NCBI RefSeq assembly: GCF_000016745.1
Contig: NC_009483.1
Coordinates: forward strand, 4,440,001-4,472,000
DNA: 32,000 bases
Origin: Geotalea uraniireducens Rf4
GTDB taxonomy: Bacteria; Desulfobacterota; Desulfuromonadia; Geobacterales; Geobacteraceae
Direction: 5' to 3'
Part shown: piece after piece, positions 1-32,000 of the stretch
Numbering within the stretch: the stretch's first letter is position 1
How the letters are laid out: every line of letters begins with the position of its first letter
Translations under genes and position numbers: made by a program
Notes under the pieces: model-generated
What the model saw: the letters and a program-made list of their open reading frames with translations, nothing else
What the model was told of the DNA's origin: nothing
Database searches by the model: none

Positions 1-926
1 CCACAGGCCATGGCCTCCAGGAGCGGCAAGCCGAATCCTTCATAGAAACTGGGGAACACGAACAAGTCCGCCAGGTTATAGATGACCGGCAGATCCGTTT
101 CGTCCACATAGCCGGTAAAATGGACCTTTTCCCCAAGACCAAGGGTGCGGATGAGTTCTTTCAGACCTTCGTTTTTCCAGCCGGAACCACCGGCAATCAC
201 CAGCGTATGACTGAAATCCGGACGAGCGCAGAGTTGCGCATAGGCCCGCATCAACCCATCGAGATTCTTGCGTGGCTGCACAGTGCCAACAAAGAGGATA
301 AACCGGGAAGGCAGCCTGTAGCGGTCCCGCACTGTTGCCTGCAGGTCGGGATCAGGTAGCGGTTTGAATCCTTCATCCACACCAAGATAAATGACCCGGA
401 CCTTCTCTTCGGGGACATCAAGAAACCGCATGATATCCTTTTTGGTATTTTCAGAATCAGCAATAAGGAGATGGGCCTTTTTGGCCGCTTGCGGCAGCTC
501 GTTCTTCAAATAGCCGATGTTTACCTCATCCACCGCATCCGGGAAATATTCATGGGCCATGTCATGGATGGTAAGCACGGTTTTGGCCGAGCCGGTAAAA
601 ACACCGCGGAAATTTGTCCCGAAAAAGATATCCGCATTGGCAATTTTGATCGATTTGCCAGTAACCTTTGCCTGCAAAAACAGCAGGAAGCGACAAACCG
701 TGATAAAAGGAAATGGTGCCTTGAAGACTGTAAAGAATCTATTGTCGTCAGACAATTCATTGTCCAGCTTGATAGTGTTGTAAAACGGCGACCCACAGAG
801 CGCATCAGTCAAATAATACTCATTTTCAGGGGCCATTTTTAAAAATTGCGTAAGCAAATGGTGGGTATAATAGCCAATTCCGGTTTTTTCAATCATTACC
901 GGGATAGCGTCGACAACAATTTTCAT
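1..926 (-). CDS. Glycosyltransferase, GT4-type (GT-B fold); the C-terminus runs off the left edge of the window
   Basis: Not in the ORF track because no stop lies in the window. Minus-strand translation starts at the ATG at 924-926, which forms an ATGA overlap with the gmd stop. It reads [25 protein letters not shown] ... [70 protein letters not shown], the typical GT4 C-terminal region. Confidence 0.85.
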   Translation of the reverse strand, partial: [308 protein letters not shown]

Positions 927-1879
927 GACTGCAACTCACTGTCCATCATCATCTGCACCACATCTTTCATTGCATACTTTGCCCGCCAGTCAAGTTCCTT
1001 GAAAGCCTTGGCAGGGTTCCCTTTGCCAACGGCAATGTCGGTCGGTCTTAGCAGAGACGGATCGGTAACCACATGCTCGCGCCAATCCAGCCCCACACAC
1101 CTGAAGGTCTCGGCCACAAACTCTTCCAGGGAATGGGTCTCGCCCGTGGCGATGACGAAGTCATCCGGCGTCTCCTTTTGCAGCATGCGCCACATGGCAT
1201 CCACATACTCCGGTGCCCATCCCCAGTCGCGGCAGATAGAGATGTTGCCCAGGTTGAGTTTTTCACCTCTTCCCGCTGCAATCCGGCAGGCAGCCGACAC
1301 GATCTTTCTGGTGACGAACCGTTCGGGTCGCAGGGGGGACTCGTGATTGAACAGAATCCCCGAGCAGGCGAACAGGCCGTACGCCTCGCGGTAATTGGCC
1401 ACTTCCCAGAAGGCGGTTGCCTTGGCCACCGCATAGGGGCTGCGGGGGCGGAACGGTGTTGTTTCATCGGCGGCAGCGCCGCCGGTATCGCCGAAAGATT
1501 CACTGGAACCGGCATTGTAAAACCTGATCGGGGTGTTCAGGAACCGGATCGCCTCCAGGATGTTGAGGGTCCCGACGCTGATGCTCTCCAGCGTCTCCAC
1601 CGGCTGGTCAAAGGAGAGCCCGACCGAACTCTGACCGGCCAGGTTGTACAGCTCATCGGGCTTAATCCTGACCAAGGTCTGCAGGACGCTGCGGAAGTCA
1701 TTGAGCGCCATGGATTCGACGTTTACCTGGGAACGTATCCCCAGTTTTTCCAGGTTGTAAAAGGTGGACATCTGCGCATCGCGCGCAGTGCCGTAGACTT
1801 CGTAGCCTTTACTCACCAAAAGTTGGGCGAGGTATGCGCCGTCTTGGCCGGATACGCCACAGATCAGGGCTTTTTTCAT
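923..1879 (-). CDS. gmd: GDP-mannose 4,6-dehydratase (short-chain dehydrogenase family)
   Basis: MKKALICGVSGQDGAYLAQLLVSKGYEVYG (Rossmann GxxGxxG) and NHESPLRPERFVTRKI are Gmd hallmarks. I place the start at the internal ATG (1877-1879) rather than the track start at 1939, because homologues begin at MKKALI. Confidence 0.9.
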   Translation of the reverse strand: MKKALICGVSGQDGAYLAQLLVSKGYEVYGTARDAQMSTFYNLEKLGIRSQVNVESMALNDFRSVLQTLVRIKPDELYNLAGQSSVGLSFDQPVETLESISVGTLNILEAIRFLNTPIRFYNAGSSESFGDTGGAAADETTPFRPRSPYAVAKATAFWEVANYREAYGLFACSGILFNHESPLRPERFVTRKIVSAACRIAAGRGEKLNLGNISICRDWGWAPEYVDAMWRMLQKETPDDFVIATGETHSLEEFVAETFRCVGLDWREHVVTDPSLLRPTDIAVGKGNPAKAFKELDWRAKYAMKDVVQMMMDSELQS

Positions 1880-1925
1880 TATTCCATTTCCCTTCCTAAC
1901 AACATTAGCTAAACAGTTCTTGCTG

Positions 1926-4900
1926 TCACAAAGAATCAATCAATAGTGTATTTATTTTTTTACCTATCGATTCCCAGGTATAATTATCGGACACTTTTTC
2001 AAACCCATTATTCCCCATCAATTTAGCTTTATTAGGATTATCAATAATAAATTTGATAGTATCACAGAGAGAATGCTTAGCTGCCAACAAGCCATTTATT
2101 CCATTGTCTACTAATTCTACAAAAGCAGGGCATTTCTCGTTCGCTATAACTGGTTTTTTCATCATCCACGCTTCAAGCACAACAATTCCAAAGCTCTCAC
2201 TTTCACTCATATTTATTACACACATACATTCTTGAAGAGCTCCCAGAACCACTTTTCTTGCCTGCTCTCCTAAATAAATAGCTTCAGATTTTTCGATAGC
2301 TCTGCCATCCTCATTCTTCCCTATTAGCACTACCTCACACACCCTTTTTTCTTGATTCACCTTTTTTACTGCCTCAATAACACAGGAGTAATTTTTAGCT
2401 CCAGATTTCCTCCCTAGAACCAGTACAAACGGTAATTCAGAACCATAAAGTTCAGCAAAGGAAGCGCTATCAACATTTTCAAATTCTTCCTTAAACACCC
2501 CTCCACCTGGGACATCTCTAGTTTTAGCGTTAATTTTCTCATAGAAGAACGGGATTGACGCTTTTGGAGAAGTTATTACACTGTCAGCACGTTGTAACGC
2601 GGTATAATATGAATTCCAGTGATAGAATTCATCATCAAAATGGAAATGGGGCAATAAGACTACCGGTTTGCCATGTTTCTTTGCATAGTTCGTCGCCAGG
2701 ATTGATGTTTTAAATGGAATGCTGTGCCCAAGCACAACATCGTAGTTTTTTATTTTTGCATCAAGCCATTCTTCTAGCTGCTTTGAATTTGGGCCTCGTG
2801 TGGTCTGGAAAAGGTTATCCACAGCAACATCTCTATGTCTTGCAATTTGGATCATCTCTGACACATATTCGTCTAAAAAAAACTCTCGAAGAAAATCACG
2901 ATAGCATCTGTCAAACTTAATCTCCTTAGCAGTATTACTATTTTCTTTCAGGCATGCCATATGGAAGACTCGGATACCTAAAGGCCGTGGATCGACCTTC
3001 TCAACATAAACAGGGTCAATCAATAACTTGATAATCTTCGCGCCCTTCAATTCTAACCTAATGTCAAAAACACCCTTTTGCTTCTGATTGTAAACAAGTT
3101 TCTCATCCGCATAAATTTTCAACGATCGTTTTTTGGGACTTAATGCTGATATCAATATTTCATGAGCACCGTCCACAAAGACCAGCGCTTCATTACTCGA
3201 CCAAATCTCCAAGCGCTCTTCCATTTTTTCTGGAAAATGCCACCCCCCCATAAGGAGTGGTTCAGTATAACGTCCAATATAACGGAGAGAACTTTCAACA
3301 AACTCTTTCATCCACACCATAAAGAGTTCTTTTGCATTCCGATACATTACAGAATTCGGCAGTTTATCCGTGGGAAATGTTGTTATTGACACATTATTTT
3401 CTTCTAGGAAATGATGTGAATCTACAGAGCTCGTAAATTCCGTTGAGAAGTGGAATTTATTATGAATATCATAAATGTCCGGAGCAACAAGGTGAATAAA
3501 GAAAGTACCCAGTGAATCAAGCTGTTTAATAACGTTTAACAAGTACACTTCCGCCCCGCCAAGGGGAGGGTCAGTGAACCGGTATGTCACCACCAAAAGC
3601 CTTTTTATGTCAGTATCAAGTAGTCGTGATTGGAGCAGACCGTGGAATCGCTTTGCCAGGAAGGCCCAATCTAAAAATTTCCTTGCATGATCATATCCAT
3701 TCTGTGACAAAGTCTCCTGCAAGGCTTTATTGCCCAGCAGTTGAGACAAGTTGCTGCTAAATTGGGAGCGTTCACAAACTAATGCATCTCGGTAATGTTC
3801 AATGTTGTAGCCTCGGGCCCCCACAAGAGTTGTCACCACAGGAAGCTGATATGCAAAATACTCTGCAAGCTTCAGGTTTGAACCTGACCCACTAAACATT
3901 GGATTGATGGCAACATCAGATATCCGTAGGATTACATCCTTATACAGCTCGTCTAGCTTATTAAAAAGAAGAACATTTGAAGGTTTTGGGGTCGTTAAGG
4001 TGCCGCAGACAGTACCAACAATAGCAAAATAACAATTCGAAAAAACAGGAGCTAACTCGCCAACAATAAAACTCAGCGCATCTATATTGGGTTTATGCGC
4101 GCTACCGATAAACAAAATGATTGGATGACCGTTAAAGATCTCCTTTACACTAGCGTAATCTGTTCCCTGAAAATCGGGATCAATATCCACGCCGTTTTTT
4201 ACTGTAACAATCTCCGTTCCTACCGGCGCAAGCTTTTTGAGCGAAGGGTGATCATCATCAGAAACACTTACAATGAAACAACTGCGTTTGGCAACTAAGC
4301 GTTCTAAATACTCAACCTGTTTTATATGTTTTCGGTAACCATGGCGGCCGGATAACATTGAAGCTTTTAATTCAGTTTCACAGTTCAGGCTCTCGTAGAT
4401 AACATTTCTATTGGTGATAACCTCGAGCAAACTAGCCATATAAGGATGAACAAAAATAACTACACCTGAAGTACTCTCAATCGTCCTAACTGCCTGCAGC
4501 AACAGGTTATTTTTTACGCCCATATACGAATTAACAATGTCTGTAACGTGGACCTGGCAACCTTTATTCTGTTTATGCTCTTCCCTTATATGTTCTGGAG
4601 TTTTAGGAAATGACACTTCAACAAAATCAGGAGTAATAGCAGTTTGCTTGAGGTTTCCGGTGTTGTTAAGACAGAAGAGCAAAATTCGGTAATACTTCGA
4701 CAAATTGACATAAAGCCGATTTATCCTTATTTCACCACCAGAAACTGGATTAGACACTTCAAAATCATTTAAGAGCAAAATAAATGGCTTCTTTTGCTCT
4801 CTTTCAAGATGTTCCAAAGCTATATGTACATCCCCAGCTATTTTTTCCCAACTATAGTTAGAATCAATGTAGTTCTGACCAGATGCAGCAACACTATTCA

Positions 4901-5972
4901 ACTCTGATGAATTACTGATGATCATATTCAGTGCTTCAGAGAAGTTATCATGAGTAGCTAGAAAGAAGTGCCTTCTGTCTATGAGGTCCAGACCTCTTGC
5001 CCCGACATCAGTAGAGACAAGTGGAATTCCACTTGAGAGAAATTCTAAGGTTTTAAGGTTTGTTCCAGCACCTGAAAACATAGGATTTATTGCAATATCC
5101 GCGCTTTCGAATAAGGCATTTTTTTGCTGTTCATCAACTCTGCCACATAAATAAACATTCGGTTTATCGACGCTATTGAAGTTGTCACAGCATGATCCAG
5201 CAATATAGAAATCTATACTTGGGCATCTATCGCATAGGCCATAAACTATGAACTCAACAGCCTCAATGTTCGGCGGATGAGCGCTGCCGATAAATATTGC
5301 CTTCTTCCTCTCCGACGATGCTGTACGTCGTCCAAGATTGAGTTCTCCCGGAATAATGCCATTTGGAGCAAGTTTGACTTTATTGGCGCAAGCGCCGAAT
5401 TGATGAATAAATATATCCGCCTCTATTCTTGAAGTTGCAAATACCAAATCAGCTTTGGAAATAAGTCGCTTCTCAAGCTCACAAATATGGTCTATATATT
5501 TAGGGGCATTTGGCCCAGTCCACATCTGACTAACTAAAACAGATTCGCTATTATAGCTATTGTATATTCTTGGCTTATTATCAAATCCGAAAAATAGATC
5601 ATATTCCAGCATATAGGGTGATTCATGAATGATAATATCCGCTTTTGGATATAATTCTAGGTACATGTCATGGTATGCATTTGCTGATTTTGCACTCAAA
5701 GAACAAACCAATGCGGAGACCTCAGTCCCTATTTTTTCCTTATCCATCTCAATATGAAGATTATGGTGAATGCTTTCCTTAGGCACACGGCATTCCCGAA
5801 AGGTTTGCGAATGTTCTATGAGTTCTCGCTGGTGATGTGAAAACGTTGGAGATAAAAGAGTAACATCATAGAACTTGCTCAAGTAATTATATAAATGGAA
5901 ATATCTCAATTCACCACCACTTGCGGGCGGGGAAAATGCCGGGAAAAAATTCATGACCAGGATTCTTTTCAT
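1926..5972 (-). CDS. Giant multidomain glycosyltransferase with three tandem GT4-like modules; the third carries a beta-sandwich-like insert
   Basis: Three N-terminal GT4 signatures recur: MKRILVMNFFPAFSPPASGGELRYFHLY, KPFILLLNDFEVSNPVSGGEIRINRLY and KRLLVVTYRFTDPPLGGAEVYLLNV. Each is followed by a C-terminal GT-B half (for example AINPMFSGAGTNLKTLEFLSSGIPLVST, AINPMFSGSGSNLKLAEYFAYQLPVVTT, SESESFGIVVLEAWMMKKPVIA). The start is set at M37 of the track ORF, which removes the overlap with the upstream gene. Confidence 0.8.
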   Translation of the reverse strand: MKRILVMNFFPAFSPPASGGELRYFHLYNYLSKFYDVTLLSPTFSHHQRELIEHSQTFRECRVPKESIHHNLHIEMDKEKIGTEVSALVCSLSAKSANAYHDMYLELYPKADIIIHESPYMLEYDLFFGFDNKPRIYNSYNSESVLVSQMWTGPNAPKYIDHICELEKRLISKADLVFATSRIEADIFIHQFGACANKVKLAPNGIIPGELNLGRRTASSERKKAIFIGSAHPPNIEAVEFIVYGLCDRCPSIDFYIAGSCCDNFNSVDKPNVYLCGRVDEQQKNALFESADIAINPMFSGAGTNLKTLEFLSSGIPLVSTDVGARGLDLIDRRHFFLATHDNFSEALNMIISNSSELNSVAASGQNYIDSNYSWEKIAGDVHIALEHLEREQKKPFILLLNDFEVSNPVSGGEIRINRLYVNLSKYYRILLFCLNNTGNLKQTAITPDFVEVSFPKTPEHIREEHKQNKGCQVHVTDIVNSYMGVKNNLLLQAVRTIESTSGVVIFVHPYMASLLEVITNRNVIYESLNCETELKASMLSGRHGYRKHIKQVEYLERLVAKRSCFIVSVSDDDHPSLKKLAPVGTEIVTVKNGVDIDPDFQGTDYASVKEIFNGHPIILFIGSAHKPNIDALSFIVGELAPVFSNCYFAIVGTVCGTLTTPKPSNVLLFNKLDELYKDVILRISDVAINPMFSGSGSNLKLAEYFAYQLPVVTTLVGARGYNIEHYRDALVCERSQFSSNLSQLLGNKALQETLSQNGYDHARKFLDWAFLAKRFHGLLQSRLLDTDIKRLLVVTYRFTDPPLGGAEVYLLNVIKQLDSLGTFFIHLVAPDIYDIHNKFHFSTEFTSSVDSHHFLEENNVSITTFPTDKLPNSVMYRNAKELFMVWMKEFVESSLRYIGRYTEPLLMGGWHFPEKMEERLEIWSSNEALVFVDGAHEILISALSPKKRSLKIYADEKLVYNQKQKGVFDIRLELKGAKIIKLLIDPVYVEKVDPRPLGIRVFHMACLKENSNTAKEIKFDRCYRDFLREFFLDEYVSEMIQIARHRDVAVDNLFQTTRGPNSKQLEEWLDAKIKNYDVVLGHSIPFKTSILATNYAKKHGKPVVLLPHFHFDDEFYHWNSYYTALQRADSVITSPKASIPFFYEKINAKTRDVPGGGVFKEEFENVDSASFAELYGSELPFVLVLGRKSGAKNYSCVIEAVKKVNQEKRVCEVVLIGKNEDGRAIEKSEAIYLGEQARKVVLGALQECMCVINMSESESFGIVVLEAWMMKKPVIANEKCPAFVELVDNGINGLLAAKHSLCDTIKFIIDNPNKAKLMGNNGFEKVSDNYTWESIGKKINTLLIDSL

Positions 5973-6048
5973 GCCTTGTATCCTACTAATACATAATCTT
6001 GTTCCATAATTACTCCTTGTAAATCTTTCTGACCTGTTAAATCCGGGT

Positions 6049-6528
6049 TTACTTTGTGACGCCCTTTTTATACGTCTCAATCTCCTCTCTAAGTTGCCTG
6101 ATTTCCTCTCTCATCAGACTGAACTCTTTTGCCCTCTCATTATTCAAAACCACCAATCCATCCGTCAACGCTCTGAGAGCACGAGTAGTCTCTTTGTTGA
6201 AAGATCGTTGCTGATCTGTAATAAAACTTGCCAAATAGACAACTATTTTACCTACAAGTACTGCCAGCTTGCGGATCGGTCTACAGAATTGTAACATTGG
6301 CGTAACTTCAGCACCGGCATTAGCCTTTGCCTCAGCTGACATTATGATAGCCCTGACTGCTGGAGCATTGAAAGTCATACCGTAGGTGCCAGTCATATTT
6401 ACAGACGTGCCAGGGGAATTATCTACTGGAACAGCTTTACCGCTTAGTTGCAACTCTTCCGTGATTTTCTCCATAATTGTGTCCACATCTATCTCAGGAA
6501 CGGCTTTATTATTTTGCTGGTCAGACAT
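6049..6528 (-). CDS. Hypothetical protein with a C-terminal coiled coil
   Basis: 159-aa ORF with the RBS AAGGAGAG just upstream of the ATG, in the same orientation as the cluster. The heptad-like tail is EFSLMREEIRQLREEIETYKK. I do not recognise a catalytic motif. Confidence 0.55.
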   Translation of the reverse strand: MSDQQNNKAVPEIDVDTIMEKITEELQLSGKAVPVDNSPGTSVNMTGTYGMTFNAPAVRAIIMSAEAKANAGAEVTPMLQFCRPIRKLAVLVGKIVVYLASFITDQQRSFNKETTRALRALTDGLVVLNNERAKEFSLMREEIRQLREEIETYKKGVTK

Positions 6529-6678
6529 ACTTCTCTCCTTTGTCCTAAATCAACTGATAGTCCTACACCGCCATTGGATGTTTAAAAATCTTGACCAATA
6601 CATCGTCCACATCTTCATTGGCTTTTATGCGTAATACTATTTTTACCAGTTCCTATGATTGAGACCCTCAGTATCCAG

Positions 6679-8427
6679 TCAGCCGCATGAATTCCCCCGA
6701 AACTGATTCAGCATAAAATCAATCATCCGCCTGATCGGGCTGGTTACTCTCCAGATCAAAGAATTCTCCAAGGCACTAATTTTATGATCGTACTCTGCAA
6801 TTACTTGTTCTTGCCTTGCAATGATTTCGTCATATTCTAGCGATTTGCATCGAAACTGATTCTCCAGTTCAGCATACTCCTGTGCAATTTGCTCGATCCG
6901 CTCAGTCTGCCCCCTGTATCCAAGCCATAAGGCATTATAGTCGGCCATGCGTTGCAGTATCGATTTCTGCAAATAGGCTAATTCCGCTTCAGCCCTATCT
7001 CCCTCTTCATTAAGAACATCTTCCAATTGCCGAGGCAGATCACTGCGCGCAAAAATCCAGCTAGCACGCGCGAAATCAATCCCTAGAGCAAGCGGATCCT
7101 CCCCTTGCCGGAATATGGCTATCACCGGCACACCTAACGCCTGGGCAACCTTCAGAGGTACTCCGCTAGGGCCGATTAACAATCTGCTCGTAGAAACCGC
7201 TGCCGCCATTGCACGAAAGTCGACTCGCTCACCGTTGTCGATACTGTAAGCCGCCCCATCGTCAAGAACCTCCACTATAACCGGCTCATACCCTGCTTCA
7301 GCAACAAGGGCCTTGATCTGCTCAAAATGCTCGTCCTCGCACGAAACCGTCAGGACAGCATATTCCTTGCCTGGAACCAAGAAGGGAGTTGCAATGGTCT
7401 GTTTCAACGAATCCAGATGAAGTACAGGAAAAAGCCGGGTAATGGTTACGACAGCCTGCTCTGCCAAAGCAAGGACCACCGGTTGTCCGGGGGGGATACT
7501 ACTGAAATCAAGGTCGATGATCCTGTCATAGCCTTCATGATCTGGTACCTCGTTCGGCAGAAAACAGGCGTCAACAGCGGGATGAAGTAAGAACACCTCA
7601 GGATGATTGGTGATCAGGTCGAAGTTTACCAATAATTGCTCGTCCTTGAGCCTCTGCAGCACCGTGGTAACGGCCAGCAGGCTGTCAAGACTGTCGGTAA
7701 CGGCACAAATCAACACGCGGCCGGTGAAAGAGCGTTTCTCCAGGTAACCGGACCATCTCTTTTGAAACGTTTTGTGATTGCGGGCGCGAACCCTCGACAA
7801 CAACACTTTATCGATAGTGGCAGAGGTGGCATTATCAATATGTTCGTGTAAGCAACTGACAAGCTGGATATCGAACCCCATCTGACGGTATCTCAAGGAT
7901 AAGTCTACATCTTCCCAGTATGCCAACTCATACTCTTCGGCAAAAAGTCCAAAACTATCGGCCATTCTCCTCGGGATCATCAGGCAAGAAGCCTGTATAT
8001 ACTCCCCTCTTGCTGGTTCCTTCACACCATGACCGATATCATCCAGTGCAGAATAACCACCTGTAAAACCTACAATTGCCAACCTGGCATTTTCGTCAAA
8101 ACACCTGGAAAGCTTCTCCAGCCAGCCTGACTCATGGATGAAGATATCGTTATTGAGGACAACAAAATATTCACCACGCGCCTCAAGCAGGGCCTGATTG
8201 TGTGGGTGTCCAAACCCCGTGTTGTACGCATAGGAAATGATTTTACAGTTTGCATGGCAAAGGGAGTAGTCGCGCAGAAATTCGGCAGTACCATCGACTG
8301 AACCGTTATCGCTGATGATGAGTTCATAATCAGGACCTGAATTGGCTTCGATCAATTGAAGGCACTTCTTGGTAATATCCAGATTATTGAGAACGACAAT
8401 CGAGATGCTATATCGAATATTCCCCAT
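6679..8427 (-). CDS. Bifunctional-looking glycosyltransferase: N-terminal GT2 domain, central GT9-like (heptosyltransferase-like) domain, C-terminal coiled coil with a conserved tail motif
   Basis: The GT2 signature is SIVVLNNLDITKKCLQLIEANSGPDYELIISDNGSVDGT with WEDVDLSLR. The central part (GRVLICAVTDSLDSLLAVTTVLQRLK ... LLIGPSGVPLKVAQALGVPVIAIF) resembles GT9. The tail is ...ISALENSLIWRVTSPIRRMIDF. Confidence 0.8.
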   Translation of the reverse strand: MGNIRYSISIVVLNNLDITKKCLQLIEANSGPDYELIISDNGSVDGTAEFLRDYSLCHANCKIISYAYNTGFGHPHNQALLEARGEYFVVLNNDIFIHESGWLEKLSRCFDENARLAIVGFTGGYSALDDIGHGVKEPARGEYIQASCLMIPRRMADSFGLFAEEYELAYWEDVDLSLRYRQMGFDIQLVSCLHEHIDNATSATIDKVLLSRVRARNHKTFQKRWSGYLEKRSFTGRVLICAVTDSLDSLLAVTTVLQRLKDEQLLVNFDLITNHPEVFLLHPAVDACFLPNEVPDHEGYDRIIDLDFSSIPPGQPVVLALAEQAVVTITRLFPVLHLDSLKQTIATPFLVPGKEYAVLTVSCEDEHFEQIKALVAEAGYEPVIVEVLDDGAAYSIDNGERVDFRAMAAAVSTSRLLIGPSGVPLKVAQALGVPVIAIFRQGEDPLALGIDFARASWIFARSDLPRQLEDVLNEEGDRAEAELAYLQKSILQRMADYNALWLGYRGQTERIEQIAQEYAELENQFRCKSLEYDEIIARQEQVIAEYDHKISALENSLIWRVTSPIRRMIDFMLNQFRGNSCG

Positions 8428-8476
8428 AAATTTCTTTGCCCTGACGACCTTATTTGTGTAGGTTTTACTCTGGTGG

Positions 8477-9385
8477 TTATCTTCTGTAATTGCCTACACC
8501 TAGTTTTGTCAAAATAACTGCATTCAGCCATCTAAGTGGCTTGGTTATCCTCCAGCTAAAGGAATTAATCAGATCGGTAATCCTCTGGTCTCGGTCTGCC
8601 AACTGCCTGTCTCGGTCTGTCAGTTGTCGGTCACGTTCAGCCAACTGATGCTCTTTTTGCTTTATGTCTAATTCAATGTATTGTAATTTATCCTTAAACA
8701 ATACATATTCAGCCGGAAAATTTTCTTTATAAATAAGTGCTCTGTCTTCCCAAAAATCCATATCTTGTACATTAGAAGAACGTCCATTAATTCCATACTT
8801 TGCTATAATATTATTTACATACTTTGATCTAACCCCATCGTTATTAAACCATTTCATATTGAAGACATAATCAGCCAATATTTTATATTTGGTATCAAAT
8901 TTACCCAATTTACTAAATATTGATTTTTCATAAAATATTGCCTGATGGCAAATATTTTGATCCATCAATTTAAGCGTAGAAAATTTACCATCATAAATTT
9001 TGCCGGTATCCCCCCATAGCACATTACCGTAAACAACATCAAATAAATCTATTCCGCCAATATTGAATATTTCTTCAAGAACCGTGTCATTATAGAAAAC
9101 GTCGTCACAGCCCAGAAAATATATCCATTCGCCACTTGTCAGGTCAATCGCCTTATTCATGGCGTCATAAATGCCATTGTCTTTTTCAGAGATGAATTTT
9201 ATATGTGAATATTTATCTGCGTATCGCTTTACAATCTCTAAAGTGGCATCTGTCGAGGCTCCATCAATAATCAAATGCTCCTTATTCTTATATGTCTGAT
9301 GGGCAACACTTAACAGGCATGTCTCTATATCATTTACAGCATTATATGTAGGAGTTACAATGCTTACTTTCCGGTTACTTTCCAC
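8477..9385 (-). CDS. GT2 family glycosyltransferase with a C-terminal coiled coil and tail motif
   Basis: VSIVTPTYNAVNDIETCLLSVAHQTYKNKEHLIIDGASTDATLEIV plus GCDD (DxD-like). The C-terminus is QLAERDRQLTDRDRQLADRDQRITDLINSFSWRITKPLRWL. Confidence 0.85.
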   Translation of the reverse strand: MESNRKVSIVTPTYNAVNDIETCLLSVAHQTYKNKEHLIIDGASTDATLEIVKRYADKYSHIKFISEKDNGIYDAMNKAIDLTSGEWIYFLGCDDVFYNDTVLEEIFNIGGIDLFDVVYGNVLWGDTGKIYDGKFSTLKLMDQNICHQAIFYEKSIFSKLGKFDTKYKILADYVFNMKWFNNDGVRSKYVNNIIAKYGINGRSSNVQDMDFWEDRALIYKENFPAEYVLFKDKLQYIELDIKQKEHQLAERDRQLTDRDRQLADRDQRITDLINSFSWRITKPLRWLNAVILTKLGVGNYRR

Positions 9386-9484
9386 TTTTCAATAGCTCCT
9401 ATCAACGCAACATAAACTAAAAGGTTGTAGATTCTGTACCCTGGCAAGGAATCTAAAGCCAACTAATGATAGTATAAATTGTGT

Positions 9485-9529
9485 CTAACTGTCGCCTAAG
9501 CTGCCGCCGTCGATGATGATGTATTCAAG
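9485..9529 (-). pseudogene. Possible relic of a GT2 gene (a 15-codon fragment)
   Basis: The minus-strand reading in the 250-bp spacer gives LEYIIIDGGSLGDS*. This closely mirrors NLEYIIMDGGSSDNS in the neighbouring tandem-GT2 gene. It is a very short match, so the call is tentative. Confidence 0.3.
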
Positions 9530-9636
9530 GCTTTAATAATGGTTCTAAAGCTTATTTAGGAATAATTACATAACCCTGTATCAAGCGGTAACAGCAGACC
9601 AGTTTACTGCATTACGCCCTAGCTTTTCGATAATCG

Positions 9637-11454
9637 TCACCGTCTTAACCTGTCCGCCAAACATCTTAGGGGCTTGGTCAGACGCCAGCTGAGAGAATTT
9701 CTCATTGCATGAAGTTCGTTTTGGGCAGTACTGTCCGCTTCACAGCATGCTAGTTGCGCTGAAACATGCCTTAACTCCTCGACTTTGCGCAAAAGACAGG
9801 CAATGACACGATCAGAATCATCGGAAAGAGTGAAAGGTTTTGAATTGCTGACCGAATAAATGTCGTCAATATATGCCTTAACCTCACGCGCTGATATCGA
9901 AACCGGGTCCGGTGCAGACGACAACCCGGCTTCACCGTTCTTCCGGTACAGTACCATTTCTTCATCGAGTATTTTTTCGGACTCTGCCACATACCTGTCC
10001 ATGAAGAGCGCTGCCTTCTGATTGCCATGAGAACGATAGCCGCCAAGGAGAGTGTCCACCGTATAAAGTTCGGCATGGCGGAAAAAACGGTTCCACAGTT
10101 CCAGGTCTCCCGCGTAATCCAGATCAGTGCGAAGCTCTCCCCCTGCCCTTTGCCAGAGAGACCTTTTCCAGAAGGTACTTTCCTGCTGTATGAACGGGTC
10201 GTTGTATGCCTTGTTCAATATCTTTACCCGGTTATAGCCGGGTAAATAATCAAAAACACCGCACATATCGCCATCTTTATCCCAAAAGGCGGGACGGCCG
10301 GTCAGCCACTCGATGTTTCTGAATCGGGAAAATGAATAGGCAACCTTGTAAAACGCAACGTGGTGGTACTTGTCATCTGAATTCAGCCACGCCATTATCT
10401 CGCCGCTAGTTTTTTTGAAGCCGTCATTTATGGCGTTATACTGGCCCCCATCCGGCTGGCTCTGCCAGTATACAAGGTGTTTTTCGTACTTTTTTATAAT
10501 ATCAACCGACTTATCAGTACTGCCTCCATCCATTATGATGAATTCGAGATTGGGGTAATTCTGCCCCAGTACGGAATCGATGCACTCTTCGAGGAATTCG
10601 CCCTGATTAAAGGATGGGGTGACTATGGAGAATTTCGGCGGGGGATTTTTTACAAAAATCTGCATGGTTGAACCGGATGGCGGATATTTTATCAAGGGTG
10701 GGGCGATGGCGTCCAAATCAAGGTTATCGCTCCTGACAGACTTTTCACTTTCTATGGCACTCTCGCATTCACGAATGTATTCGTCGCGCATTATCTGCGA
10801 GCGCTGCGCTGGGCCGTAGAACCTGAACCCGGCGATCAGTGCGTCAACGGTATGGATCTGGGCATGCCTGGAGAATCTAAGCCACAGCTCAAAATCCGCT
10901 GCCAGCTCGAAGGACAAGTCAAGCCCCTCCCCGGCCTTTTCCCAGAGACTGCGCCGCCAATAGGTGGCCTCCTGCATGATGAAGGCATATCTGTGGACAT
11001 AGCTTTGATCTAGCAGGATCTCCCTGCTCCATGTTTGCCGTTCAATGCCGTAGGAATTCAGGTGTCCCATAGCATCAAAACCGACCCGTCTCCCTGTGAG
11101 GACGTTGACCTCCGGCATCTCGGAAAAGATTTCAGCCAGGACAAAAAGACCGCCAGGATGAAACATATCGTCGGAGTTCAACCAACCCATGACTTCGCCA
11201 TTCGATCTTTTAAAGCCTTCGTTTAACGCAGCATAGTGCCCGCCATCAGGCTTACTCTGCCAGTAAGTCAGGTATTTTTCGTATTTTTTAATAATTTCGA
11301 TGGAATTATCGCTGCTCCCTCCATCCATGATTATGTATTCGAGGTTGGGGTAATTCTGGGAAAGTATGGAGTCGATACACTTCTCCAGAAATTCCCCCTG
11401 GTTGAAAGAAGGGGTGACTATTGATATAGATGGGAAAGTATTATTGTATGCCAT
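9637..11454 (-). CDS. Dual-domain GT2 glycosyltransferase (internal tandem duplication) with a C-terminal coiled coil and tail motif
   Basis: Two copies of the same module are present: SISIVTPSFNQGEFLEKCIDSILSQNYPNLEYIIMDGGSSDNSIEIIKKYEKYLTYWQSKPDGGHY...WLNSDD and KFSIVTPSFNQGEFLEECIDSVLGQNYPNLEFIIMDGGSTDKSVDIIKKYEKHLVYWQSQPDGGQY...WLNSDD. The tail is ...MRNSLSWRLTKPLRCLADRLRR. Confidence 0.85.
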   Translation of the reverse strand: MAYNNTFPSISIVTPSFNQGEFLEKCIDSILSQNYPNLEYIIMDGGSSDNSIEIIKKYEKYLTYWQSKPDGGHYAALNEGFKRSNGEVMGWLNSDDMFHPGGLFVLAEIFSEMPEVNVLTGRRVGFDAMGHLNSYGIERQTWSREILLDQSYVHRYAFIMQEATYWRRSLWEKAGEGLDLSFELAADFELWLRFSRHAQIHTVDALIAGFRFYGPAQRSQIMRDEYIRECESAIESEKSVRSDNLDLDAIAPPLIKYPPSGSTMQIFVKNPPPKFSIVTPSFNQGEFLEECIDSVLGQNYPNLEFIIMDGGSTDKSVDIIKKYEKHLVYWQSQPDGGQYNAINDGFKKTSGEIMAWLNSDDKYHHVAFYKVAYSFSRFRNIEWLTGRPAFWDKDGDMCGVFDYLPGYNRVKILNKAYNDPFIQQESTFWKRSLWQRAGGELRTDLDYAGDLELWNRFFRHAELYTVDTLLGGYRSHGNQKAALFMDRYVAESEKILDEEMVLYRKNGEAGLSSAPDPVSISAREVKAYIDDIYSVSNSKPFTLSDDSDRVIACLLRKVEELRHVSAQLACCEADSTAQNELHAMRNSLSWRLTKPLRCLADRLRR

Positions 11455-11502
11455 AGAACCAACATGAGTAAAACATAAGTGTATGATACTTTTATTTATC
11501 CG

Positions 11503-12044
11503 CTAAAACCTTAAAGTTTTATTAGCAAAGACAGGGTCATTTTTTCGTGCAAAAAAGAGATCAACCTGCCACTCAAACCCTTCGGGTGTCATCCTTAATG
11601 GATCGGCAACATCAATGCAGTAGAATCCTAATTTATCCATATGCGATACCAGCTCACTAAAGGTTGGCGAGTCAGCTGTAATGTGAAAATTATAGGCCTC
11701 AATTATATTGCAGCAAGTTCAAAATCTACGTTAGCAAAGTTTTCCCTAAGAAGATCTAGTTCGTAGCGACGCTCCTCTAAAGGTTCAAAAAGAATGTATT
11801 GTGCGTTAGAAAAAATTGTTAAGGTATCTTTCGTCCACTTGCCATCTGAAGCCCCAACATCCAGGATTGTAGAAACGGTAAATCCTTGATTGTAAAGACG
11901 TCTGAGAGCAGTAGTCATTGTCCATGCATTGATCGCCTTTTGCTCGTGGGTATAAGCCGTTGGCAATGTCATTACATTAGCAGAGTGACTATCAGAATGT
12001 TTATTTACCATAAACTTAACAAATTTATTGAATAAGTTTTTCAT
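11503..12044 (-). pseudogene. FkbM-family methyltransferase remnant (middle missing, two frames)
   Basis: The track ORF 11703-12044 ends ...ILDVGASDGKWTKDTLTIFSNAQYILFEPLEERRYELDLLRENFANVDFELAAI*, an FkbM-like N-terminal half. In another frame, 11503-11700 reads EAYNFHITADSPTFSELVSHMDKLGFYCIDVADPLRMTPEGFEWQVDLFFARKNDPVFANKTLRF*, an FkbM-like C-terminal end. The central catalytic segment seems to be absent. Confidence 0.55.
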
Positions 12045-12318
12045 TTAAATTGTGTCCGCACTTTTTAGACTTGCAGTATTGAATGCCAATCAGAGACTTG
12101 GAGTTATAACTTCCGTCCATGATTATAGGCTCTTCTAAACCAAATTAAGTTCTCTTTGACCATTTATTCTTATAGATTAAATATTATAAAAGTTATGAAA
12201 TAGAATGATATCAATACATTTTCAAAGAAGTTCAATGATTCAAGGAGTTGGTAAAATGTAGATTTGTGGAATATTTTCAGGCACAGCTTTCATTTTTTAA
12301 TTCATATTAACGGCTTCT

Positions 12319-13653
12319 CTATTTCCATTTAAATATTTTGATTATCCATTCAAATAATTTTTGATATCTTTCACATAGAGTACCGATTTGGGATTGTACC
12401 CCCTCGGTTAAATTCTTATCTTGCATTGAATGAAGTAATTGGGCGTTTTTATAGTCCATAAAATTGGCATACTGTTTAAGCATTAACTCTTTCACCTCGG
12501 CACTTTCCTTATGCTCAGCAAAAACGACCGATTGTTTCGGAGATTCACCCTTGTACGCCAACATCAGCGCTTTTTTCACATCCTCTACCTCAACCAATCT
12601 TACACAAGGTGCGTCGATAAACGGGCATTCCCATGTACAGCCGAAGCAAGGTAAATCTCCTGCAACCGCTATTGCTCTATTCCCGACGGGAAGAAACCTC
12701 GGCCAATACCCCCCTCCGAAAATACCGACAACTGGAATACCGACAGCAGAAGCCATATGCATGGGCCCAGAATCATTCCCAAGATAGAATGATGCCTTGC
12801 TTAAAATGGCCAACAACAACGGCAGCTGCCCAGCCTTTCCAGTCCAGAGTGATGAACTACCCCCTCGATCATGTAACATCCCGGAAATATTTTGCAAAAG
12901 TTCACGTTCGTTCTCCTGACCAACTAACAAAACCTTTAGGGAAAACTTTTCACAGGCCCAAAGTATCACGTCTACAAATCGTTCAAGAGGCCACATCTTG
13001 ATAGGCACATTCTGTCCGCCGCCCGGCAAGCAGACGAAATATTCTTGTAAGCTAAGTCCGTTCTCAAGAAGAACAGACTCCGCTTCAACCAACGATTCAG
13101 AACCTAGCGACAATCCCGTCAGCTGTGTGTGGGGGGGCTCATCGAAAAGAGTCTCATACAAGATTTTATATTTGTCCGTCTCATGACTTGTACCACTAAC
13201 TGGAACATAATAATCCCAACAAGCCTTGCCTCTCAAGCCGAAAACGTCCAGTACTTTGGTATGACTTTCCTCTAATCTCCGATTATCTCCAATAGCTATA
13301 CTCTTATCAGCATGCACACTGGCATTAATGATTGAGTCAAGCCAAGTACGAGTATATGCAGTATTAAGGAGCAAATCCCACGACGTCTCACCAAGCCTCT
13401 TCAGCAAAGCATCAACATGAAGGCGATCAAGGGGATCATAATTCGCGTAAGGGAAAAGACTAGTAGTGATCCAGCGAAGACGAGGCGAAAGAACTGGAGC
13501 TAACTGATCATACCCATCCCTGACTAACATCGTTATTTCTGCATGCGGAAGTCGTTCAAGTAATGAATCTATAAAATTGGCCAGAAGAATGATGTCGCCA
13601 AAGGTGTCAAATCGGGGAATCAGTATTTTATTAGCTTCTTGAATTTTAGGCAC
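12319..13653 (-). CDS. GT9 family glycosyltransferase (heptosyltransferase-like)
   Basis: ILIPRFDTFGDIILLANFIDSLLERLPHAEITMLV at the N-terminus and YLGNDSGPMHMASAVGIPVVGIFGG are GT9 signatures. A Cys-rich segment (CFGCTWECPFIDAPC) and a helical tail follow. Confidence 0.8.
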   Translation of the reverse strand: MPKIQEANKILIPRFDTFGDIILLANFIDSLLERLPHAEITMLVRDGYDQLAPVLSPRLRWITTSLFPYANYDPLDRLHVDALLKRLGETSWDLLLNTAYTRTWLDSIINASVHADKSIAIGDNRRLEESHTKVLDVFGLRGKACWDYYVPVSGTSHETDKYKILYETLFDEPPHTQLTGLSLGSESLVEAESVLLENGLSLQEYFVCLPGGGQNVPIKMWPLERFVDVILWACEKFSLKVLLVGQENERELLQNISGMLHDRGGSSSLWTGKAGQLPLLLAILSKASFYLGNDSGPMHMASAVGIPVVGIFGGGYWPRFLPVGNRAIAVAGDLPCFGCTWECPFIDAPCVRLVEVEDVKKALMLAYKGESPKQSVVFAEHKESAEVKELMLKQYANFMDYKNAQLLHSMQDKNLTEGVQSQIGTLCERYQKLFEWIIKIFKWK

Positions 13654-13695
13654 AACTCAGTTCCTGCAAATATTAAGGTACGCAATAAAAAGAAC

Positions 13696-14760
13696 CTAAC
13701 GATCTCTCCGCAACTTATCACAAATTCTGCGAAATGGCGCGGTTAGCCTCCAAGTAAAACTGTTCAGTACTTTATCTAAAGACCTTTCATGCTGTCGCGT
13801 TGTAAGCAACTCTGACTGAAGTTTGCCCAATGCCATTTCAAGCTCAGCAATTCGAGTCTGTGCACCTTCCTCGCATAACTCAAGCTTATTATATGTGTCC
13901 AAAAGGGCCAGAATAGCTCTTTTATAAGGGTCCTGCATTAGCGTCTGACTTACTTCAGCCTTATCATGTTTTGTTAAAGGATGCTTACCAGCAAAGATGA
14001 ACATATCATATGCAAATATTGGTGTTTCAAATGCTACATTAGTTAAACCAACACGAGAGAGGAGAAGGCGGACTGAATCTTCATTAAAAAGGTAGAGATG
14101 TTCGTCTTCTTTCAAATGAAGCAGGAACATCTCATTATCAGCTTTCATCTCATGATATGTCTTGGCAACACTGCGCCAGCATGGCGTTTGAATGACCGCA
14201 ATCCCGTCTTCCTTTAAAGTTGACACAATTCGGCTCAATACCTGCACAGGATCGGGAAAGTGCTCAAGTACATCCATAAATATAACAGCATCAAGTGTCC
14301 CAGGTTGAACATCAATTTTTTCAATGCCGCCACAATACATCGGGACATCGAACGTAGTCCGAGCAAATTCGCACAGCCAATTGCTCATTTCAGCACCAGA
14401 AGCATCATATCCCGCTTGGCGCTGAAGATAAACCGAGCCACCGTGAGCGCATCCTAGTTCGAGGGTTCTTGCAGGAGGTAGTTTGTATTGCAGTATACTT
14501 CTTAACCAGTAGACACTTCGTTCAGTAAGATCTGACCGTGATCGTTCATAAATATCAGGGAATCCGAGTTTTTTGACATGCTTCGTCCAGTATTCTTTGC
14601 CATAGAGATCGTCGGTAGAATCTCCCCCCTTGTAGAAATCTTCTGTTTTACGAAAACGACTCACAAGAGTATTGCATTGTGAACAACGATTGTAATGTTC
14701 GGAAAAGGGGATAAGTTCGCCAGAACCACACCAACATGAGATTAACTCTAAATCACTCAA
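13696..14760 (-). CDS. Class I SAM-dependent methyltransferase with an N-terminal zinc-ribbon-like CxC/CxxC pair, a C-terminal coiled coil and the tail motif
   Basis: CWCGSGELIPFSEHYNRCSQCNTLV, then TLELGCAHGGSVYL (motif I) and AVIFMDVLEHFPDP. The tail is ...SLDKVLNSFTWRLTAPFRRICDKLRR. Confidence 0.85.
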   Translation of the reverse strand: MSDLELISCWCGSGELIPFSEHYNRCSQCNTLVSRFRKTEDFYKGGDSTDDLYGKEYWTKHVKKLGFPDIYERSRSDLTERSVYWLRSILQYKLPPARTLELGCAHGGSVYLQRQAGYDASGAEMSNWLCEFARTTFDVPMYCGGIEKIDVQPGTLDAVIFMDVLEHFPDPVQVLSRIVSTLKEDGIAVIQTPCWRSVAKTYHEMKADNEMFLLHLKEDEHLYLFNEDSVRLLLSRVGLTNVAFETPIFAYDMFIFAGKHPLTKHDKAEVSQTLMQDPYKRAILALLDTYNKLELCEEGAQTRIAELEMALGKLQSELLTTRQHERSLDKVLNSFTWRLTAPFRRICDKLRRDR

Positions 14761-15617
14761 CGTTTCGCCCCTTGCTTTCGGACTAAGAAGACAGCACCAC
14801 TACCTACAGGCCAGTTTGTTTCCATCGCAAGAAGTGCGCGAATTATGCGGCCCAACTCATCTGGGAAATTATTAAGGCCTCTGAAATAAGGCTCTAAAAC
14901 AGATCCAAACTCGCTACCATCAGCAATCGGCACATGCCAAAGAGTATCAAGAAAGAGATTTGACCTCCCAAGCAGTTCCGGAACAATAGGAACATGTTCA
15001 ACAATTTCGAATCCGGCTTTTCTTAGAATATTTGCCCATATGTTAGGTGGAAATGCGCTTACCAAATGATGATATGCTTTATAGCTATCAAGCAAATGGG
15101 CTGCAACGTCACTATCCTGGACCACCTTCATCAACTGCGGCAGAGTTGTCCATTCCAAAAATTTATCAGTAGTGACACTGAGCAGGAACAGTCCGTTAGG
15201 GACTAAAACGTCCCATATTTTATTTAGTACTATGTCAACATTATCCATATGCTCCAAGGAACAATTAGCAAAGACCGATGCGAATGATTCTGGAGAAAAT
15301 GACATGTCCAGAGCCGGAGTGTTATAAACTGCACTGTATACACCAGAATCTCTCGCTGCGCCGATTGCCGAAACATCGATATCAACGCCAACGACACTAT
15401 TTATTTCCGGCCAAACAAGCCGGAAATACTGTCCGTCACCACAACCGACATCCAGAATTGGCTCTGGGAGTGAGTACCGCTTATAAGCAGCGTATTCGCA
15501 AGCTCGCCAAATAGACATCGATGGTATGAACGGATAAAGCTTGCTGACAAGATCATATCCATTCATTATTGAGTCCACAGTTAATAGTTTTGTTTCATCT
15601 AATAGCATATTACCCAC
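14757..15617 (-). CDS. Class I SAM-dependent methyltransferase
   Basis: ILDVGCGDGQYF (motif I) and FANCSLEHMDN. It overlaps the downstream gene by 4 nt and the upstream gene by 8 nt, which suggests translational coupling. Confidence 0.85.
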   Translation of the reverse strand: MGNMLLDETKLLTVDSIMNGYDLVSKLYPFIPSMSIWRACEYAAYKRYSLPEPILDVGCGDGQYFRLVWPEINSVVGVDIDVSAIGAARDSGVYSAVYNTPALDMSFSPESFASVFANCSLEHMDNVDIVLNKIWDVLVPNGLFLLSVTTDKFLEWTTLPQLMKVVQDSDVAAHLLDSYKAYHHLVSAFPPNIWANILRKAGFEIVEHVPIVPELLGRSNLFLDTLWHVPIADGSEFGSVLEPYFRGLNNFPDELGRIIRALLAMETNWPVGSGAVFLVRKQGAKR

Positions 15618-16629
15618 CTATAAAACTGACTGGATCATTTAGTGCGTGTTTGTGTTCGTTTATAGAAGACATTGGCATATGAAAAGTGCACTTACGGCAA
15701 TATCGGGGAACAGCAGAGTTAAGATCAATCAATTTATGGTACTTTTCACTATTACACATATCTAGCAATGACATATTAACTATATTACCCAGATGAAATT
15801 CAGGAACTCTATCGTAATCATCACATGGGCAATAAGAAATATCACCATTGGAAAAAACCTGCAGGGCTATCACTGGTATCAAGCAATGATCTATGACGAA
15901 TTTGTTGTCCAACCATTCTGCATCAAACGGCAATTTAGTTGAGGTGTCCAGAATGTTCCAATTGGCATATTTTGTTACTTTATGATGTTTTATATTTTTG
16001 GACTTCAAGTTATTAATTATCCAATTATCAAAATCATGATCTGACCTGTTTTTCAATAATCTAAAACCCAGTTCTATTTTTGAACAATCTTCGACAGAGG
16101 ACAATATTCTGTTTACGCCGTCAACCATTTTATGATAATTATCTGTTCTAGTCATTAACTTGTATTCTTCTTGGTCAATTCCATATATTGATATCATTAT
16201 TTTATTAACATTATTTGTTATATATTTAATTGAACTAACAGGTAAATCACCAGCCATAATCGCATTGGTCGTAAAACTAATAGACGTTATGTTTTCGTAT
16301 TTTCTTGCGATTTTTATTCTGTCAATTAAATACTTATCAAGTAACACGTCACCAACAACCGGTGTTAAAGAAAGACAACCACCACCCATTTCGCTATAGC
16401 TTTTAAGTACTTTGTCAAATAGATCACACGACATAGTAGTTTTAGTTCTTTTCATATAAGAATAAGCACAGACTATGCAATTGTTATTGCATATATTAAC
16501 GGTCTCGCATATCAACATAGCAGGTCTATATCTGCCATTAAATCCAATATAATCGGCTATTGATGAGGACAACCCCGTTACTCTCATTATTTCGTGCACT
16601 ATTAATGATGTCATGTTATTTGCTACCAT
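15610..16629 (-). CDS. Radical SAM protein with a C-terminal Cys-rich (SPASM/twitch-like) region
   Basis: The CxxxCxxC motif is CNNNCIVCAY. The C-terminal cysteines are SYCPCDDYD ... DMCNSEKY ... RYCRKCTF. Confidence 0.85.
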   Translation of the reverse strand: MVANNMTSLIVHEIMRVTGLSSSIADYIGFNGRYRPAMLICETVNICNNNCIVCAYSYMKRTKTTMSCDLFDKVLKSYSEMGGGCLSLTPVVGDVLLDKYLIDRIKIARKYENITSISFTTNAIMAGDLPVSSIKYITNNVNKIMISIYGIDQEEYKLMTRTDNYHKMVDGVNRILSSVEDCSKIELGFRLLKNRSDHDFDNWIINNLKSKNIKHHKVTKYANWNILDTSTKLPFDAEWLDNKFVIDHCLIPVIALQVFSNGDISYCPCDDYDRVPEFHLGNIVNMSLLDMCNSEKYHKLIDLNSAVPRYCRKCTFHMPMSSINEHKHALNDPVSFIGG

Positions 16630-17369
16630 TTATTGTTTTCTTCATATTCCAAAGAAATAAGCAATTCACCGGCATTCTTTTTAAAGACATCTACATGCCT
16701 ATCAGTAAAATAATTTCGCCAGTCACCAACAACCCCTTTTCTTACGAAAGTATTATGTTTATATGCTTTACCTAGTTCTTTTTTCATGTTTTCTTTTGTA
16801 AATGCATTAACGCCTTTTATTATTGAATCATCGTCTTGCGAAACATTAATATGCCCGTAGATATCTTTTAATACAGAAAAAGCATCAACTATTAATTCTT
16901 CATACTTGAATGCTACAGTGTCGGTTTCCAGCCAACTCTCAACAAAAGCTGACCATTCCTTTGAAACCATATCGACGTAATCATCAAACGGAATGTTAAA
17001 ATCATCAATAATGCCATTTTTTACGCAAAAATCCTTTTCAAAGAAGTATTTTGAAACAATGACATCTCGGCCATCTCGTATTAAATGTACAAACTTTGCA
17101 GGAATCCTATGCCGGGCAGAATCCGGAAAGTCATGACTTTTGATAATACATGAGTCAGGCAAACCTAGAGAACTTGCATCAGTATACCAAGGGTGCTTAC
17201 TCGCATCATATCCATTTTCAGCTATATTTTCTGATATGTAAATGTCTCTTCTCGGCAGATTGAGACTATGGGCGAGCATACTGACAAGCCATGTACCGCC
17301 GGACTTCGGATATTCCACGACTATTATTTTGCCGACACCATGGTCATTACCAGTCATTTTTATTTTCAT
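16623..17369 (-). CDS. Sulfotransferase (PAPS-dependent family)
   Basis: The 5'-PSB-like loop is EYPKSGGTWLVSML, with IIKSHDF (candidate catalytic His), LIRDGRDVIVSKYF and RKGVVGDWRNYFT. The start is uncertain: candidate ATGs are at 17396, 17369 and 17357. The track start at 17471 would overlap wzt by 125 nt. Confidence 0.8.
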   Translation of the reverse strand: MKIKMTGNDHGVGKIIVVEYPKSGGTWLVSMLAHSLNLPRRDIYISENIAENGYDASKHPWYTDASSLGLPDSCIIKSHDFPDSARHRIPAKFVHLIRDGRDVIVSKYFFEKDFCVKNGIIDDFNIPFDDYVDMVSKEWSAFVESWLETDTVAFKYEELIVDAFSVLKDIYGHINVSQDDDSIIKGVNAFTKENMKKELGKAYKHNTFVRKGVVGDWRNYFTDRHVDVFKKNAGELLISLEYEENNKW

Positions 17370-19482
17370 ATCCTGTCTCAAGGAGTAATTCACCATATTT
17401 AAGCTTAAAATATTCTTTAACTTTTGGAGTAAAGTAGTTTTGCCAATCACCTGCAACTCCCTTCCTTTCATGGGCGGTTATATCTTCAACTCCGATTTTT
17501 CTACCACCTGTTAATTTTTCGAATCTATTTTTAATAATAACCTGCTCCAACAATTCAGGTTTCACTGAAAGTAGACATTTTTCAATCAAAACTTTTTGAA
17601 GTATTGCCACATCATCCTTCAGCAGGTCTTCATATCTAATAAGATCCTCTCCTGCATCAAGCCAGGATTTCTGAATATTTGCACTTAAATAAAGCCATTC
17701 ATCAATCAGATAAATCAACCCCTCTTCCAAACTCATAGAAACTAGGTTATCCCTGTAATTTGCAATGGTTGATGATAACACACCATGGCTAACCTTAAGA
17801 CTGAAATAACCAGAGATCAAGGTGTCTCGGAGATCACGTATAATGACAAAACGACGCCACAAAACAGGAAGCTTAACGCTCTCAAACTGCTCCTTTGTTA
17901 CGTAAACAGTTGGGTAAACCATACCCTCTCCAATTGGCTCGTTCAAGAAATGAGCTATCCCAAGCTTTGAATCAACGTACAAATCGGGAACCGCTTCCTT
18001 GAGAATCTTCTTAATCCATTGTGACCCAGCTTTCCAATGTGTTACATGGAGTATCGTCGGCATTTGAGTCCTCGTTTCTTCCGGTAGTCGCACATAGTTG
18101 CCTTTACGGTGAACCGTTGTGCCTGCATTTCCAGGCATATTACATATACCCGCGTGCAAACTAGCACTGTGCCCATCTTGCAGAGGCTTTTGAACCACTG
18201 TAAAACCGCCTACTGCCGATAGATGACATAGGCGCAATGTTTTTGCTTGAGTATTCGAAGGATGAGAATAAAGCCTATCGTCATAATCTTTCTTGCTTAA
18301 TGCTGACAAGCCCATGTCAATGGTGTACTCCCCTGGAGCAATGTCCAACACCACATCAAATCTGATGCGCACCCATTCCCCTTGAGGGACATATTCTGGT
18401 AGTACCAAGTTGTCATAGTGCAATAGATTCTTTCCGTGCACCACGACATTCCTTTCATTCTTTATGATAAAACCACCGATTGGGATCTCAATCGCCTCGT
18501 TCAACATAAATTCGCAAAAAATGCTTAAAGTACTTCCCTGGTAGAACAACTTTGTAGCTACACCGTTTTCGTTACACAGAGCGACTCCTGAGCAACAGGC
18601 AATACCATTTGATACTACATCAACCTTGGTAATATCAGAAAATTGGCTCACGTGGGGCCAGTAAAAAGTCACATCGTTGGTATCACCCTCTCCATCGGGG
18701 TGTATAAATGTTTGGGAAACATTATCCACATAATTTGCTAACCGCTCATGCTGTTGAACAAGGAGATAGCGCTTAACGGCTTCTGGTGATTTACCGAAAT
18801 ACTCCACTCTATTATCGTTGAGCAATAATGCCCGTTGACAGAACTGGACTACGTCCCCCATACCATGTGTAACAAAAAGAATAGAGACACCCTTATCTCT
18901 TAAATCTTCCAGTTTTCTATAGCATTTTTGCTGGAAAAATACGTCCCCAACCGATAAAGCTTCATCAACAATCAAAATTTGGGGTTCAACAATTGTTGCA
19001 ACTGAAAATGCAAGCCTGACAAACATTCCGCTTGAATAACTCTTTACCGGTTGGTTAACAAATGTACCAATATCAGCAAAAGAGAGAATATCATCCAGCC
19101 TTGCATCCATCTCCTCCCTGGTGTAACCCATCAAGGTACCGTTGAAATAGATGTTCTCAATACCGGTCAACTCGGGATTAAACCCCGCGCCAAGCTCCAG
19201 CAATGCAGAAATCTTGCCATTGACCGTCACATTGCCGCTCGTCGGGGTCAAAACGCCGGTGATGATCTTCAACAGCGTAGATTTGCCGGAACCGTTCTTG
19301 CCGATGATCCCGACAGTCTCGCCCTTCTTTATCTCAAAACTCACGTCATTGAGCGCATAAAAGTCTTTGTGATACTTTTTGCCGAAGGGGTTAACAGACT
19401 CTTTCAGACGATCAAGGGGGGTGTCGTAGAGTTTGTAGATCTTTGTGAGGTTTTGGACGGATATTGCGATGTCGTTGCTCAT
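17347..19482 (-). CDS. wzt: O-antigen/polysaccharide ABC transporter ATP-binding protein Wzt with a carbohydrate-binding module and a fused C-terminal sulfotransferase-like domain
   Basis: NBD: Walker A GKNGSGKST, signature YSSGM, Walker B ILIVDE (about 18748-19482). A beta-rich Wzt_C-like segment lies at about 18240-18660. The C-terminal roughly 230 aa (about 17350-18045) contain HVTHWKAGSQWIKKIL, IIRDLRDTLISGYFS and RKGVAGDWQNYFT, which parallel the downstream sulfotransferase. Confidence 0.9.
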   Translation of the reverse strand: MSNDIAISVQNLTKIYKLYDTPLDRLKESVNPFGKKYHKDFYALNDVSFEIKKGETVGIIGKNGSGKSTLLKIITGVLTPTSGNVTVNGKISALLELGAGFNPELTGIENIYFNGTLMGYTREEMDARLDDILSFADIGTFVNQPVKSYSSGMFVRLAFSVATIVEPQILIVDEALSVGDVFFQQKCYRKLEDLRDKGVSILFVTHGMGDVVQFCQRALLLNDNRVEYFGKSPEAVKRYLLVQQHERLANYVDNVSQTFIHPDGEGDTNDVTFYWPHVSQFSDITKVDVVSNGIACCSGVALCNENGVATKLFYQGSTLSIFCEFMLNEAIEIPIGGFIIKNERNVVVHGKNLLHYDNLVLPEYVPQGEWVRIRFDVVLDIAPGEYTIDMGLSALSKKDYDDRLYSHPSNTQAKTLRLCHLSAVGGFTVVQKPLQDGHSASLHAGICNMPGNAGTTVHRKGNYVRLPEETRTQMPTILHVTHWKAGSQWIKKILKEAVPDLYVDSKLGIAHFLNEPIGEGMVYPTVYVTKEQFESVKLPVLWRRFVIIRDLRDTLISGYFSLKVSHGVLSSTIANYRDNLVSMSLEEGLIYLIDEWLYLSANIQKSWLDAGEDLIRYEDLLKDDVAILQKVLIEKCLLSVKPELLEQVIIKNRFEKLTGGRKIGVEDITAHERKGVAGDWQNYFTPKVKEYFKLKYGELLLETGYENKNDW

Positions 19483-19505
19483 TATTGTTTTCCGCGAAGT
19501 GGCGT

Positions 19506-19668
19506 TACGTGAGTAGTGAGTCGTGAGCAGTAAGTGGTAAAGGCAATTTCGTAAGTCGTAAATCGTAAGTGCCGTGAGTCGTTAATCGTAAGTAGTTAGG
19601 CGTCAATTCTCTTATTTCTTACTTCTCACGGTATTCTTCTCACGTCTCACGGCCGTAACAACTTACGT
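19506..19668. repeat. Heptamer-based palindromic array with no cargo gene: GTRAG-type units, then complementary CTYAC-type units
   Basis: The left arm is cgtgagt agtgagt cgtgagc agtaagt ... cgtaagt cgtaaat cgtaagt. The right arm is cttactt ctcacgg ... ctcacgt ctcacgg ... acttacg. It fills the spacer between mazF and wzt. Confidence 0.9.
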
Positions 19669-19679
19669 CGAAACAGCCC

Positions 19680-20009
19680 TTACAATTCCAGCCACGCCTT
19701 TAGTGAGGCATTGAGTCTCTGCAAGTCTTTTTTTGAAATGCTACCGACCTTCCGCCTTATCAATGCAATATCAACGAGAACACATCCTCGCTTTATCGCT
19801 GATTCTACATTCAACCCGGCCGCCTTCGAATCTTCGAGTACGAATTCTCCATTACAAAGATTACCGGTCTTGCTGGTGATCGGGACAAGGAATAGATCCG
19901 CATATTTCCCCTGGCCTGAGGCGACGATAACCGCCGGCCTGACCTTGGTAGTCTTCAAATCGGTAAAAGGATAGGGGAGTAGAATTATATCTCCTTTAGA
20001 GAAGTTCAT
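19680..20009 (-). CDS. mazF: Type II toxin, MazF/PemK family (mRNA interferase)
   Basis: MNFSKGDIILLPYPFTDLKTTKVRPAVIVAS is the typical PemK N-terminal pattern. It overlaps the upstream antitoxin gene by 14 nt. Confidence 0.8.
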   Translation of the reverse strand: MNFSKGDIILLPYPFTDLKTTKVRPAVIVASGQGKYADLFLVPITSKTGNLCNGEFVLEDSKAAGLNVESAIKRGCVLVDIALIRRKVGSISKKDLQRLNASLKAWLEL

Positions 20010-20244
20010 TGTAGATATCATCCTCTTCGTTATCCCAAACTTTTTTCAGAGATCTTTCGCTCAAGAGTTGCCAGTACTGTTTATCGGAAGCGGTGGAAGC
20101 ACCCCTTTCCTTCTGGTACTTCTGAGCAAGAAACTCGATAAAGTCCAGCGCTTCCCTGCGGGCAGCCGGAGGAAGAGAACTAATCTGCCTGTCAATACTG
20201 CCCACTGCCGATATTGGTTTTTTGATGCTTGTCGTTCCAGGCAT
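19996..20244 (-). CDS. Cognate antitoxin (small acidic C-terminus, DUF2281-like)
   Basis: MPGTTSIKKP...REALDFIEFLAQKYQ...WDNEEDDIYNELL. The RBS GAGGAG lies 7 nt upstream of the ATG at 20244. Its position directly 5' of mazF supports the call. Confidence 0.65.
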   Translation of the reverse strand: MPGTTSIKKPISAVGSIDRQISSLPPAARREALDFIEFLAQKYQKERGASTASDKQYWQLLSERSLKKVWDNEEDDIYNELL

Positions 20245-20267
20245 CGCGAATCTCCTCATTTCAAAAA

Positions 20268-20422
20268 CAGTGAGTCGTTAGTAATAAGTCGTAAGGGCTC
20301 ATTATTCACTTCTCACAGTTTACGGAATTTCTTCTCACTTCTCACTTCTCACTTCTCACTTCTCACTTCTCACTTCTCACTTCTCACTTCTCACTTCTCA
20401 CTTCTCACTTCTCACTTCTCAC
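20268..20422. repeat. Heptamer array: short GTRAG-type arm, then 13 perfect copies of CTTCTCA (20331-20421)
   Basis: I counted the units directly. The stop codon of the adjacent four-helix-bundle gene is supplied by the array (gtg aga agt gag aag TGA on the minus strand). Confidence 0.95.
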
Positions 20423-20761
20423 GGCTTTTACCGATTTGATCAATCCCAGCAGCATTTTCTTAACATCATACAATTTTTCAAGCTGGATTGTCTCTATAAA
20501 TTTCAGTCTTTGAACAAGAAGAAGTTGGGTCTCAAGTTCAGCAATAGACCCGAGGGCAATATAGAGAAACTGAATGAACTCCTTACCATAATTACGCCCC
20601 GCACCTTCAGCAATATTGGAAGGGATTGAAACGGCGGACCTTCGAATCTGACTCGTCAAGCCATAGAGCTCAGACTGGGGGAGTCGGTAAGTTATTTCAT
20701 AGACATCTACAACAAGGTCCATGGCTTTCTGCCAAACATGGAGATCCTTATGAGTCTTCAT
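20405..20761 (-). CDS. Four-helix-bundle protein (23S rRNA intervening-sequence protein / Avd-like family), copy 1
   Basis: [82 protein letters not shown] is the family signature. The start was chosen by analogy with copy 2 ([11 protein letters not shown]). Upstream ATGs at 20776 and 20803 are also possible. Confidence 0.85.
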
Positions 20762-20791
20762 CCCTTCATTGTTCATGTGGTTAGTTTTCTC

Positions 20792-20845
20792 CTCACAACT
20801 CACAACTCACAACTCACAACTCACAACTCACAACTCACAACTCAC
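20792..20845. repeat. Heptamer array: 7 perfect copies of CTCACAA plus one degenerate unit
   Basis: I counted units starting every 7 nt from 20792 to 20840. It lies immediately 5' (in gene orientation) of four-helix-bundle copy 1. Confidence 0.95.
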
Positions 20846-20898
20846 GATTCAAAGCCTATACAACTTACGACTCACTTCTAACGATTCACGGCCCTTAC
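20846..20898. repeat. 53-bp dispersed repeat, copy 1 (partner at 24334-24386)
   Basis: gattcaaagcctatacaacttacgactcacttctaacgattcacggcccttac versus gattcaaagccgttacaactcacaactcacttctaacgattcacagcctttac gives 47/53 identical by hand alignment, in the same orientation. Copy 1 overlaps the wzm stop codon. Confidence 0.85.
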
Positions 20899-21707
20899 AG
20901 CACGTCAGCAAAATGCGGCCTGAGCCTCCGGAAAACCACTGCCCCCAAAATGAAGATGCAGCCGGTTACAATCCAGTAGTAAAGGGTAAGCATGTAGTGC
21001 TGCTCCCAGAACCAGACCTTATAGATGAAACTTTCCCGGTAGCCCTCCACCAGGTAATAGACCGGGTTGAGCTTGATCAGGTTCGCGTATTTGGCCGGGA
21101 GGATCTTGGCGGACCAGAAGATGGGGGTGAGCCAGAAGGCGAACTGGAGGACCATGGCCACCAGCTGCCCCACATCGCGGAGGAAGACCACCAGTGACGA
21201 GGTGAGCCAGGAGAGCCCCAGCAGCAACACTATTGCAGCGAAGAGGTAGTAGAACACTTGGAGGTAGTGAAGGTCCGGCGGATAGCCGTAGAGGATAGAC
21301 ATGATGAAGATGATGGCGATGAAGAAGCTGTGGATAATGAGGGCCGAGAGGATCTTGACGATGGGGAGCATGCCGATGCTGAAGACCACCTTCTTCAGGA
21401 GGAAGCTGTTGTCGATGATGGACATGGTTGCGCTCTGCAGACACTCGCTGAAGAAGAACCAGGGGATGATGCCGGTCATCATCCAGAGGACGAAAGGGTA
21501 GTCTGCCTGGGGCTGGGACTTGAAGCCGACCTGGAAGACGAACCAGAGGATGACGATGTAGATGGTCGGGTGAACGAAGGCCCACAGTATCCCCAGGTAG
21601 GAGCCGAGGTACTTGGTCTTGAAGTCACGCTTGGCCAGCTCCAGGATCATGTGCCGACGGGACCAGAGCTCCGTGAGAAAATTGGAAAACATCTTCAATG
21701 CTTGCAT
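20895..21707 (-). CDS. wzm: O-antigen/polysaccharide ABC transporter permease (ABC-2 type)
   Basis: 270 aa with about 6 hydrophobic segments. The start RRHMILELAKRDFKTKYLGSYLGILWAFVHP is the conserved ABC-2/Wzm N-terminal motif. Confidence 0.9.
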   Translation of the reverse strand: MQALKMFSNFLTELWSRRHMILELAKRDFKTKYLGSYLGILWAFVHPTIYIVILWFVFQVGFKSQPQADYPFVLWMMTGIIPWFFFSECLQSATMSIIDNSFLLKKVVFSIGMLPIVKILSALIIHSFFIAIIFIMSILYGYPPDLHYLQVFYYLFAAIVLLLGLSWLTSSLVVFLRDVGQLVAMVLQFAFWLTPIFWSAKILPAKYANLIKLNPVYYLVEGYRESFIYKVWFWEQHYMLTLYYWIVTGCIFILGAVVFRRLRPHFADVL

Positions 21708-21759
21708 ATCATCTCCAAACTACAAATAACCTAACAACCTTAATCTCAAACCTTTTTAT

Positions 21760-21861
21760 GGGACGCAGATTTACAGGATGAACGCAGATTTAAAGCAACT
21801 CCGGGAGCAAAATCCTTTTTTGTTTTAAAATCATAGCCTTTTCTGCCTTGATCTGCGTCCC
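21760..21861. repeat. 11-bp perfect inverted repeat (gggacgcagat / atctgcgtccc) separated by 80 nt, in the wzm upstream spacer
   Basis: Read directly from the sequence. The left half belongs to a short motif (ttatgggacRCWGATYT) that recurs at 22531-22547. Confidence 0.7.
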
Positions 21862-21941
21862 ATCGAGGTTCTGACCCTGATGGCTTGTCGGATTTCATTC
21901 GTGTCCATTAGTGTCATTCGTGGCTAAATTCCAAGATTTGT

Positions 21942-22226
21942 TCATGCGGCCATCAGCCTTTCGACCTTCAGGTCTTTCCGTTTCTGCTCGGCCAGCGAAA
22001 GGTCGTACTGAACCTGCTGGGTCAACCAGCTTTCAGGTGTTGTATCGAATGCGATGGACAAGCGAATCGCCATCTCCGGGCTTATCCCGGCATGACCGTT
22101 CAATAGCTCGGAAAGGGCCTTGCGGGAAACTCCAAGGGCCTTTGCCGCCTGGGTGACGGAAATGCCGAGGGGCTTGATGCAAAGTTCCCGGATCACCTCT
22201 CCGGGATGGGGTGGGTTGTGCATCAT
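21942..22226 (-). CDS. higA: HigA-family antitoxin (XRE-type HTH)
   Basis: [54 protein letters not shown] is the canonical HigA pattern. Confidence 0.85.
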
Positions 22227-22238
22227 GGTATTTCTCCT

Positions 22239-22382
22239 TTAATGGTAATCCAGGTAGTCGACATCCAAAACGTCCTTCCCTTCAATCCTGAAAACGACTC
22301 GCCAGTTGCCACTGACATCCACAGACCAAAACCCGTCAAAATCTCCGCTCAGGCCATGCAACCTGAGGCCGGGAAGATTCAT
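22239..22382 (-). pseudogene. higB: N-terminally truncated HigB-like toxin (47 codons remain)
   Basis: The minus strand reads MNLPGLRLHGLSGDFDGFWSVDVSGNWRVVFRIEGKDVLDVDYLDYH*, which matches the C-terminal half of HigB killer proteins (...LPGxRLHxLKGDxxGxWSxxVxGNWRxxFxF...DYH). No matching N-terminal half appears in any frame upstream. The fragment is below the ORF-track size cutoff. Confidence 0.6.
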
Positions 22383-22630
22383 GTCTCTCGGTTAAATCGT
22401 AACCCGACACGTTACACATTGCAATGGTTATTTTCCTTCACTCTTCGCAGGTTTTACCGATCCTCGTATTGCCTTCAGTTCATGACTTTCAGTGTTAATC
22501 CGTGGCCAAATGAATAGCTTTCAATCTTTTTTTATGGGACACTGATCTTCATGATCCCCCTGTGTCAGGATAGTTGTCGCCTCTCTTCCGAACTTTTGTG
22601 TTAACCTGCGGGGCAACAGAGAGAGGGACC

Positions 22631-23155
22631 ATGGCCACCAAATATTCCGAAGAATTCAAGTCGAGCATTATTGCCAGGCTTCTGCCTCCGCATAATGTCA
22701 GCGTTCCTGACATGGTAAAAGAGACCGGGGTTCCTAAAGACACCCTGTACACTTGGAGGAATCAATACCGCAACAGGCAGGTTAATGCCGAGGCGAGCGG
22801 AAATCATCCGGCAGCCAGCCTAAACAACGAAGAGAAGTTGGCCATCGTCATCGAATCCGCCAGTCTCACTGAAGTTGAACTGGGTGAATATTGCCGACGC
22901 AAGGGACTCTACCCTGAGCAGATCGCCGGTTGGAAGAACGGCTTCGTACTCGGATCATCTGCCCCCCTCAACAAGGCCGAACGCGAGCAAATGAGGGAAC
23001 AGACAGCGACCATTAAGCAGCTTGAGAAAGAGCTGAACCGCAAGGATAAAGCATTGGCCGAGACTGCAGCCCTGCTGATTCTTCAAAAAAAGTTCCAGGC
23101 GCTCTGGGAGGAGCCCGAGGCAGAAAAATCGACCTCCCGGCGCGCCAAGAACTGA
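22631..23155 (+). CDS. IS3 transposase OrfA (HTH plus leucine-zipper part)
   Basis: MATKYSEEFKSSIIARLLPPHNVSVPDMVKETGVPKDTLYTWRNQY. The RBS gagagaggga lies before the ATG at 22631. The track start at 22574 is probably too early. Confidence 0.85.
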   Translation: MATKYSEEFKSSIIARLLPPHNVSVPDMVKETGVPKDTLYTWRNQYRNRQVNAEASGNHPAASLNNEEKLAIVIESASLTEVELGEYCRRKGLYPEQIAGWKNGFVLGSSAPLNKAEREQMREQTATIKQLEKELNRKDKALAETAALLILQKKFQALWEEPEAEKSTSRRAKN

Positions 23156-24192
23156 TTGCCCTGATAGACGAAGCCTGTGCCGGTGGTGCACGTCTGGGTA
23201 GGGCCTGCGAGGCTGTTCTTCTTTCGCCCCGCACCGTGCAACGTTGGCATCTTCCTGACGAAATACCCTCAGATGGGCGCAAGGCCGCGTCTCGCGATCG
23301 GGCACCGGCCAATAAGCTTTCTGAAACGGAGCGGGTCACAATCCTGGCGACTGCCAACCAGGAGAAATTCGCCAGCCTGCCGCCCAGCCAGATAGTTCCT
23401 AAATTGGCCGACGACGGGATCTTCCTCGCTTCTGAGTCAACCTTCTACCGAACCTTACGGGCAGAGAAGCAGCTGGCACACCGGGGCCGTACCAAGGCTG
23501 CAAGACACAAGCGCCCAGATGCCGTGCTGGCCACCGAGCCGAACCAACTCTGGAGCTGGGATATTACATACTTGAGCACTACCGTTAAGGGGCTGTACTT
23601 TTACCTCTACCTGATCATGGATGTCTTTAGCCGCAAGATCGTCGGTTGGGAAGTCTATGCGGAGGAATCCGCCGATCATGCCGCCATAACGTTGCGCAAG
23701 GCCTATCTGCGTGAAGGCGTCGCCGGTCGCACCCTGATACTTCACTCCGACAACGGCTCGCCCATGAAAGGCGCTACCATGTTGGGAACTATGCAGAAGC
23801 TTGGGGTAATGCCGTCCTTCAGTCGGCCCTCTGTCAGCAATGACAACCCATACTCAGAGTCACTGTTCAAAACCTTGAAGTATCACCCCGGCCTACCGGA
23901 GAAACCTTTCGATACGTTGGACGAGGCACGGCACTGGGTTGCCGGTTTCCAGCATTGGTACAACGAGGAACATCAGCACAGTGCCATAAAATTCGTAACG
24001 CCGGGTCAGCGCCACCGGGGCGATGACAAAGAGATACTCAACAAACGAGCGCTACTTTACGCGATGGCGAGGGCCGCAATGCCGGAACGATGGTCGGGTG
24101 CTTGCCGGAACTGGACTCGACCAGCAGAAGTTTCCTTGAACCCCCAAAAATCGGCTCAGAACGGTACGCCGTCTCAAGCCAGAGCAGCATAG
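22631..24192 (+). CDS. IS3 transposase OrfAB fusion, made by a programmed -1 frameshift
   Basis: After a -1 slip at A AAA AAG the reading continues ...QKKVPGALGGARGRKIDLPARQELIALIDEACAGGARLGRACEAVLLSPRTVQRWH... into the track ORF 23236-24192. The DDE residues are in WSWDITYL, LHSDNGSPM and NDNPYSESLFKTLK. Confidence 0.8.
23085..23092 (+). other. A7G slippery heptamer for -1 ribosomal frameshifting in the IS3 transposase
   Basis: The sequence is cttcAAAAAAAGttcc. The orfB frame is open upstream of this point, and the orfA stop lies 60 nt downstream. Confidence 0.75.
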
Positions 24193-24333
24193 AAGATGCG
24201 ACAACTTCCTTGACAACGACCGTGATGAACACAGATCTAAAAAAATCCTTAGATCATGGGGTTTGCCTTCACATCATGCCTTTTCAGTGTTAATCAATGT
24301 CCAAAATGCCTAAATCATGCTCCTTCCCCTTGC

Positions 24334-24386
24334 GATTCAAAGCCGTTACAACTCACAACTCACTTCTAACGATTCACAGCCTTTAC
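24334..24386. repeat. 53-bp dispersed repeat, copy 2 (partner at 20846-20898)
   Basis: See copy 1. More CTCAC-type units follow it (cactattcactgttcacaactcacgcctca). Confidence 0.85.
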
Positions 24387-24460
24387 AATCATATTCGGCC
24401 GACTGACAATTTTTATTGTTTTACCCCACTATTCACTGTTCACAACTCACGCCTCATGGC

Positions 24461-24502
24461 TTTTAATAAAAAAGAGGCGGCCACTTTCGTAACCGCCCCT
24501 CC
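24461..24502 (-). terminator. Probable Rho-independent terminator of the exported-protein gene
   Basis: The minus strand reads GGAGGGGCGG-uuacgaaagugg-CCGCCUC followed by UUUUUUAUUAAAA, 40 nt after the stop at 24541. Confidence 0.5.
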
Positions 24503-24540
24503 ACTTAACCATTCACAATAAACTATTCCAATCGGCAACT

Positions 24541-25227
24541 TTAATACAGAGTTCTCCACGCCGTGTTGCCACTGGCATCCTGTGCACATATTTCAAGAAT
24601 ATCCTTACCGGTGCTAGCATTCTTTGTAAACCAGAAGGTACCCCTATCATTTGCAGCAGTTGTATTGTCACATGTTGGCTTTGTAGCTGTTGTAGGATTG
24701 ACCCGAACACCTCCATTAACATCAAAGCGCTGGGTAGGTGTCTTTGTTCCTAACCCAAAGTTTCCTGCATAATCAAGCCTATACGCTTCTGTAAGCGTAA
24801 CGGCTCCTCCAACTGTTGCACCCTGATTTACAAATGCTCTAAATCCAACAGACCCAGACCCGAAAAAAATCGATTTCCCATCAGAGGACTTCTGCGTCCA
24901 AACATTGTTCTTAAGAACAGCACCAGAAGATATCCAAAAGTTATTTTCACCAACAGATGACAACCAGCCACCTGAATCAGCGCCATCATATGCAAAATGA
25001 AGAGTAGAGTCTGTCGCAGCAGCAGGTGTAGCAACGTCAACAGAATATTTGGGAGTATTCAAGTTAAATCCTGTCAACCCTGCATCAGTAACATCCATCG
25101 CATTGGCAACGTTTGTTGCGTGCTTCACAATCAACTTGTCCGCCGCACCAGCCACCGAAGCCATCATCAACCCCGAAACCGCAACCACCGAGGCCATTGC
25201 CAAAATTCTCTTACGCAAGCTTTTCAT
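24541..25227 (-). CDS. Exported protein of unknown function (signal peptide; tail-fibre-like GxGT..P...DV.G motifs)
   Basis: MKSLRKRILAMASVVAVSGLMMASVAGAADK is a signal peptide. The RBS AGGAGG lies 8 nt upstream of the ATG at 25227. The motif GNFGLGTKTPTQRFDVNGGVRV is present. Confidence 0.7.
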   Translation of the reverse strand: MKSLRKRILAMASVVAVSGLMMASVAGAADKLIVKHATNVANAMDVTDAGLTGFNLNTPKYSVDVATPAAATDSTLHFAYDGADSGGWLSSVGENNFWISSGAVLKNNVWTQKSSDGKSIFFGSGSVGFRAFVNQGATVGGAVTLTEAYRLDYAGNFGLGTKTPTQRFDVNGGVRVNPTTATKPTCDNTTAANDRGTFWFTKNASTGKDILEICAQDASGNTAWRTLY

Positions 25228-25574
25228 GTGTAAAACCTCCTGTTTATGTGTCTTTGACTTTGTCATTTATTCTGGGACTGGAGATCGGGAACAGATTACT
25301 GATCCTGCTTATTTCTAATCCCGGCTGCCTGGCCCCTGTCATTTAACCGCATGCTTCTCAATTTAGCGTAAAAACTTCTGCACCACCCAACGGGCCGCTC
25401 GGAGTTCTCAAGACCTTAATCATCTTGCCCCAACGCCTGATTTACAACTTTTATGAATGTACCATAAAACAATTATTAAAGAACTTCAACTATTTTTACT
25501 TTTAATCGTCATTTCAAAGATACAATTTTAACGGCACGACTAGAAATTATGCAAAATAGGGGCCAATTAAAAGC

Positions 25575-25778
25575 GGTCGATGGTCGGCGGTCGGTGGTTG
25601 ACTGCCGACTGCCGACTGCAGTTCTATGGTCGGCGGTCGGCGGTTTCACTGTTTACGGCATTCTTCTCACTTCTTACGGCTACGGCCATTAAAGTCGGTC
25701 GGCAGTCGACAGTCGACAGTCGACAGTCGACAGTCGATGGCTGAACTTCGGCCGATGGTCGATGGTCGGCGGACTGTG
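25575..25778. repeat. Composite heptamer array with no cargo gene: GGTCGRY units, TGCCGAC units, a CTYAC segment, 5 copies of CAGTCGA (25703-25737), then GGTCGRY units
   Basis: Read directly from the sequence. TGCCGAC/GACTGCC is complementary to GGCAGTC/CAGTCGA, which gives nested dyad symmetry. No ORF is present. Confidence 0.9.
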
Positions 25779-25809
25779 GTAAGAACGTCTCCCGTCGCTC
25801 TCTAATTCT

Positions 25810-25941
25810 TCACCGCTTCTTGATTTCCTCATACAACTGCGTCGCCGATTTCTGGCCAAAAAGCTCACTCTTGATCTTCAGGTAATCCTCTTTGTGTGCC
25901 ATGTTTTCCCTGATGAAAATAGCAGCCTTGGTAATGCCCAT
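25810..25941 (-). CDS. Small hypothetical ORF (43 aa), possibly the remnant of a gene disturbed by the adjacent IS
   Basis: MGITKAAIFIRENMAHKEDYLKIKSELFGQKSATQLYEEIKKR. The 93-aa track version reads through the IS terminal repeats and is not credible as drawn. Confidence 0.25.
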   Translation of the reverse strand: MGITKAAIFIRENMAHKEDYLKIKSELFGQKSATQLYEEIKKR

Positions 25942-26005
25942 CTGCTTAATAAGCGTCTGAACCGCCTCACTTCTTACTTCTTCGCTGGAAGGTACTATTT
26001 GACAA

Positions 26006-27400
26006 GTGTCAGGACATCGGTTACCCGGATGTGTCAAGACATCGGTTACCCTTAACGCCCTTTTTTGTGTCAAGACATCGGTTACCTTCATTAGAAATAT
26101 CAGCTACAATGTTCTCTGTGATTTCAACTTGAGGGGAGAACATCCGCATGGAAGAAGAACTCAGGAAACAAGCAGTCCAGCGCCATCTTGCAGGCGAATC
26201 ACCCAAGGCAGTCTATACAAGCCTTGATCGCTCCAAGAAGTGGTTTTTTAAGTGGTTGAACCGGTATCAATCTGGCGCGACTGACTGGTACAAGGAACAC
26301 TCAAGAGCGCCACTTAAAAGACCGTCTGAACTCAGCATCGTAGATAAGGAGATTATTGTCTCCACCAGAAACCGCCTGGACTCGTCACCATTTGCACAGA
26401 TTGGCGTTTCCGCTATCAAGTGGGAGCTGCATAAGCTGGGGTTACCGTTTCGCTCTGACAGCACCATTAACCGGACCCTGAAGCGGGAAGGACTCGTTAA
26501 AAAAAACGAGATATTCCCCCAAAGGGGTCGAGTACCCGTACTTTACCGAAGCCCTGTGCTGCAACAACATCCATCAGATGGATCTTGTTGGCCCCCGCTA
26601 CATCAAGAGTGACGGCAGATTTTACTCGATGAATGTGATTGATCTGTACAGCCATCGGGTCTTCATCGAATCAAATCGCACCAAGGAGGATGACAACATT
26701 GCACAGGGTTTGCTGCGCTGCTGGAAGTCAATGGGGCTTCCCGACTTCCTGCAAATGGACAATGAACTCAGTTTCCGTGGCAGTAACCGCTATCCGAGGT
26801 CACTTGGTCTGGTGCTGCGACTATGTCTCTACTTCGGCGTTCATCCTGTTTTTATCCCTGTTGCGGAACCGTGGCGCGATGGCGTAATAGAGAGCTTCAA
26901 CGATACCTATGACAAAAAGTTTTTTCGCCGCCAGTGGTTCACAAGCTATTCCATGCTCAAGCGGCAAAGCAAGAATTTCCAGCAGTTTCACAACAAGAAT
27001 CACCGTTACAGCTATCTCAAGGGGAAAACGCCACTGGAGGTTATTGAAGCTGACAAATTCAAGCCCTTGACGCTGGGGCCAAATACCAGGATGCCAAAAC
27101 TTGATTTTCTCCCGGACGGCACCATTTCGCTCATTAGATTTATCAGGAGCGATAGAACACTTAACATCTTTGGCGAAAAATTTGAGGTTTCAAAAGACCT
27201 CGTCTATTCATATGTGCGAGCCATGATCGTAACGGAAATTCACACGCTGCAAGTGTACCTGGGTGAAGACTTTGTTCAAAGCTTTGAGTACAGAATGCCT
27301 ACAGAGTTCAGCTCATGAAATAGTATGCATAATCAGGGGGTCGGGTAACCGATGTCCTGACACTTTTTAGAGTTAGGCTTGGGTAACCGATGTCCTGACA
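26006..27400 (+). mobile_element. IS element with an rve/DDE transposase (IS481-like) and multiple terminal repeat copies
   Basis: The 20-nt motif tgtcaRgacatcggttaccc occurs 3 times at the left end (26007, 26032, 26068). It occurs twice inverted at the right end (27343-27362, 27381-27400). An 8-bp direct repeat TTTGACAA flanks the element (25998-26005 and 27401-27408). Confidence 0.8.
26148..27318 (+). CDS. Transposase (HTH plus integrase-core DDE), split by a frameshift at an A8 run (26499-26506)
   Basis: Track ORFs 26148-26612 and 26578-27318 join if one A is removed: ...REGLVKKKTRYSPKGVEYPYFTEALCCNNIHQMDLVGPRYI... The DDE residues are in HQMDLVG, LQMDNELSF and RDGVIESFN. Confidence 0.75.
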
Positions 27401-27497
27401 TTTGACAACTATTAATTTCTTAACTGTCGGCATTGTCCGCCTCCTGTTGCAAAATGAGCATGGTGAATTCCACTGGGTTTATCGCCACAACGGCACC

Positions 27498-27553
27498 TAG
27501 GATCTGGGATCTGAAAAGTCGGGATCGGGGACCTGGGATCTGGGATCGGTAAC
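27498..27553. repeat. GGGATCT-type heptamer array (3' flank of four-helix-bundle copy 2)
   Basis: taggatctgggatctg...gggatcggggacctgggatctgggatcggtaac. The 20-mer ctgggatctgggatcggtaa (27533-27552) recurs exactly at 27999-28018. Confidence 0.95.
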
Positions 27554-27588
27554 TACTTGTTCTTTTTCCATGCGTATAGATTCTCTGT

Positions 27589-27945
27589 TCATAATTGCTT
27601 TGATTTGTAATGTTTTATAAGACCACTTATGAGCTTTTTGACTGTGACTATTTTAGCAAGTAATTGGTTAATTTCGCCAGAAAAATCCAAACGTTGGGCA
27701 ATAATTAATTGAGTCTCAGCCTCAGCAGCGGAACCCAAAGCAACATGTAAAAACTGAATAAACTCTTTTTCTGAATTCCTCGCCGCTCCTTCTGAGATAT
27801 TCGATGGAATCGAAACCGCGGCTCTTCTTAATTGGCTGGTTAAACCATAGAGTTCATCCTTCGGGAAATCCTTGGAAATCGCATAAACATCAACAACTAA
27901 ATCCATACTGATTTTCCATGCATCAAGCTCTTTATGGTCCTTCAT
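27589..27945 (-). CDS. Four-helix-bundle protein (23S rRNA IVS protein / Avd-like family), copy 2
   Basis: [86 protein letters not shown]. The RBS AAGGAGA lies 5 nt upstream. Confidence 0.9.
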
Positions 27946-27967
27946 TTCATCTCCTTGAAAGCGGTGA

Positions 27968-28018
27968 ACTGGAATCAGGGATCTGGAATCTAAAAAGGCT
28001 GGGATCTGGGATCGGTAA
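27968..28018. repeat. GGGATCT-type heptamer array (5' flank of copy 2), in direct orientation relative to 27498-27553
   Basis: ctggaatcagggatctggaatct...ctgggatctgggatcggtaa. Confidence 0.95.
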
Positions 28019-28023
28019 AAACT

Positions 28024-28247
28024 GTTCCCTGTTCCCTGTTCCCTGTTCCCTGTTCCCTGTTCCCCGTTCCCCGTTCCCCGTTCCCCGTTCCCCGTTCCCC
28101 GTTCCCCGTTCCCCGTTCCCCGTTCCCCGTTCCCCGTTCCCAGTTCCCAGTTCCCAGTTCCCAGTTCCCAGTTCCCAGTTCCCAGTTCCCAGTTCCCAGT
28201 TCCCAGTTCCCAGTTCCCAGTTCCCAGTTCCCAGTTCCCAGTCCCCA
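28024..28247. repeat. 32-unit heptamer array in three homogeneous blocks: (GTTCCCT)5 (GTTCCCC)11 (GTTCCCA)15 plus one GTCCCCA
   Basis: I counted the blocks unit by unit: 28024-28058, 28059-28135, 28136-28240. The reverse complement TGGGAAC differs from the TGGGATC unit of the neighbouring arrays at one position. Confidence 0.95.
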
Positions 28248-28251
28248 GCCT

Positions 28252-28584
28252 TTACGGCCTGAAATAATCGGGCTCATCATGGCCATCTACCCATATTGCC
28301 AGAAGATGGGCAATATCACCAGCCACCAGATAGCGCAAATGCAGCCGACGATAGGCAATTGGCATAACAGCCAGATGAAATGCAATCTCCCTGTCGCCAA
28401 TAACCTTTCTGCGGATCGGCCAGGCATGGGGATGATTATCGATTGTGGCAAGGATGGTGGTCATTGCCGACGGAAGGGCGATAAACGCCAGAGGGCTTGC
28501 CTTACGCAGATAACTGCTCAAATCAGAGTATGCCGCCTCGAATGTCGGTGTTACCCGTATTCTGGAATGACGTCTGGTCTTCAC
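28252..28584 (-). CDS. RelE/ParE-superfamily toxin
   Basis: 110 aa with the ParE-like pattern (...[20 protein letters not shown]...HPHAWPIRR...[21 protein letters not shown]). It has an ATGA overlap with the upstream RHH gene. The family call is by eye only. Confidence 0.55.
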
Positions 28585-28871
28585 GCATTCTTTCTCAGCA
28601 ATGAGTCAGACAGTGCCGCACCCTGGCGGGAATCCTCTTCTATCATGGATACAAGGCGGTCAGCCGGTCCGGACAGGCCTTTTTCGATATCACCGAGCGA
28701 CTGCATGGTCATAAGATCGGCGCGGCGTTCCCGCATATCTTCCTCAACAATTGCTCTGGCGCCGGCCTTGAAGAGCCATTGCGGTGTACGATCATGAACA
28801 CGGCAGTACTCATTGATGATGGCAGCCTCAGCCTCCTCAAGGGCAACATTGATCTGTAATCGCTTTTTCAC
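28581..28871 (-). CDS. Ribbon-helix-helix (CopG/ParD-like) antitoxin
   Basis: I prefer a GTG start at 28869-28871, preceded by TAGGAGG and a 6-nt spacer, giving (M)KKRLQINVALEEAEAAIINEYCRVHDRTP... (RHH strand-helix pattern). The track ATG at 28949 adds 26 implausible Cys-rich residues. Confidence 0.6.
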   Translation of the reverse strand: MKKRLQINVALEEAEAAIINEYCRVHDRTPQWLFKAGARAIVEEDMRERRADLMTMQSLGDIEKGLSGPADRLVSMIEEDSRQGAALSDSLLRKNA

Positions 28872-28953
28872 GGCACACCTCCTAGCATTGCAAGCAATTC
28901 TATCACAACCATGCAAGAAACACCAGAGATTGAGCAGTTCACTCGCCAATTTC

Positions 28954-29044
28954 CCCCAGTCCCCAGTCCCCAGTCCCCAGTCCCCAGTCCCCAGTCCCCA
29001 GTCCCCAGTCCCCAGTCCCCAGTTCCCGCCGACCGCCGACCGCC
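28954..29044. repeat. Heptamer array: (CCCCAGT)10, then TCCCGCC and (GACCGCC)2
   Basis: I counted CCCCAGT units from 28954 to 29023. The array lies between the cysNC stop (29047) and the RHH antitoxin start. Confidence 0.95.
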
Positions 29045-29046
29045 TT

Positions 29047-30894
29047 TCACAGCAACACCCCCATCTCCTCCATTTTCGCCACGATACGCCTGGCTGCCTC
29101 TTTCAGGTCATCAGACTCGAGAAAGTTCAGATCGGTATTCTCCGGCGCCTCCCCCTCGGCAAAGGCCATATGCACGGAAATGACCTGGTGGGGATGGACA
29201 AGTGTGCGGATGATCTGGTGATCGGCCCGGGCAAAGGTATTGGTGGTGGAAACCACGATCTGCCCCGCCCTGAGCAGGATCTGCGCCACTTCGCCGAAAC
29301 GGCGCACCATTTCGTCCTTATCCTCCTCGGTTACATCTAGCCCCAGGCCAAATAGCAGGTTTTTCCCGTCAAGGAGATACACCTGCCGACCGCTGTTGAA
29401 AAGCCGCCGCTCCAGGTGTCGGGCAAGGCGCGCCTTGCCGGTGCCGCTTTCGCCGGTGAAGAGGATGATGCCGGGATTGTGGCCGTTGCGCTGCACCCGT
29501 TCGCCGAGCTGAACCTCGCCGCGACGCCAGGCGATGTCGCGCTGCCTCGCTTCCCTGCGGAACGCTTCCTGCTCGTCGCTCAGCACTTCCGTGACTATGC
29601 CGCCGCCCCACACGTCATAACCGTCCACCACCACAAACCGGCCGGTGACGTCGCATTCTGCATAGCAGTCCAGGGCGATCGGCTTCCTGGTCCTGATGGT
29701 CACTTCCGCCACGTCGTTCAGGTCAACGCGGTCCTTTACCGCAACCGGGTCGAGGCTGGCGGCATCGATGATGCGATGGATCGTTTCCAGCTCCATCTCC
29801 ACCGCACAGGTTGCCAGCCTTAAGCCGTACCTGCGGCCGCGAACAAGGGGGTTCTTCCCCATCCAGAACAGGTTGGCGCGAAAACGGTCCGACACCTCCG
29901 GCGCCGACTCTTTTAACGAGGCGATCTCGCCCCGTTCGACGAAAATCTGCTCGTCGAGGGTAAAGCCGGTCGATTTGCCGGCAACTGCCGCCAATGGGAG
30001 ATGGGGAACATTGAAGGCCTCGATGGTCTTGACGACGGCGGTTTTATTGGAGGGTGAAAACACCACGGTATCGCCGACCCGCAGGACTCCGGCAGCAAGC
30101 CGGCCGGCAATGATGCGGCGGGCGTCGAACTTGTAGACATCCTGCACCGGAAAGCGGAGCGGCAGGTCTTCGCCGGTCGGCAGCTTCTCAAAGAGACCGA
30201 GGCTTTCCAATACCGTAGACCCCCGATACCATGGCATGGCATCACTGCGCCGCACCACGTTGTCGCCGTTCCTGGCGCTGGCTGGGATAAACTGCTGCGG
30301 CGAGACGCCCACCCCCTTCAGGAATGCCCCGTACTCTTCGACGATGGCGTTAAAGACCTGCTCGTCATAGCCGACCAAGTCCATCTTGTTGACGACCACC
30401 GCAATCTGCCGGATCCCCAGGAGACTGAGCATGTAGCCGTGGCGCCGCGACTGTTCGCGCACCCCTTCGGCAGCATCGATGATCAGCACCGCCGCCTCGG
30501 CCCTGGCAGCGCCCGAAATCATGTTTTTCAGGAACTCCTTATGCCCCGGCGCATCTATTATTATATACTGCCGGTTTTCCCAGGAAAAAAAGGTGCGGGC
30601 GGTATCGATGGTAATCCCCTGCTCCTGCTCTTCGAGAAATGCATCAAAGAGGAAGGCGTACTCAAATGCCTTTCCCTGTTGCTCGCAGATGGCGCGGACC
30701 TTCTCCAGCTGCCCATCGGGAAGGGAATCGGTGTCCGCGTAGATGCGCCCGAGAAGGGTGGACTTGCCGTGGTCCACGTGACCGACTATTACTACGGTGA
30801 AGGCGGTCGATGGTGGATGGTGGATGGTCGATGGTGGATGGTCGATAGTCGTTGGTGGATGGTCATTTGTTGATGGGCTCACGCTATTTTTCAT
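29047..30894 (-). CDS. cysNC: Sulfate adenylyltransferase subunit 1 (GTPase CysN) fused to a short, divergent APS-kinase-like domain
   Basis: The G-domain motifs are [18 protein letters not shown] and NKMD. The C-terminal 141 aa read [46 protein letters not shown]...RRFGEVAQ. The first roughly 30 codons are encoded by a heptamer array. Confidence 0.85.
30805..30874. repeat. GGTCGAT/GGTGGAT heptamer array (about 10 units) lying inside the 5' end of the cysNC reading frame
   Basis: ggtcgat ggtggat ggtggat ggtcgat ggtggat ggtcgat agtcgtt ggtggat ggtcatt tgttgat. On the minus strand it translates as ...[21 protein letters not shown]... Confidence 0.95.
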
Positions 30895-31255
30895 ATTTGA
30901 CTCTCAGTGATTTTATGAGCGCATTGAGCTGCTTGCGGATGACTACGGTTTCTCCGAGTAGTGTCTCAGCTTCAACTGCATACCCCAGTTTTTGTGCAAC
31001 AATCAATTGGGTCTCAAGTTCGGCAGCAGAACCACCGGCAATGGATAAGAATCGGATAAACTCCCGATTGCCTTGCCTTCCTGCCCCTTCGGCAATGTTC
31101 GAAGCGATTGAGACCACTGACCGCTTAATCTGGTCGGCCAGACCAAAGTGCTCATCCAGAGGGAATTTTTGAAGTATTCCATAAACAGACACTGCCAGAT
31201 TGACTGAACGCTGCCAGACATCAAGTTCCTTATAGTCCCTTATTTTCTCCACCAT
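30884..31255 (-). CDS. Four-helix-bundle protein (23S rRNA IVS protein / Avd-like family), copy 3
   Basis: [90 protein letters not shown]. Its last codons (aaa tAT GAA AAA TAG) contain the cysNC ATG. Confidence 0.9.
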
Positions 31256-31286
31256 TCACCGCCTTTACCTTTACCATACCTTTACA

Positions 31287-31413
31287 CATCATCTGTCATC
31301 CGTCATCCGCCATCCGCCATCCGCCACCGACCACCGACCACCGACCATCGACCACCGACCATCGACCGCCGTTCAGCCATCGACCGCCGTTCAGCCATCG
31401 ACCACCGACCGCC
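31287..31413. repeat. CATCCGC/CACCGAC/CATCGAC heptamer array (about 18 units), the inverted complement of the 30805-30874 array
   Basis: catccgc catccgc catccgc caccgac caccgac caccgac catcgac caccgac catcgac ... The reverse complement gives GGTCGAT/GGTCGGT/GGCGGAT units. It fills the cysD to four-helix-bundle spacer. Confidence 0.95.
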
Positions 31414-31415
31414 TC

Positions 31416-32000
31416 TCACATATACCCATCCTTCCTCAGCTTCTCCATCCCCCGGTCCGCATCCTGTGCCCTGCCGGAGCGTTCCGCAACCTTTGTGTTG
31501 CGCAGTTCCGCGATGATTTCATCCACATTCTTCGCCTTCGATTGAATGGTGCCGGTACAGGGCGCGCAACCGAGACTTCGATAGCGGGTCCCGTTCCCCT
31601 GGTCAAAATAGAGCGGGATGACCGGAATATTTTCTTTCTTGATGTATTCCCAGATATTGATCTCGGTCCAATCCAGGAGGGGATGGATCCGGACATGGGT
31701 GCCCGGCTCGAACCGGGTTTTGAACTGGTCCCACAACTCGGGTGGCTGCTCGCGGAAATCCCAGTCGTTGTTCTTGTCACGGGGAGAAAAATAACGCTCC
31801 TTTGCCCTGGTTCCTTCCTCATCGGAACGGACGCCGACAATGACCCCGTTGTACCCCTTATCGGCAAGGGTTCGGCTCAAGCCTTCGGTTTTAAGTGCGG
31901 TGCAGCACTCCATTCTACCCAGGGAAGGGTTCATGCCAGCCTCAAGGGCTTGCCGGTTCTGCCCCACCACCAGGGTCAAGCCCCATTCCTCGGCCAGCCT
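31416..32000 (-). CDS. cysD: Sulfate adenylyltransferase subunit 2 (CysD); the N-terminus runs off the right edge of the window
   Basis: ...[91 protein letters not shown]. The frame stays open to position 32000, so the track ATG at 31979 is internal. Confidence 0.9.

What the first reader, a model, noticed from the sequence alone, without database searches (positions are those of the whole stretch)
17347..19482. Wzt with an unusual three-part architecture: ABC ATPase, carbohydrate-binding module and sulfotransferase-like domain
In the best-studied ABC-dependent O-antigen systems (for example E. coli O9a), a separate terminator enzyme caps the chain, and the C-terminal carbohydrate-binding module of Wzt recognises the cap before export. 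Here the 711-aa Wzt has the NBD (GKNGSGKST, YSSGM, ILIVDE) and a beta-rich Wzt_C-like segment. It then has an extra roughly 230-aa domain with sulfotransferase motifs (WKAGSQW resembling the PKSGTTW PAPS loop, IIRDLRD, RKGVAGDWQNYF). That would physically couple a capping or modifying activity, or a sulfate/PAP-binding sensor, to the exporter. I do not know of a described Wzt with this fusion.
Basis: partly seen in the sequence, partly recalled or inferred. Interest (0 to 1): 0.8.

Follow-up and report, generated by a model that had tools for sequence, protein, structure and literature searches.

The report
Glycan exporter ATPase fused to sulfotransferase
The ATP-driven motor protein of a sugar-polymer export pump in Geotalea uraniireducens really does carry, after its sugar-binding module, an extra sulfotransferase-type domain. 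This rare but recurring gene fusion suggests that sulfation of the polymer is tied to its export, but the activity has not been tested.

Summary
The ORF is 711 aa at 17347-19482, on the minus strand. It has an ABC ATPase domain (1-245), a Wzt carbohydrate-binding domain (CBD, about 273-459), a disordered linker (460-475) and a sulfotransferase-fold domain, here ST1 (476-711). Pfam, PDB profile searches and two AlphaFold models (pLDDT 88-91) agree.

It is not a sequencing artefact. The identical protein is on record for Geotalea uraniireducens. Twelve other full-length relatives exist, and the related species G. toluenoxydans has the same fusion in a syntenic locus.

The protein arose by end-to-end fusion of wzt with the neighbouring ST1 gene. 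Other organisms keep the two genes separate but adjacent, or give ST1 its own copy of the CBD.

ST1 keeps every PAPS-binding residue (K484, S487, R549, S557, R673-K674) but lacks the canonical catalytic His. A second, canonical sulfotransferase (ST2) overlaps the 3' end. Methyltransferases, a radical SAM enzyme, glycosyltransferases, wzm and PAPS-synthesis genes (cysD, cysNC) lie nearby.

Best reading: an exporter-tethered sulfotransferase acts on the end of a methylated, sulfated glycan and couples its maturation to export.

No description of this fusion was found, but one census paper could not be read. Related Wzt fusions to methyltransferases and to radical SAM enzymes are common in public data.

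Novelty: a new variant of a known kind. Interest is moderate.

The parts
17347..19482 (-). wzt-ST1: 711-aa three-domain ORF, stop codon included
   Evidence: It is 100% identical to P0268, NCBI 'ATP-binding cassette domain-containing protein [Geotalea uraniireducens]'.
18748..19482 (-). Nucleotide-binding domain (residues 1-245): Walker A GKNGSGKST at 61, signature YSSGM at 149, Walker B ILIVDE at 169
   Evidence: Pfam ABC_tran E 4e-25. 48% identical to the A. aeolicus Wzt NBD (6m96, TM 0.93).
18106..18666 (-). Wzt-type carbohydrate-binding domain (residues about 273-459), beta jelly-roll
   Evidence: Pfam Wzt_C E 6e-15. Foldseek hits 2r5o, 5hno and 8dky at E about 1e-9. It is 39-49% identical to transporter CBDs but only 27-33% identical to the CBDs of CBD-ST1 proteins.
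18058..18105 (-). Fusion linker (residues 460-475). Sequence varies among the fused relatives, and the linker contains M474, the vestigial start codon of the ancestral ST1 gene (ATG 18063-18061)
   Evidence: pLDDT is below 50 at 462-467. Junction mapping against split genes is, and the DNA is.
17350..18057 (-). ST1 sulfotransferase-fold domain (residues 476-711). Motifs: 5'-phosphosulfate loop THWKAGSQW (481-489), 3'-phosphate motif RDLRDTLISGY (549-559), RKGVAGDW (673-680). E531 sits where the canonical catalytic His would be, and H566 is invariant
16623..17357 (-). ST2: separate canonical sulfotransferase (244 aa; YPKSGGTW, KSH catalytic His, RKGVVGDW). Its ATG overlaps the last 11 nt of wzt-ST1
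   Evidence: Pfam Sulfotransfer_1 E 5e-22. Sequence. PDB matches to cytosolic sulfotransferases over residues 11-234. It is conserved directly downstream in L003, L004, L005 and L008.
15610..16629 (-). Radical SAM/SPASM enzyme
   Evidence: The same position is occupied in L004.
14757..15617 (-). SAM-dependent methyltransferase 1
   Evidence: Conserved in L003, L004 and L008.
13696..14760 (-). SAM-dependent methyltransferase 2
   Evidence: Conserved in L003, L004, L008 and L030.
12319..13653 (-). GT9-family (heptosyltransferase-like) glycosyltransferase
   Evidence: Conserved in L004 and L008.
6679..11454 (-). Three GT2 glycosyltransferase genes (9637-11454 with two GT2 modules; 8477-9385; 6679-8427). 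The last has a C-terminal coiled-coil-like tail at about residues 490-560
   Evidence: The coiled coil is read from the sequence by eye.
1926..6080 (-). 1384-aa multi-module GT4 glycosyltransferase (candidate polymerase)
923..1939 (-). GDP-mannose 4,6-dehydratase (Gmd), which supplies 6-deoxyhexose precursors
   Evidence: Pfam; NCBIfam gmd E 2e-104 but 349.5 bits, below its equivalog cut-off of 415.
20895..21707 (-). wzm, the ABC-2 permease partner of Wzt. Inserted genes separate it from wzt by 1.4 kb
   Evidence: Pfam ABC2_membrane E 2e-19 and NCBIfam Wzm/RfbD-like.
29047..30894 (-). cysNC: bifunctional sulfate adenylyltransferase subunit 1 / APS kinase (PAPS synthesis)
   Evidence: Pfam GTP_EFTU plus APS_kinase. 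NCBIfam CysN 351.6 bits against a cut-off of 336. In G. toluenoxydans this gene abuts wzm.
31416..32000 (-). cysD (sulfate adenylyltransferase subunit 2), cut by the window end
   Evidence: NCBIfam CysD 237 bits against a cut-off of 195. Translation.

Best explanation
This is a genuine Wzt, the ATPase subunit of a Wzm/Wzt ABC exporter for a lipid-linked glycan. A sulfotransferase has become covalently attached to the C-terminus of its carbohydrate-binding domain (CBD). Shown: the gene arose by read-through fusion of wzt with the next gene downstream, ST1. Residues 5-459 equal a whole split Wzt, and residues 476-711 equal a whole free-standing ST1. The two are joined by a variable, disordered linker of 16 residues that still holds the old start Met. 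Shown: the locus also encodes a canonical second sulfotransferase (ST2, translationally overlapped), two methyltransferases, a radical SAM enzyme, glycosyltransferases, Gmd, wzm and the PAPS-synthesis genes cysD and cysNC. Together these are a pathway for a methylated, sulfated 6-deoxyhexose or mannose-type glycan. Inferred: ST1 binds PAPS and transfers sulfate to the glycan at or near its non-reducing end, the end that Wzt CBDs recognise. Tethering ST1 to the CBD dimer under the transporter would mean the last maturation or capping step happens where the finished end is captured, and only finished chains are exported. ST2 probably adds a second sulfate or decorates the repeat units. Confidence by step: about 0.95 that the architecture is real and arose by gene fusion; about 0.7 that ST1 is a PAPS-dependent enzyme acting on this glycan; about 0.4 that its product is the export-licensing cap. 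The overall figure of 0.5 is for the whole statement, end-directed action included.
For: Domains and fold. Origin by fusion: junction mapping against the split pairs P0282+P0008, P0284+P0004 and P0285+P0070, the split locus L005 with wzt, ST1 and ST2 as separate genes, and a CBD that groups with transporter CBDs. Not an artefact: 13 fused sequences, and a second cultured species, G. toluenoxydans, with a syntenic locus. Functional link between ST1 and a Wzt-type CBD, seen three ways: adjacent genes, a fusion to Wzt, and about 444-aa CBD-ST1 proteins encoded right after a complete wzt. A neighbour-joining tree, without bootstrap support, suggests the fusion arose more than once (P0278 and P0121 lie outside the main fused clade). 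P0122 and P0151 carry different, more canonical sulfotransferase domains on a Wzt. Cofactor site kept: K484, S487, R549, S557 and R673 are invariant, and K674 is kept in 130 of 131 ST1 domains. These positions align with the catalytic Lys, the 3'-phosphate Arg and Ser and the RKG motif of SULT1E1. PAPS supply is encoded in the same cluster, and cysNC directly abuts wzm in G. toluenoxydans. Analogy: Wzt is also found fused to methyltransferases, FkbM methyltransferases and a radical SAM enzyme. Methylation is an established cap chemistry read by Wzt CBDs (PMC9445017). A coiled-coil-bearing glycosyltransferase, a marker of capped systems according to PMC11231755, is present.
Against: No activity, cofactor-binding or glycan-structure data exist. 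The canonical catalytic His is absent. By alignment the equivalent position is E531 in 11 of 13 fused proteins, but it is Gln in 39 of 61 CBD-ST1 proteins, so it is not a conserved base. The alternative candidates H566, H479, H482, Y527 and E666 could not be placed in 3D because model coordinates are not returned. Two sulfotransferases plus dedicated PAPS genes would fit bulk sulfation of repeat units as well as a single cap. Sulfate is not among the caps listed in the literature I could read (methyl, methyl-phosphate, Kdo). The relative orientation of the domains is not predicted with confidence (pTM 0.59-0.63).
Confidence: 0.5

Rival explanations
1. ST1 is a non-catalytic sulfotransferase-like module (a pseudoenzyme). 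It binds PAPS or PAP, or the sulfated chain end. It would act as a scaffold that recruits the canonical enzyme ST2 to the transporter, or as a sensor that gates export on PAPS availability or on completed sulfation.
For: The canonical catalytic His is missing, and the equivalent position is variable across the family (E, Q and others). In the fused clade and its split sister loci, a canonical sulfotransferase with an intact KSH motif always follows immediately, with overlapping or closely spaced start (L003, L004, L005, L008 and the window). From general knowledge, cytosolic sulfotransferases are commonly dimers, so an ST1-ST2 heterodimer is conceivable.
Against: The catalytic Lys and Ser pair (K484, S557) and further residues outside the nucleotide site (H566, Y527, E666, H479) are invariant or nearly so in 131 sequences. 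That pattern is more typical of an enzyme whose catalytic base has moved. In the held CBD-ST1 loci L001 and L002, no second sulfotransferase is seen within 8 kb, so there ST1 would be the only sulfotransferase. Carbohydrate sulfotransferases that use Glu instead of His as the base are known (general knowledge: heparan sulfate NST and 3-OST), and the fused clade has Glu at that position.
Confidence: 0.2
2. ST1 is an ordinary decorating sulfotransferase that sulfates internal repeat-unit residues. The fusion to Wzt is a neutral or merely co-localising accident of two adjacent genes and has no role in chain termination or export licensing.
For: The fusion is rare: 13 of the 2,207 hits at E <= 1e-100, and 2 of the 80 best genome loci. 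The commonest forms in the sample are separate genes. The junction is a simple read-through with an unstructured linker. Dedicated cysD and cysNC plus two sulfotransferases suggest substantial sulfate demand.
Against: ST1 has become joined to a Wzt-type CBD by two different routes: fusion to Wzt, and acquisition of its own CBD copy, which is found in about half of the sampled family members. Fusions of sulfotransferases to Wzt appear to have arisen several times. The fused form has persisted across 50-66% sequence divergence and in two Geotalea species with an otherwise diverged locus. Repeated selection for attachment to an end-recognising module argues for action at the chain end.
Confidence: 0.25
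3. The long ORF is an assembly or sequencing artefact (a lost stop codon or a frameshift) that joins two separate genes.
For: Closely related loci do have wzt and ST1 as separate genes 35 nt apart (L005). A Met with an upstream Shine-Dalgarno-like GAGGA survives at the old ST1 start.
Against: Thirteen independent sequences from different samples, and a second isolate genome (G. toluenoxydans JCM 15764), carry the same continuous ORF with different linker sequences. The Shine-Dalgarno-like motif is not significant, because 3 of the 10 internal ATGs have one.
Confidence: 0.02

Closest known systems
Aquifex aeolicus WzmWzt O-antigen ABC transporter (PDB 7k2t, 8dku, 8dky; PMC9445017)
   Same: The NBD plus C-terminal CBD architecture is shared. 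The NBD is 48% identical, and the full-length model matches at TM 0.74 with 34% identity. Both have a Wzm partner and methyltransferases in the locus. In A. aeolicus the CBD reads a small-group cap (3-O-methyl) on the non-reducing end.
   Different: A. aeolicus Wzt ends after the CBD. Here a 236-residue sulfotransferase-fold domain follows a flexible linker. The ligand of this CBD is unknown.
E. coli O9a / Klebsiella O3 system: Wzt CBD (2r5o) plus the separate terminator WbdD (kinase-methyltransferase with a coiled-coil ruler)
   Same: The logic is the same: a non-sugar group is added to the chain end, and a Wzt CBD then licenses export. The CBD fold matches at E about 1e-9.
   Different: WbdD is a separate, membrane-associated protein with a coiled coil and kinase and methyltransferase domains. 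Here the candidate modifying enzyme is a sulfotransferase fused to the transporter itself and has no coiled coil. CBD sequence identity is only about 15%.
PAPS-dependent cytosolic-type sulfotransferases (Pfam Sulfotransfer_1; SULT1E1 1hy3, SULT7A1 5x2b; bacterial Teg12 3mgc)
   Same: The fold is shared (Foldseek E 1e-8 to 1e-5). The 5'-phosphosulfate loop Lys, the 3'-phosphate Arg and Ser and the RKGxxGDWxNxFT motif are also shared.
   Different: The canonical catalytic His (KTH) is replaced: the aligned position is E531. The N-terminal half is too divergent for Pfam to align. The domain is fused to a transporter, and its presumed acceptor is a lipid-linked polysaccharide rather than a small molecule.
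CBD-ST1 proteins (about 444 aa, Wzt_C + Sulfotransfer_1) and free-standing ST1 (about 240 aa) encoded next to wzt in many phyla. These are uncharacterised database proteins, e.g. P0007 'Wzt carbohydrate-binding domain-containing protein [Anaerolineae bacterium]'
   Same: They belong to the same ST1 family (45-64% identity), share the same invariant residues and sit in the same gene neighbourhood of wzm, wzt and methyltransferases.
   Different: In those loci ST1 is a separate polypeptide, either bare or with its own paralogous CBD. In the window it shares the transporter's CBD.
Other Wzt-enzyme fusions in public data: Wzt + class I methyltransferase, Wzt + FkbM methyltransferase, Wzt + radical SAM
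   Same: The principle is the same: a small-group-modifying enzyme attached to NBD-CBD.
   Different: The chemistry differs, and in some cases the enzyme is at the N-terminus. As far as I could find, none has been characterised.

Membership tests
Wzt, the CBD-containing ATPase subunit of polysaccharide ABC exporters | ABC nucleotide-binding domain with Walker A, signature and Walker B motifs, of the Wzt/TagH type | tested here: met
   Pfam ABC_tran E 4e-25. The best NCBIfam hits are TagH and Wzt/RfbE models, though below their equivalog cut-offs. Foldseek to A. aeolicus Wzt gives E 1e-37.
Wzt, the CBD-containing ATPase subunit of polysaccharide ABC exporters | C-terminal jelly-roll carbohydrate-binding domain (Pfam Wzt_C) | tested here: met
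   Wzt_C scores 55.9 bits against a cut-off of 30.4. Foldseek to 2r5o, 5hno and 8dky gives E about 1e-9 with target TM 0.65-0.74.
Wzt, the CBD-containing ATPase subunit of polysaccharide ABC exporters | Partner ABC-2 permease Wzm encoded nearby within a glycan-biosynthesis cluster | tested here: met
   wzm lies at 20895-21707 on the same strand, 1.4 kb upstream; a toxin-antitoxin pair and an IVP gene are inserted between. Glycosyltransferases and Gmd lie downstream.
Wzt, the CBD-containing ATPase subunit of polysaccharide ABC exporters | CBD binds the modified non-reducing end and is needed for export | not testable with these tools
   This needs binding and export assays. Residues conserved across these CBDs (H349, K351, R372, H443) are only a lead.
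TagH / galactan Wzt equivalogs (NCBIfam NF010065, NF010066, NF050108) | Score above the curated equivalog cut-off | tested here: not met
   Scores of 238, 221 and 180 bits fall below the cut-offs of 538, 320 and 400. The protein is related to these families but is not a member.
PAPS-dependent sulfotransferase (Pfam Sulfotransfer_1, cytosolic sulfotransferase fold) | Match above the Pfam gathering score, and a sulfotransferase fold | tested here: met
   29 bits against a cut-off of 22, covering only residues 546-701. The whole domain matches solved sulfotransferases by Foldseek (E 9e-9 to 2e-5) and by profile search against the PDB (E 1e-6).
PAPS-dependent sulfotransferase (Pfam Sulfotransfer_1, cytosolic sulfotransferase fold) | PAPS-binding motifs: 5'-phosphosulfate loop with catalytic Lys, 3'-phosphate Arg and Ser, and C-terminal RKGxxGDW | tested here: met
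   K484 and S487, R549 and S557, and R673 are invariant and K674 is kept in 130 of 131 family members. They align to SULT1E1 K47, R129/S137 and R256-K257.
PAPS-dependent sulfotransferase (Pfam Sulfotransfer_1, cytosolic sulfotransferase fold) | Catalytic His base (KTH motif; His107 as counted on the SULT1E1 sequence used) | tested here: not met
   The aligned position is E531 (TKEQF) and varies across the family between E, Q and other residues. An alternative base is possible but not shown.
PAPS-dependent sulfotransferase (Pfam Sulfotransfer_1, cytosolic sulfotransferase fold) | Sulfate transfer from PAPS to an acceptor | not testable with these tools
   This is a biochemical assay.
WbdD-type chain terminator | Kinase and/or methyltransferase catalytic domains, followed by an extended coiled-coil ruler and a membrane-binding C-terminus | tested here: not met
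   ST1 contains no such domains and no coiled coil. A short coiled-coil-like tail exists instead on the GT2 protein at 6679-8427. The proposal is therefore that ST1 may work like a terminator, not that it is a WbdD.

The most novel reading that the evidence does not exclude
Sulfate would be a previously unrecognised chain-terminating cap for ABC-transporter-dependent glycans. It would be installed by a sulfotransferase that is part of the exporter itself, so one polypeptide writes the cap, reads it through its CBD and powers export. The free-standing CBD-ST1 proteins, found in many phyla, would be the stand-alone version of this terminator, targeted by a CBD instead of measuring chain length with a coiled-coil ruler. 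That would be a second, widespread logic for glycan chain termination.
Probability: 0.3. Interest if true: 0.75.

Novelty: new variant of a known kind. Interest (0 to 1): 0.55.

Why it matters
In the known capped systems, the enzyme that terminates the polymer and the transporter that checks the cap are separate proteins. The known caps are methyl, methyl-phosphate and Kdo.

A Wzt that carries its own sulfotransferase points to two new things. One is a possible new cap or end-modification chemistry, sulfate. The other is direct physical coupling of glycan maturation to export.

The ST1 family has at least 546 relatives among species-representative genomes from about ten phyla, many of them joined to a Wzt-type CBD. 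The CBD-enzyme module may therefore be a common, overlooked way of targeting a modifying enzyme to a glycan end.

Two cultured Geotalea species carry the fused form, so the idea can be tested by genetics and glycan chemistry. Sulfated surface glycans of metal-reducing subsurface bacteria could also matter for metal binding and mineral attachment, although nothing here tests that.

Tried and rejected
1. Deletion-fusion hypothesis. The protein aligns end to end with a Wzt and with a CBD-ST1 protein. I therefore first thought the gene arose by recombination between the two paralogous CBDs of a 'wzt | CBD-ST1' locus. I rejected this. The window CBD is 39-49% identical to transporter CBDs but only 27-33% to ST-linked CBDs. 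In addition, residues 5-459 and 476-711 match a complete split Wzt and a complete free ST1. A simple read-through fusion explains the data.

2. Internal translation start at M474. A GAGGA lies 5 nt upstream of that ATG, and G. toluenoxydans has a similar motif. However, 3 of the 10 in-frame internal ATGs in this ORF have such a motif, and L003, L004 and L030 lack the Met. This is not significant.

3. Locating an alternative catalytic base in 3D. The structure tool returns no coordinates, so H566, H482, Y527 and E666 could not be placed relative to the PAPS site. hhalign against SULT1E1 aligned only the C-terminal 60% of the domain.

4. Literature. Searches for Wzt with sulfotransferase, for cap or terminator with sulfate, and for G. 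uraniireducens with sulfotransferase found nothing relevant. The Mann, Kimber and Whitfield 2019 census and the 2020 JBC review are not held.

5. My first neighbour-joining tree used a mistranslated ST2 as outgroup. Ingroup clustering is unaffected, but the rooting is unreliable and there is no bootstrap support.

6. Phage, plasmid and defence-system libraries were not searched because they are not relevant here.

Full report
1. THE OBSERVATION

The ORF list gives one uninterrupted ORF at 17347-19482, on the minus strand, from ATG to TAA, encoding 711 aa.

Pfam finds three domains:
- ABC_tran at 44-176 (E 4e-25).
- Wzt_C at 292-398 (E 6e-15, above the gathering score).
- Sulfotransfer_1 at 546-701 (E 9e-7; 29 bits against a gathering score of 22).

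NCBIfam places the N-terminus nearest the TagH and Wzt/RfbE exporter ATPases, but below their equivalog cut-offs.

2. STRUCTURE

An AlphaFold2 model of residues 262-711, built on 60 homologues, has a mean pLDDT of 87.6. A full-length model has pLDDT 91.0. Both show three compact domains joined by low-confidence linkers at about 260-270 and 462-467. The pTM of 0.59-0.63 means the relative orientation of the domains is not defined.

Foldseek against the PDB gives these matches:
- The first 444 alignment columns match full-length Aquifex aeolicus Wzt (8dku_A, E 2e-37, target TM 0.74, 34% identity). The NBD alone matches at 48% identity.
- The middle domain matches the Wzt CBDs of E. coli O9a (2r5o), Klebsiella O12 (5hno) and A. 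aeolicus (8dky).
- The last domain matches cytosolic sulfotransferases (5x2b, 3ckl, 1hy3) and the bacterial glycopeptide sulfotransferase Teg12 (3mgc).

A profile of the family searched against PDB sequences gives the same two sets of hits. It aligns HvTHWKAGSQW with TYPKSGTTW, viRDLRDtLvSaY with vaRNaKDvaVSyY, and RKGiaGDWrNyFT with RKGitGDWKNHFT (hhalign).

3. SOURCE, AND WHETHER THE ORF IS AN ARTEFACT

The identical protein (P0268) is recorded by NCBI and UniRef as 'ATP-binding cassette domain-containing protein [Geotalea uraniireducens]', on a contig of 5,136,364 bp.

Twelve further proteins of 707-753 aa, 50-66% identical over the full length, have the same three Pfam domains. All come from metagenome assemblies.

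In an exhaustive scan of 1.84 billion cluster representatives, only two full-length matches appear (P0121 and P0122).

A scan of one genome per GTDB species with an ST1-domain profile found at least 546 relatives. Among the best 80 loci, two carry the fused ORF: Geotalea toluenoxydans JCM 15764 (L008) and a Tepidisphaeraceae MAG (L030).

The fusion is therefore real, conserved and rare. The 'missed stop or frameshift' alternative is excluded.

4. HOW THE FUSION AROSE

The ST1 domain family occurs in three arrangements.
- (a) Split: wzt (NBD-CBD, about 460-476 aa), then a free ST1 of about 240 aa. An example is L005, where a 35-nt gap separates the genes. L014, L027 and L074 are similar.
- (b) Own CBD: wzt, then a protein of about 444 aa made of a Wzt_C domain plus ST1. 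Examples are L001 and L002. These proteins make up about half of the sampled family.
- (c) Fused: the 711-aa form in the window.

Residues 5-459 of the window protein align with the split Wzt P0282 up to its last residue. Residues 476-711 align with the whole free ST1 protein P0008. The 16 residues between differ in every fused relative. Nine of the 13 fused proteins keep a Met just before 'PTIFHVTHW', where free ST1 proteins start.

The window CBD is 39-49% identical to transporter CBDs but only 27-33% identical to the CBDs of arrangement (b). The gene is therefore a plain read-through fusion of wzt and ST1, not a recombinant between paralogous CBDs as I first suspected.

In a neighbour-joining tree of ST1 domains (no bootstrap support), the window, P0269-P0277 and P0280 form one clade next to the arrangement-(a) ST1s. 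P0278 and P0121 branch elsewhere. P0122 and P0151 are Wzt proteins fused to different, more canonical sulfotransferase domains. Sulfotransferase-to-Wzt fusion seems to have happened several times.

5. THE ST1 DOMAIN

Across 131 ST1 domains, K484, S487, R549, S557, S565, H566 and R673 are invariant, and K674 is kept in 130 of 131. H479, Y527 and E666 are nearly invariant.

By alignment, these correspond to known functional positions in cytosolic sulfotransferases:
- K484 is the catalytic Lys of the 5'-phosphosulfate loop.
- R549 and S557 are the 3'-phosphate Arg and Ser.
- R673-K674-G675 is the RKG motif.

The canonical catalytic His (KTH in cytosolic sulfotransferases, KSH in ST2) is absent. 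The aligned residue is E531. It is Glu in 11 of 13 fused and 42 of 57 free ST1 domains, but Gln in 39 of 61 CBD-ST1 proteins.

ST1 is therefore a divergent sulfotransferase with an intact nucleotide site and an unresolved catalytic base. From general knowledge, Glu bases are used by heparan sulfate sulfotransferases. The invariant H566 aligns near SULT1E1 residue 146, an acceptor-pocket position, but this is an alignment-based inference only.

6. GENE CONTEXT

All of these genes are on the minus strand.
- Downstream of wzt-ST1 is ST2 (16623-17357), whose ATG overlaps the last 11 nt of wzt-ST1. It has a canonical YPKSGGTW loop, a KSH motif and RKGVVGDW.
- Then come a radical SAM/SPASM enzyme, two SAM-dependent methyltransferases and a GT9-family transferase.
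- Next are three GT2 genes. The product of one has a coiled-coil-like tail.
- Then come a 1384-aa multi-GT4 protein and Gmd.
- Upstream is wzm (20895-21707). It is separated from wzt by an inserted PemK-like toxin gene, a DUF2281 antitoxin-like gene and a PF05635 gene.
- Further upstream, beyond two IS elements, are cysNC and the 3' part of cysD, the PAPS-synthesis genes.

The order wzt-ST1, ST2, rSAM, MT, MT, GT9 is reproduced in the groundwater contig L004, which also ends in a PAPS_reduct-family gene. It is largely reproduced in L003.

In G. toluenoxydans, cysNC (83% identical) directly abuts wzm, whose first 120 residues are 91% identical. By contrast, wzt-ST1, ST2 and the methyltransferases are only 45-60% identical. 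Conserved flanks around a diverged centre are what one expects of a serotype-type glycan locus. They also tie PAPS synthesis to the cluster.

7. MECHANISM

Background from PMC9445017 and PMC11231755:
- In capped ABC-dependent systems a non-sugar group or Kdo is added to the non-reducing end.
- This stops elongation.
- The Wzt CBD dimer reads the cap and recruits the lipid-linked chain to the transporter.
- The listed caps are methyl, methyl-phosphate and Kdo.

The recurring attachment of ST1 to a Wzt-type CBD, by three genomic routes, fits an enzyme that needs to be brought to the chain end. Parallel Wzt fusions to methyltransferases (C- or N-terminal), FkbM methyltransferases and a radical SAM enzyme show the same principle. 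One of those chemistries, methylation, is an established cap.

My best explanation is that ST1 is a PAPS-dependent sulfotransferase acting at or near the non-reducing end. It is flexibly tethered below the transporter, so that end maturation and cap capture are coupled. ST2 would add a second sulfate or decorate the repeat units.

What is shown: the architecture, the origin by fusion, conservation of the cofactor site, and the gene context. What is inferred: catalysis, the acceptor, and the link to export licensing.

The rivals are:
- A pseudoenzyme that acts as scaffold or sensor and recruits ST2 (0.2).
- An ordinary internal decorating enzyme whose fusion has no functional meaning (0.25).
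- An artefact (0.02).

8. COMPARISON AND NOVELTY

The protein meets the testable criteria for a CBD-type Wzt. It has the fold and cofactor motifs of a sulfotransferase but not the canonical catalytic His. It is not a WbdD-type terminator: it has no kinase or methyltransferase domain and no coiled coil.

Public databases annotate it only as an ABC protein. Some relatives are labelled 'Wzt carbohydrate-binding domain-containing protein', or 'Wzt C-terminal domain/Sulfotransferase domain' by JGI, so the domain composition is already visible to automated annotation.

I found no paper describing a Wzt-sulfotransferase fusion or a sulfate cap. The 2019 census of terminators and CBM organisation by Mann, Kimber and Whitfield could not be read, so prior mention cannot be excluded.

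I rate the finding a new variant of a known kind, with interest 0.55. It would surprise specialists moderately. It also offers a testable route, in cultured Geotalea species, to a possible new cap chemistry and a new way of coupling termination to export.

Noticed in passing
window 20405-20803, 27589-27945, 30884-31255 (all minus), with repeats at 20331-20422, 20792-20845, 27500-27547, 28024-28248, 30805-30864, 31289-31407: There are three paralogous PF05635 genes ('23S rRNA intervening sequence protein', four-helix bundle). Each is bracketed by arrays of tandem heptamers, several of them perfect or nearly so, and the repeat unit differs from array to array (for example CTTCTCA x13 and GTTCCCA x32). 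They lie between operon genes (cysD|cysNC and wzm|wzt). They look like a repeated insertion cassette of unknown nature.
   Followed up: partly
window 19680-20259 (minus): A PemK/MazF-like toxin gene (19680-20021) and an overlapping DUF2281 antitoxin-like gene (19996-20259) are inserted between wzm and wzt.
   Followed up: partly
window 22574-24192 and 26148-27318 (plus): Two IS-type transposase gene pairs (HTH_Tnp_1 + rve; HTH_23 + rve) separate cysNC from wzm. In Geotalea toluenoxydans (L008), cysNC directly abuts wzm, so these are recent insertions into a once-contiguous cluster.
   Followed up: partly
window 18061-18073 (minus); L008 5990-6010: The start Met of the ancestral ST1 gene (M474) survives inside the fused ORF in 9 of 13 fused proteins. 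It has a GAGGA 5 nt upstream in the window and a GGAG 6 nt upstream in G. toluenoxydans. This could allow internal initiation of a free ST1. However, 3 of the 10 internal ATGs in this ORF have similar motifs, so the feature is not statistically notable.
   Followed up: yes
public proteins P0127, P0146, P0187, P0174, P0238, P0190, P0217, P0350, P0151, P0122: Wzt (ABC_tran + Wzt_C) also occurs fused to class I methyltransferases (C- or N-terminal), FkbM methyltransferases, a radical SAM domain and other sulfotransferase types. This is a broader, apparently undescribed class of exporter-enzyme fusions.
   Followed up: partly
window 16623-17357 (minus): The second sulfotransferase gene (ST2) starts with an ATG that overlaps the last 11 nt of wzt-ST1. 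The same overlap is seen in L003, L004 and L008, which suggests translational coupling. ST1-ST2 pairs also occur without an adjacent wzt in a MAG labelled Geobacteraceae by NCBI (P0013; loci L006 and L007).
   Followed up: partly
window residues H349, G350, K351, R372, H443 of the ORF (CBD; about 18154-18438): A set of basic residues is conserved in both the transporter CBDs and the ST-linked CBDs of this family, together with W275, P276, C297, C303 and Y386. They could form an anion (sulfate) binding site. This was not tested.
   Followed up: no
L008 1347-1706 compared with window 20895-21707: The wzm gene of G. toluenoxydans is 91% identical to the window's wzm over only the first 120 residues, while the downstream genes are 45-60% identical. 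This suggests a recombination breakpoint inside wzm, at the edge of a variable glycan locus.
   Followed up: no
window 6679-8427 (minus), residues about 490-582: This GT2 protein ends in a coiled-coil-like segment followed by 'SLIWRVTSPIRR'. It is a possible short molecular-ruler or recruitment element of the kind found in capped-glycan systems. This was judged by eye only.
   Followed up: no

Follow-up and report, generated by a model that had tools for sequence, protein, structure and literature searches.

The 1,412-nt spacer that separates wzm from wzt in the window (the whole stretch of DNA analysed here, 32,000 nucleotides long) is probably a single composite element, in which an S23p-type four-helix-bundle (4HB) gene is preceded by heptamer arrays with a GTRA core and followed by complementary arrays with a TYAC core, and whose transcript would undergo cleavage by RNase III. 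The parts of this reading are held with different strength: the identification of the element, in structure and in evolution, is very likely correct, and the RNase III step, proposed by analogy with the intervening sequences (IVSs) of rRNA, is put forward only tentatively. The element has the layout of an S23p-bearing 23S rRNA IVS, placed in an mRNA operon. We know of no function assigned to the S23p/IVS protein family since the 1990s, nor of a settled origin of the rRNA intervening sequences; free-standing copies, which combine the IVS layout (arms in inverted orientation, heptamers upstream of the gene, a conserved GTRA core) with a place inside ordinary operons, offer a tractable model, since their closest named relatives are Geotalea and Geobacter species.

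The wzm and wzt Genes and the Content of the Spacer

The wzm gene (20895-21707, minus strand), which encodes an ABC-2 permease (ABC2_membrane PF01061, 70.7 bits), is the conserved left flank of the spacer; wzt (17347-19482, minus strand) carries ABC_tran, Wzt_C and Sulfotransfer_1 domains (Pfam; PF00005 89.3 bits, PF14524 55.9 bits), its product being an NBD followed by Wzt_C and by a C-terminal sulfotransferase fusion. The combination of an ABC-2 permease with an ATPase bearing the Wzt_C carbohydrate-binding domain is that of a Wzm/Wzt polysaccharide ABC exporter. As originally predicted, the two genes lie ~1.4 kb apart on the same strand, the spacer running from 19483 to 20894 rather than to 20898; the predicted compositional break between wzm and the rest of the cluster is also found, wzm being GC-rich (GC 0.549, GC3 0.856) as compared with the NBD of wzt (0.444 and 0.52) and its sulfotransferase domain (0.386 and 0.35). 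Wzm is 98.9% identical to the protein of relative L085, 90% to that of L004 and 88% to that of Geotalea sp. SG265; the closest full-length relatives of Wzt reach only 65% identity, and the fusion is present in them too.

Besides one PF05635/TIGR02436 4HB gene and a DUF2281-PemK/MazF pair, the spacer contains heptamer arrays, two of them perfect and the others, of the GTRAG/CTYAC type, degenerate. Four arrays and a four-helix-bundle cassette had been listed in the original prediction as independent features; they turn out to be one unit, namely the arms and the ORF of an S23p/IVS-type element. The 4HB gene (4HB#1; 20405-20776, minus strand, GC 0.425) encodes 123 aa of the S23p/23S rRNA-IVS protein family and belongs to PF05635 and TIGR02436, scoring above the curated cutoffs across the whole ~110-aa domain (23S_rRNA_IVP PF05635 130.9 bits, GA 33.8; TIGR02436 128 bits, cutoff 24); it also matches NF008911 (167 bits, cutoff 137). 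Its translation likely starts from the ATG of position 20776 rather than from the GTG of position 20803. The protein is related to solved pentameric 4HB structures (PDB 2GSC, XCC0516, E 3.2e-22; 2RLD, E 1.2e-5) and is 95% identical to the copy found at the same position in L004. Identity with the Avd protein of diversity-generating retroelements (DGRs) was considered and rejected (DivGenRetAVD 23.3 bits vs a cutoff of 80; no RT domain among the window ORFs scanned), and PADLOC returned no defence-system match for the 4HB gene, the toxin-antitoxin (TA) pair or the neighbouring small ORFs.

Arms, Arrays, and the Nested Toxin-Antitoxin Pair

All components of the element are read on the minus strand. 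It opens with an outer 5′ arm of degenerate GURAG heptamers (20846-20894; part of A1; inverted repeats I1 and I3), followed by the (UUGUGAG)7.7 array (20792-20845), which has a GTGA core, lies just upstream of 4HB#1 and ends 16 nt before its ATG; the homologous position in L004 holds (CGTGAAT)7.7. A "53-bp repeat" that had been described at 20841-20893 occurs only once in the window and is the degenerate GTRAG arm itself, inverted-complementary to 20270-20295 (85%) and to 19565-19599 (77%). Downstream, the first units of the (GUGAGAA)13.1 array (20331-20422) encode, as read from the sequence, the final codons and the stop codon of 4HB#1, and an array of identical unit is found at another locus of L085. 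TRF reports the two arrays as (CTCACAA)7.7 and (CTTCTCA)13.1, both 100% perfect, in agreement with the 7 and 13 copies previously counted. The inner 3′ arm (20262-20330) consists of a GUGAG tail and of the CUYAC arm B2, with I3 85% complementary to 20864-20889 and the GTRAG arm placed at 20270-20295 by inverted-repeat analysis. Beyond mazF lie the GURAG arm C1 (19607-19679; CTYAC run at 19608-19667), whose homologue in L004 follows the 4HB gene immediately on its 3′ side, and the CUYAC array C2 (19490-19606), which is the outer 3′ arm, stops 8 nt short of the start codon of wzt and contains degenerate 7-mers at 19509-19535 and 19549-19593 (TRF); by blastn, window 19650-19509 matches L004 1450-1745.

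The module placed between these arms had been called mazEF-like, a description which holds for the toxin and for the overlap, not for the antitoxin. The toxin (19680-20021, minus strand, 113 aa) belongs to the PemK/MazF family (PemK_toxin PF02452 37.3 bits, cutoff 23.1) and is overlapped by 26 nt by a small antitoxin ORF upstream, as in type II TA systems of the MazF/PemK family; the antitoxin (19996-20259, minus strand, 87 aa) is of the DUF2281 type (PF10047 34.6 bits), with a weak VapB match in NCBIfam (28 bits, below cutoff), and profile searches gave no match of the MazE (AbrB/SpoVT) type. The DUF2281-PemK/MazF module is nested within the 3′ arm region of the 4HB element: L004 has wzm, arm, array and 4HB gene at 86.6% nt identity, followed by the C1/C2 hairpin, and ~700 nt including mazEF are extra in the window. 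Among the contexts of MazF homologues, the junction is shared by those of L101 and L102 alone, in each of which mazE and a truncated mazF precede wzt, and the antitoxin region is 82% identical in nt sequence to L102. Toxin homologues elsewhere (63-68% identity, metagenome contexts) come without arrays and without 4HB genes, so that mazEF is not a fellow traveller of the arrays.

Predicted Stem and Its Possible Role

A1, which comprises the outer 5′ arm and the (UUGUGAG)7.7 array, is predicted to pair with C2 in a duplex of -104 kcal/mol (z -8.1; shuffles -50.8 +/- 6.6); weaker duplexes are predicted for C1 with C2 (-48.8 kcal/mol, z -4.1) and for A1 with B2 (-36.9 kcal/mol, z -5.7), the inner arm B2 being thus able to close a stem round the 4HB#1 ORF. 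MFE and centroid folds of the whole spacer likewise pair its 5′ and 3′ ends (C2 with the 5′ arm). The arms directly flanking 4HB#1 are both GTGAG-sense, and an enclosing stem needs arms 110-135 nt or ~1.2 kb away. Two hallmarks of an IVS are present, i.e. an ORF within terminal inverted repeats capable, in predicted folds, of forming a long stem, and tandem heptamers directly upstream of that ORF; another, insertion within a 23S rRNA helix, is absent, the element sitting between protein genes, and Rfam gave no match, rRNA included, in the whole 32-kb window and in 14 low-coding 4HB loci. Sense and antisense duplexes, compared for signs of selection at the RNA or at the DNA level, are equally stable (47/88, p 0.87), so that DNA rather than RNA could be the level on which the complementarity acts. 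Between 19300 and 22500, promoter- and terminator-like sites are as numerous as in shuffled sequences, with no sign of terminators.

By analogy with rRNA IVSs, the following sequence of events may be proposed. If one transcript covers wzm, the 4HB gene, mazEF and wzt, the ~100-nt arms would form a long imperfect duplex, looping out 1.2 kb; this duplex might be a substrate for an RNase III-type enzyme, as in the rRNA IVSs, and its cleavage would part the mRNA of wzm from that of wzt, leaving a structured end on each and uncoupling their stabilities. Post-transcriptional control of transporter stoichiometry, already suggested for this locus, is plausible in view of the long predicted stem.

The Junction in Relatives and the Exchange of Modules

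The split between wzm and wzt is not a one-off, since the element is common to several relatives. The order wzm-4HB-wzt occurs in L085 and L086, and the 4HB element lies between the two genes or after wzm in L085, L086 and L004; it is thus resident at the wzm-wzt junction in the lineage, and the split is old. A gap between wzm and wzt exists in L003 (1.6 kb), L091 (0.8 kb) and Geomonas L090 (3.5 kb) as well. IS elements and a decayed higB are found near the spacer of the window.

The further proposal that the spacer is a recombination junction is supported by two lines of evidence, i.e. the position of the homology breakpoints and the discordance of Wzm and Wzt identities. All blastn breakpoints against L003, L004, L085 and L102 fall inside heptamer arrays. 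As to the proteins, comparison with the near-identical relative L085 gives 98.9% for HigA and Wzm, 81% for the NBD of Wzt and 32% for its carbohydrate-binding domain, and the identity ranks of Wzm and Wzt NBD disagree (88% and 71% in L003; 67% and 77% in L087, which also has the Wzt-sulfotransferase fusion). Between the same flanks, the window has a second 4HB element (that of 4HB#2, see below) and L085 a PIN gene. Since homology breaks there, the arrays delimit exchangeable modules (4HB genes, TA pairs, the PIN gene and a glycan block led by wzt), and the exchanged block begins with wzt. The array units themselves turn over fast, through collapse and re-expansion, and both unit and copy number differ among close relatives. 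Contigs assembled from short reads break inside the arrays.

The repeat tracts would promote ectopic recombination, swapping the serotype-determining block downstream of the conserved wzm. A concrete mechanism is thereby offered for the way in which surface-glycan loci of Geobacteraceae may be re-assorted, and the assembly breaks at such junctions would find an explanation.

Sister Elements in the Window and across Phyla

The window carries three ORF-plus-inverted-array elements in all. The second (27408-28248, minus strand) is composed of (CUGGGAA)32, of 4HB#2 (27589-27945), whose protein is 91.5% identical to the 4HB protein encoded between wzm and wzt in L085, and of GAUCCCA arrays; the third (30805-31407, minus strand) is composed of GGUCGAU/GGCGGAU arrays, 4HB#3 (30884-31255) and an AUCGACC array, and is inserted between cysD and cysNC, with a flank duplex of -111.7 kcal/mol. 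The cysD-element-cysNC order is also found in Geotalea sp. SG265 and is absent in Geomonas. A (CCCCAGT)10.6 array lies within the window as well.

The association was followed across many phyla in 79 loci, drawn from the best 80 of >600 tblastn matches and hence not a random sample. In this set, period-7 repeats cover, up to 100 nt from a 4HB gene, 22% of the bases, vs 0.5% at 2-5 kb, and they make up 22% of 4HB-adjoining spacers, vs 4% of other spacers; an array is held by 52% of the spacers beside a 4HB gene and by 18% of those elsewhere in the same loci (Fisher p 3e-11), from which it also follows that heptamer arrays are not exclusive to 4HB genes. About one third of the 4HB-gene loci have no array inside 300 nt. 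The units vary by locus, yet upstream and downstream units stay mutual reverse complements: the upstream and downstream flanks of a locus pair better with one another than cross-locus pairs do (median -57 vs -40 kcal/mol, p 1e-16), and 48% of the upstream units have a GTGA/GGGA core and 51% of the downstream ones a TCAC/TCCC core, against 4.5% by chance. Array copy number is the same near and far from 4HB genes (median 4.6 in both cases). A same-strand downstream ORF begins within 150 nt of 77% of the 4HB genes, as judged from crude ORF calls with no control. The literature searched contains no paper that ties free-standing PF05635 genes to flanking heptamer arrays, which is no proof of novelty.

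A wider, rather doubtful generalization can be considered, namely that 4HB genes with polar complementary GTRA/TYAC heptamer arrays might constitute a cross-phylum class of elements, of which 23S rRNA IVSs would be the rRNA-resident subset. Such elements would colonise intra-operon spacers, their arrays would be binding sites of the 4HB pentamer and/or cleavage sites of RNase III, and they would act as portable recombination boundaries, driving the exchange of TA genes and of whole glycan-export blocks.

Alternative Explanations

That a single illegitimate recombination joined a foreign block, wzt plus enzymes, to the native wzm, leaving the TA pair, the 4HB gene and the repeats as unrelated debris of the scar, would account for the compositional break at the spacer, for the drop in identity from Wzm to Wzt, and for the nearby IS elements and decayed higB. 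We regard it as quite unlikely, given that the same ORF-plus-inverted-array design is present in three copies in the window and again across phyla, that wzm-array-4HB is orthologous in L004 and paralogous in L085, that the arrays are mutually complementary far above chance, and that arrays and 4HB gene have largely been shown to be inherited and lost as one unit. An integron-like organization, in which a site-specific recombinase would move the 4HB gene, mazEF and other small genes as cassettes with attC-like hairpins between them, appears very improbable and was rejected as an identity for the locus: neither a tyrosine recombinase nor IntI occurs among the ORFs scanned in the 32-kb window, in which only rve-type IS transposases are seen, and the lone GTTAGGC/GCCTAAC match (19596-19602) is within chance, estimated at ~3 per 1.4 kb on both strands. 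The small genes are, it is true, bounded by imperfect hairpins, the 4HB#2 element and the PIN gene of L085 replace one another in cassette-like fashion, and TA genes are typical cargo of integrons; the hairpins, however, are period-7 arrays of variable length and not attC sites, and the cassettes lie in ordinary operons.

The perfection of two arrays (13 and 7.7 copies), the variation of unit and copy number among close relatives, the ends of short-read contigs in arrays and the heptamer count that differs across Coxiella strains (PMC4990558) all recall contingency tracts, in which slippage would alter a spacing or a structure controlling the expression of the 4HB gene, mazEF or wzt. Such a phase-variation switch is nevertheless improbable, as the arrays are intergenic, neither inside ORFs nor at recognisable promoters, and it leaves unexplained the upstream/downstream complementarity and the tie to 4HB genes. 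The arrays could alternatively be recognition sites: GTRA-core heptamers in RNA or DNA would be bound by the 4HB protein, a pentamer, or else by a factor of the host, which would autoregulate the element or aid its spread, with the stem being secondary. The 4HB family includes Avd, a nucleic-acid-binding pentamer (to which the match is a weak NCBIfam one); a conserved 4-nt core with three variable positions, a strict upstream/downstream polarity, a median array of ~4.6 units and the mildly basic character of the 4HB proteins (pI 8-9) would fit this possibility, which we consider unlikely because copy number is the same in arrays far from 4HB genes and the L003 protein has a pI of 6.5.

Comparison with Known Systems

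The composite IVS-type element favoured here finds its closest counterpart in the S23p-bearing 23S rRNA IVSs of Coxiella burnetii and Leptospira (PMC4990558), with which it shares the PF05635 ORF, the terminal inverted repeats and the upstream heptamers; in Coxiella, the 23S rRNA IVS is excised by RNase III and comprises a 28-bp terminal stem and an S23p ORF, upstream of which lie tandem heptamers whose number varies with the strain (PMC4990558). Unlike those IVSs, the present elements reside in operons (wzm-wzt, cysD-cysNC) and not in helix 45 of 23S rRNA, their arms are heptamer arrays of up to 32 units instead of a unique 28-bp stem, and a TA module is nested in the wzm-wzt element. The 4HB proteins share with the Avd of DGRs, an accessory pentamer, a distant fold or clan, a small size and a mildly basic character; in contrast to what is seen with Avd, the window contains neither a reverse transcriptase nor a TR/VR pair.

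Intergenic heptamer repeats, e.g. CCCCAGT, are known in cyanobacteria as STRR. Intergenic TAACTGA heptamers have been described in Beggiatoaceae and Bacteroidetes (PMC4679880), and the present arrays resemble both types in being tandem, 7-nt and intergenic, often near start codons, and variable among relatives; those repeats are reported without a 4HB link or complementary pairing, whereas the arrays described here come in pairs, have a polarity and go with PF05635 genes. As in the serotype switching of O-antigen/glycan ABC transporters, in which the C-terminal domain of Wzt is serotype-specific, wzm and the NBD of Wzt are conserved, the carbohydrate-binding domain of Wzt and the downstream enzymes diverge, and the variable block is low in GC; here, however, crossover is placed between wzm and wzt, in an array-bounded element, and not in conserved flanking housekeeping genes, and Wzt is fused to a sulfotransferase. 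Finally, like the intercistronic REP/BIME stem-loops, which give the segments of an operon mRNA different stabilities, the element is an imperfect palindromic repeat between genes that are presumably co-transcribed, for which an effect on segmental mRNA decay would be expected; unlike theirs, its arms are 100 nt long, are built of period-7 arrays and enclose 1.2 kb and three genes.

Genes and arrays of the wzm-wzt spacer

The original prediction, that wzm and wzt are held about 1.4 kb apart by a mazEF-like module, a four-helix-bundle gene and heptamer arrays, is as an observation borne out with small corrections only. The minus strand carries every gene of the region: wzm (20895-21707; ABC2_membrane domain), a four-helix-bundle (4HB, S23p) gene of the 23S-rRNA-IVS-protein family (4HB#1, 20405-20776; PF05635 at 130.9 bits, TIGR02436 at 128 bits), a DUF2281 antitoxin of 87 aa (19996-20259), a PemK/MazF toxin of 113 aa (19680-20021) whose gene overlaps that of the antitoxin by 26 nt, and wzt (17347-19482), encoding a 711-aa fusion of ABC ATPase, Wzt_C and a sulfotransferase domain; from the called limits of wzm and wzt, the spacer therefore spans 19483-20894, or 1,412 nt. 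TRF identifies two perfect arrays, (CTTCTCA)13.1 at 20331-20422 and (CTCACAA)7.7 at 20792-20845 (both in plus-strand reading), and degenerate 7-mers at 19509-19593, while a repeat finder adds a CTYAC run (19608-19667) and a GTRAG arm (20270-20295). The supposed 53-bp repeat (20841-20893) occurs only once in the window, being in fact a GTRAG arm of degenerate sequence. The step in composition is confirmed, GC3 falling from 0.86 in wzm to 0.52, 0.42 and 0.35 in the ATPase (NBD), carbohydrate-binding (CBD) and sulfotransferase domains of wzt (0.70 in higA and 0.75 in cysNC).

At the end of wzt, a separately called sulfotransferase ORF (16623-17471) overlaps it by 125 nt, the true start being probably an internal codon; this second sulfotransferase, the upstream cysD/cysNC and the Wzt fusion suggest that the exported glycan is sulfated and that its terminal modification and its export are coupled. 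The Wzt-sulfotransferase architecture of 17347-19482 is found in at least 10 metagenomic proteins (50-66% identity), and the C-terminal fusion partner differs elsewhere, being Methyltransf_21 in Geotalea sp. SG265 (L003 10393-12468) and radical-SAM in the protein P0204. Beyond wzm, higA (21942-22226) is intact; higB (22239-22555) is 5'-truncated, only its C-terminal 47 codons being intact, with ~127 nt of the sequence of the related contig L085 missing.

Arrays as arms of one element

Read along the minus strand, the spacer runs from wzm through a GURAG arm, (UUGUGAG)7.7, the 4HB gene, (GUGAGAA)13 and a CUYAC arm to antitoxin and mazF, a second GURAG arm, a CUYAC array and wzt, the GURAG-type segments (GTRAG in DNA) being complementary to the CUYAC-type ones. 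The outer arms (20898-20786 with 19606-19490) pair at -104.0 kcal/mol, against -50.8 +/- 6.6 for shuffles (z -8.1), and the 5' arm pairs with the inner arm (20297-20262) at -36.9 kcal/mol (z -5.7 versus shuffles); in both the MFE and the centroid fold of the 1,416-nt spacer RNA the two ends are paired and everything between wzm and wzt is looped out. The arrays are thus the arms of one element.

The same layout surrounds the two further 4HB genes of the window. 4HB#2 (27589-27945, within 27408-28248) is preceded by (CUGGGAA)32, that is (GTTCCCA)32, and followed by GAUCCCA (GATCCCA) arrays; 4HB#3 (30884-31255) belongs to an element (30805-31407) inserted between cysD and cysNC, with GGUCGAU/GGCGGAU arrays upstream and a complementary AUCGACC array downstream (duplex -111.7 kcal/mol), and in Geomonas oryzisoli (L090) cysD and cysNC directly adjoin with no 4HB insert. 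At 4HB#3, and likewise in L085, the 4HB stop codon and the start codon of the host gene that follows (the cysNC ATG at 4HB#3) overlap; the G-rich 5' arrays have stop codons in all three frames, and the C-rich 3' array, which reads open in the host-gene frame, yields a translated N-terminal extension (an HPPST-type repeat on CysNC). The translated 3' array keeps translational coupling and bears on how insertion of the element is tolerated.

Several other features lie near these elements. A short ORF after 4HB#2 (ATGA overlap, TAG at ~27500) resembles the N-terminal extension on the L085 wzt. Two overlapping small ORFs at 28252-28949 (122 and 110 aa), laid out like a TA pair and flanked by (CCCCAGT)10.6 and (GTTCCCA)32, have no match in Pfam, NCBIfam or PADLOC. 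In each of two IS copies (22574-24192 and 26148-27318) an HTH ORF precedes an ORF with the rve integrase core; the first copy is missing from the otherwise collinear L085.

The junction in relatives

The best named relatives of Wzm are Geobacteraceae (Geotalea sp. SG265, 88%; Geomonas, ~71%). The contigs L085 and L086 read higB-higA-wzm-4HB-wzt, with HigA and Wzm 98.9% identical to those of the window, and their junction 4HB, which has (ACUGGGA)7 on its upstream side, belongs to the #2 type (protein identity 91.5%). In L004, an orthologous 4HB (95% to #1) stands at the junction, in the order wzm (90%), GURAG arm, (CGUGAAU)7.7, 4HB, GUGAGAA units and a long CUUACG array, downstream of which lie unrelated genes. 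The SG265 locus (L003) has (GUGAGGA)8 and a 258-aa ORF between wzm and a wzt-methyltransferase fusion (gap 1.58 kb), and in L102 wzt is preceded by mazE, a mazF cut short at residue 59, heptamers and a 259-aa ORF, in that order. The two genes adjoin in L088 and L089 (gaps of 13 and 121 nt); they enclose a methyltransferase in L091 and cysC-cysD-cysNC in G. oryzisoli. A secreted protein of ~215-260 aa recurs in this region (L004 2069-2713, L102 960-1739, L003 9272-10048), with the N-terminus MRKMM…AIAAVLAVSAMM in L004 and L102; it has no family match and is absent from the window.

An array lies at every homology breakpoint revealed by blastn. Homology to L004 is unbroken from wzm to 20351, within the GUGAGAA array, and resumes at 19650-19509; the ~700 nt extra in the window hold, besides mazEF and the inner CUYAC arm, more of the array; mazEF thus sits nested within the 3' arm region of an element that was there before it. 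Against L085, homology runs precisely to the wzm stop codon and restarts at wzt codon 3; against L003, it ends 24 nt past wzm and restarts 11 nt before wzt; against L102, it breaks within mazF, at the heptamer run. A PIN-domain gene (L085 230-660) occupies the flanks that in the window hold the 4HB#2 element. (GUGAGAA)n, identical in unit to the spacer array, occurs at another locus of L085. Units turn over rapidly: GUGAGUU and GUGAAUC occupy homologous sites beside proteins 95% identical, and the cluster of unlike short arrays at window 25573-25768 (GCGGTCG, GACTGCC, GTCGACA and others) has as its counterpart at L085 1022-1176 a long (GTGAGAA)n array, so that unit sequence differs at homologous sites. 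Two Logan contigs with identical Wzm (L001, L002) stop ~79 nt beyond the wzm stop codon, in a heptamer array; 4HB-array elements break up short-read assemblies.

It had further been proposed that a foreign wzt block was recombined in, a view to which congruent Wzm and Wzt, or a spacer conserved in the lineage, would be opposed. Identities of Wzm and of Wzt residues 1-235 to the window proteins, compared as ranks and not as a formal tree test, are discordant: 98.9 and 80.9% (L085), 88.1 and 71.2% (L003), 81.7 and 69.7% (L088), 76.7 and 72.4% (L089), 75.2 and 68.8% (L091), 72.1 and 73.8% (L090), 67.1 and 77.4% (L087). L087, lowest in Wzm yet second-best in Wzt, also has the sulfotransferase fusion and a CBD 51% identical, CBD identity being ~30% or lower in all other compared loci. 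These sequence comparisons support the view that a wzt-led block was exchanged independently of wzm; the spacer is in part conserved, the 4HB element being common to relatives, and hence the recombination claim is partly supported.

4HB genes and heptamer arrays across phyla

An alignment of five 4HB proteins was used as tblastn query, and the best 80 of more than 600 matching loci (one genome per species) were retained, spanning Bacteroidota, Nitrospirota, Desulfobacterota, Acetothermia, Omnitrophota, Ignavibacteriota and further phyla. Among these best-matching loci, 306 of 856 tandem repeats have period 7, and such arrays cover 22.4% of the bases up to 100 nt from the 4HB gene, 6.6% at 100-200 nt, ~0.5% at 2-5 kb and 0.4% within the gene. 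An array lies within 300 nt of the gene in 52 of 79 loci, about a third being without one. Spacers adjoining a 4HB gene exceed the remaining intergenic spacers of these loci both in coverage (22% versus 4.1%) and in occupancy (52% versus 18%; odds ratio 5, p 3e-11); as the 18% shows, arrays are not confined to the vicinity of 4HB genes. The unit varies by locus, the downstream one usually being the reverse complement of its upstream partner (AACGGGT/ACCCGTT, AATGAGT/ACTCATT, ACTGGGG/AGTCCCC, AACAGTG/ACTGTTC); the flanks of a 4HB gene pair better with each other than with those of other loci (median -57 versus -40 kcal/mol, p 1e-16). GTGA or GGGA is present in 48% of upstream units and TCAC or TCCC in 51% of downstream units, against 4.5% by chance and 7-8% in the opposite orientation; by this shared polarity and core, the GTRAG/CTYAC motif of the original prediction is a family-wide signature. 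No rRNA was found in the 14 4HB loci of low coding density, and these copies are therefore free-standing. Taken alone, the wzm-wzt split has modest interest; its value is raised by the association of 4HB genes with paired arrays in general, which opens an old orphan family to experiment.

Mechanism and comparison with known systems

The genes wzm, 4HB, mazEF and wzt are probably co-transcribed, since they share one strand and promoter-like or terminator-like sites in the region are not above chance. In such a transcript the arms would fold into a long duplex, and RNase III-type cleavage could part the wzm mRNA from that of wzt. Sense and antisense duplexes do not differ in stability, so a role at the DNA level (cruciform formation, recombination) is equally possible; array-mediated ectopic recombination may have caused the module swaps. 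A DGR Avd is ruled out by the score of 4HB#1 (23 bits, cutoff 80) and the absence of an RT from the window ORFs scanned, and an integron cassette by the absence of an integrase from those ORFs and of attC. The best reading is that an IVS-like S23p element, in which a TA module is nested, lies at a wzm-wzt junction prone to recombination.

Intergenic heptamers have been described in Geobacter metallireducens (PMC2700814) and in Beggiatoaceae, cyanobacteria and Bacteroidetes (PMC4679880) without connection to 4HB genes, and our literature search found no report connecting the two. In Coxiella burnetii, the 23S rRNA intervening sequence (IVS) contains an S23p ORF of the PF05635 family, inverted repeats at its termini, pairing into a 28-bp stem, with excision by RNase III, and, directly upstream of the ORF, two or three tandem heptamers (GACAGAT) in strain-variable number; neither the origin nor the function of IVS and S23p is known according to the same report (PMC4990558). 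The pentameric S23p XCC0516, whose structure has been solved, is a relative of 4HB#1 (2GSC; E 3e-22). The wzm-wzt element resembles the rRNA IVS in every sequence feature tested except its location between protein-coding genes, on account of which it is not classed as one; by analogy, it may nevertheless work like an IVS.

Follow-up and report, generated by a model that had tools for sequence, protein, structure and literature searches.

Heptanucleotide arrays bracket three PF05635 genes in Geotalea uraniireducens as parts of small operon-borne cassettes

We analyzed a stretch of 32,000 nt from Geotalea uraniireducens Rf4 (contig NC_009483.1, positions 4,440,001 to 4,472,000), referred to here as the window. 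Three ORFs of a single family had been predicted in it, and all three, each on the minus strand, matched both PF05635 (E about 1e-34 to 2e-38) and TIGR02436, identifying them as four-helix-bundle (4HB) genes (Table 1). Pairwise amino-acid identity among copies 1-3 is 49-61%, slightly higher than the 40-55% first estimated. The copy 1 protein also scored 168 bits with NF008911 and matched PDB 2GSC (E 9e-22); solved structures of 4HB relatives hold five chains per entry. For copy 3, comparison of the orthologues at cysD|cysN in L081, L082 and L083 gave a pN of 0.17-0.24 versus a pS of 0.77-0.87. With pN far below pS, the copy 3 protein is kept by purifying selection. A proposed connection to Avd and DGRs survives only as distant family kinship: the cutoff for NCBIfam Avd is 80, and the score here is 23.8. 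The main ORFs of the window were found to contain no reverse-transcriptase domain, and a DGR in the window was rejected.

Table 1. Genes, arms and arrays of the three cassettes (window coordinates)
Feature	Coordinates	Strand	Description
Copy 1, PF05635/TIGR02436 4HB gene	20405..20761	-	118 aa; PF05635 E 1.9e-38
Cassette 1, 5' outer arm	20864..20889	-	degenerate heptamers GTGAATC GTTAGAA GTGAGTC GTAAG
Cassette 1, inner upstream array	20792..20845	-	(TTGTGAG)7.7 on coding strand = (CTCACAA)7.7; perfect, TRF 100% matches
Cassette 1, inner downstream array	20331..20422	-	(GTGAGAA)13.1 on coding strand = (CTTCTCA)13.1; TRF 100% matches, score 184
Cassette 1, 3' outer arm	20270..20295	-	CTTACGA-type, C-rich
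Copy 2, PF05635 gene	27589..27945	-	118 aa; PF05635 E 4.5e-36; TIGR02436 match
Cassette 2, G-rich arm, 32 units	28024..28248	-	GGGAACT/G/A on coding strand; (GTTCCCN)32.1 by TRF
Cassette 2, proximal C-type block	27999..28018	-	ACCGATCCCAGATCCCAG; upstream copy of exact 20-nt direct repeat
Cassette 2, distal C-rich arm	27500..27552	-	GATCCCA-type; TRF GGATCTG type 27500-27547; includes 27533-27552
Copy 3, PF05635 gene	30884..31255	-	123 aa; PF05635 E 1.1e-34; TIGR02436 match
Cassette 3, 5' arm	31289..31414	-	GGTCGGT/GGTCGAT/GGCGGAT heptamers and 18-mer variant; several TRF arrays 31289-31407
Cassette 3, 3' arm	30801..30862	-	ACCATCC/ACCATCG heptamers; TRF GGTCGAT-type array 30805-30864
cysNC start codon from cassette	30892..30894	-	11-nt overlap with copy 3 end; empty-site comparison L084-L087

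TRF recovered every heptanucleotide array that had been described around these genes. Period-7 arrays occur at 6/6 junctions adjoining a 4HB gene versus 3/15 other junctions 30 nt or longer (Fisher p 0.0015), and so are not chance neighbours of the genes. The original prediction held further that each of the three ORFs is enclosed by complementary arrays. Flank duplex z-scores are -3.9, -1.9 and -6.85 for copies 1, 2 and 3, respectively. At copy 3 the claim stands: the arrays are truly inverted over 61 nt at 80% complementarity (5' arm segments 31310-31370 and 31395-31414), and in the whole-region MFE fold (z -5.7) the 3' arm pairs with the 5' arm. At copy 1 it fails for the arrays named. Both perfect arrays read GTGAGNN on the coding strand and are direct repeats with no mutual complementarity, so they were rejected as stem partners; the downstream one supplies the TGA stop and last five codons of copy 1. 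The bracketing stem of copy 1 is formed instead by the outer degenerate arms, an inverted pair of 26 nt with 85% complementarity that is paired in the MFE fold, and 0/200 shuffles gave as good a duplex. These arms begin ~5 nt past the wzm stop codon (20895-20897) and stop ~10 nt short of the start of a DUF2281 antitoxin gene (20259). At copy 2 the enclosing duplex is weak, with 7/200 shuffles as good. Its G-rich unit has one mismatch per unit with the complement of GATCCCA, and the two ends of the 32-unit G-array region pair mutually (27994-28011 with 28236-28253, overlapping the proximal C-type block), which leaves the copy 2 ORF outside that fold. The exact 20-nt direct repeat reported around this ORF is real. 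Each gene had been described as co-oriented with its neighbours; this does not hold for copy 2, which is followed downstream by a transposase gene in the opposite orientation.

The history of cassette 3 can be read from related genomes. Four Geotalea carry the cassette at the cysD|cysN junction. Their nearest relatives (L084-L087) lack it; there the two genes overlap via TGATG, with neither arrays nor hairpin. Copies 1 and 2 are absent at the matching junctions of three other Geotalea loci examined. The presence/absence polymorphism expected of such cassettes thus exists, and because there are empty sites, the cassettes were inserted. Insertion of cassette 3 replaced the ancestral TGATG overlap of cysD and cysN. 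Its 5' arm begins 1-2 nt past the cysD stop codon, and the end of copy 3, stop codon included, overlaps the start of cysNC. Reading frame and junction comparison revealed no alternative cysN start downstream of this codon. The cassette now supplies the cysN start, and its 3' arm is the CysN N-terminus, translated as an N-terminal extension of CysNC with HPPST-type repeats (about codons 11-31). Among the cysD|cysN orthologues, the arm pairs are GGTCGAT/ATCGACC, GGTGATT/AATCACC and GGTCGGC/GCCGACC; arm units drift between orthologues while the two arms remain complementary. L082 has GGTGGAT opposite a short ATCGACC/AACGACC arm, to which it is only partly complementary.

We similarly surveyed 78 homologous loci from many phyla, picked by protein similarity alone. 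Up to 100 nt from the ORF, period-7 coverage was 19.5%, versus 0.58% at distances above 500 nt, an ~34-fold difference, and 59% of 4HB-adjoining junctions carried an array versus 16.6% of others (odds ratio 7.4, p 2e-19). This flank signal is specific to period 7. The length of gene-adjoining arrays has its mode at exactly 30 nt (4.3 units), well past which the Geotalea arrays have expanded. In 44/82 loci, five Geotalea cassettes included, the two flanks were reverse-complementary, with scores exceeding those of 99% of permuted flank pairs. Flank duplex energies were also better than those of controls (p 5e-21 and 9e-10). Roughly one locus in two had no significant inverted pair; some of these have arrays in direct orientation, or each flank forms a hairpin of its own. 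The arms are complementary at a median of 84%, the median cassette length is 490 nt, and further inverted pairs ~400 nt apart proved to enclose three more 4HB paralogues. In 58/73 loci the genes on both sides share the orientation of the 4HB gene, versus a baseline of 61% (p 7e-4), with median gaps of 70 and 51 nt between the 4HB gene and its neighbours. Viral or proviral contigs and plasmids carry the same architecture, and the idea of an IVS-like cassette family in mRNA operons is supported.

These cassettes have a defined order: a G-rich 5' heptamer arm (typically 30 nt), a spacer of ~20 nt, the ORF, a spacer of ~15 nt and a complementary 3' arm. The ORF is a promoterless PF05635 gene of ~120 codons, co-oriented with the neighbour genes, and the arms fill the entire gap up to those genes. 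The G-rich arm comes first in 39/42 cases, a polarity unchanged by reverse complementation, which therefore cannot tell which strand acts. In two Bacteroidales genomes (L012 and L017), homology at 84% identity is confined to the arms, the ORF and a short tail, with unrelated flanks on either side; a cassette with its arms can move, recurring at unrelated loci. G·U-type mismatches between arms are not in excess over A·C-type (62 versus 75) and most mismatches are of transversion type (191); the mismatches thus bear no mark of selection for pairing in the sense RNA.

We consider it reasonably probable that all three genes are carried as cargo by small selfish cassettes riding host operons, elements of one kind with the ORF-bearing IVSs of 23S rRNA yet situated amid protein-coding genes. 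In Coxiella, the rRNA IVS spans 428 nt and its stem of 28 bp is cleaved by RNase III (PMC4990558); these dimensions are similar to the median length and modal array of the cassettes. PF05635 genes wedged within cas operons have been noted before (PMC3936711). In the polycistronic transcript, the arms would pair into a stem of ~30 bp or more with the ORF in its loop. On the model of rRNA IVSs and mRNA hairpin repeats, this stem may be an RNase III substrate or a structural insulator; an insulator would tie translation of the ORF and the downstream gene to that of the upstream gene. Nucleic acid is the presumed target of the pentameric Avd-related protein, which would serve to maintain or spread the element. 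Against this reading are the imperfect complementarity of the arms (only ~84%), their lack of a G·U excess, the loci with no significant inverted pair, the weak enclosing stem of copy 2, the heptamer-armed hairpins that hold no ORF, and the absence of a visible target-site duplication at cysD|cysN. Moreover, the 3' arm of cassette 3 lies within the cysN frame, past its only usable start, so excision of the stem would decapitate the cysN message. An RNase III cut at copy 3, if it occurs, would leave the start codon of cysN detached from the remainder of the gene.

The arms could instead work in DNA, as terminal inverted repeats made of tandem binding sites (compare the ends of Tn7 and Mu), with the RNA stem a by-product; we regard this as unlikely, albeit the strongest competitor. 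A putative binder, the 4HB pentamer or a host enzyme, would then move, invert or maintain the cassette. Joint travel of arms and ORF between unrelated flanks in L012 and L017, the arm length fixed near 30 nt, the missing G·U wobble signature and the exact direct repeat around the copy 2 ORF all agree with this account. Polarity symmetric under reverse complementation is expected of transposon ends, the many ORF-less copies with the same arms in a genome resemble MITEs beside an autonomous element, and the ~4-5 units per arm sit well with the five chains in structures of relatives. Yet strong conservation of the protein contrasts with arm units that differ wholly between genomes and whose similarity barely follows that of the proteins (rho 0.09), and the 120-aa helical bundle has no known nuclease or recombinase motif. 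Comparison of occupied and empty cysD|cysN junctions revealed no target-site duplication, and the strong operon co-orientation points to a dependence on host transcription that a purely DNA account does not need. Slightly less likely again is that the hairpin came first, as a free-standing intergenic element of the REP, MITE or Correia kind serving a role of its own, such as mRNA punctuation or stabilisation, and that PF05635 ORFs are later passengers, either captured by hairpin loops or arrays or inserting there by preference. The same genomes do contain ORF-less heptamer-armed hairpins of the same unit, tight between co-oriented genes, whose loops (12-130 nt) are unrelated to and not derived from the ORF, so the arms may be an independent element. 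Arrays at 16.6% of non-4HB junctions fit as well, as do ~70 inverted GGGAATC pairs in Xanthomonas (PMC4692102) and similar arms around ORFs unrelated at the nucleotide level in L041 and L024. In W2, L051 and L091 the arrays are direct or follow the order G-arm, C-arm, ORF, C-arm, and this order fits insertion into one arm. But neither hairpin nor array is present at the empty cysD|cysN site, arms and ORF form one homology block in L012/L017, and arrays are far denser at 4HB genes than in the rest of the same loci.

Beside the selfish-cassette reading, incidental co-occurrence is close to refuted and seems to us very improbable. Here the arrays would be lineage-specific simple-sequence repeats, like cyanobacterial STRRs, in variable intergenic regions where small accessory genes land. 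TRF does find arrays at non-4HB junctions of the window (19508-19593, 25573-25768 and 28954-29044), almost all junctions within the cysC-cysD-cysN-wzm operon carry them in other Geotalea, and long perfect arrays such as (GTGGATG)12.6 and (GGGAACN)32 reflect recent slippage independent of any stem. However, the enrichment, period-7 specificity and flank complementarity replicate in the 78 loci and in a second collection, and the arms covary across orthologues. At many loci, L041, L043, L063 and L080 among them, the pair flanking the gene are the sole arrays in 20 kb.

The three four-helix-bundle (4HB) genes are real, all lie on the minus strand, and each matches PF05635 (E 1e-35 to 2e-38; 119–131 bits versus a cutoff of 33.8). 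They also score 123–129 bits with the TIGR02436 profile (cutoff 24) and all match subfamily NF008911 in the profile search. Their paralogy was borne out, although pairwise amino-acid identity is 49–61% rather than the 40–55% first estimated. Residues G34, R41, S45, N49, E52 and G53 are invariant across the copies, which carry the motif GxxRxxxSxxxNxxE quoted as conserved among Xcc0516 homologues (PMC3936711). By sequence comparison, copy 1 matches the solved protein XCC0516 (PDB 2GSC, five chains; E 9e-22), and there is a further sequence match to PDB 2RLD (E 2e-5). The relationship to Avd, which diversity-generating retroelements (DGRs) encode as an accessory protein, is distant: E values were 0.018 for Pfam bAvd (16 bits, cutoff 40) and 4e-5 for the NCBIfam Avd equivalog NF033474 (23.8 and 18.8 bits versus a cutoff of 80). 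Known Avd structures are small, basic, pentameric four-helix bundles, as PF05635 proteins probably are too. Because the main ORFs of the window showed no reverse-transcriptase (RVT) domain, the window is not a DGR; no other DGR sign, such as a template/variable repeat pair, was seen in it, and DGRs are not known to have heptamer arms.

In the direction of transcription on the minus strand, the locus reads cysD, copy 3, cysNC, two unknown ORFs and copy 2, then two insertion sequences, a HigA-like gene, other small ORFs, wzm and copy 1, followed by a DUF2281/PemK toxin–antitoxin pair, a wzt–sulfotransferase fusion and finally sulfotransferase, radical-SAM, methyltransferase and glycosyltransferase genes. 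These genes form a locus for a polysaccharide that is probably sulfated. Wzt combines an ABC ATPase, a Wzt_C carbohydrate-binding domain and a C-terminal sulfotransferase domain in a single fusion; its counterpart in Geotalea sp. SG265 has a methyltransferase domain in place of the last. One of the two insertion sequences between wzm and cysNC is IS3-type (HTH_Tnp_1 + rve), and the other (HTH_23 + rve) seems to be broken up between two ORFs that overlap. The other Geotalea have wzm directly beside cysNC. Two overlapping small ORFs near copy 2 (122 and 110 aa) have no match in Pfam or NCBIfam and may be a further inserted module, perhaps a novel toxin–antitoxin pair; on the coding strand, (ACTGGGG)10.6 precedes them and (GGGAACN)32 follows. 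The unit of the former array, CCCCAGT, we take to be the classical STRR1 unit. An Rfam search of positions 19000–32000 gave no hit, only two sub-threshold chance matches, and searches with PADLOC and against a phage collection gave no match.

Positions of genes, arrays and paired segments in the window and in homologous loci (L-numbers)
Feature	Sequence	Position	Strand
Wzt fusion	window	17347-19482	minus
CTTACGA-type arrays	window	19508-19593	
DUF2281/PemK pair	window	19680-20259	minus
Copy 1, 3' outer arm	window	20270-20295	
Copy 1 ORF	window	20405-20761	minus
Copy 1, 5' outer arm	window	20864-20889	
Insertion sequence	window	22574-24192	plus
Cluster of five heptamer arrays	window	25573-25768	
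Insertion sequence	window	26148-27318	plus
Copy 2 ORF	window	27589-27945	minus
(GGGAACN)32 array	window	28024-28248	
Overlapping small ORFs	window	28252-28949	
(ACTGGGG)10.6 array	window	28954-29044	
CCCCAGT units	window	28954-29027	
Copy 3, far end of 3' arm	window	30796-30817	
Start of cysNC frame with heptamer array	window	30801-30894	minus
Copy 3 ORF	window	30884-31255	minus
Copy 3 ribosome-binding/start region	window	31248-31269	
Hairpins around PDDEXK_3 gene	L083 (Geotalea)	7948-9416	
Cassette with 8-nt units	L091 (Gemmatirosa)	2335-2879	
Lone G-rich arm	L036	12316-12353	
Lone C-rich arm	L036	15633-15662	
Cassette and signal-peptide region	L027 (Acutalibacteraceae)	1-580	
Cassette and signal-peptide region	L030 (Acutalibacteraceae)	997-1574	

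Every array of the original prediction was recovered with TRF, and the exact 20-nt direct repeat around copy 2 is real; it could be a target-site duplication. The arrays do flank each 4HB gene, with a period-7 array at 6/6 4HB junctions versus 3/15 other junctions (p 0.0015). The further claim that complementary arrays enclose every ORF was right for copy 3, where the arms are inverted and 80% complementary over 61 nt. Here the flank duplex (pairing energy of the gene's two flanks versus shuffles, negative values being more stable) gave z −6.85, and the whole-region MFE gave z −5.7. At copy 1, the perfect arrays that had been named read, on the coding strand, GTGAGTT before the ORF and GTGAGAA after it; they are direct repeats and non-complementary. 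Its bracketing stem is formed instead by outer degenerate heptamer arms (26 nt, 85% complementary; flank-duplex z −3.9), which begin a few bases past the wzm stop codon and finish just before the next gene. Copy 2, arranged as G-rich array (32 units), short C-type block, ORF and C-rich arm, has a weak enclosing duplex (z −1.9; 7 of 200 shuffles were equally good), and the two ends of its G-array region pair together in a fold that puts the ORF outside. Whole-region MFE z values for copies 1 and 2 (−2.2 and −2.35; 20 shuffles) are too coarse, so the flank-duplex tests were used.

We assembled a diverse set of 80 loci from the matches listed, one genome per species, picked by protein similarity alone; no Geotalea locus was among the matches listed in the species-level scan. 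These loci come from Bacteroidota, Ignavibacteriales/Melioribacteraceae, the green sulfur bacterium Prosthecochloris, Nitrospirae-group bacteria, Clostridia, Selenomonadales, Planctomycetes, Verrucomicrobiota, Acidobacteriota, Cloacimonadota, Fibrobacter, beta-, gamma-, delta- and zeta-proteobacteria, Gastranaerophilales and one CPR bacterium. Across all loci, 308 of the 481 tandem arrays with at least three copies had period 7, and period-7 coverage was 19.5% within 100 nt either side of the ORF versus 0.58% beyond 500 nt. Within these loci an array was present at 59% of the junctions adjoining a 4HB gene and at 16.6% of the remaining ones (odds ratio 7.4, p 2e-19). Period 7 alone was raised, with a flank autocorrelation of 0.65 versus a background of ∼0.40 and 0.39–0.45 for other periods in the flanks.

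Gene-adjacent arrays most often measure exactly 30 nt, or 4.3 units, which is also their median length. In 44 of the 82 loci taken from the diverse set and five Geotalea cassettes, the flanks are reverse-complementary (>99th percentile of permuted pairs), with arm pairs such as TGTGAAT/ATTCACA, AAGGGAC/GTCCCTT and AGACACA/TGTGTCT; at the median, the arms are 84% complementary and the cassettes 490 nt long. The arms abut the neighboring genes (median gap 70 nt upstream and 51 nt downstream), and both neighbors are co-oriented with the 4HB gene in 58/73 loci versus a 61% baseline. Other inverted array pairs in the same loci, ∼400 nt apart, enclose three more 4HB paralogues. About half of the loci are without a clear inverted pair, some having direct arrays or one hairpin per side. 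The architecture was found again in IMG/VR contigs and on plasmids, where a Geminocystis cassette sits between parA-like and parB genes; a Nostoc cassette from the plasmid search is split by an ISL3 element. The genomes of cassette-bearing loci also contain ORF-less hairpins with identical arms, an identical inner extension and unrelated loops. We rejected the idea that these are deletion derivatives of cassettes, as the loops do not align to the cassette.

The presence/absence difference predicted for orthologous junctions was found at cysD|cysN, which is filled in four Geotalea (G. toluenoxydans, Geotalea sp. SG265, a related MAG and the window) and empty in L084–L087, from the nearest relatives outside the group and Geomonas. 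At empty sites cysD and cysN overlap as TGATG with no array, and CysN has no N-terminal extension; CysN of the nearest outside relatives is 80% identical. Each of the four occupied species has a 5' arm that starts directly past the cysD stop codon (AGGCGGTG...), a new cysN start codon that overlaps the 4HB stop codon, and a translated 3' arm that forms the new CysN N-terminus, with no alternative cysN start downstream. Arm units vary by species and pair within each (GGTCGAT/ATCGACC, GGTGATT/AATCACC and GGTCGGC/GCCGACC), although one arm is coding sequence; in the fourth species (L082), GGTGGAT/ATCGACC is only partly complementary. No target-site duplication is visible at cysD|cysN. Orthologous 4HB genes at this junction have pN of 0.17–0.24 versus a saturated pS of 0.77–0.87, indicating that the protein is maintained. 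The heptamer array in the window's cysNC frame lies between the start codon and the GTPase P-loop, and adding or losing units in a number not divisible by three would shift the frame; the array could be a slippage on/off switch of PAPS synthesis, and hence of polysaccharide sulfation.

In the other occupied Geotalea loci (L081–L083), the matching junctions lack any equivalent of copies 1 and 2. In those three loci the wzm–wzt gap holds an RHH/ParE pair, a maturase fragment and a PDDEXK_3 gene; since its small genes differ by Geotalea species, the gap is an insertion hot spot. Two Bacteroidales loci (L012 and L017) are 84% identical in nucleotide sequence across precisely the arms, the ORF and a tail of 45 nt reaching the next gene's ATG, and their flanks are unrelated. 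Cassette and arms therefore travel together. Two Acutalibacteraceae loci share a 97% identical cassette together with the signal-peptide region of the next gene, past which the downstream genes diverge completely. This cassette may be a recombination boundary for variable secreted proteins.

ORF-bearing intervening sequences (IVSs) in 23S rRNA, known from Leptospira, Coxiella burnetii (S23p) and CPR rRNA genes (PMC4990558, PMC11270868), are the closest parallel in several respects. Both carry PF05635 cargo; both have terminal inverted repeats that can form a stem of ∼28–30 bp around the ORF, a feature seen at copies 1 and 3 and weak at copy 2. The Coxiella IVS measures 428–444 nt, near the cassette median, and its 28-bp stem is cut by RNase III (PMC4990558). 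IVSs and cassettes alike are sporadically distributed, consistent with horizontal spread, and neither destroys the function of the host transcript (PMC4990558, PMC11270868, for IVSs). They differ in site: IVSs occupy rRNA helix 9, 25 or 45, whereas cassettes lie at mRNA operon junctions, the flanking genes in the window being wzm, the DUF2281 antitoxin gene, cysD and cysNC. The universal 23S motifs searched for were absent near the cassette in all 80 loci, none of which lies in an rRNA gene. They differ also in that the cassette arms are tandem heptamers (read for these cassettes alone), that a cassette can provide its downstream neighbor with a start codon and an N-terminus, and that the ORF is under purifying selection here, whereas the Coxiella IVS ORF is decaying and untranslated (PMC4990558). 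Given the match in cargo, size, stem length and sporadic distribution, the simplest reading is that cassettes and rRNA IVSs are one element class whose usual home is the operon junction. The original prediction of an IVS-like cassette in mRNA operons is thus well supported for architecture and evolution; RNase III excision, shown for IVSs, is putative in cassettes.

Tandem 7-nt intergenic units have been described in several bacteria, as cyanobacterial STRR/LSSR, Xanthomonas GGGAATC, Beggiatoaceae TAACTGA and Geobacter metallireducens elements. The arrays recovered here by TRF are of this kind, and known arrays and ours are often directly beside start or stop codons. About 70 Xanthomonas sites are convergent inverted pairs (PMC4692102), the G. 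metallireducens elements form paired sites on opposite strands (PMC2700814), heptamer arrays are described in Beggiatoaceae (PMC4679880), and for Nostoc an unknown array-binding partner was postulated (bioRxiv 10.1101/2022.06.06.494920); all four papers are silent on PF05635 and on an IVS-like cassette. The hosts of STRR arrays are heterocystous cyanobacteria, whereas CysNC of the window is 100% identical to the Geotalea uraniireducens protein, which rules out a cyanobacterial origin of the window in spite of its CCCCAGT array. Unlike the known arrays, those described here are arms of defined length around one gene family in many phyla. Conversely, PF05635 genes have been reported from rRNA insertions (PMC11270868) and as intruders among the genes of cas operons (PMC3936711), in both cases with heptamer arms unmentioned. 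No paper joining PF05635 to heptamer arrays was found in open-access full text; an earlier mention elsewhere is possible.

Correia/NEMIS elements of Neisseria and REP/BIME elements of enterobacteria, the latter associated with RAYT transposases, are short inverted-repeat elements between co-transcribed genes that form mRNA hairpins. The likeness lies in MITE/REP hairpins inserted in operons, with many non-coding copies beside a rarer coding partner. Correia hairpins are reported to be cut by RNase III and to alter flanking-gene expression, and the Y1 transposase that mobilizes REPs is encoded at a separate genomic site. The inverted repeats of Correia and REP elements are unique sequence rather than tandem heptamers, and they enclose no PF05635 ORF. 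Unlike a non-coding MITE, the cassette has an ORF under purifying selection, although ORF-less relatives with the same arms occur in other genomes.

If the stem acts in RNA, the cassette could be excised or could control its neighbors. At copy 3, an RNase III cut would remove the cysN start codon and decapitate the cysN message. Arm mismatches, a test for pairing in sense RNA, showed no excess of G·U-type over A·C-type (62 versus 75); most are transversion-type, probably because repeat units shuffle within arrays. The G-rich arm comes first in 39/42 loci, a polarity that is the same after reverse complementation and so carries no strand information. Given the lack of G·U excess, the strand-symmetric polarity and the predicted loss of the cysN start, a stem acting as translation coupler or insulator is at least as plausible as the putative excision. 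Between the copy 3 ribosome-binding/start region and the far end of its 3' arm, complementarity is 86% across 22 nt, and this pairing could be an alternative fold masking the 4HB start codon.

Alternatively, the arms could act on DNA, as ends like those of a transposon, with binding sites in tandem. As a check on sequence-specific binding, heptamer units were compared with protein sequences; the two covaried very weakly (rho 0.09). On a further reading, which we consider rather unlikely, PF05635 with its tandem-heptamer arms would be one ancient self-propagating element class across phyla, with autonomous cassettes encoding a pentamer that binds the 4–5 units of each arm, ORF-less hairpins as non-autonomous copies, and rRNA IVSs, many heptanucleotide arrays (STRR, LSSR, Xanthomonas GGGAATC pairs) and Avd all derived from this common source.

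The observation, as corrected, is real, and it bears on a very common, uncharacterized small family, the PF05635/TIGR02436 'four helix bundle protein' (7,971 matches at E <1e-10 among 8,000 candidates scored). Its only studied setting is the rRNA IVS, for which >25 years have brought no agreed origin or function (PMC4990558). Should rRNA IVSs be operon-type cassettes that on rare occasions lodge in rRNA, the question becomes testable in tractable bacteria with normal-gene read-outs. The cassettes also offer a concrete genetic partner for heptanucleotide arrays, whose origin or binding factor is at issue in cyanobacteria, Xanthomonas, Beggiatoaceae and Geobacter, and they rewrite the start codons and N-termini of neighbors, as for cysN. 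Associations of PF05635 with host operons such as cas loci (PMC3936711) may be spurious and cassette-made. Cassettes may also break short-read assemblies, since many close homologues lie on contigs of only 1–4 kb.

Array organization varies further. In some genomes 8-nt units replace heptamers: the Gemmatirosa cassette has GAGGGCAG/CTGCCCTC around its 4HB gene, arranged as G-arm, C-arm, ORF, C-arm, like copy 2. In Geotalea locus L083, hairpins of CGCAGAGC/TCTCTGCG (3 units each) lie on both sides of a PDDEXK_3 gene. Locus L036 has a lone G-rich and a lone C-rich arm of one repeat family, 3.3 kb apart, which may be able to bracket far larger cargo. Geotalea arrays are unusually expanded and present also at many junctions that adjoin no 4HB gene. 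In the window, the CTTACGA-type arrays between wzt and the DUF2281/PemK pair have the unit type of the 3' outer arm of cassette 1. Five distinct short heptamer arrays (GCGGTCG, GACTGCC, GGTCGGC, GTCGACA and CGATGGT) cluster in a 543-nt gap between two family-less ORFs, with no 4HB gene nearby.

Follow-up and report, generated by a model that had tools for sequence, protein, structure and literature searches.

IVSs with an S23p ORF have been described in the 23S rRNA of Leptospira and Coxiella burnetii (Ralph and McClelland, 1993, as cited in PMC4990558). The Coxiella 23S IVS has an S23p ORF with GACAGAT heptamers upstream and a 28-bp terminal inverted-repeat stem that is cleaved by RNase III in vitro (PMC4990558). 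A second known system is that of the heptamer SSR arrays, which according to the available portions of two papers include GGGAATC in Xanthomonas and GGGGA(C/T)T in Nostoc (PMC4692102) and the TAACTGA repeats of the Beggiatoaceae (PMC4679880). As possible roles of the heptamers these portions discuss the G-quadruplex (PMC4692102) and suggest translational regulation (PMC4679880), with no mention in either of S23, 'intervening' or four-helix-bundle proteins; the available portion of the G. metallireducens genome paper likewise lists heptanucleotide elements with no link to the PF05635 family. Beyond the three GACAGAT repeats of the Coxiella IVS, we found no open-access literature that links PF05635 to flanking heptamer arrays. 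The STRR repeats of cyanobacteria are also heptamer arrays. Set against the S23p ORF elements already known from 23S rRNA, what differs at the locus described here is the operon-junction site, the supply of a start codon and a translated arm.

We analyzed a 32,000-nt stretch of the Geotalea uraniireducens Rf4 genome (the window), in which cysD, a PF05635 cassette ORF and cysNC all lie on the minus strand (Table 1). The elements described in an earlier sequence-only reading of this stretch were all recovered, at the positions given there or a few bases away. CysD is identified by its matches to PF01507 (E 1.3e-25) and to the CysD model NF003587 (244 bits), and its C-terminus (...KLRKDGYM*) is kept in all relatives. 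The cysNC product scores 351.6 bits against the CysN model TIGR02034 (cutoff 336.1), with further matches to PF00009 (E 6e-44) and PF01583, and its assignment to CysN is completed by an intact P-loop (GHVDHGKS) in an EF-Tu-type GTPase domain and by the presence of cysD upstream. Against the bifunctional CysNC model NF004035 it reaches 468 bits, which is under the cutoff of 715, and the activity of the C-terminal kinase-like domain is therefore uncertain. The operon setting is one of PAPS supply inside a sulfated-polysaccharide (Wzm/Wzt) cluster with sulfotransferases. A consensus scan of positions 30600-31700 found neither a sigma-70-like promoter nor an intrinsic terminator, and an Rfam search of positions 19000-32000 at a permissive threshold found no rRNA, with two chance-level matches only.

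Table 1. Coordinates of the cysD-cysNC junction, its insert and the other arrays and cassettes of the window
Feature	Position	Strand	Details
cysD, 3' part (sulfate adenylyltransferase small subunit)	31416..32000	-	stop TGA 31418-31416
Entire hairpin-shaped insert, 614 nt	30801..31414	-	ends are the terminal inverted repeat AGGCGGTCG...CGACCGCCT
5' arm, G/T-rich sense-strand heptamers	31287..31414	-	TRF 31289-31407, sequence reading, motif scan
Spacer with SD-like AAGG 6 nt before the cassette ATG (31255-31253)	31256..31286	-	sequence reading
PF05635/TIGR02436 four-helix-bundle ('23S rRNA IVS protein', S23p-type) ORF, 123 aa	30884..31255	-	stop TAG 30886-30884
SD-like GAGAG within cassette Leu-Arg codons (CTGAGA)	30901..30905	-	6 nt before the cysNC ATG
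Overlap ATGAAAAATAG, 11 nt	30884..30894	-	cysNC ATG 30894-30892 within the last codons of the cassette
3' arm, C/A-rich heptamers ATCCACC/ATCGACC	30801..30876	-	TRF, inverted repeats
cysN(C), 615 aa	29047..30894	-	sulfate adenylyltransferase large subunit plus C-terminal APS-kinase-like domain
Next array	28954..29046	-	AAGGCGGTCGGC x2, then GGGAACT, then about ten GGGGACT units
Second PF05635 cassette	27500..28250	-	ORF 27589-27945
Third PF05635 cassette	20331..20890	-	ORF 20405-20803

The four-helix-bundle ORF noticed between cysD and cysNC is 372 nt long with its stop codon and is matched by both family HMMs, scoring 119.2 bits against PF05635 (E 1.1e-34, cutoff 33.8) and 122.8 bits against TIGR02436 'four helix bundle protein' (cutoff 24). 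The protein also aligns with PDB 2GSC (XCC0516) over residues 6-118 (E 2.5e-22). Avd, the basic, nucleic-acid-binding partner of reverse transcriptase, has a homologous four-helix-bundle fold, and both Avd and XCC0516 (2GSC) are pentamers. Given the homology of PF05635 to Avd (PMC10053308) and a weak match to the Avd model NF033474 (E 0.0015), the cassette might be the Avd accessory gene of a diversity-generating retroelement (DGR). That identity was rejected and retains almost no probability, given a score of 18.8 bits against a cutoff of 80 and the finding of no reverse transcriptase among the window ORFs scanned against Pfam; nor was any template/variable repeat pair noticed, and unlike Avd, the cassette gene also stands alone and is flanked by arrays. 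In a 23-sequence alignment residues R45, S49, N53, E56 and G57 are invariant, which fits the family motif GxxRxxxSxxxNxxE (PMC3936711). Judging from a dN/dS of 0.06-0.13 between orthologues with measurable dS, the cassette protein is under purifying selection, and at the SD position of its ATG the orthologues have GGAGG, GAGG or GAAGG.

The ORF lies between two arrays of heptamers. The 5' arm, whose boundary motif is AGGC, begins 1 nt past the cysD stop and is made of GGTCGGT, GGTCGAT, GGCGGAT and GACGGAT units with two 18-nt composite units or interruptions (GGCTGAAC). For the 3' arm TRF reports 8.6 units of period 7 at 30805-30864, and degenerate units continue to about 30876. The motif GGTSGAT x3, with up to three mismatches allowed, has 15 matches compared to 0 expected from 100 shuffles, the downstream-arm matches being on the + strand and the upstream-arm ones on the - strand. 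The proposal that the two arms are reverse complements of one another was borne out over 61 nt at 80% (30802-30862 vs 31310-31370), and the whole element is closed by a 20-nt terminal inverted repeat that is 90% complementary (30801-30820 vs 31395-31414). In RNA structure prediction the arms pair in the fold of 30790-31425(-), which has an MFE of -252 kcal/mol compared to -209 +/- 4 kcal/mol for shuffled sequences (z = -10). The IVS-like stem that was read from the letters is thus also the predicted structure, since arm-to-arm pairs are predicted in the MFE of all seven orthologues (38-109 pairs, 67 in the window, and 38 in L002, which is nearly without a 3' arm). Complementarity is also general at PF05635 loci (below). 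Reversal of one arm is a weak control on this folding: the loss of stability is only 6-40 kcal/mol, since G/T-rich and C/A-rich arrays are still partly complementary when reversed. The arms of the cysDN orthologues are of one unit family and arms from different lineages often pair as well as a lineage's own, and covariation within these orthologues is partial, being clear for the nested TGCCGAC/GTCGGCA of L081 and weak for the GGCAGAC units of L084. Covariation was therefore judged on 80 unrelated loci.

Comparison with relatives identifies both empty and filled sites. The expectation that cysD and cysN are normally adjacent holds, as among 76 relatives with both genes the distance from the cysD stop to the G-domain motif is 38-296 nt in 73 and 442 nt in one, and it exceeds 500 nt only in two cassette-bearing loci. 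No arrays were found in the longer Nitrospira cysD-cysN spacers (184-442 nt). In Geomonas propionica, whose CysNC is 73% identical, there is no cassette and the cysD stop overlaps the cysNC start (ATGTGATGG). The segment 30801-31414 is the part that is missing at this Geomonas junction, and its two ends are joined in the MFE structure. A PF05635 gene occupies the exact cysD/cysNC junction in the window and in L001, L002, L081-83, L084-87 and L171, which amounts to five Geotalea-like lineages plus L171. The cassette is absent from Geomonas and from all Nitrospira cysDN loci examined, and distant relatives show no conserved arrangement of this kind that lacks the repeats. The insert has taken the place of the first ~8 codons of cysNC, and the number of codons before the P-loop is 21 to 94 in lineages with the cassette vs 14 without it. 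We consider it likely that an IVS-type selfish cassette was inserted in the overlapping cysD/cysNC junction of a Geotalea-like lineage and that it gives cysNC its start. The selfish insert would then have taken over translation initiation in a gene of core metabolism without killing that gene.

The cysNC start itself is well constrained. The ATG inside the cassette end is the only in-frame ATG, as the sequence-only reading had noted, and there is also an in-frame GTG at 30882-30880. The starts of the orthologues (GTG) align with the window ATG, and an SD-like GAGRR is found 6-7 nt upstream at that position only, where it is kept in five lineages (the window, L001, L002, L081 and L084). Supply of the cysNC start by the cassette, which was suggested from the window alone, extends to every cassette-bearing orthologue, in each of which the first in-frame start overlaps the cassette stop as ATGAAAAATAG, GTGAAAAGTAA or GTGA. 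CysNC thus appears to initiate at the start overlapping the cassette stop, behind a cassette-encoded SD-like GAGRR, and its translation may be coupled to that of the cassette, as the sequence-only reading proposed, or may be driven by this SD. The 3' array is in frame in all orthologues despite a length range of 63-282 nt, and in the window it encodes CysNC residues ~7-31, so that the first ~31 residues come from the element. CysNC is in all probability translated through the 3' arm, which yields a Pro/Thr/His- or Ala/Asp/Arg/Pro-rich N-terminal tail. The inferred remodeling of the cysNC 5' end by the insertion is hence in agreement with the contrast between the cassette-free Geomonas junction and the cassette-derived start and tail. 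The array peptide is of low complexity and has no counterpart in homologues outside the lineage (mainly Nitrospira), most of which align only from query residue ~22-32, and one could accordingly suppose that cysNC starts past the array at a non-canonical codon, with the 3' arm being only 5' UTR. We regard this as very improbable, since the stretch from the end of the 3' arm to the GHVDHGKS P-loop has no canonical start (ATG, GTG or TTG) in the cassette-bearing orthologues, the array abuts the codons for FTVVIVGH, and the frame is open in all of the orthologues.

Array length provides a further view of the reading frame. Three strains share an identical cassette protein, and between them the length differences are 7 and 14 nt in the non-coding 5' arm and 39 and 78 nt, in frame, in the coding 3' arm. 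Array copy numbers in the low-coverage short-read metagenome contigs (L084-86) may be affected by mis-assembly. Steps of 7 nt in non-coding and 39 nt in coding sequence constitute a natural experiment on frame selection, and they also count against a cysNC start past the array. By comparison of these strains the arrays appear to change by slippage, with the coding arm held in frame. Like SSR contingency loci, the locus has a non-triplet SSR, here near the 5' end of the coding sequence, in a gene that feeds a surface structure. The heptamer array of cysNC might accordingly be a phase-variation switch in which gain or loss of 7 nt toggles CysNC and hence polysaccharide sulfation, as a 7-nt unit is not divisible by 3, array length differs between strains, and a surface-polysaccharide cluster with sulfotransferases and Wzm/Wzt is a typical target of phase variation. 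This is unlikely given that eight of eight distinct sequences are in frame (a small sample of consensus assemblies, which give majority alleles only) and that the coding-arm differences between strains are 39 and 78 nt. Furthermore, the 3' arm fits a period of 21 (92% matches) better than a period of 7 (81%), which disfavors single-unit slippage. Unlike contingency loci, all alleles here are in frame and the array is imperfect, evolving by in-frame super-units.

Slippage is not the only change that is seen. In one metagenomic relative the flanks are ~98% identical at the nucleotide level (dS 0.05-0.07) and the cassette protein is only 67% identical, indicating that the cassette was replaced there; the whole cassette has thus been exchanged between otherwise near-identical genomes. 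This replacement bears on whether domestication has made the PF05635 protein a true operon member, for example a partner or regulator of CysD/CysN, for which one can cite its occurrence at this one site in five or more lineages, the low dN/dS and a translation that appears coupled to that of cysNC. Such a role is quite improbable when a 67%-identical allele can take the place of the cassette in a near-identical genome, when Geomonas and the examined Nitrospira cysDN loci do without it, and when the same architecture is found beside unrelated genes in the 80 metagenome loci and in two more cassettes of the window. The insert resembles integron cassettes in being a promoter-less single gene that depends on an upstream host promoter, in having structured imperfect inverted-repeat bounds and in being swapped between close relatives. 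It is unlike integron cassettes in that there is no integrase or attI, in that tandem arrays lie on both sides in place of one attC, and in that the sites are scattered in operons.

The 80 metagenomic PF05635 loci, which lie next to unrelated genes, show how general this architecture is. Arrays cover 29% of the sequence within 50 nt upstream of the PF05635 gene and 43% of that downstream vs ~2% of background, and 65 of 72 PF05635 genes have an array within 200 nt. Because RNAduplex on 230-nt flanks had a high baseline (-76 kcal/mol for mismatched pairs), ungapped inverted-match scores were used instead, and a score of at least 12 was reached by 51 of 71 own arm pairs vs 7 of 213 mismatched pairs. 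The repeat units vary widely from one PF05635 element to another, and in 27 of 42 elements vs 4.3% of controls the units of the two arms are reverse complements of each other (at most one mismatch). The arrays have a polarity, with G exceeding C in 50 of the 5' arrays and the reverse in 7, and with C exceeding G in 67 of the 3' arrays and the reverse in 6. Neighboring genes are co-oriented with the PF05635 gene at ratios of 60:13 upstream and 58:9 downstream, and none of 40 related metagenome loci tested was located in rRNA; the usual home of PF05635 in this sample is between co-directional protein genes. Inverted covarying arms, a fixed G-to-C polarity and co-orientation are therefore general for PF05635 genes outside rRNA. 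This is a strict, testable architecture in which the ORF stands between a G-rich array on its 5' side and a complementary C-rich one on its 3' side. Host genes of the gmd, fcl and rmlD type also appear to start at or in an element and to read through its 3' arm, and for annotation practice this means that host genes downstream of such cassettes are expected to begin inside the cassette.

Whether the arms act as RNA or as DNA bears on how this complementarity is viewed. In the window the arm duplex is about equally stable in sense (-110.6 kcal/mol) and antisense (-108.1 kcal/mol), and there is therefore no G-U signature favoring RNA over DNA. This lack of strand asymmetry is what one would expect if the arms act mainly as DNA, with hairpins or cruciforms driving slippage, template-switch quasipalindrome correction, recombination and the gain, loss or swap of cassettes, and with the RNA stem being incidental. 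Also in line with this possibility, which we rate as real but well short of even, are the breakpoints of the cassette replacement, which fall inside the 5' arm and on the edge of the 3' arm, a DUF2281 cassette in L081 (not in the window) that sits between direct (GGTCGGY)n runs, and orphan arm fragments beside IS elements at 25573-25768. The fixed G-rich 5' and C-rich 3' polarity and the co-orientation of neighbors more naturally fit a role at the transcript level, and the known relatives, the 23S IVSs, work as RNA (PMC4990558). The DNA and RNA views of the arms are not mutually exclusive.

In the preferred reading of an IVS-type cassette, the element is a promoter-less PF05635 gene between G-rich 5' and complementary C-rich 3' arrays of ~7-nt units, and transcription of the host operon would read through it. 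Once transcribed, the arms would pair into a long, imperfect helix whose loop contains the cassette ORF and the two start codons. Ribosomes that end the cassette ORF, or that initiate at the adjacent SD, would open this helix and go on to translate cysNC. The 23S IVSs suggest, by analogy, that the arm helix is a candidate substrate of RNase III or a candidate element of mRNA stability. An RNase III cut would part the cysNC start from its coding body, so that full processing seems incompatible with CysNC synthesis, which is why the pairing may be transient or partial or have a regulatory function. Complementarity of the arms may be maintained by selection for pairing, by template switching between the inverted arms, or by both.

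The likeness to 23S IVSs extends to the same protein family, to size (~430-760 nt for IVSs vs 614 nt here) and to an ORF-bearing insert with terminal inverted repeats, which are predicted to pair as the base of a long stem that has the ORF in its loop. In both cases heptamers adjoin the ORF, with the window 5' arm ending ...GACGGAT GACAGAT and the Coxiella IVS having GACAGAT, and in both the element has no promoter of its own and is carried by the host transcript. Unlike 23S IVSs, the cysDN element is at a protein-coding operon junction rather than at 23S helix 25/45, its stem is built from long tandem arrays rather than from a unique 28-bp repeat, and its 3' arm is translated in the downstream host protein, to which it gives a start codon; RNase III excision is hypothetical for the cysDN element and would be costly. 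Compared to heptamer SSR arrays, the arms are likewise 7-nt tandem repeats, mostly intergenic, near stop codons and between co-directional ORFs, often in convergent inverted pairs and with copy numbers that differ in close relatives, and the window even has (GGGGACT)n at 28954-29027 and TGGGAAC/GATCCCA. PF05635 arrays differ from these in bracketing one gene family with unit-level covariation and a fixed polarity, and the cysDN units GGTCGAT are unable to form a G4. The element also resembles REP/BIME with RAYT (REPtrons) and intergenic mRNA-stabilizing hairpins, as these are short-repeat hairpins between co-directional genes, with ORF-less copies scattered in the genome and a small gene between inverted copies of 'its' repeat. 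Unlike RAYT, PF05635 is without a transposase-like domain, and unlike REP the repeats are tandem arrays rather than single palindromes, with action of the protein on its repeats being hypothetical.

For the role of the protein and the mechanism of mobility we can only infer. A tentative possibility, which we hold with considerable reserve, is that PF05635 proteins and covarying inverted short-period arrays, mostly of heptamers, constitute one widespread class of operon-riding elements, of which 23S IVSs would be the best-known insertions. Derivatives of this class would be the ORF-less heptamer arrays, namely those of Geobacteraceae and Xanthomonas and the STRR type of cyanobacteria. The pentameric protein might then maintain, process or propagate its array stem, as RNA or ssDNA, in a RAYT-REP-like manner, with host 5' ends being rewritten as a by-product, through the gift of start codons and of hypervariable N-terminal tails. 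Such a link would join two old puzzles, namely the function of the IVS/S23p ORF and the origin of abundant bacterial heptamer repeats, and cultivable systems such as Geotalea sp. SG265 are at hand for testing it.

Heptamer arrays also occur without a PF05635 gene, as in the cysC-cysD spacer of L081, and the arms may therefore not strictly belong to the cassette. In the window the array that follows cysNC begins 1 nt past the cysNC stop with the same boundary motif as the 5' arm, and L081 has an extra cassette at the matching site. Of the two further PF05635 cassettes, the second has a 5' array of 32 TGGGAAC/GGGGAAC/AGGGAAC units, with GATCCCA on both sides of the ORF (6/7 complementary). The third has a 5' array of TGTGAGT x7 and a 3' array of GTGAGAA x13 that reaches into the ORF end, with complementary ACTTACG/ACTCACG-type units farther downstream.

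The interval between cysD and cysNC in the window is occupied by a hairpin-shaped element made up of a G-rich heptamer array, an ORF and a complementary C-rich array, with all relevant genes on the minus strand. The 123-aa cassette ORF, which a sequence-only reading of this DNA had described as a four-helix-bundle ORF, unambiguously belongs to the PF05635/TIGR02436 family, and the nearest solved structure to its product is the pentameric Xanthomonas protein XCC0516 (PDB 2GSC, E 2.5e-22). The 5' array consists of GGTCGGT, GGTCGAT, GGCGGAT and GACGGAT units interrupted twice by GGCTGAAC, and the 3' array ends in ...CGACCGCCT, with the codons for the GHVDHGKS P-loop 15 nt further on. The arrays have TRF scores of 49-99, and a (GGTSGAT)3 motif with up to 3 mismatches gave 15 matches, whereas 100 shuffles predict 0; matches in one arm and those in the other fall on opposite strands. 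That reading had also described the arms as mutually reverse-complementary, which holds at 80% over 61 nt, and the outermost ends of the element form a 20-nt inverted repeat (90%). The arms are likewise paired in the predicted fold of the 636-nt transcript, at -252 kcal/mol versus -209 +/- 4 for shuffled sequences (z = -10). The layout described in the sequence-only reading is confirmed.

Features of the cysD-cassette-cysNC region and of other mobile or cassette-like elements in the window
Feature	Position	Strand	Remarks
cysD	stop TGA 31418-31416; gene extends past window end	-	PF01507 and NF003587 CysD matches
5' array	AGGCGGTCGG at 1 base past cysD stop, down to ~31287	-	~18 heptamers, TRF
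Spacer from 5' array to cassette ORF	30 nt	-	SD-like AAGG inside
Cassette ORF	31255-30884	-	123 aa; PF05635 119 bits, TIGR02436 123 bits
cysN(C)	30894-29047	-	615 aa; TIGR02034 score above cutoff
3' array ATCCACC/ATCGACC	30876-30801	-	encodes CysNC codons ~7 to 31
Two IS-type transposase gene pairs	22574-24192, 26148-27318	opposite polysaccharide operon	HTH_Tnp_1 + rve; HTH_23 + rve_3
Second PF05635 cassette	27500-28250, ORF 27589-27945	-	5' array 32 units
Third PF05635 cassette	20331-20890, ORF 20405-20803	-	directly past ABC-2 permease stop (TAAGGGC...)

A CysNC scan with one genome per species yielded 80 loci, 76 of which have cysD immediately before cysNC. In 73 of these 76 the cysD stop and the G-domain motif are 38-296 nt apart, one locus has a spacing of 442 nt, and more than 500 nt separate the two solely in a deltaproteobacterial MAG (L001) and in Geotalea sp. 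SG265 (L002), both of which show the same order as the window (cysD, array, PF05635, cysNC). Protein look-ups added further cassette-bearing metagenome loci (L081-83, L084-87 and L171). In the sister genus, for which Geomonas propionica (L003) was examined, the cassette is absent, the cysNC GTG start shares bases with the cysD stop (ATGTGATGG) and the CysNC N-terminus reads MMDTAKEHFQIVFVGH. The element is an insertion and, since the window, L001, L002 and the metagenomic lineages all carry a cassette at this junction, its distribution indicates that it is older than the split of several lineages, among which CysNC divergence reaches ~19%.

The cysNC ATG sits within the final cassette codons (ATGAAAAATAG), in agreement with the sequence-only reading, and the earliest in-frame cysNC start overlaps the cassette stop in all cassette-bearing loci, as GTGAAAAGTAA in L081 and L084-86 and as GTGA in L001 and L002. 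Cassette Leu-Arg codons (CTGAGR) provide an SD-like GAGRR 6-7 nt before the start, and no canonical start was found downstream of the array and ahead of the P-loop strand in these loci. Only 14 codons separate the start from the GH motif in G. propionica, which lacks the cassette, versus 21 (L002), 37 (window), 42, 44, 55, 68 and 94 (L081) codons with it, all in frame. The proposed remodelling of the cysNC 5' end by the insertion is supported. The cassette donates both a start codon and an N-terminal tail to CysNC. What we rank as the sharpest evidence for translation of the 3' arm comes from L084, L085 and L086, which have identical cassette proteins: the non-coding 5' arms are 140, 154 and 147 nt long and differ by multiples of 7, and the coding 3' arms are 165, 204 and 126 nt long and differ by multiples of 39 nt (13 codons), all in short-read metagenome contigs where array lengths may be imperfect. 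This indicates that the untranslated arm slips freely, with a filter for frame acting on the translated arm. An independent Logan contig (L168) reproduces the window 3' arm exactly, with 100% identity over 2356 nt. The arrays evolve by slippage under frame constraint.

At their flanks the window and the metagenomic locus L081 are essentially the same organism, with a cysD dS of 0.05 and with cysNC 98.07% identical from the GH motif on over 1761 ungapped nt, whereas their cassette proteins are 67% identical (dN 0.24, dS saturated) and their arms differ too. The L081 cassette is nearer to that of L084 (88%), though the L084 flanks are only 90-94% identical. The breakpoints of the swap lie inside the 5' arm past the shared GAGGCGGTCGATGGCTGAACGGCGGTCGATGG on the left and at window position 30786, the first base of GTCGGTCAC, on the right. 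Near-identical flanks around a divergent cassette indicate that the cassette has been exchanged independently of the host genes. Cassette dN/dS is 0.06-0.13 in comparisons with measurable dS. The protein is maintained by selection. In this it differs from the decaying ORF of the Coxiella 23S rRNA intervening sequence (IVS).

Past the cysNC stop, L081 has an extra ~395-nt cassette (5485-5915) with a 68-aa DUF2281-like ORF and its own A/T-rich upstream region, placed between (GGTCGGT)3 and (GGTCGGC)2(GGGGACT)n. The window counterpart (29026-29046) is otherwise 98-99% identical and has the fused array only, without a DUF2281-like cassette. Thus, arrays also bracket non-PF05635 cassettes that are gained or lost between strains.

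An alignment of 23 PF05635 proteins led to 80 further metagenome loci, none of which lies in rRNA among the 40 tested. Array periods at PF05635 loci have 7 as the mode and 8 second, with the multiples 14 and 21 also present, and array coverage within 50 nt of the gene is 29% upstream and 43% downstream, as against ~2% beyond 200 nt. Of the 72 PF05635 genes, 65 have an array no more than 200 nt away on one or both sides, and 43 have arrays on both. Inverted flank matches (score at least 12) occur in 51/71 own pairs versus 7/213 mismatched-pair controls, and 27 of 42 elements have 5' and 3' units that are reverse complements of each other, allowing 1 mismatch (16 exactly), as compared with 4.3% of mismatched pairs. 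Since the units vary widely among elements (GTTGATG, GTTGGGA, GCTAGTC, GGACTAAG, GGGAAGA and others) yet mostly match within them, the covariation at the unit level is genuine. Polarity on the ORF sense strand is also fixed, with G>C in 5' arrays by 50 to 7 and C>G in 3' arrays by 67 to 6, and neighbouring genes are co-oriented with the PF05635 gene (60:13 upstream, 58:9 downstream) across short gaps. Sugar-nucleotide and polysaccharide genes seem to be frequent among the neighbours. Several other host genes apparently start at or in the element and read through the C-rich 3' array, among them a GDP-mannose-dehydratase-like gene (L137), GDP-fucose-synthase-like genes (L091, L166) and an RmlD-like gene (L133), so the capture of the cysNC start is not a one-off. 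These four genes have no start codon of their own and initiation is apparently at or beside the PF05635 stop.

How would such an element be expressed? We propose that it is promoter-less and relies on read-through of the host transcript, in which the arms would pair into a long, imperfect helix whose loop contains both start codons. The precedent of 23S IVSs (PMC4990558) makes this helix a candidate RNase III or stability determinant, and it could be opened by translation of the cassette ORF together with initiation at the overlap, either SD-driven or as re-initiation. If RNase III cut the element out completely, the cysNC mRNA would lose its 5' end, so any processing must be partial, prevented by ribosomes, or absent. 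Predicted MFE structures pair the two arms in 7/7 orthologous elements (38-109 pairs), and the units partly track each other, GGTCGRT/GGCGGAT with ATCGACC/ATCCACC in the window and GGTCGGC with GCCGACC in L001, and in L081 the arms are nested (GGTCGAT... and TGCCGAC x7, ORF, GTCGGCA xn and ACCGACC/GCCGACC). A serious alternative, compatible with an RNA role, is that the arms act at the DNA level through template-switch homogenisation and as recombination hot spots. This DNA-level reading is supported by the swap breakpoints and by the presence of the DUF2281 cassette between direct GGTCGGY runs in L081 and not in the window. The cysDN-site arms form one unit family, in which cross-lineage arm pairs often fit as well as own pairs, and the arm duplex is equally stable in sense and antisense, so the arm data fit RNA and DNA pairing alike.

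The PF05635 family, the IVS concept and PF05635 genes wedged between cas genes are already known, and heptamer repeats adjoin the Coxiella IVS ORF (PMC4990558). Heptamer SSRs have also been described in Xanthomonas and Nostoc, with unexplained function (PMC4692102). Our full-text literature search found no description of the general architecture, in which inverted arrays that covary flank a PF05635 ORF, of its fixed polarity or of host start-codon capture. Overall, the interpretation given in the sequence-only reading is supported. A stronger, unifying hypothesis, in our view less likely than not, is that the protein and the arrays together make up a single system that maintains itself and from which ORF-less arrays derive. 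An ORF-less hairpin element in the cysC-cysD spacer of L081 (2010-2185) consists of AAGGC(GGTCGGC/GGCGGAC)n, a ~80-nt loop and (CGCCGAC/CACCAAC)n and ends immediately ahead of the cysD ATG; its boundary motif and G-to-C polarity match those of ORF-bearing cassettes.

The window holds a Wzm/Wzt-type polysaccharide cluster with sulfotransferases, a Wzt with a C-terminal sulfotransferase domain, methyltransferases, a radical-SAM enzyme, glycosyltransferases and gmd, and cysDNC presumably supplies PAPS for glycan sulfation. The Wzt-type ABC ATPase (17347-19482) is an unusual fusion of ABC_tran, Wzt_C and Sulfotransfer_1, and a sulfotransferase domain on the Wzt C-terminus suggests that the terminal modification of the exported glycan is sulfate. 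Note that the APS-kinase-like C-terminal domain of CysNC (29047-29500) matches only profile positions 4-109 of 152, that the protein scores well under the cutoff of the bifunctional CysNC model, and that the relatives L002 and L081 have a stand-alone, full-length cysC gene upstream of cysD; thus the fused domain may be non-catalytic.

An ABC-2 permease gene directly follows cysNC in L001 and L002. The window has a gap of ~7.3 kb at this point, an interval not present in L001/L002, which contains arrays, material equivalent to a further two PF05635 cassettes, pairs that look like toxin-antitoxin modules, and both IS elements. Arrays regularly open 0-4 nt past a stop codon with RGGC. The 5' array of the second cassette grades from TGGGAAC through GGGGAAC to AGGGAAC, and GATCCCA units flank its ORF on both sides, being just 6/7 complementary to the long array. 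Next to it (28252-28949), between GGGGACT and TGGGAAC arrays, are two small ORFs of 122 and 110 aa with a GTGA overlap; neither has a Pfam match, and they are arranged like a toxin-antitoxin pair. At 28954-29027 there is a near-perfect (CCCCAGT)10.6 array, which reads GGGGACT on the gene strand. GGGGACT is the classical cyanobacterial STRR unit, here in a Geobacteraceae genome. The G-quadruplex-forming repeat described in Nostoc has this unit too (PMC4692102). Between the two IS elements, 25573-25768 has orphan C-type array fragments (CCGCCGACC, CTGTCGA x5, GCAGTCGGCAGTCGG and GAAGTTCAGCC) that are similar to the composite 3' arm of the cassette in L081, possibly the remnant of a disrupted element.

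In the third cassette the ORF C-terminus is encoded by a (GTGAGAA)13 array that overlaps the ORF, with complementary ACTTACG/ACTCACG units further downstream. The syntenic position after the permease gene in L002 has a (GTGAGGA)8 array, and tblastn found no second PF05635 gene in the L002 locus. Finally, a PemK/MazF-like toxin gene (19680-20021) and an upstream small ORF, in the region 19509-20290, are themselves enclosed between units of the GTGAGAA/GTAAGAA type and complementary units of the ACTTACG type.
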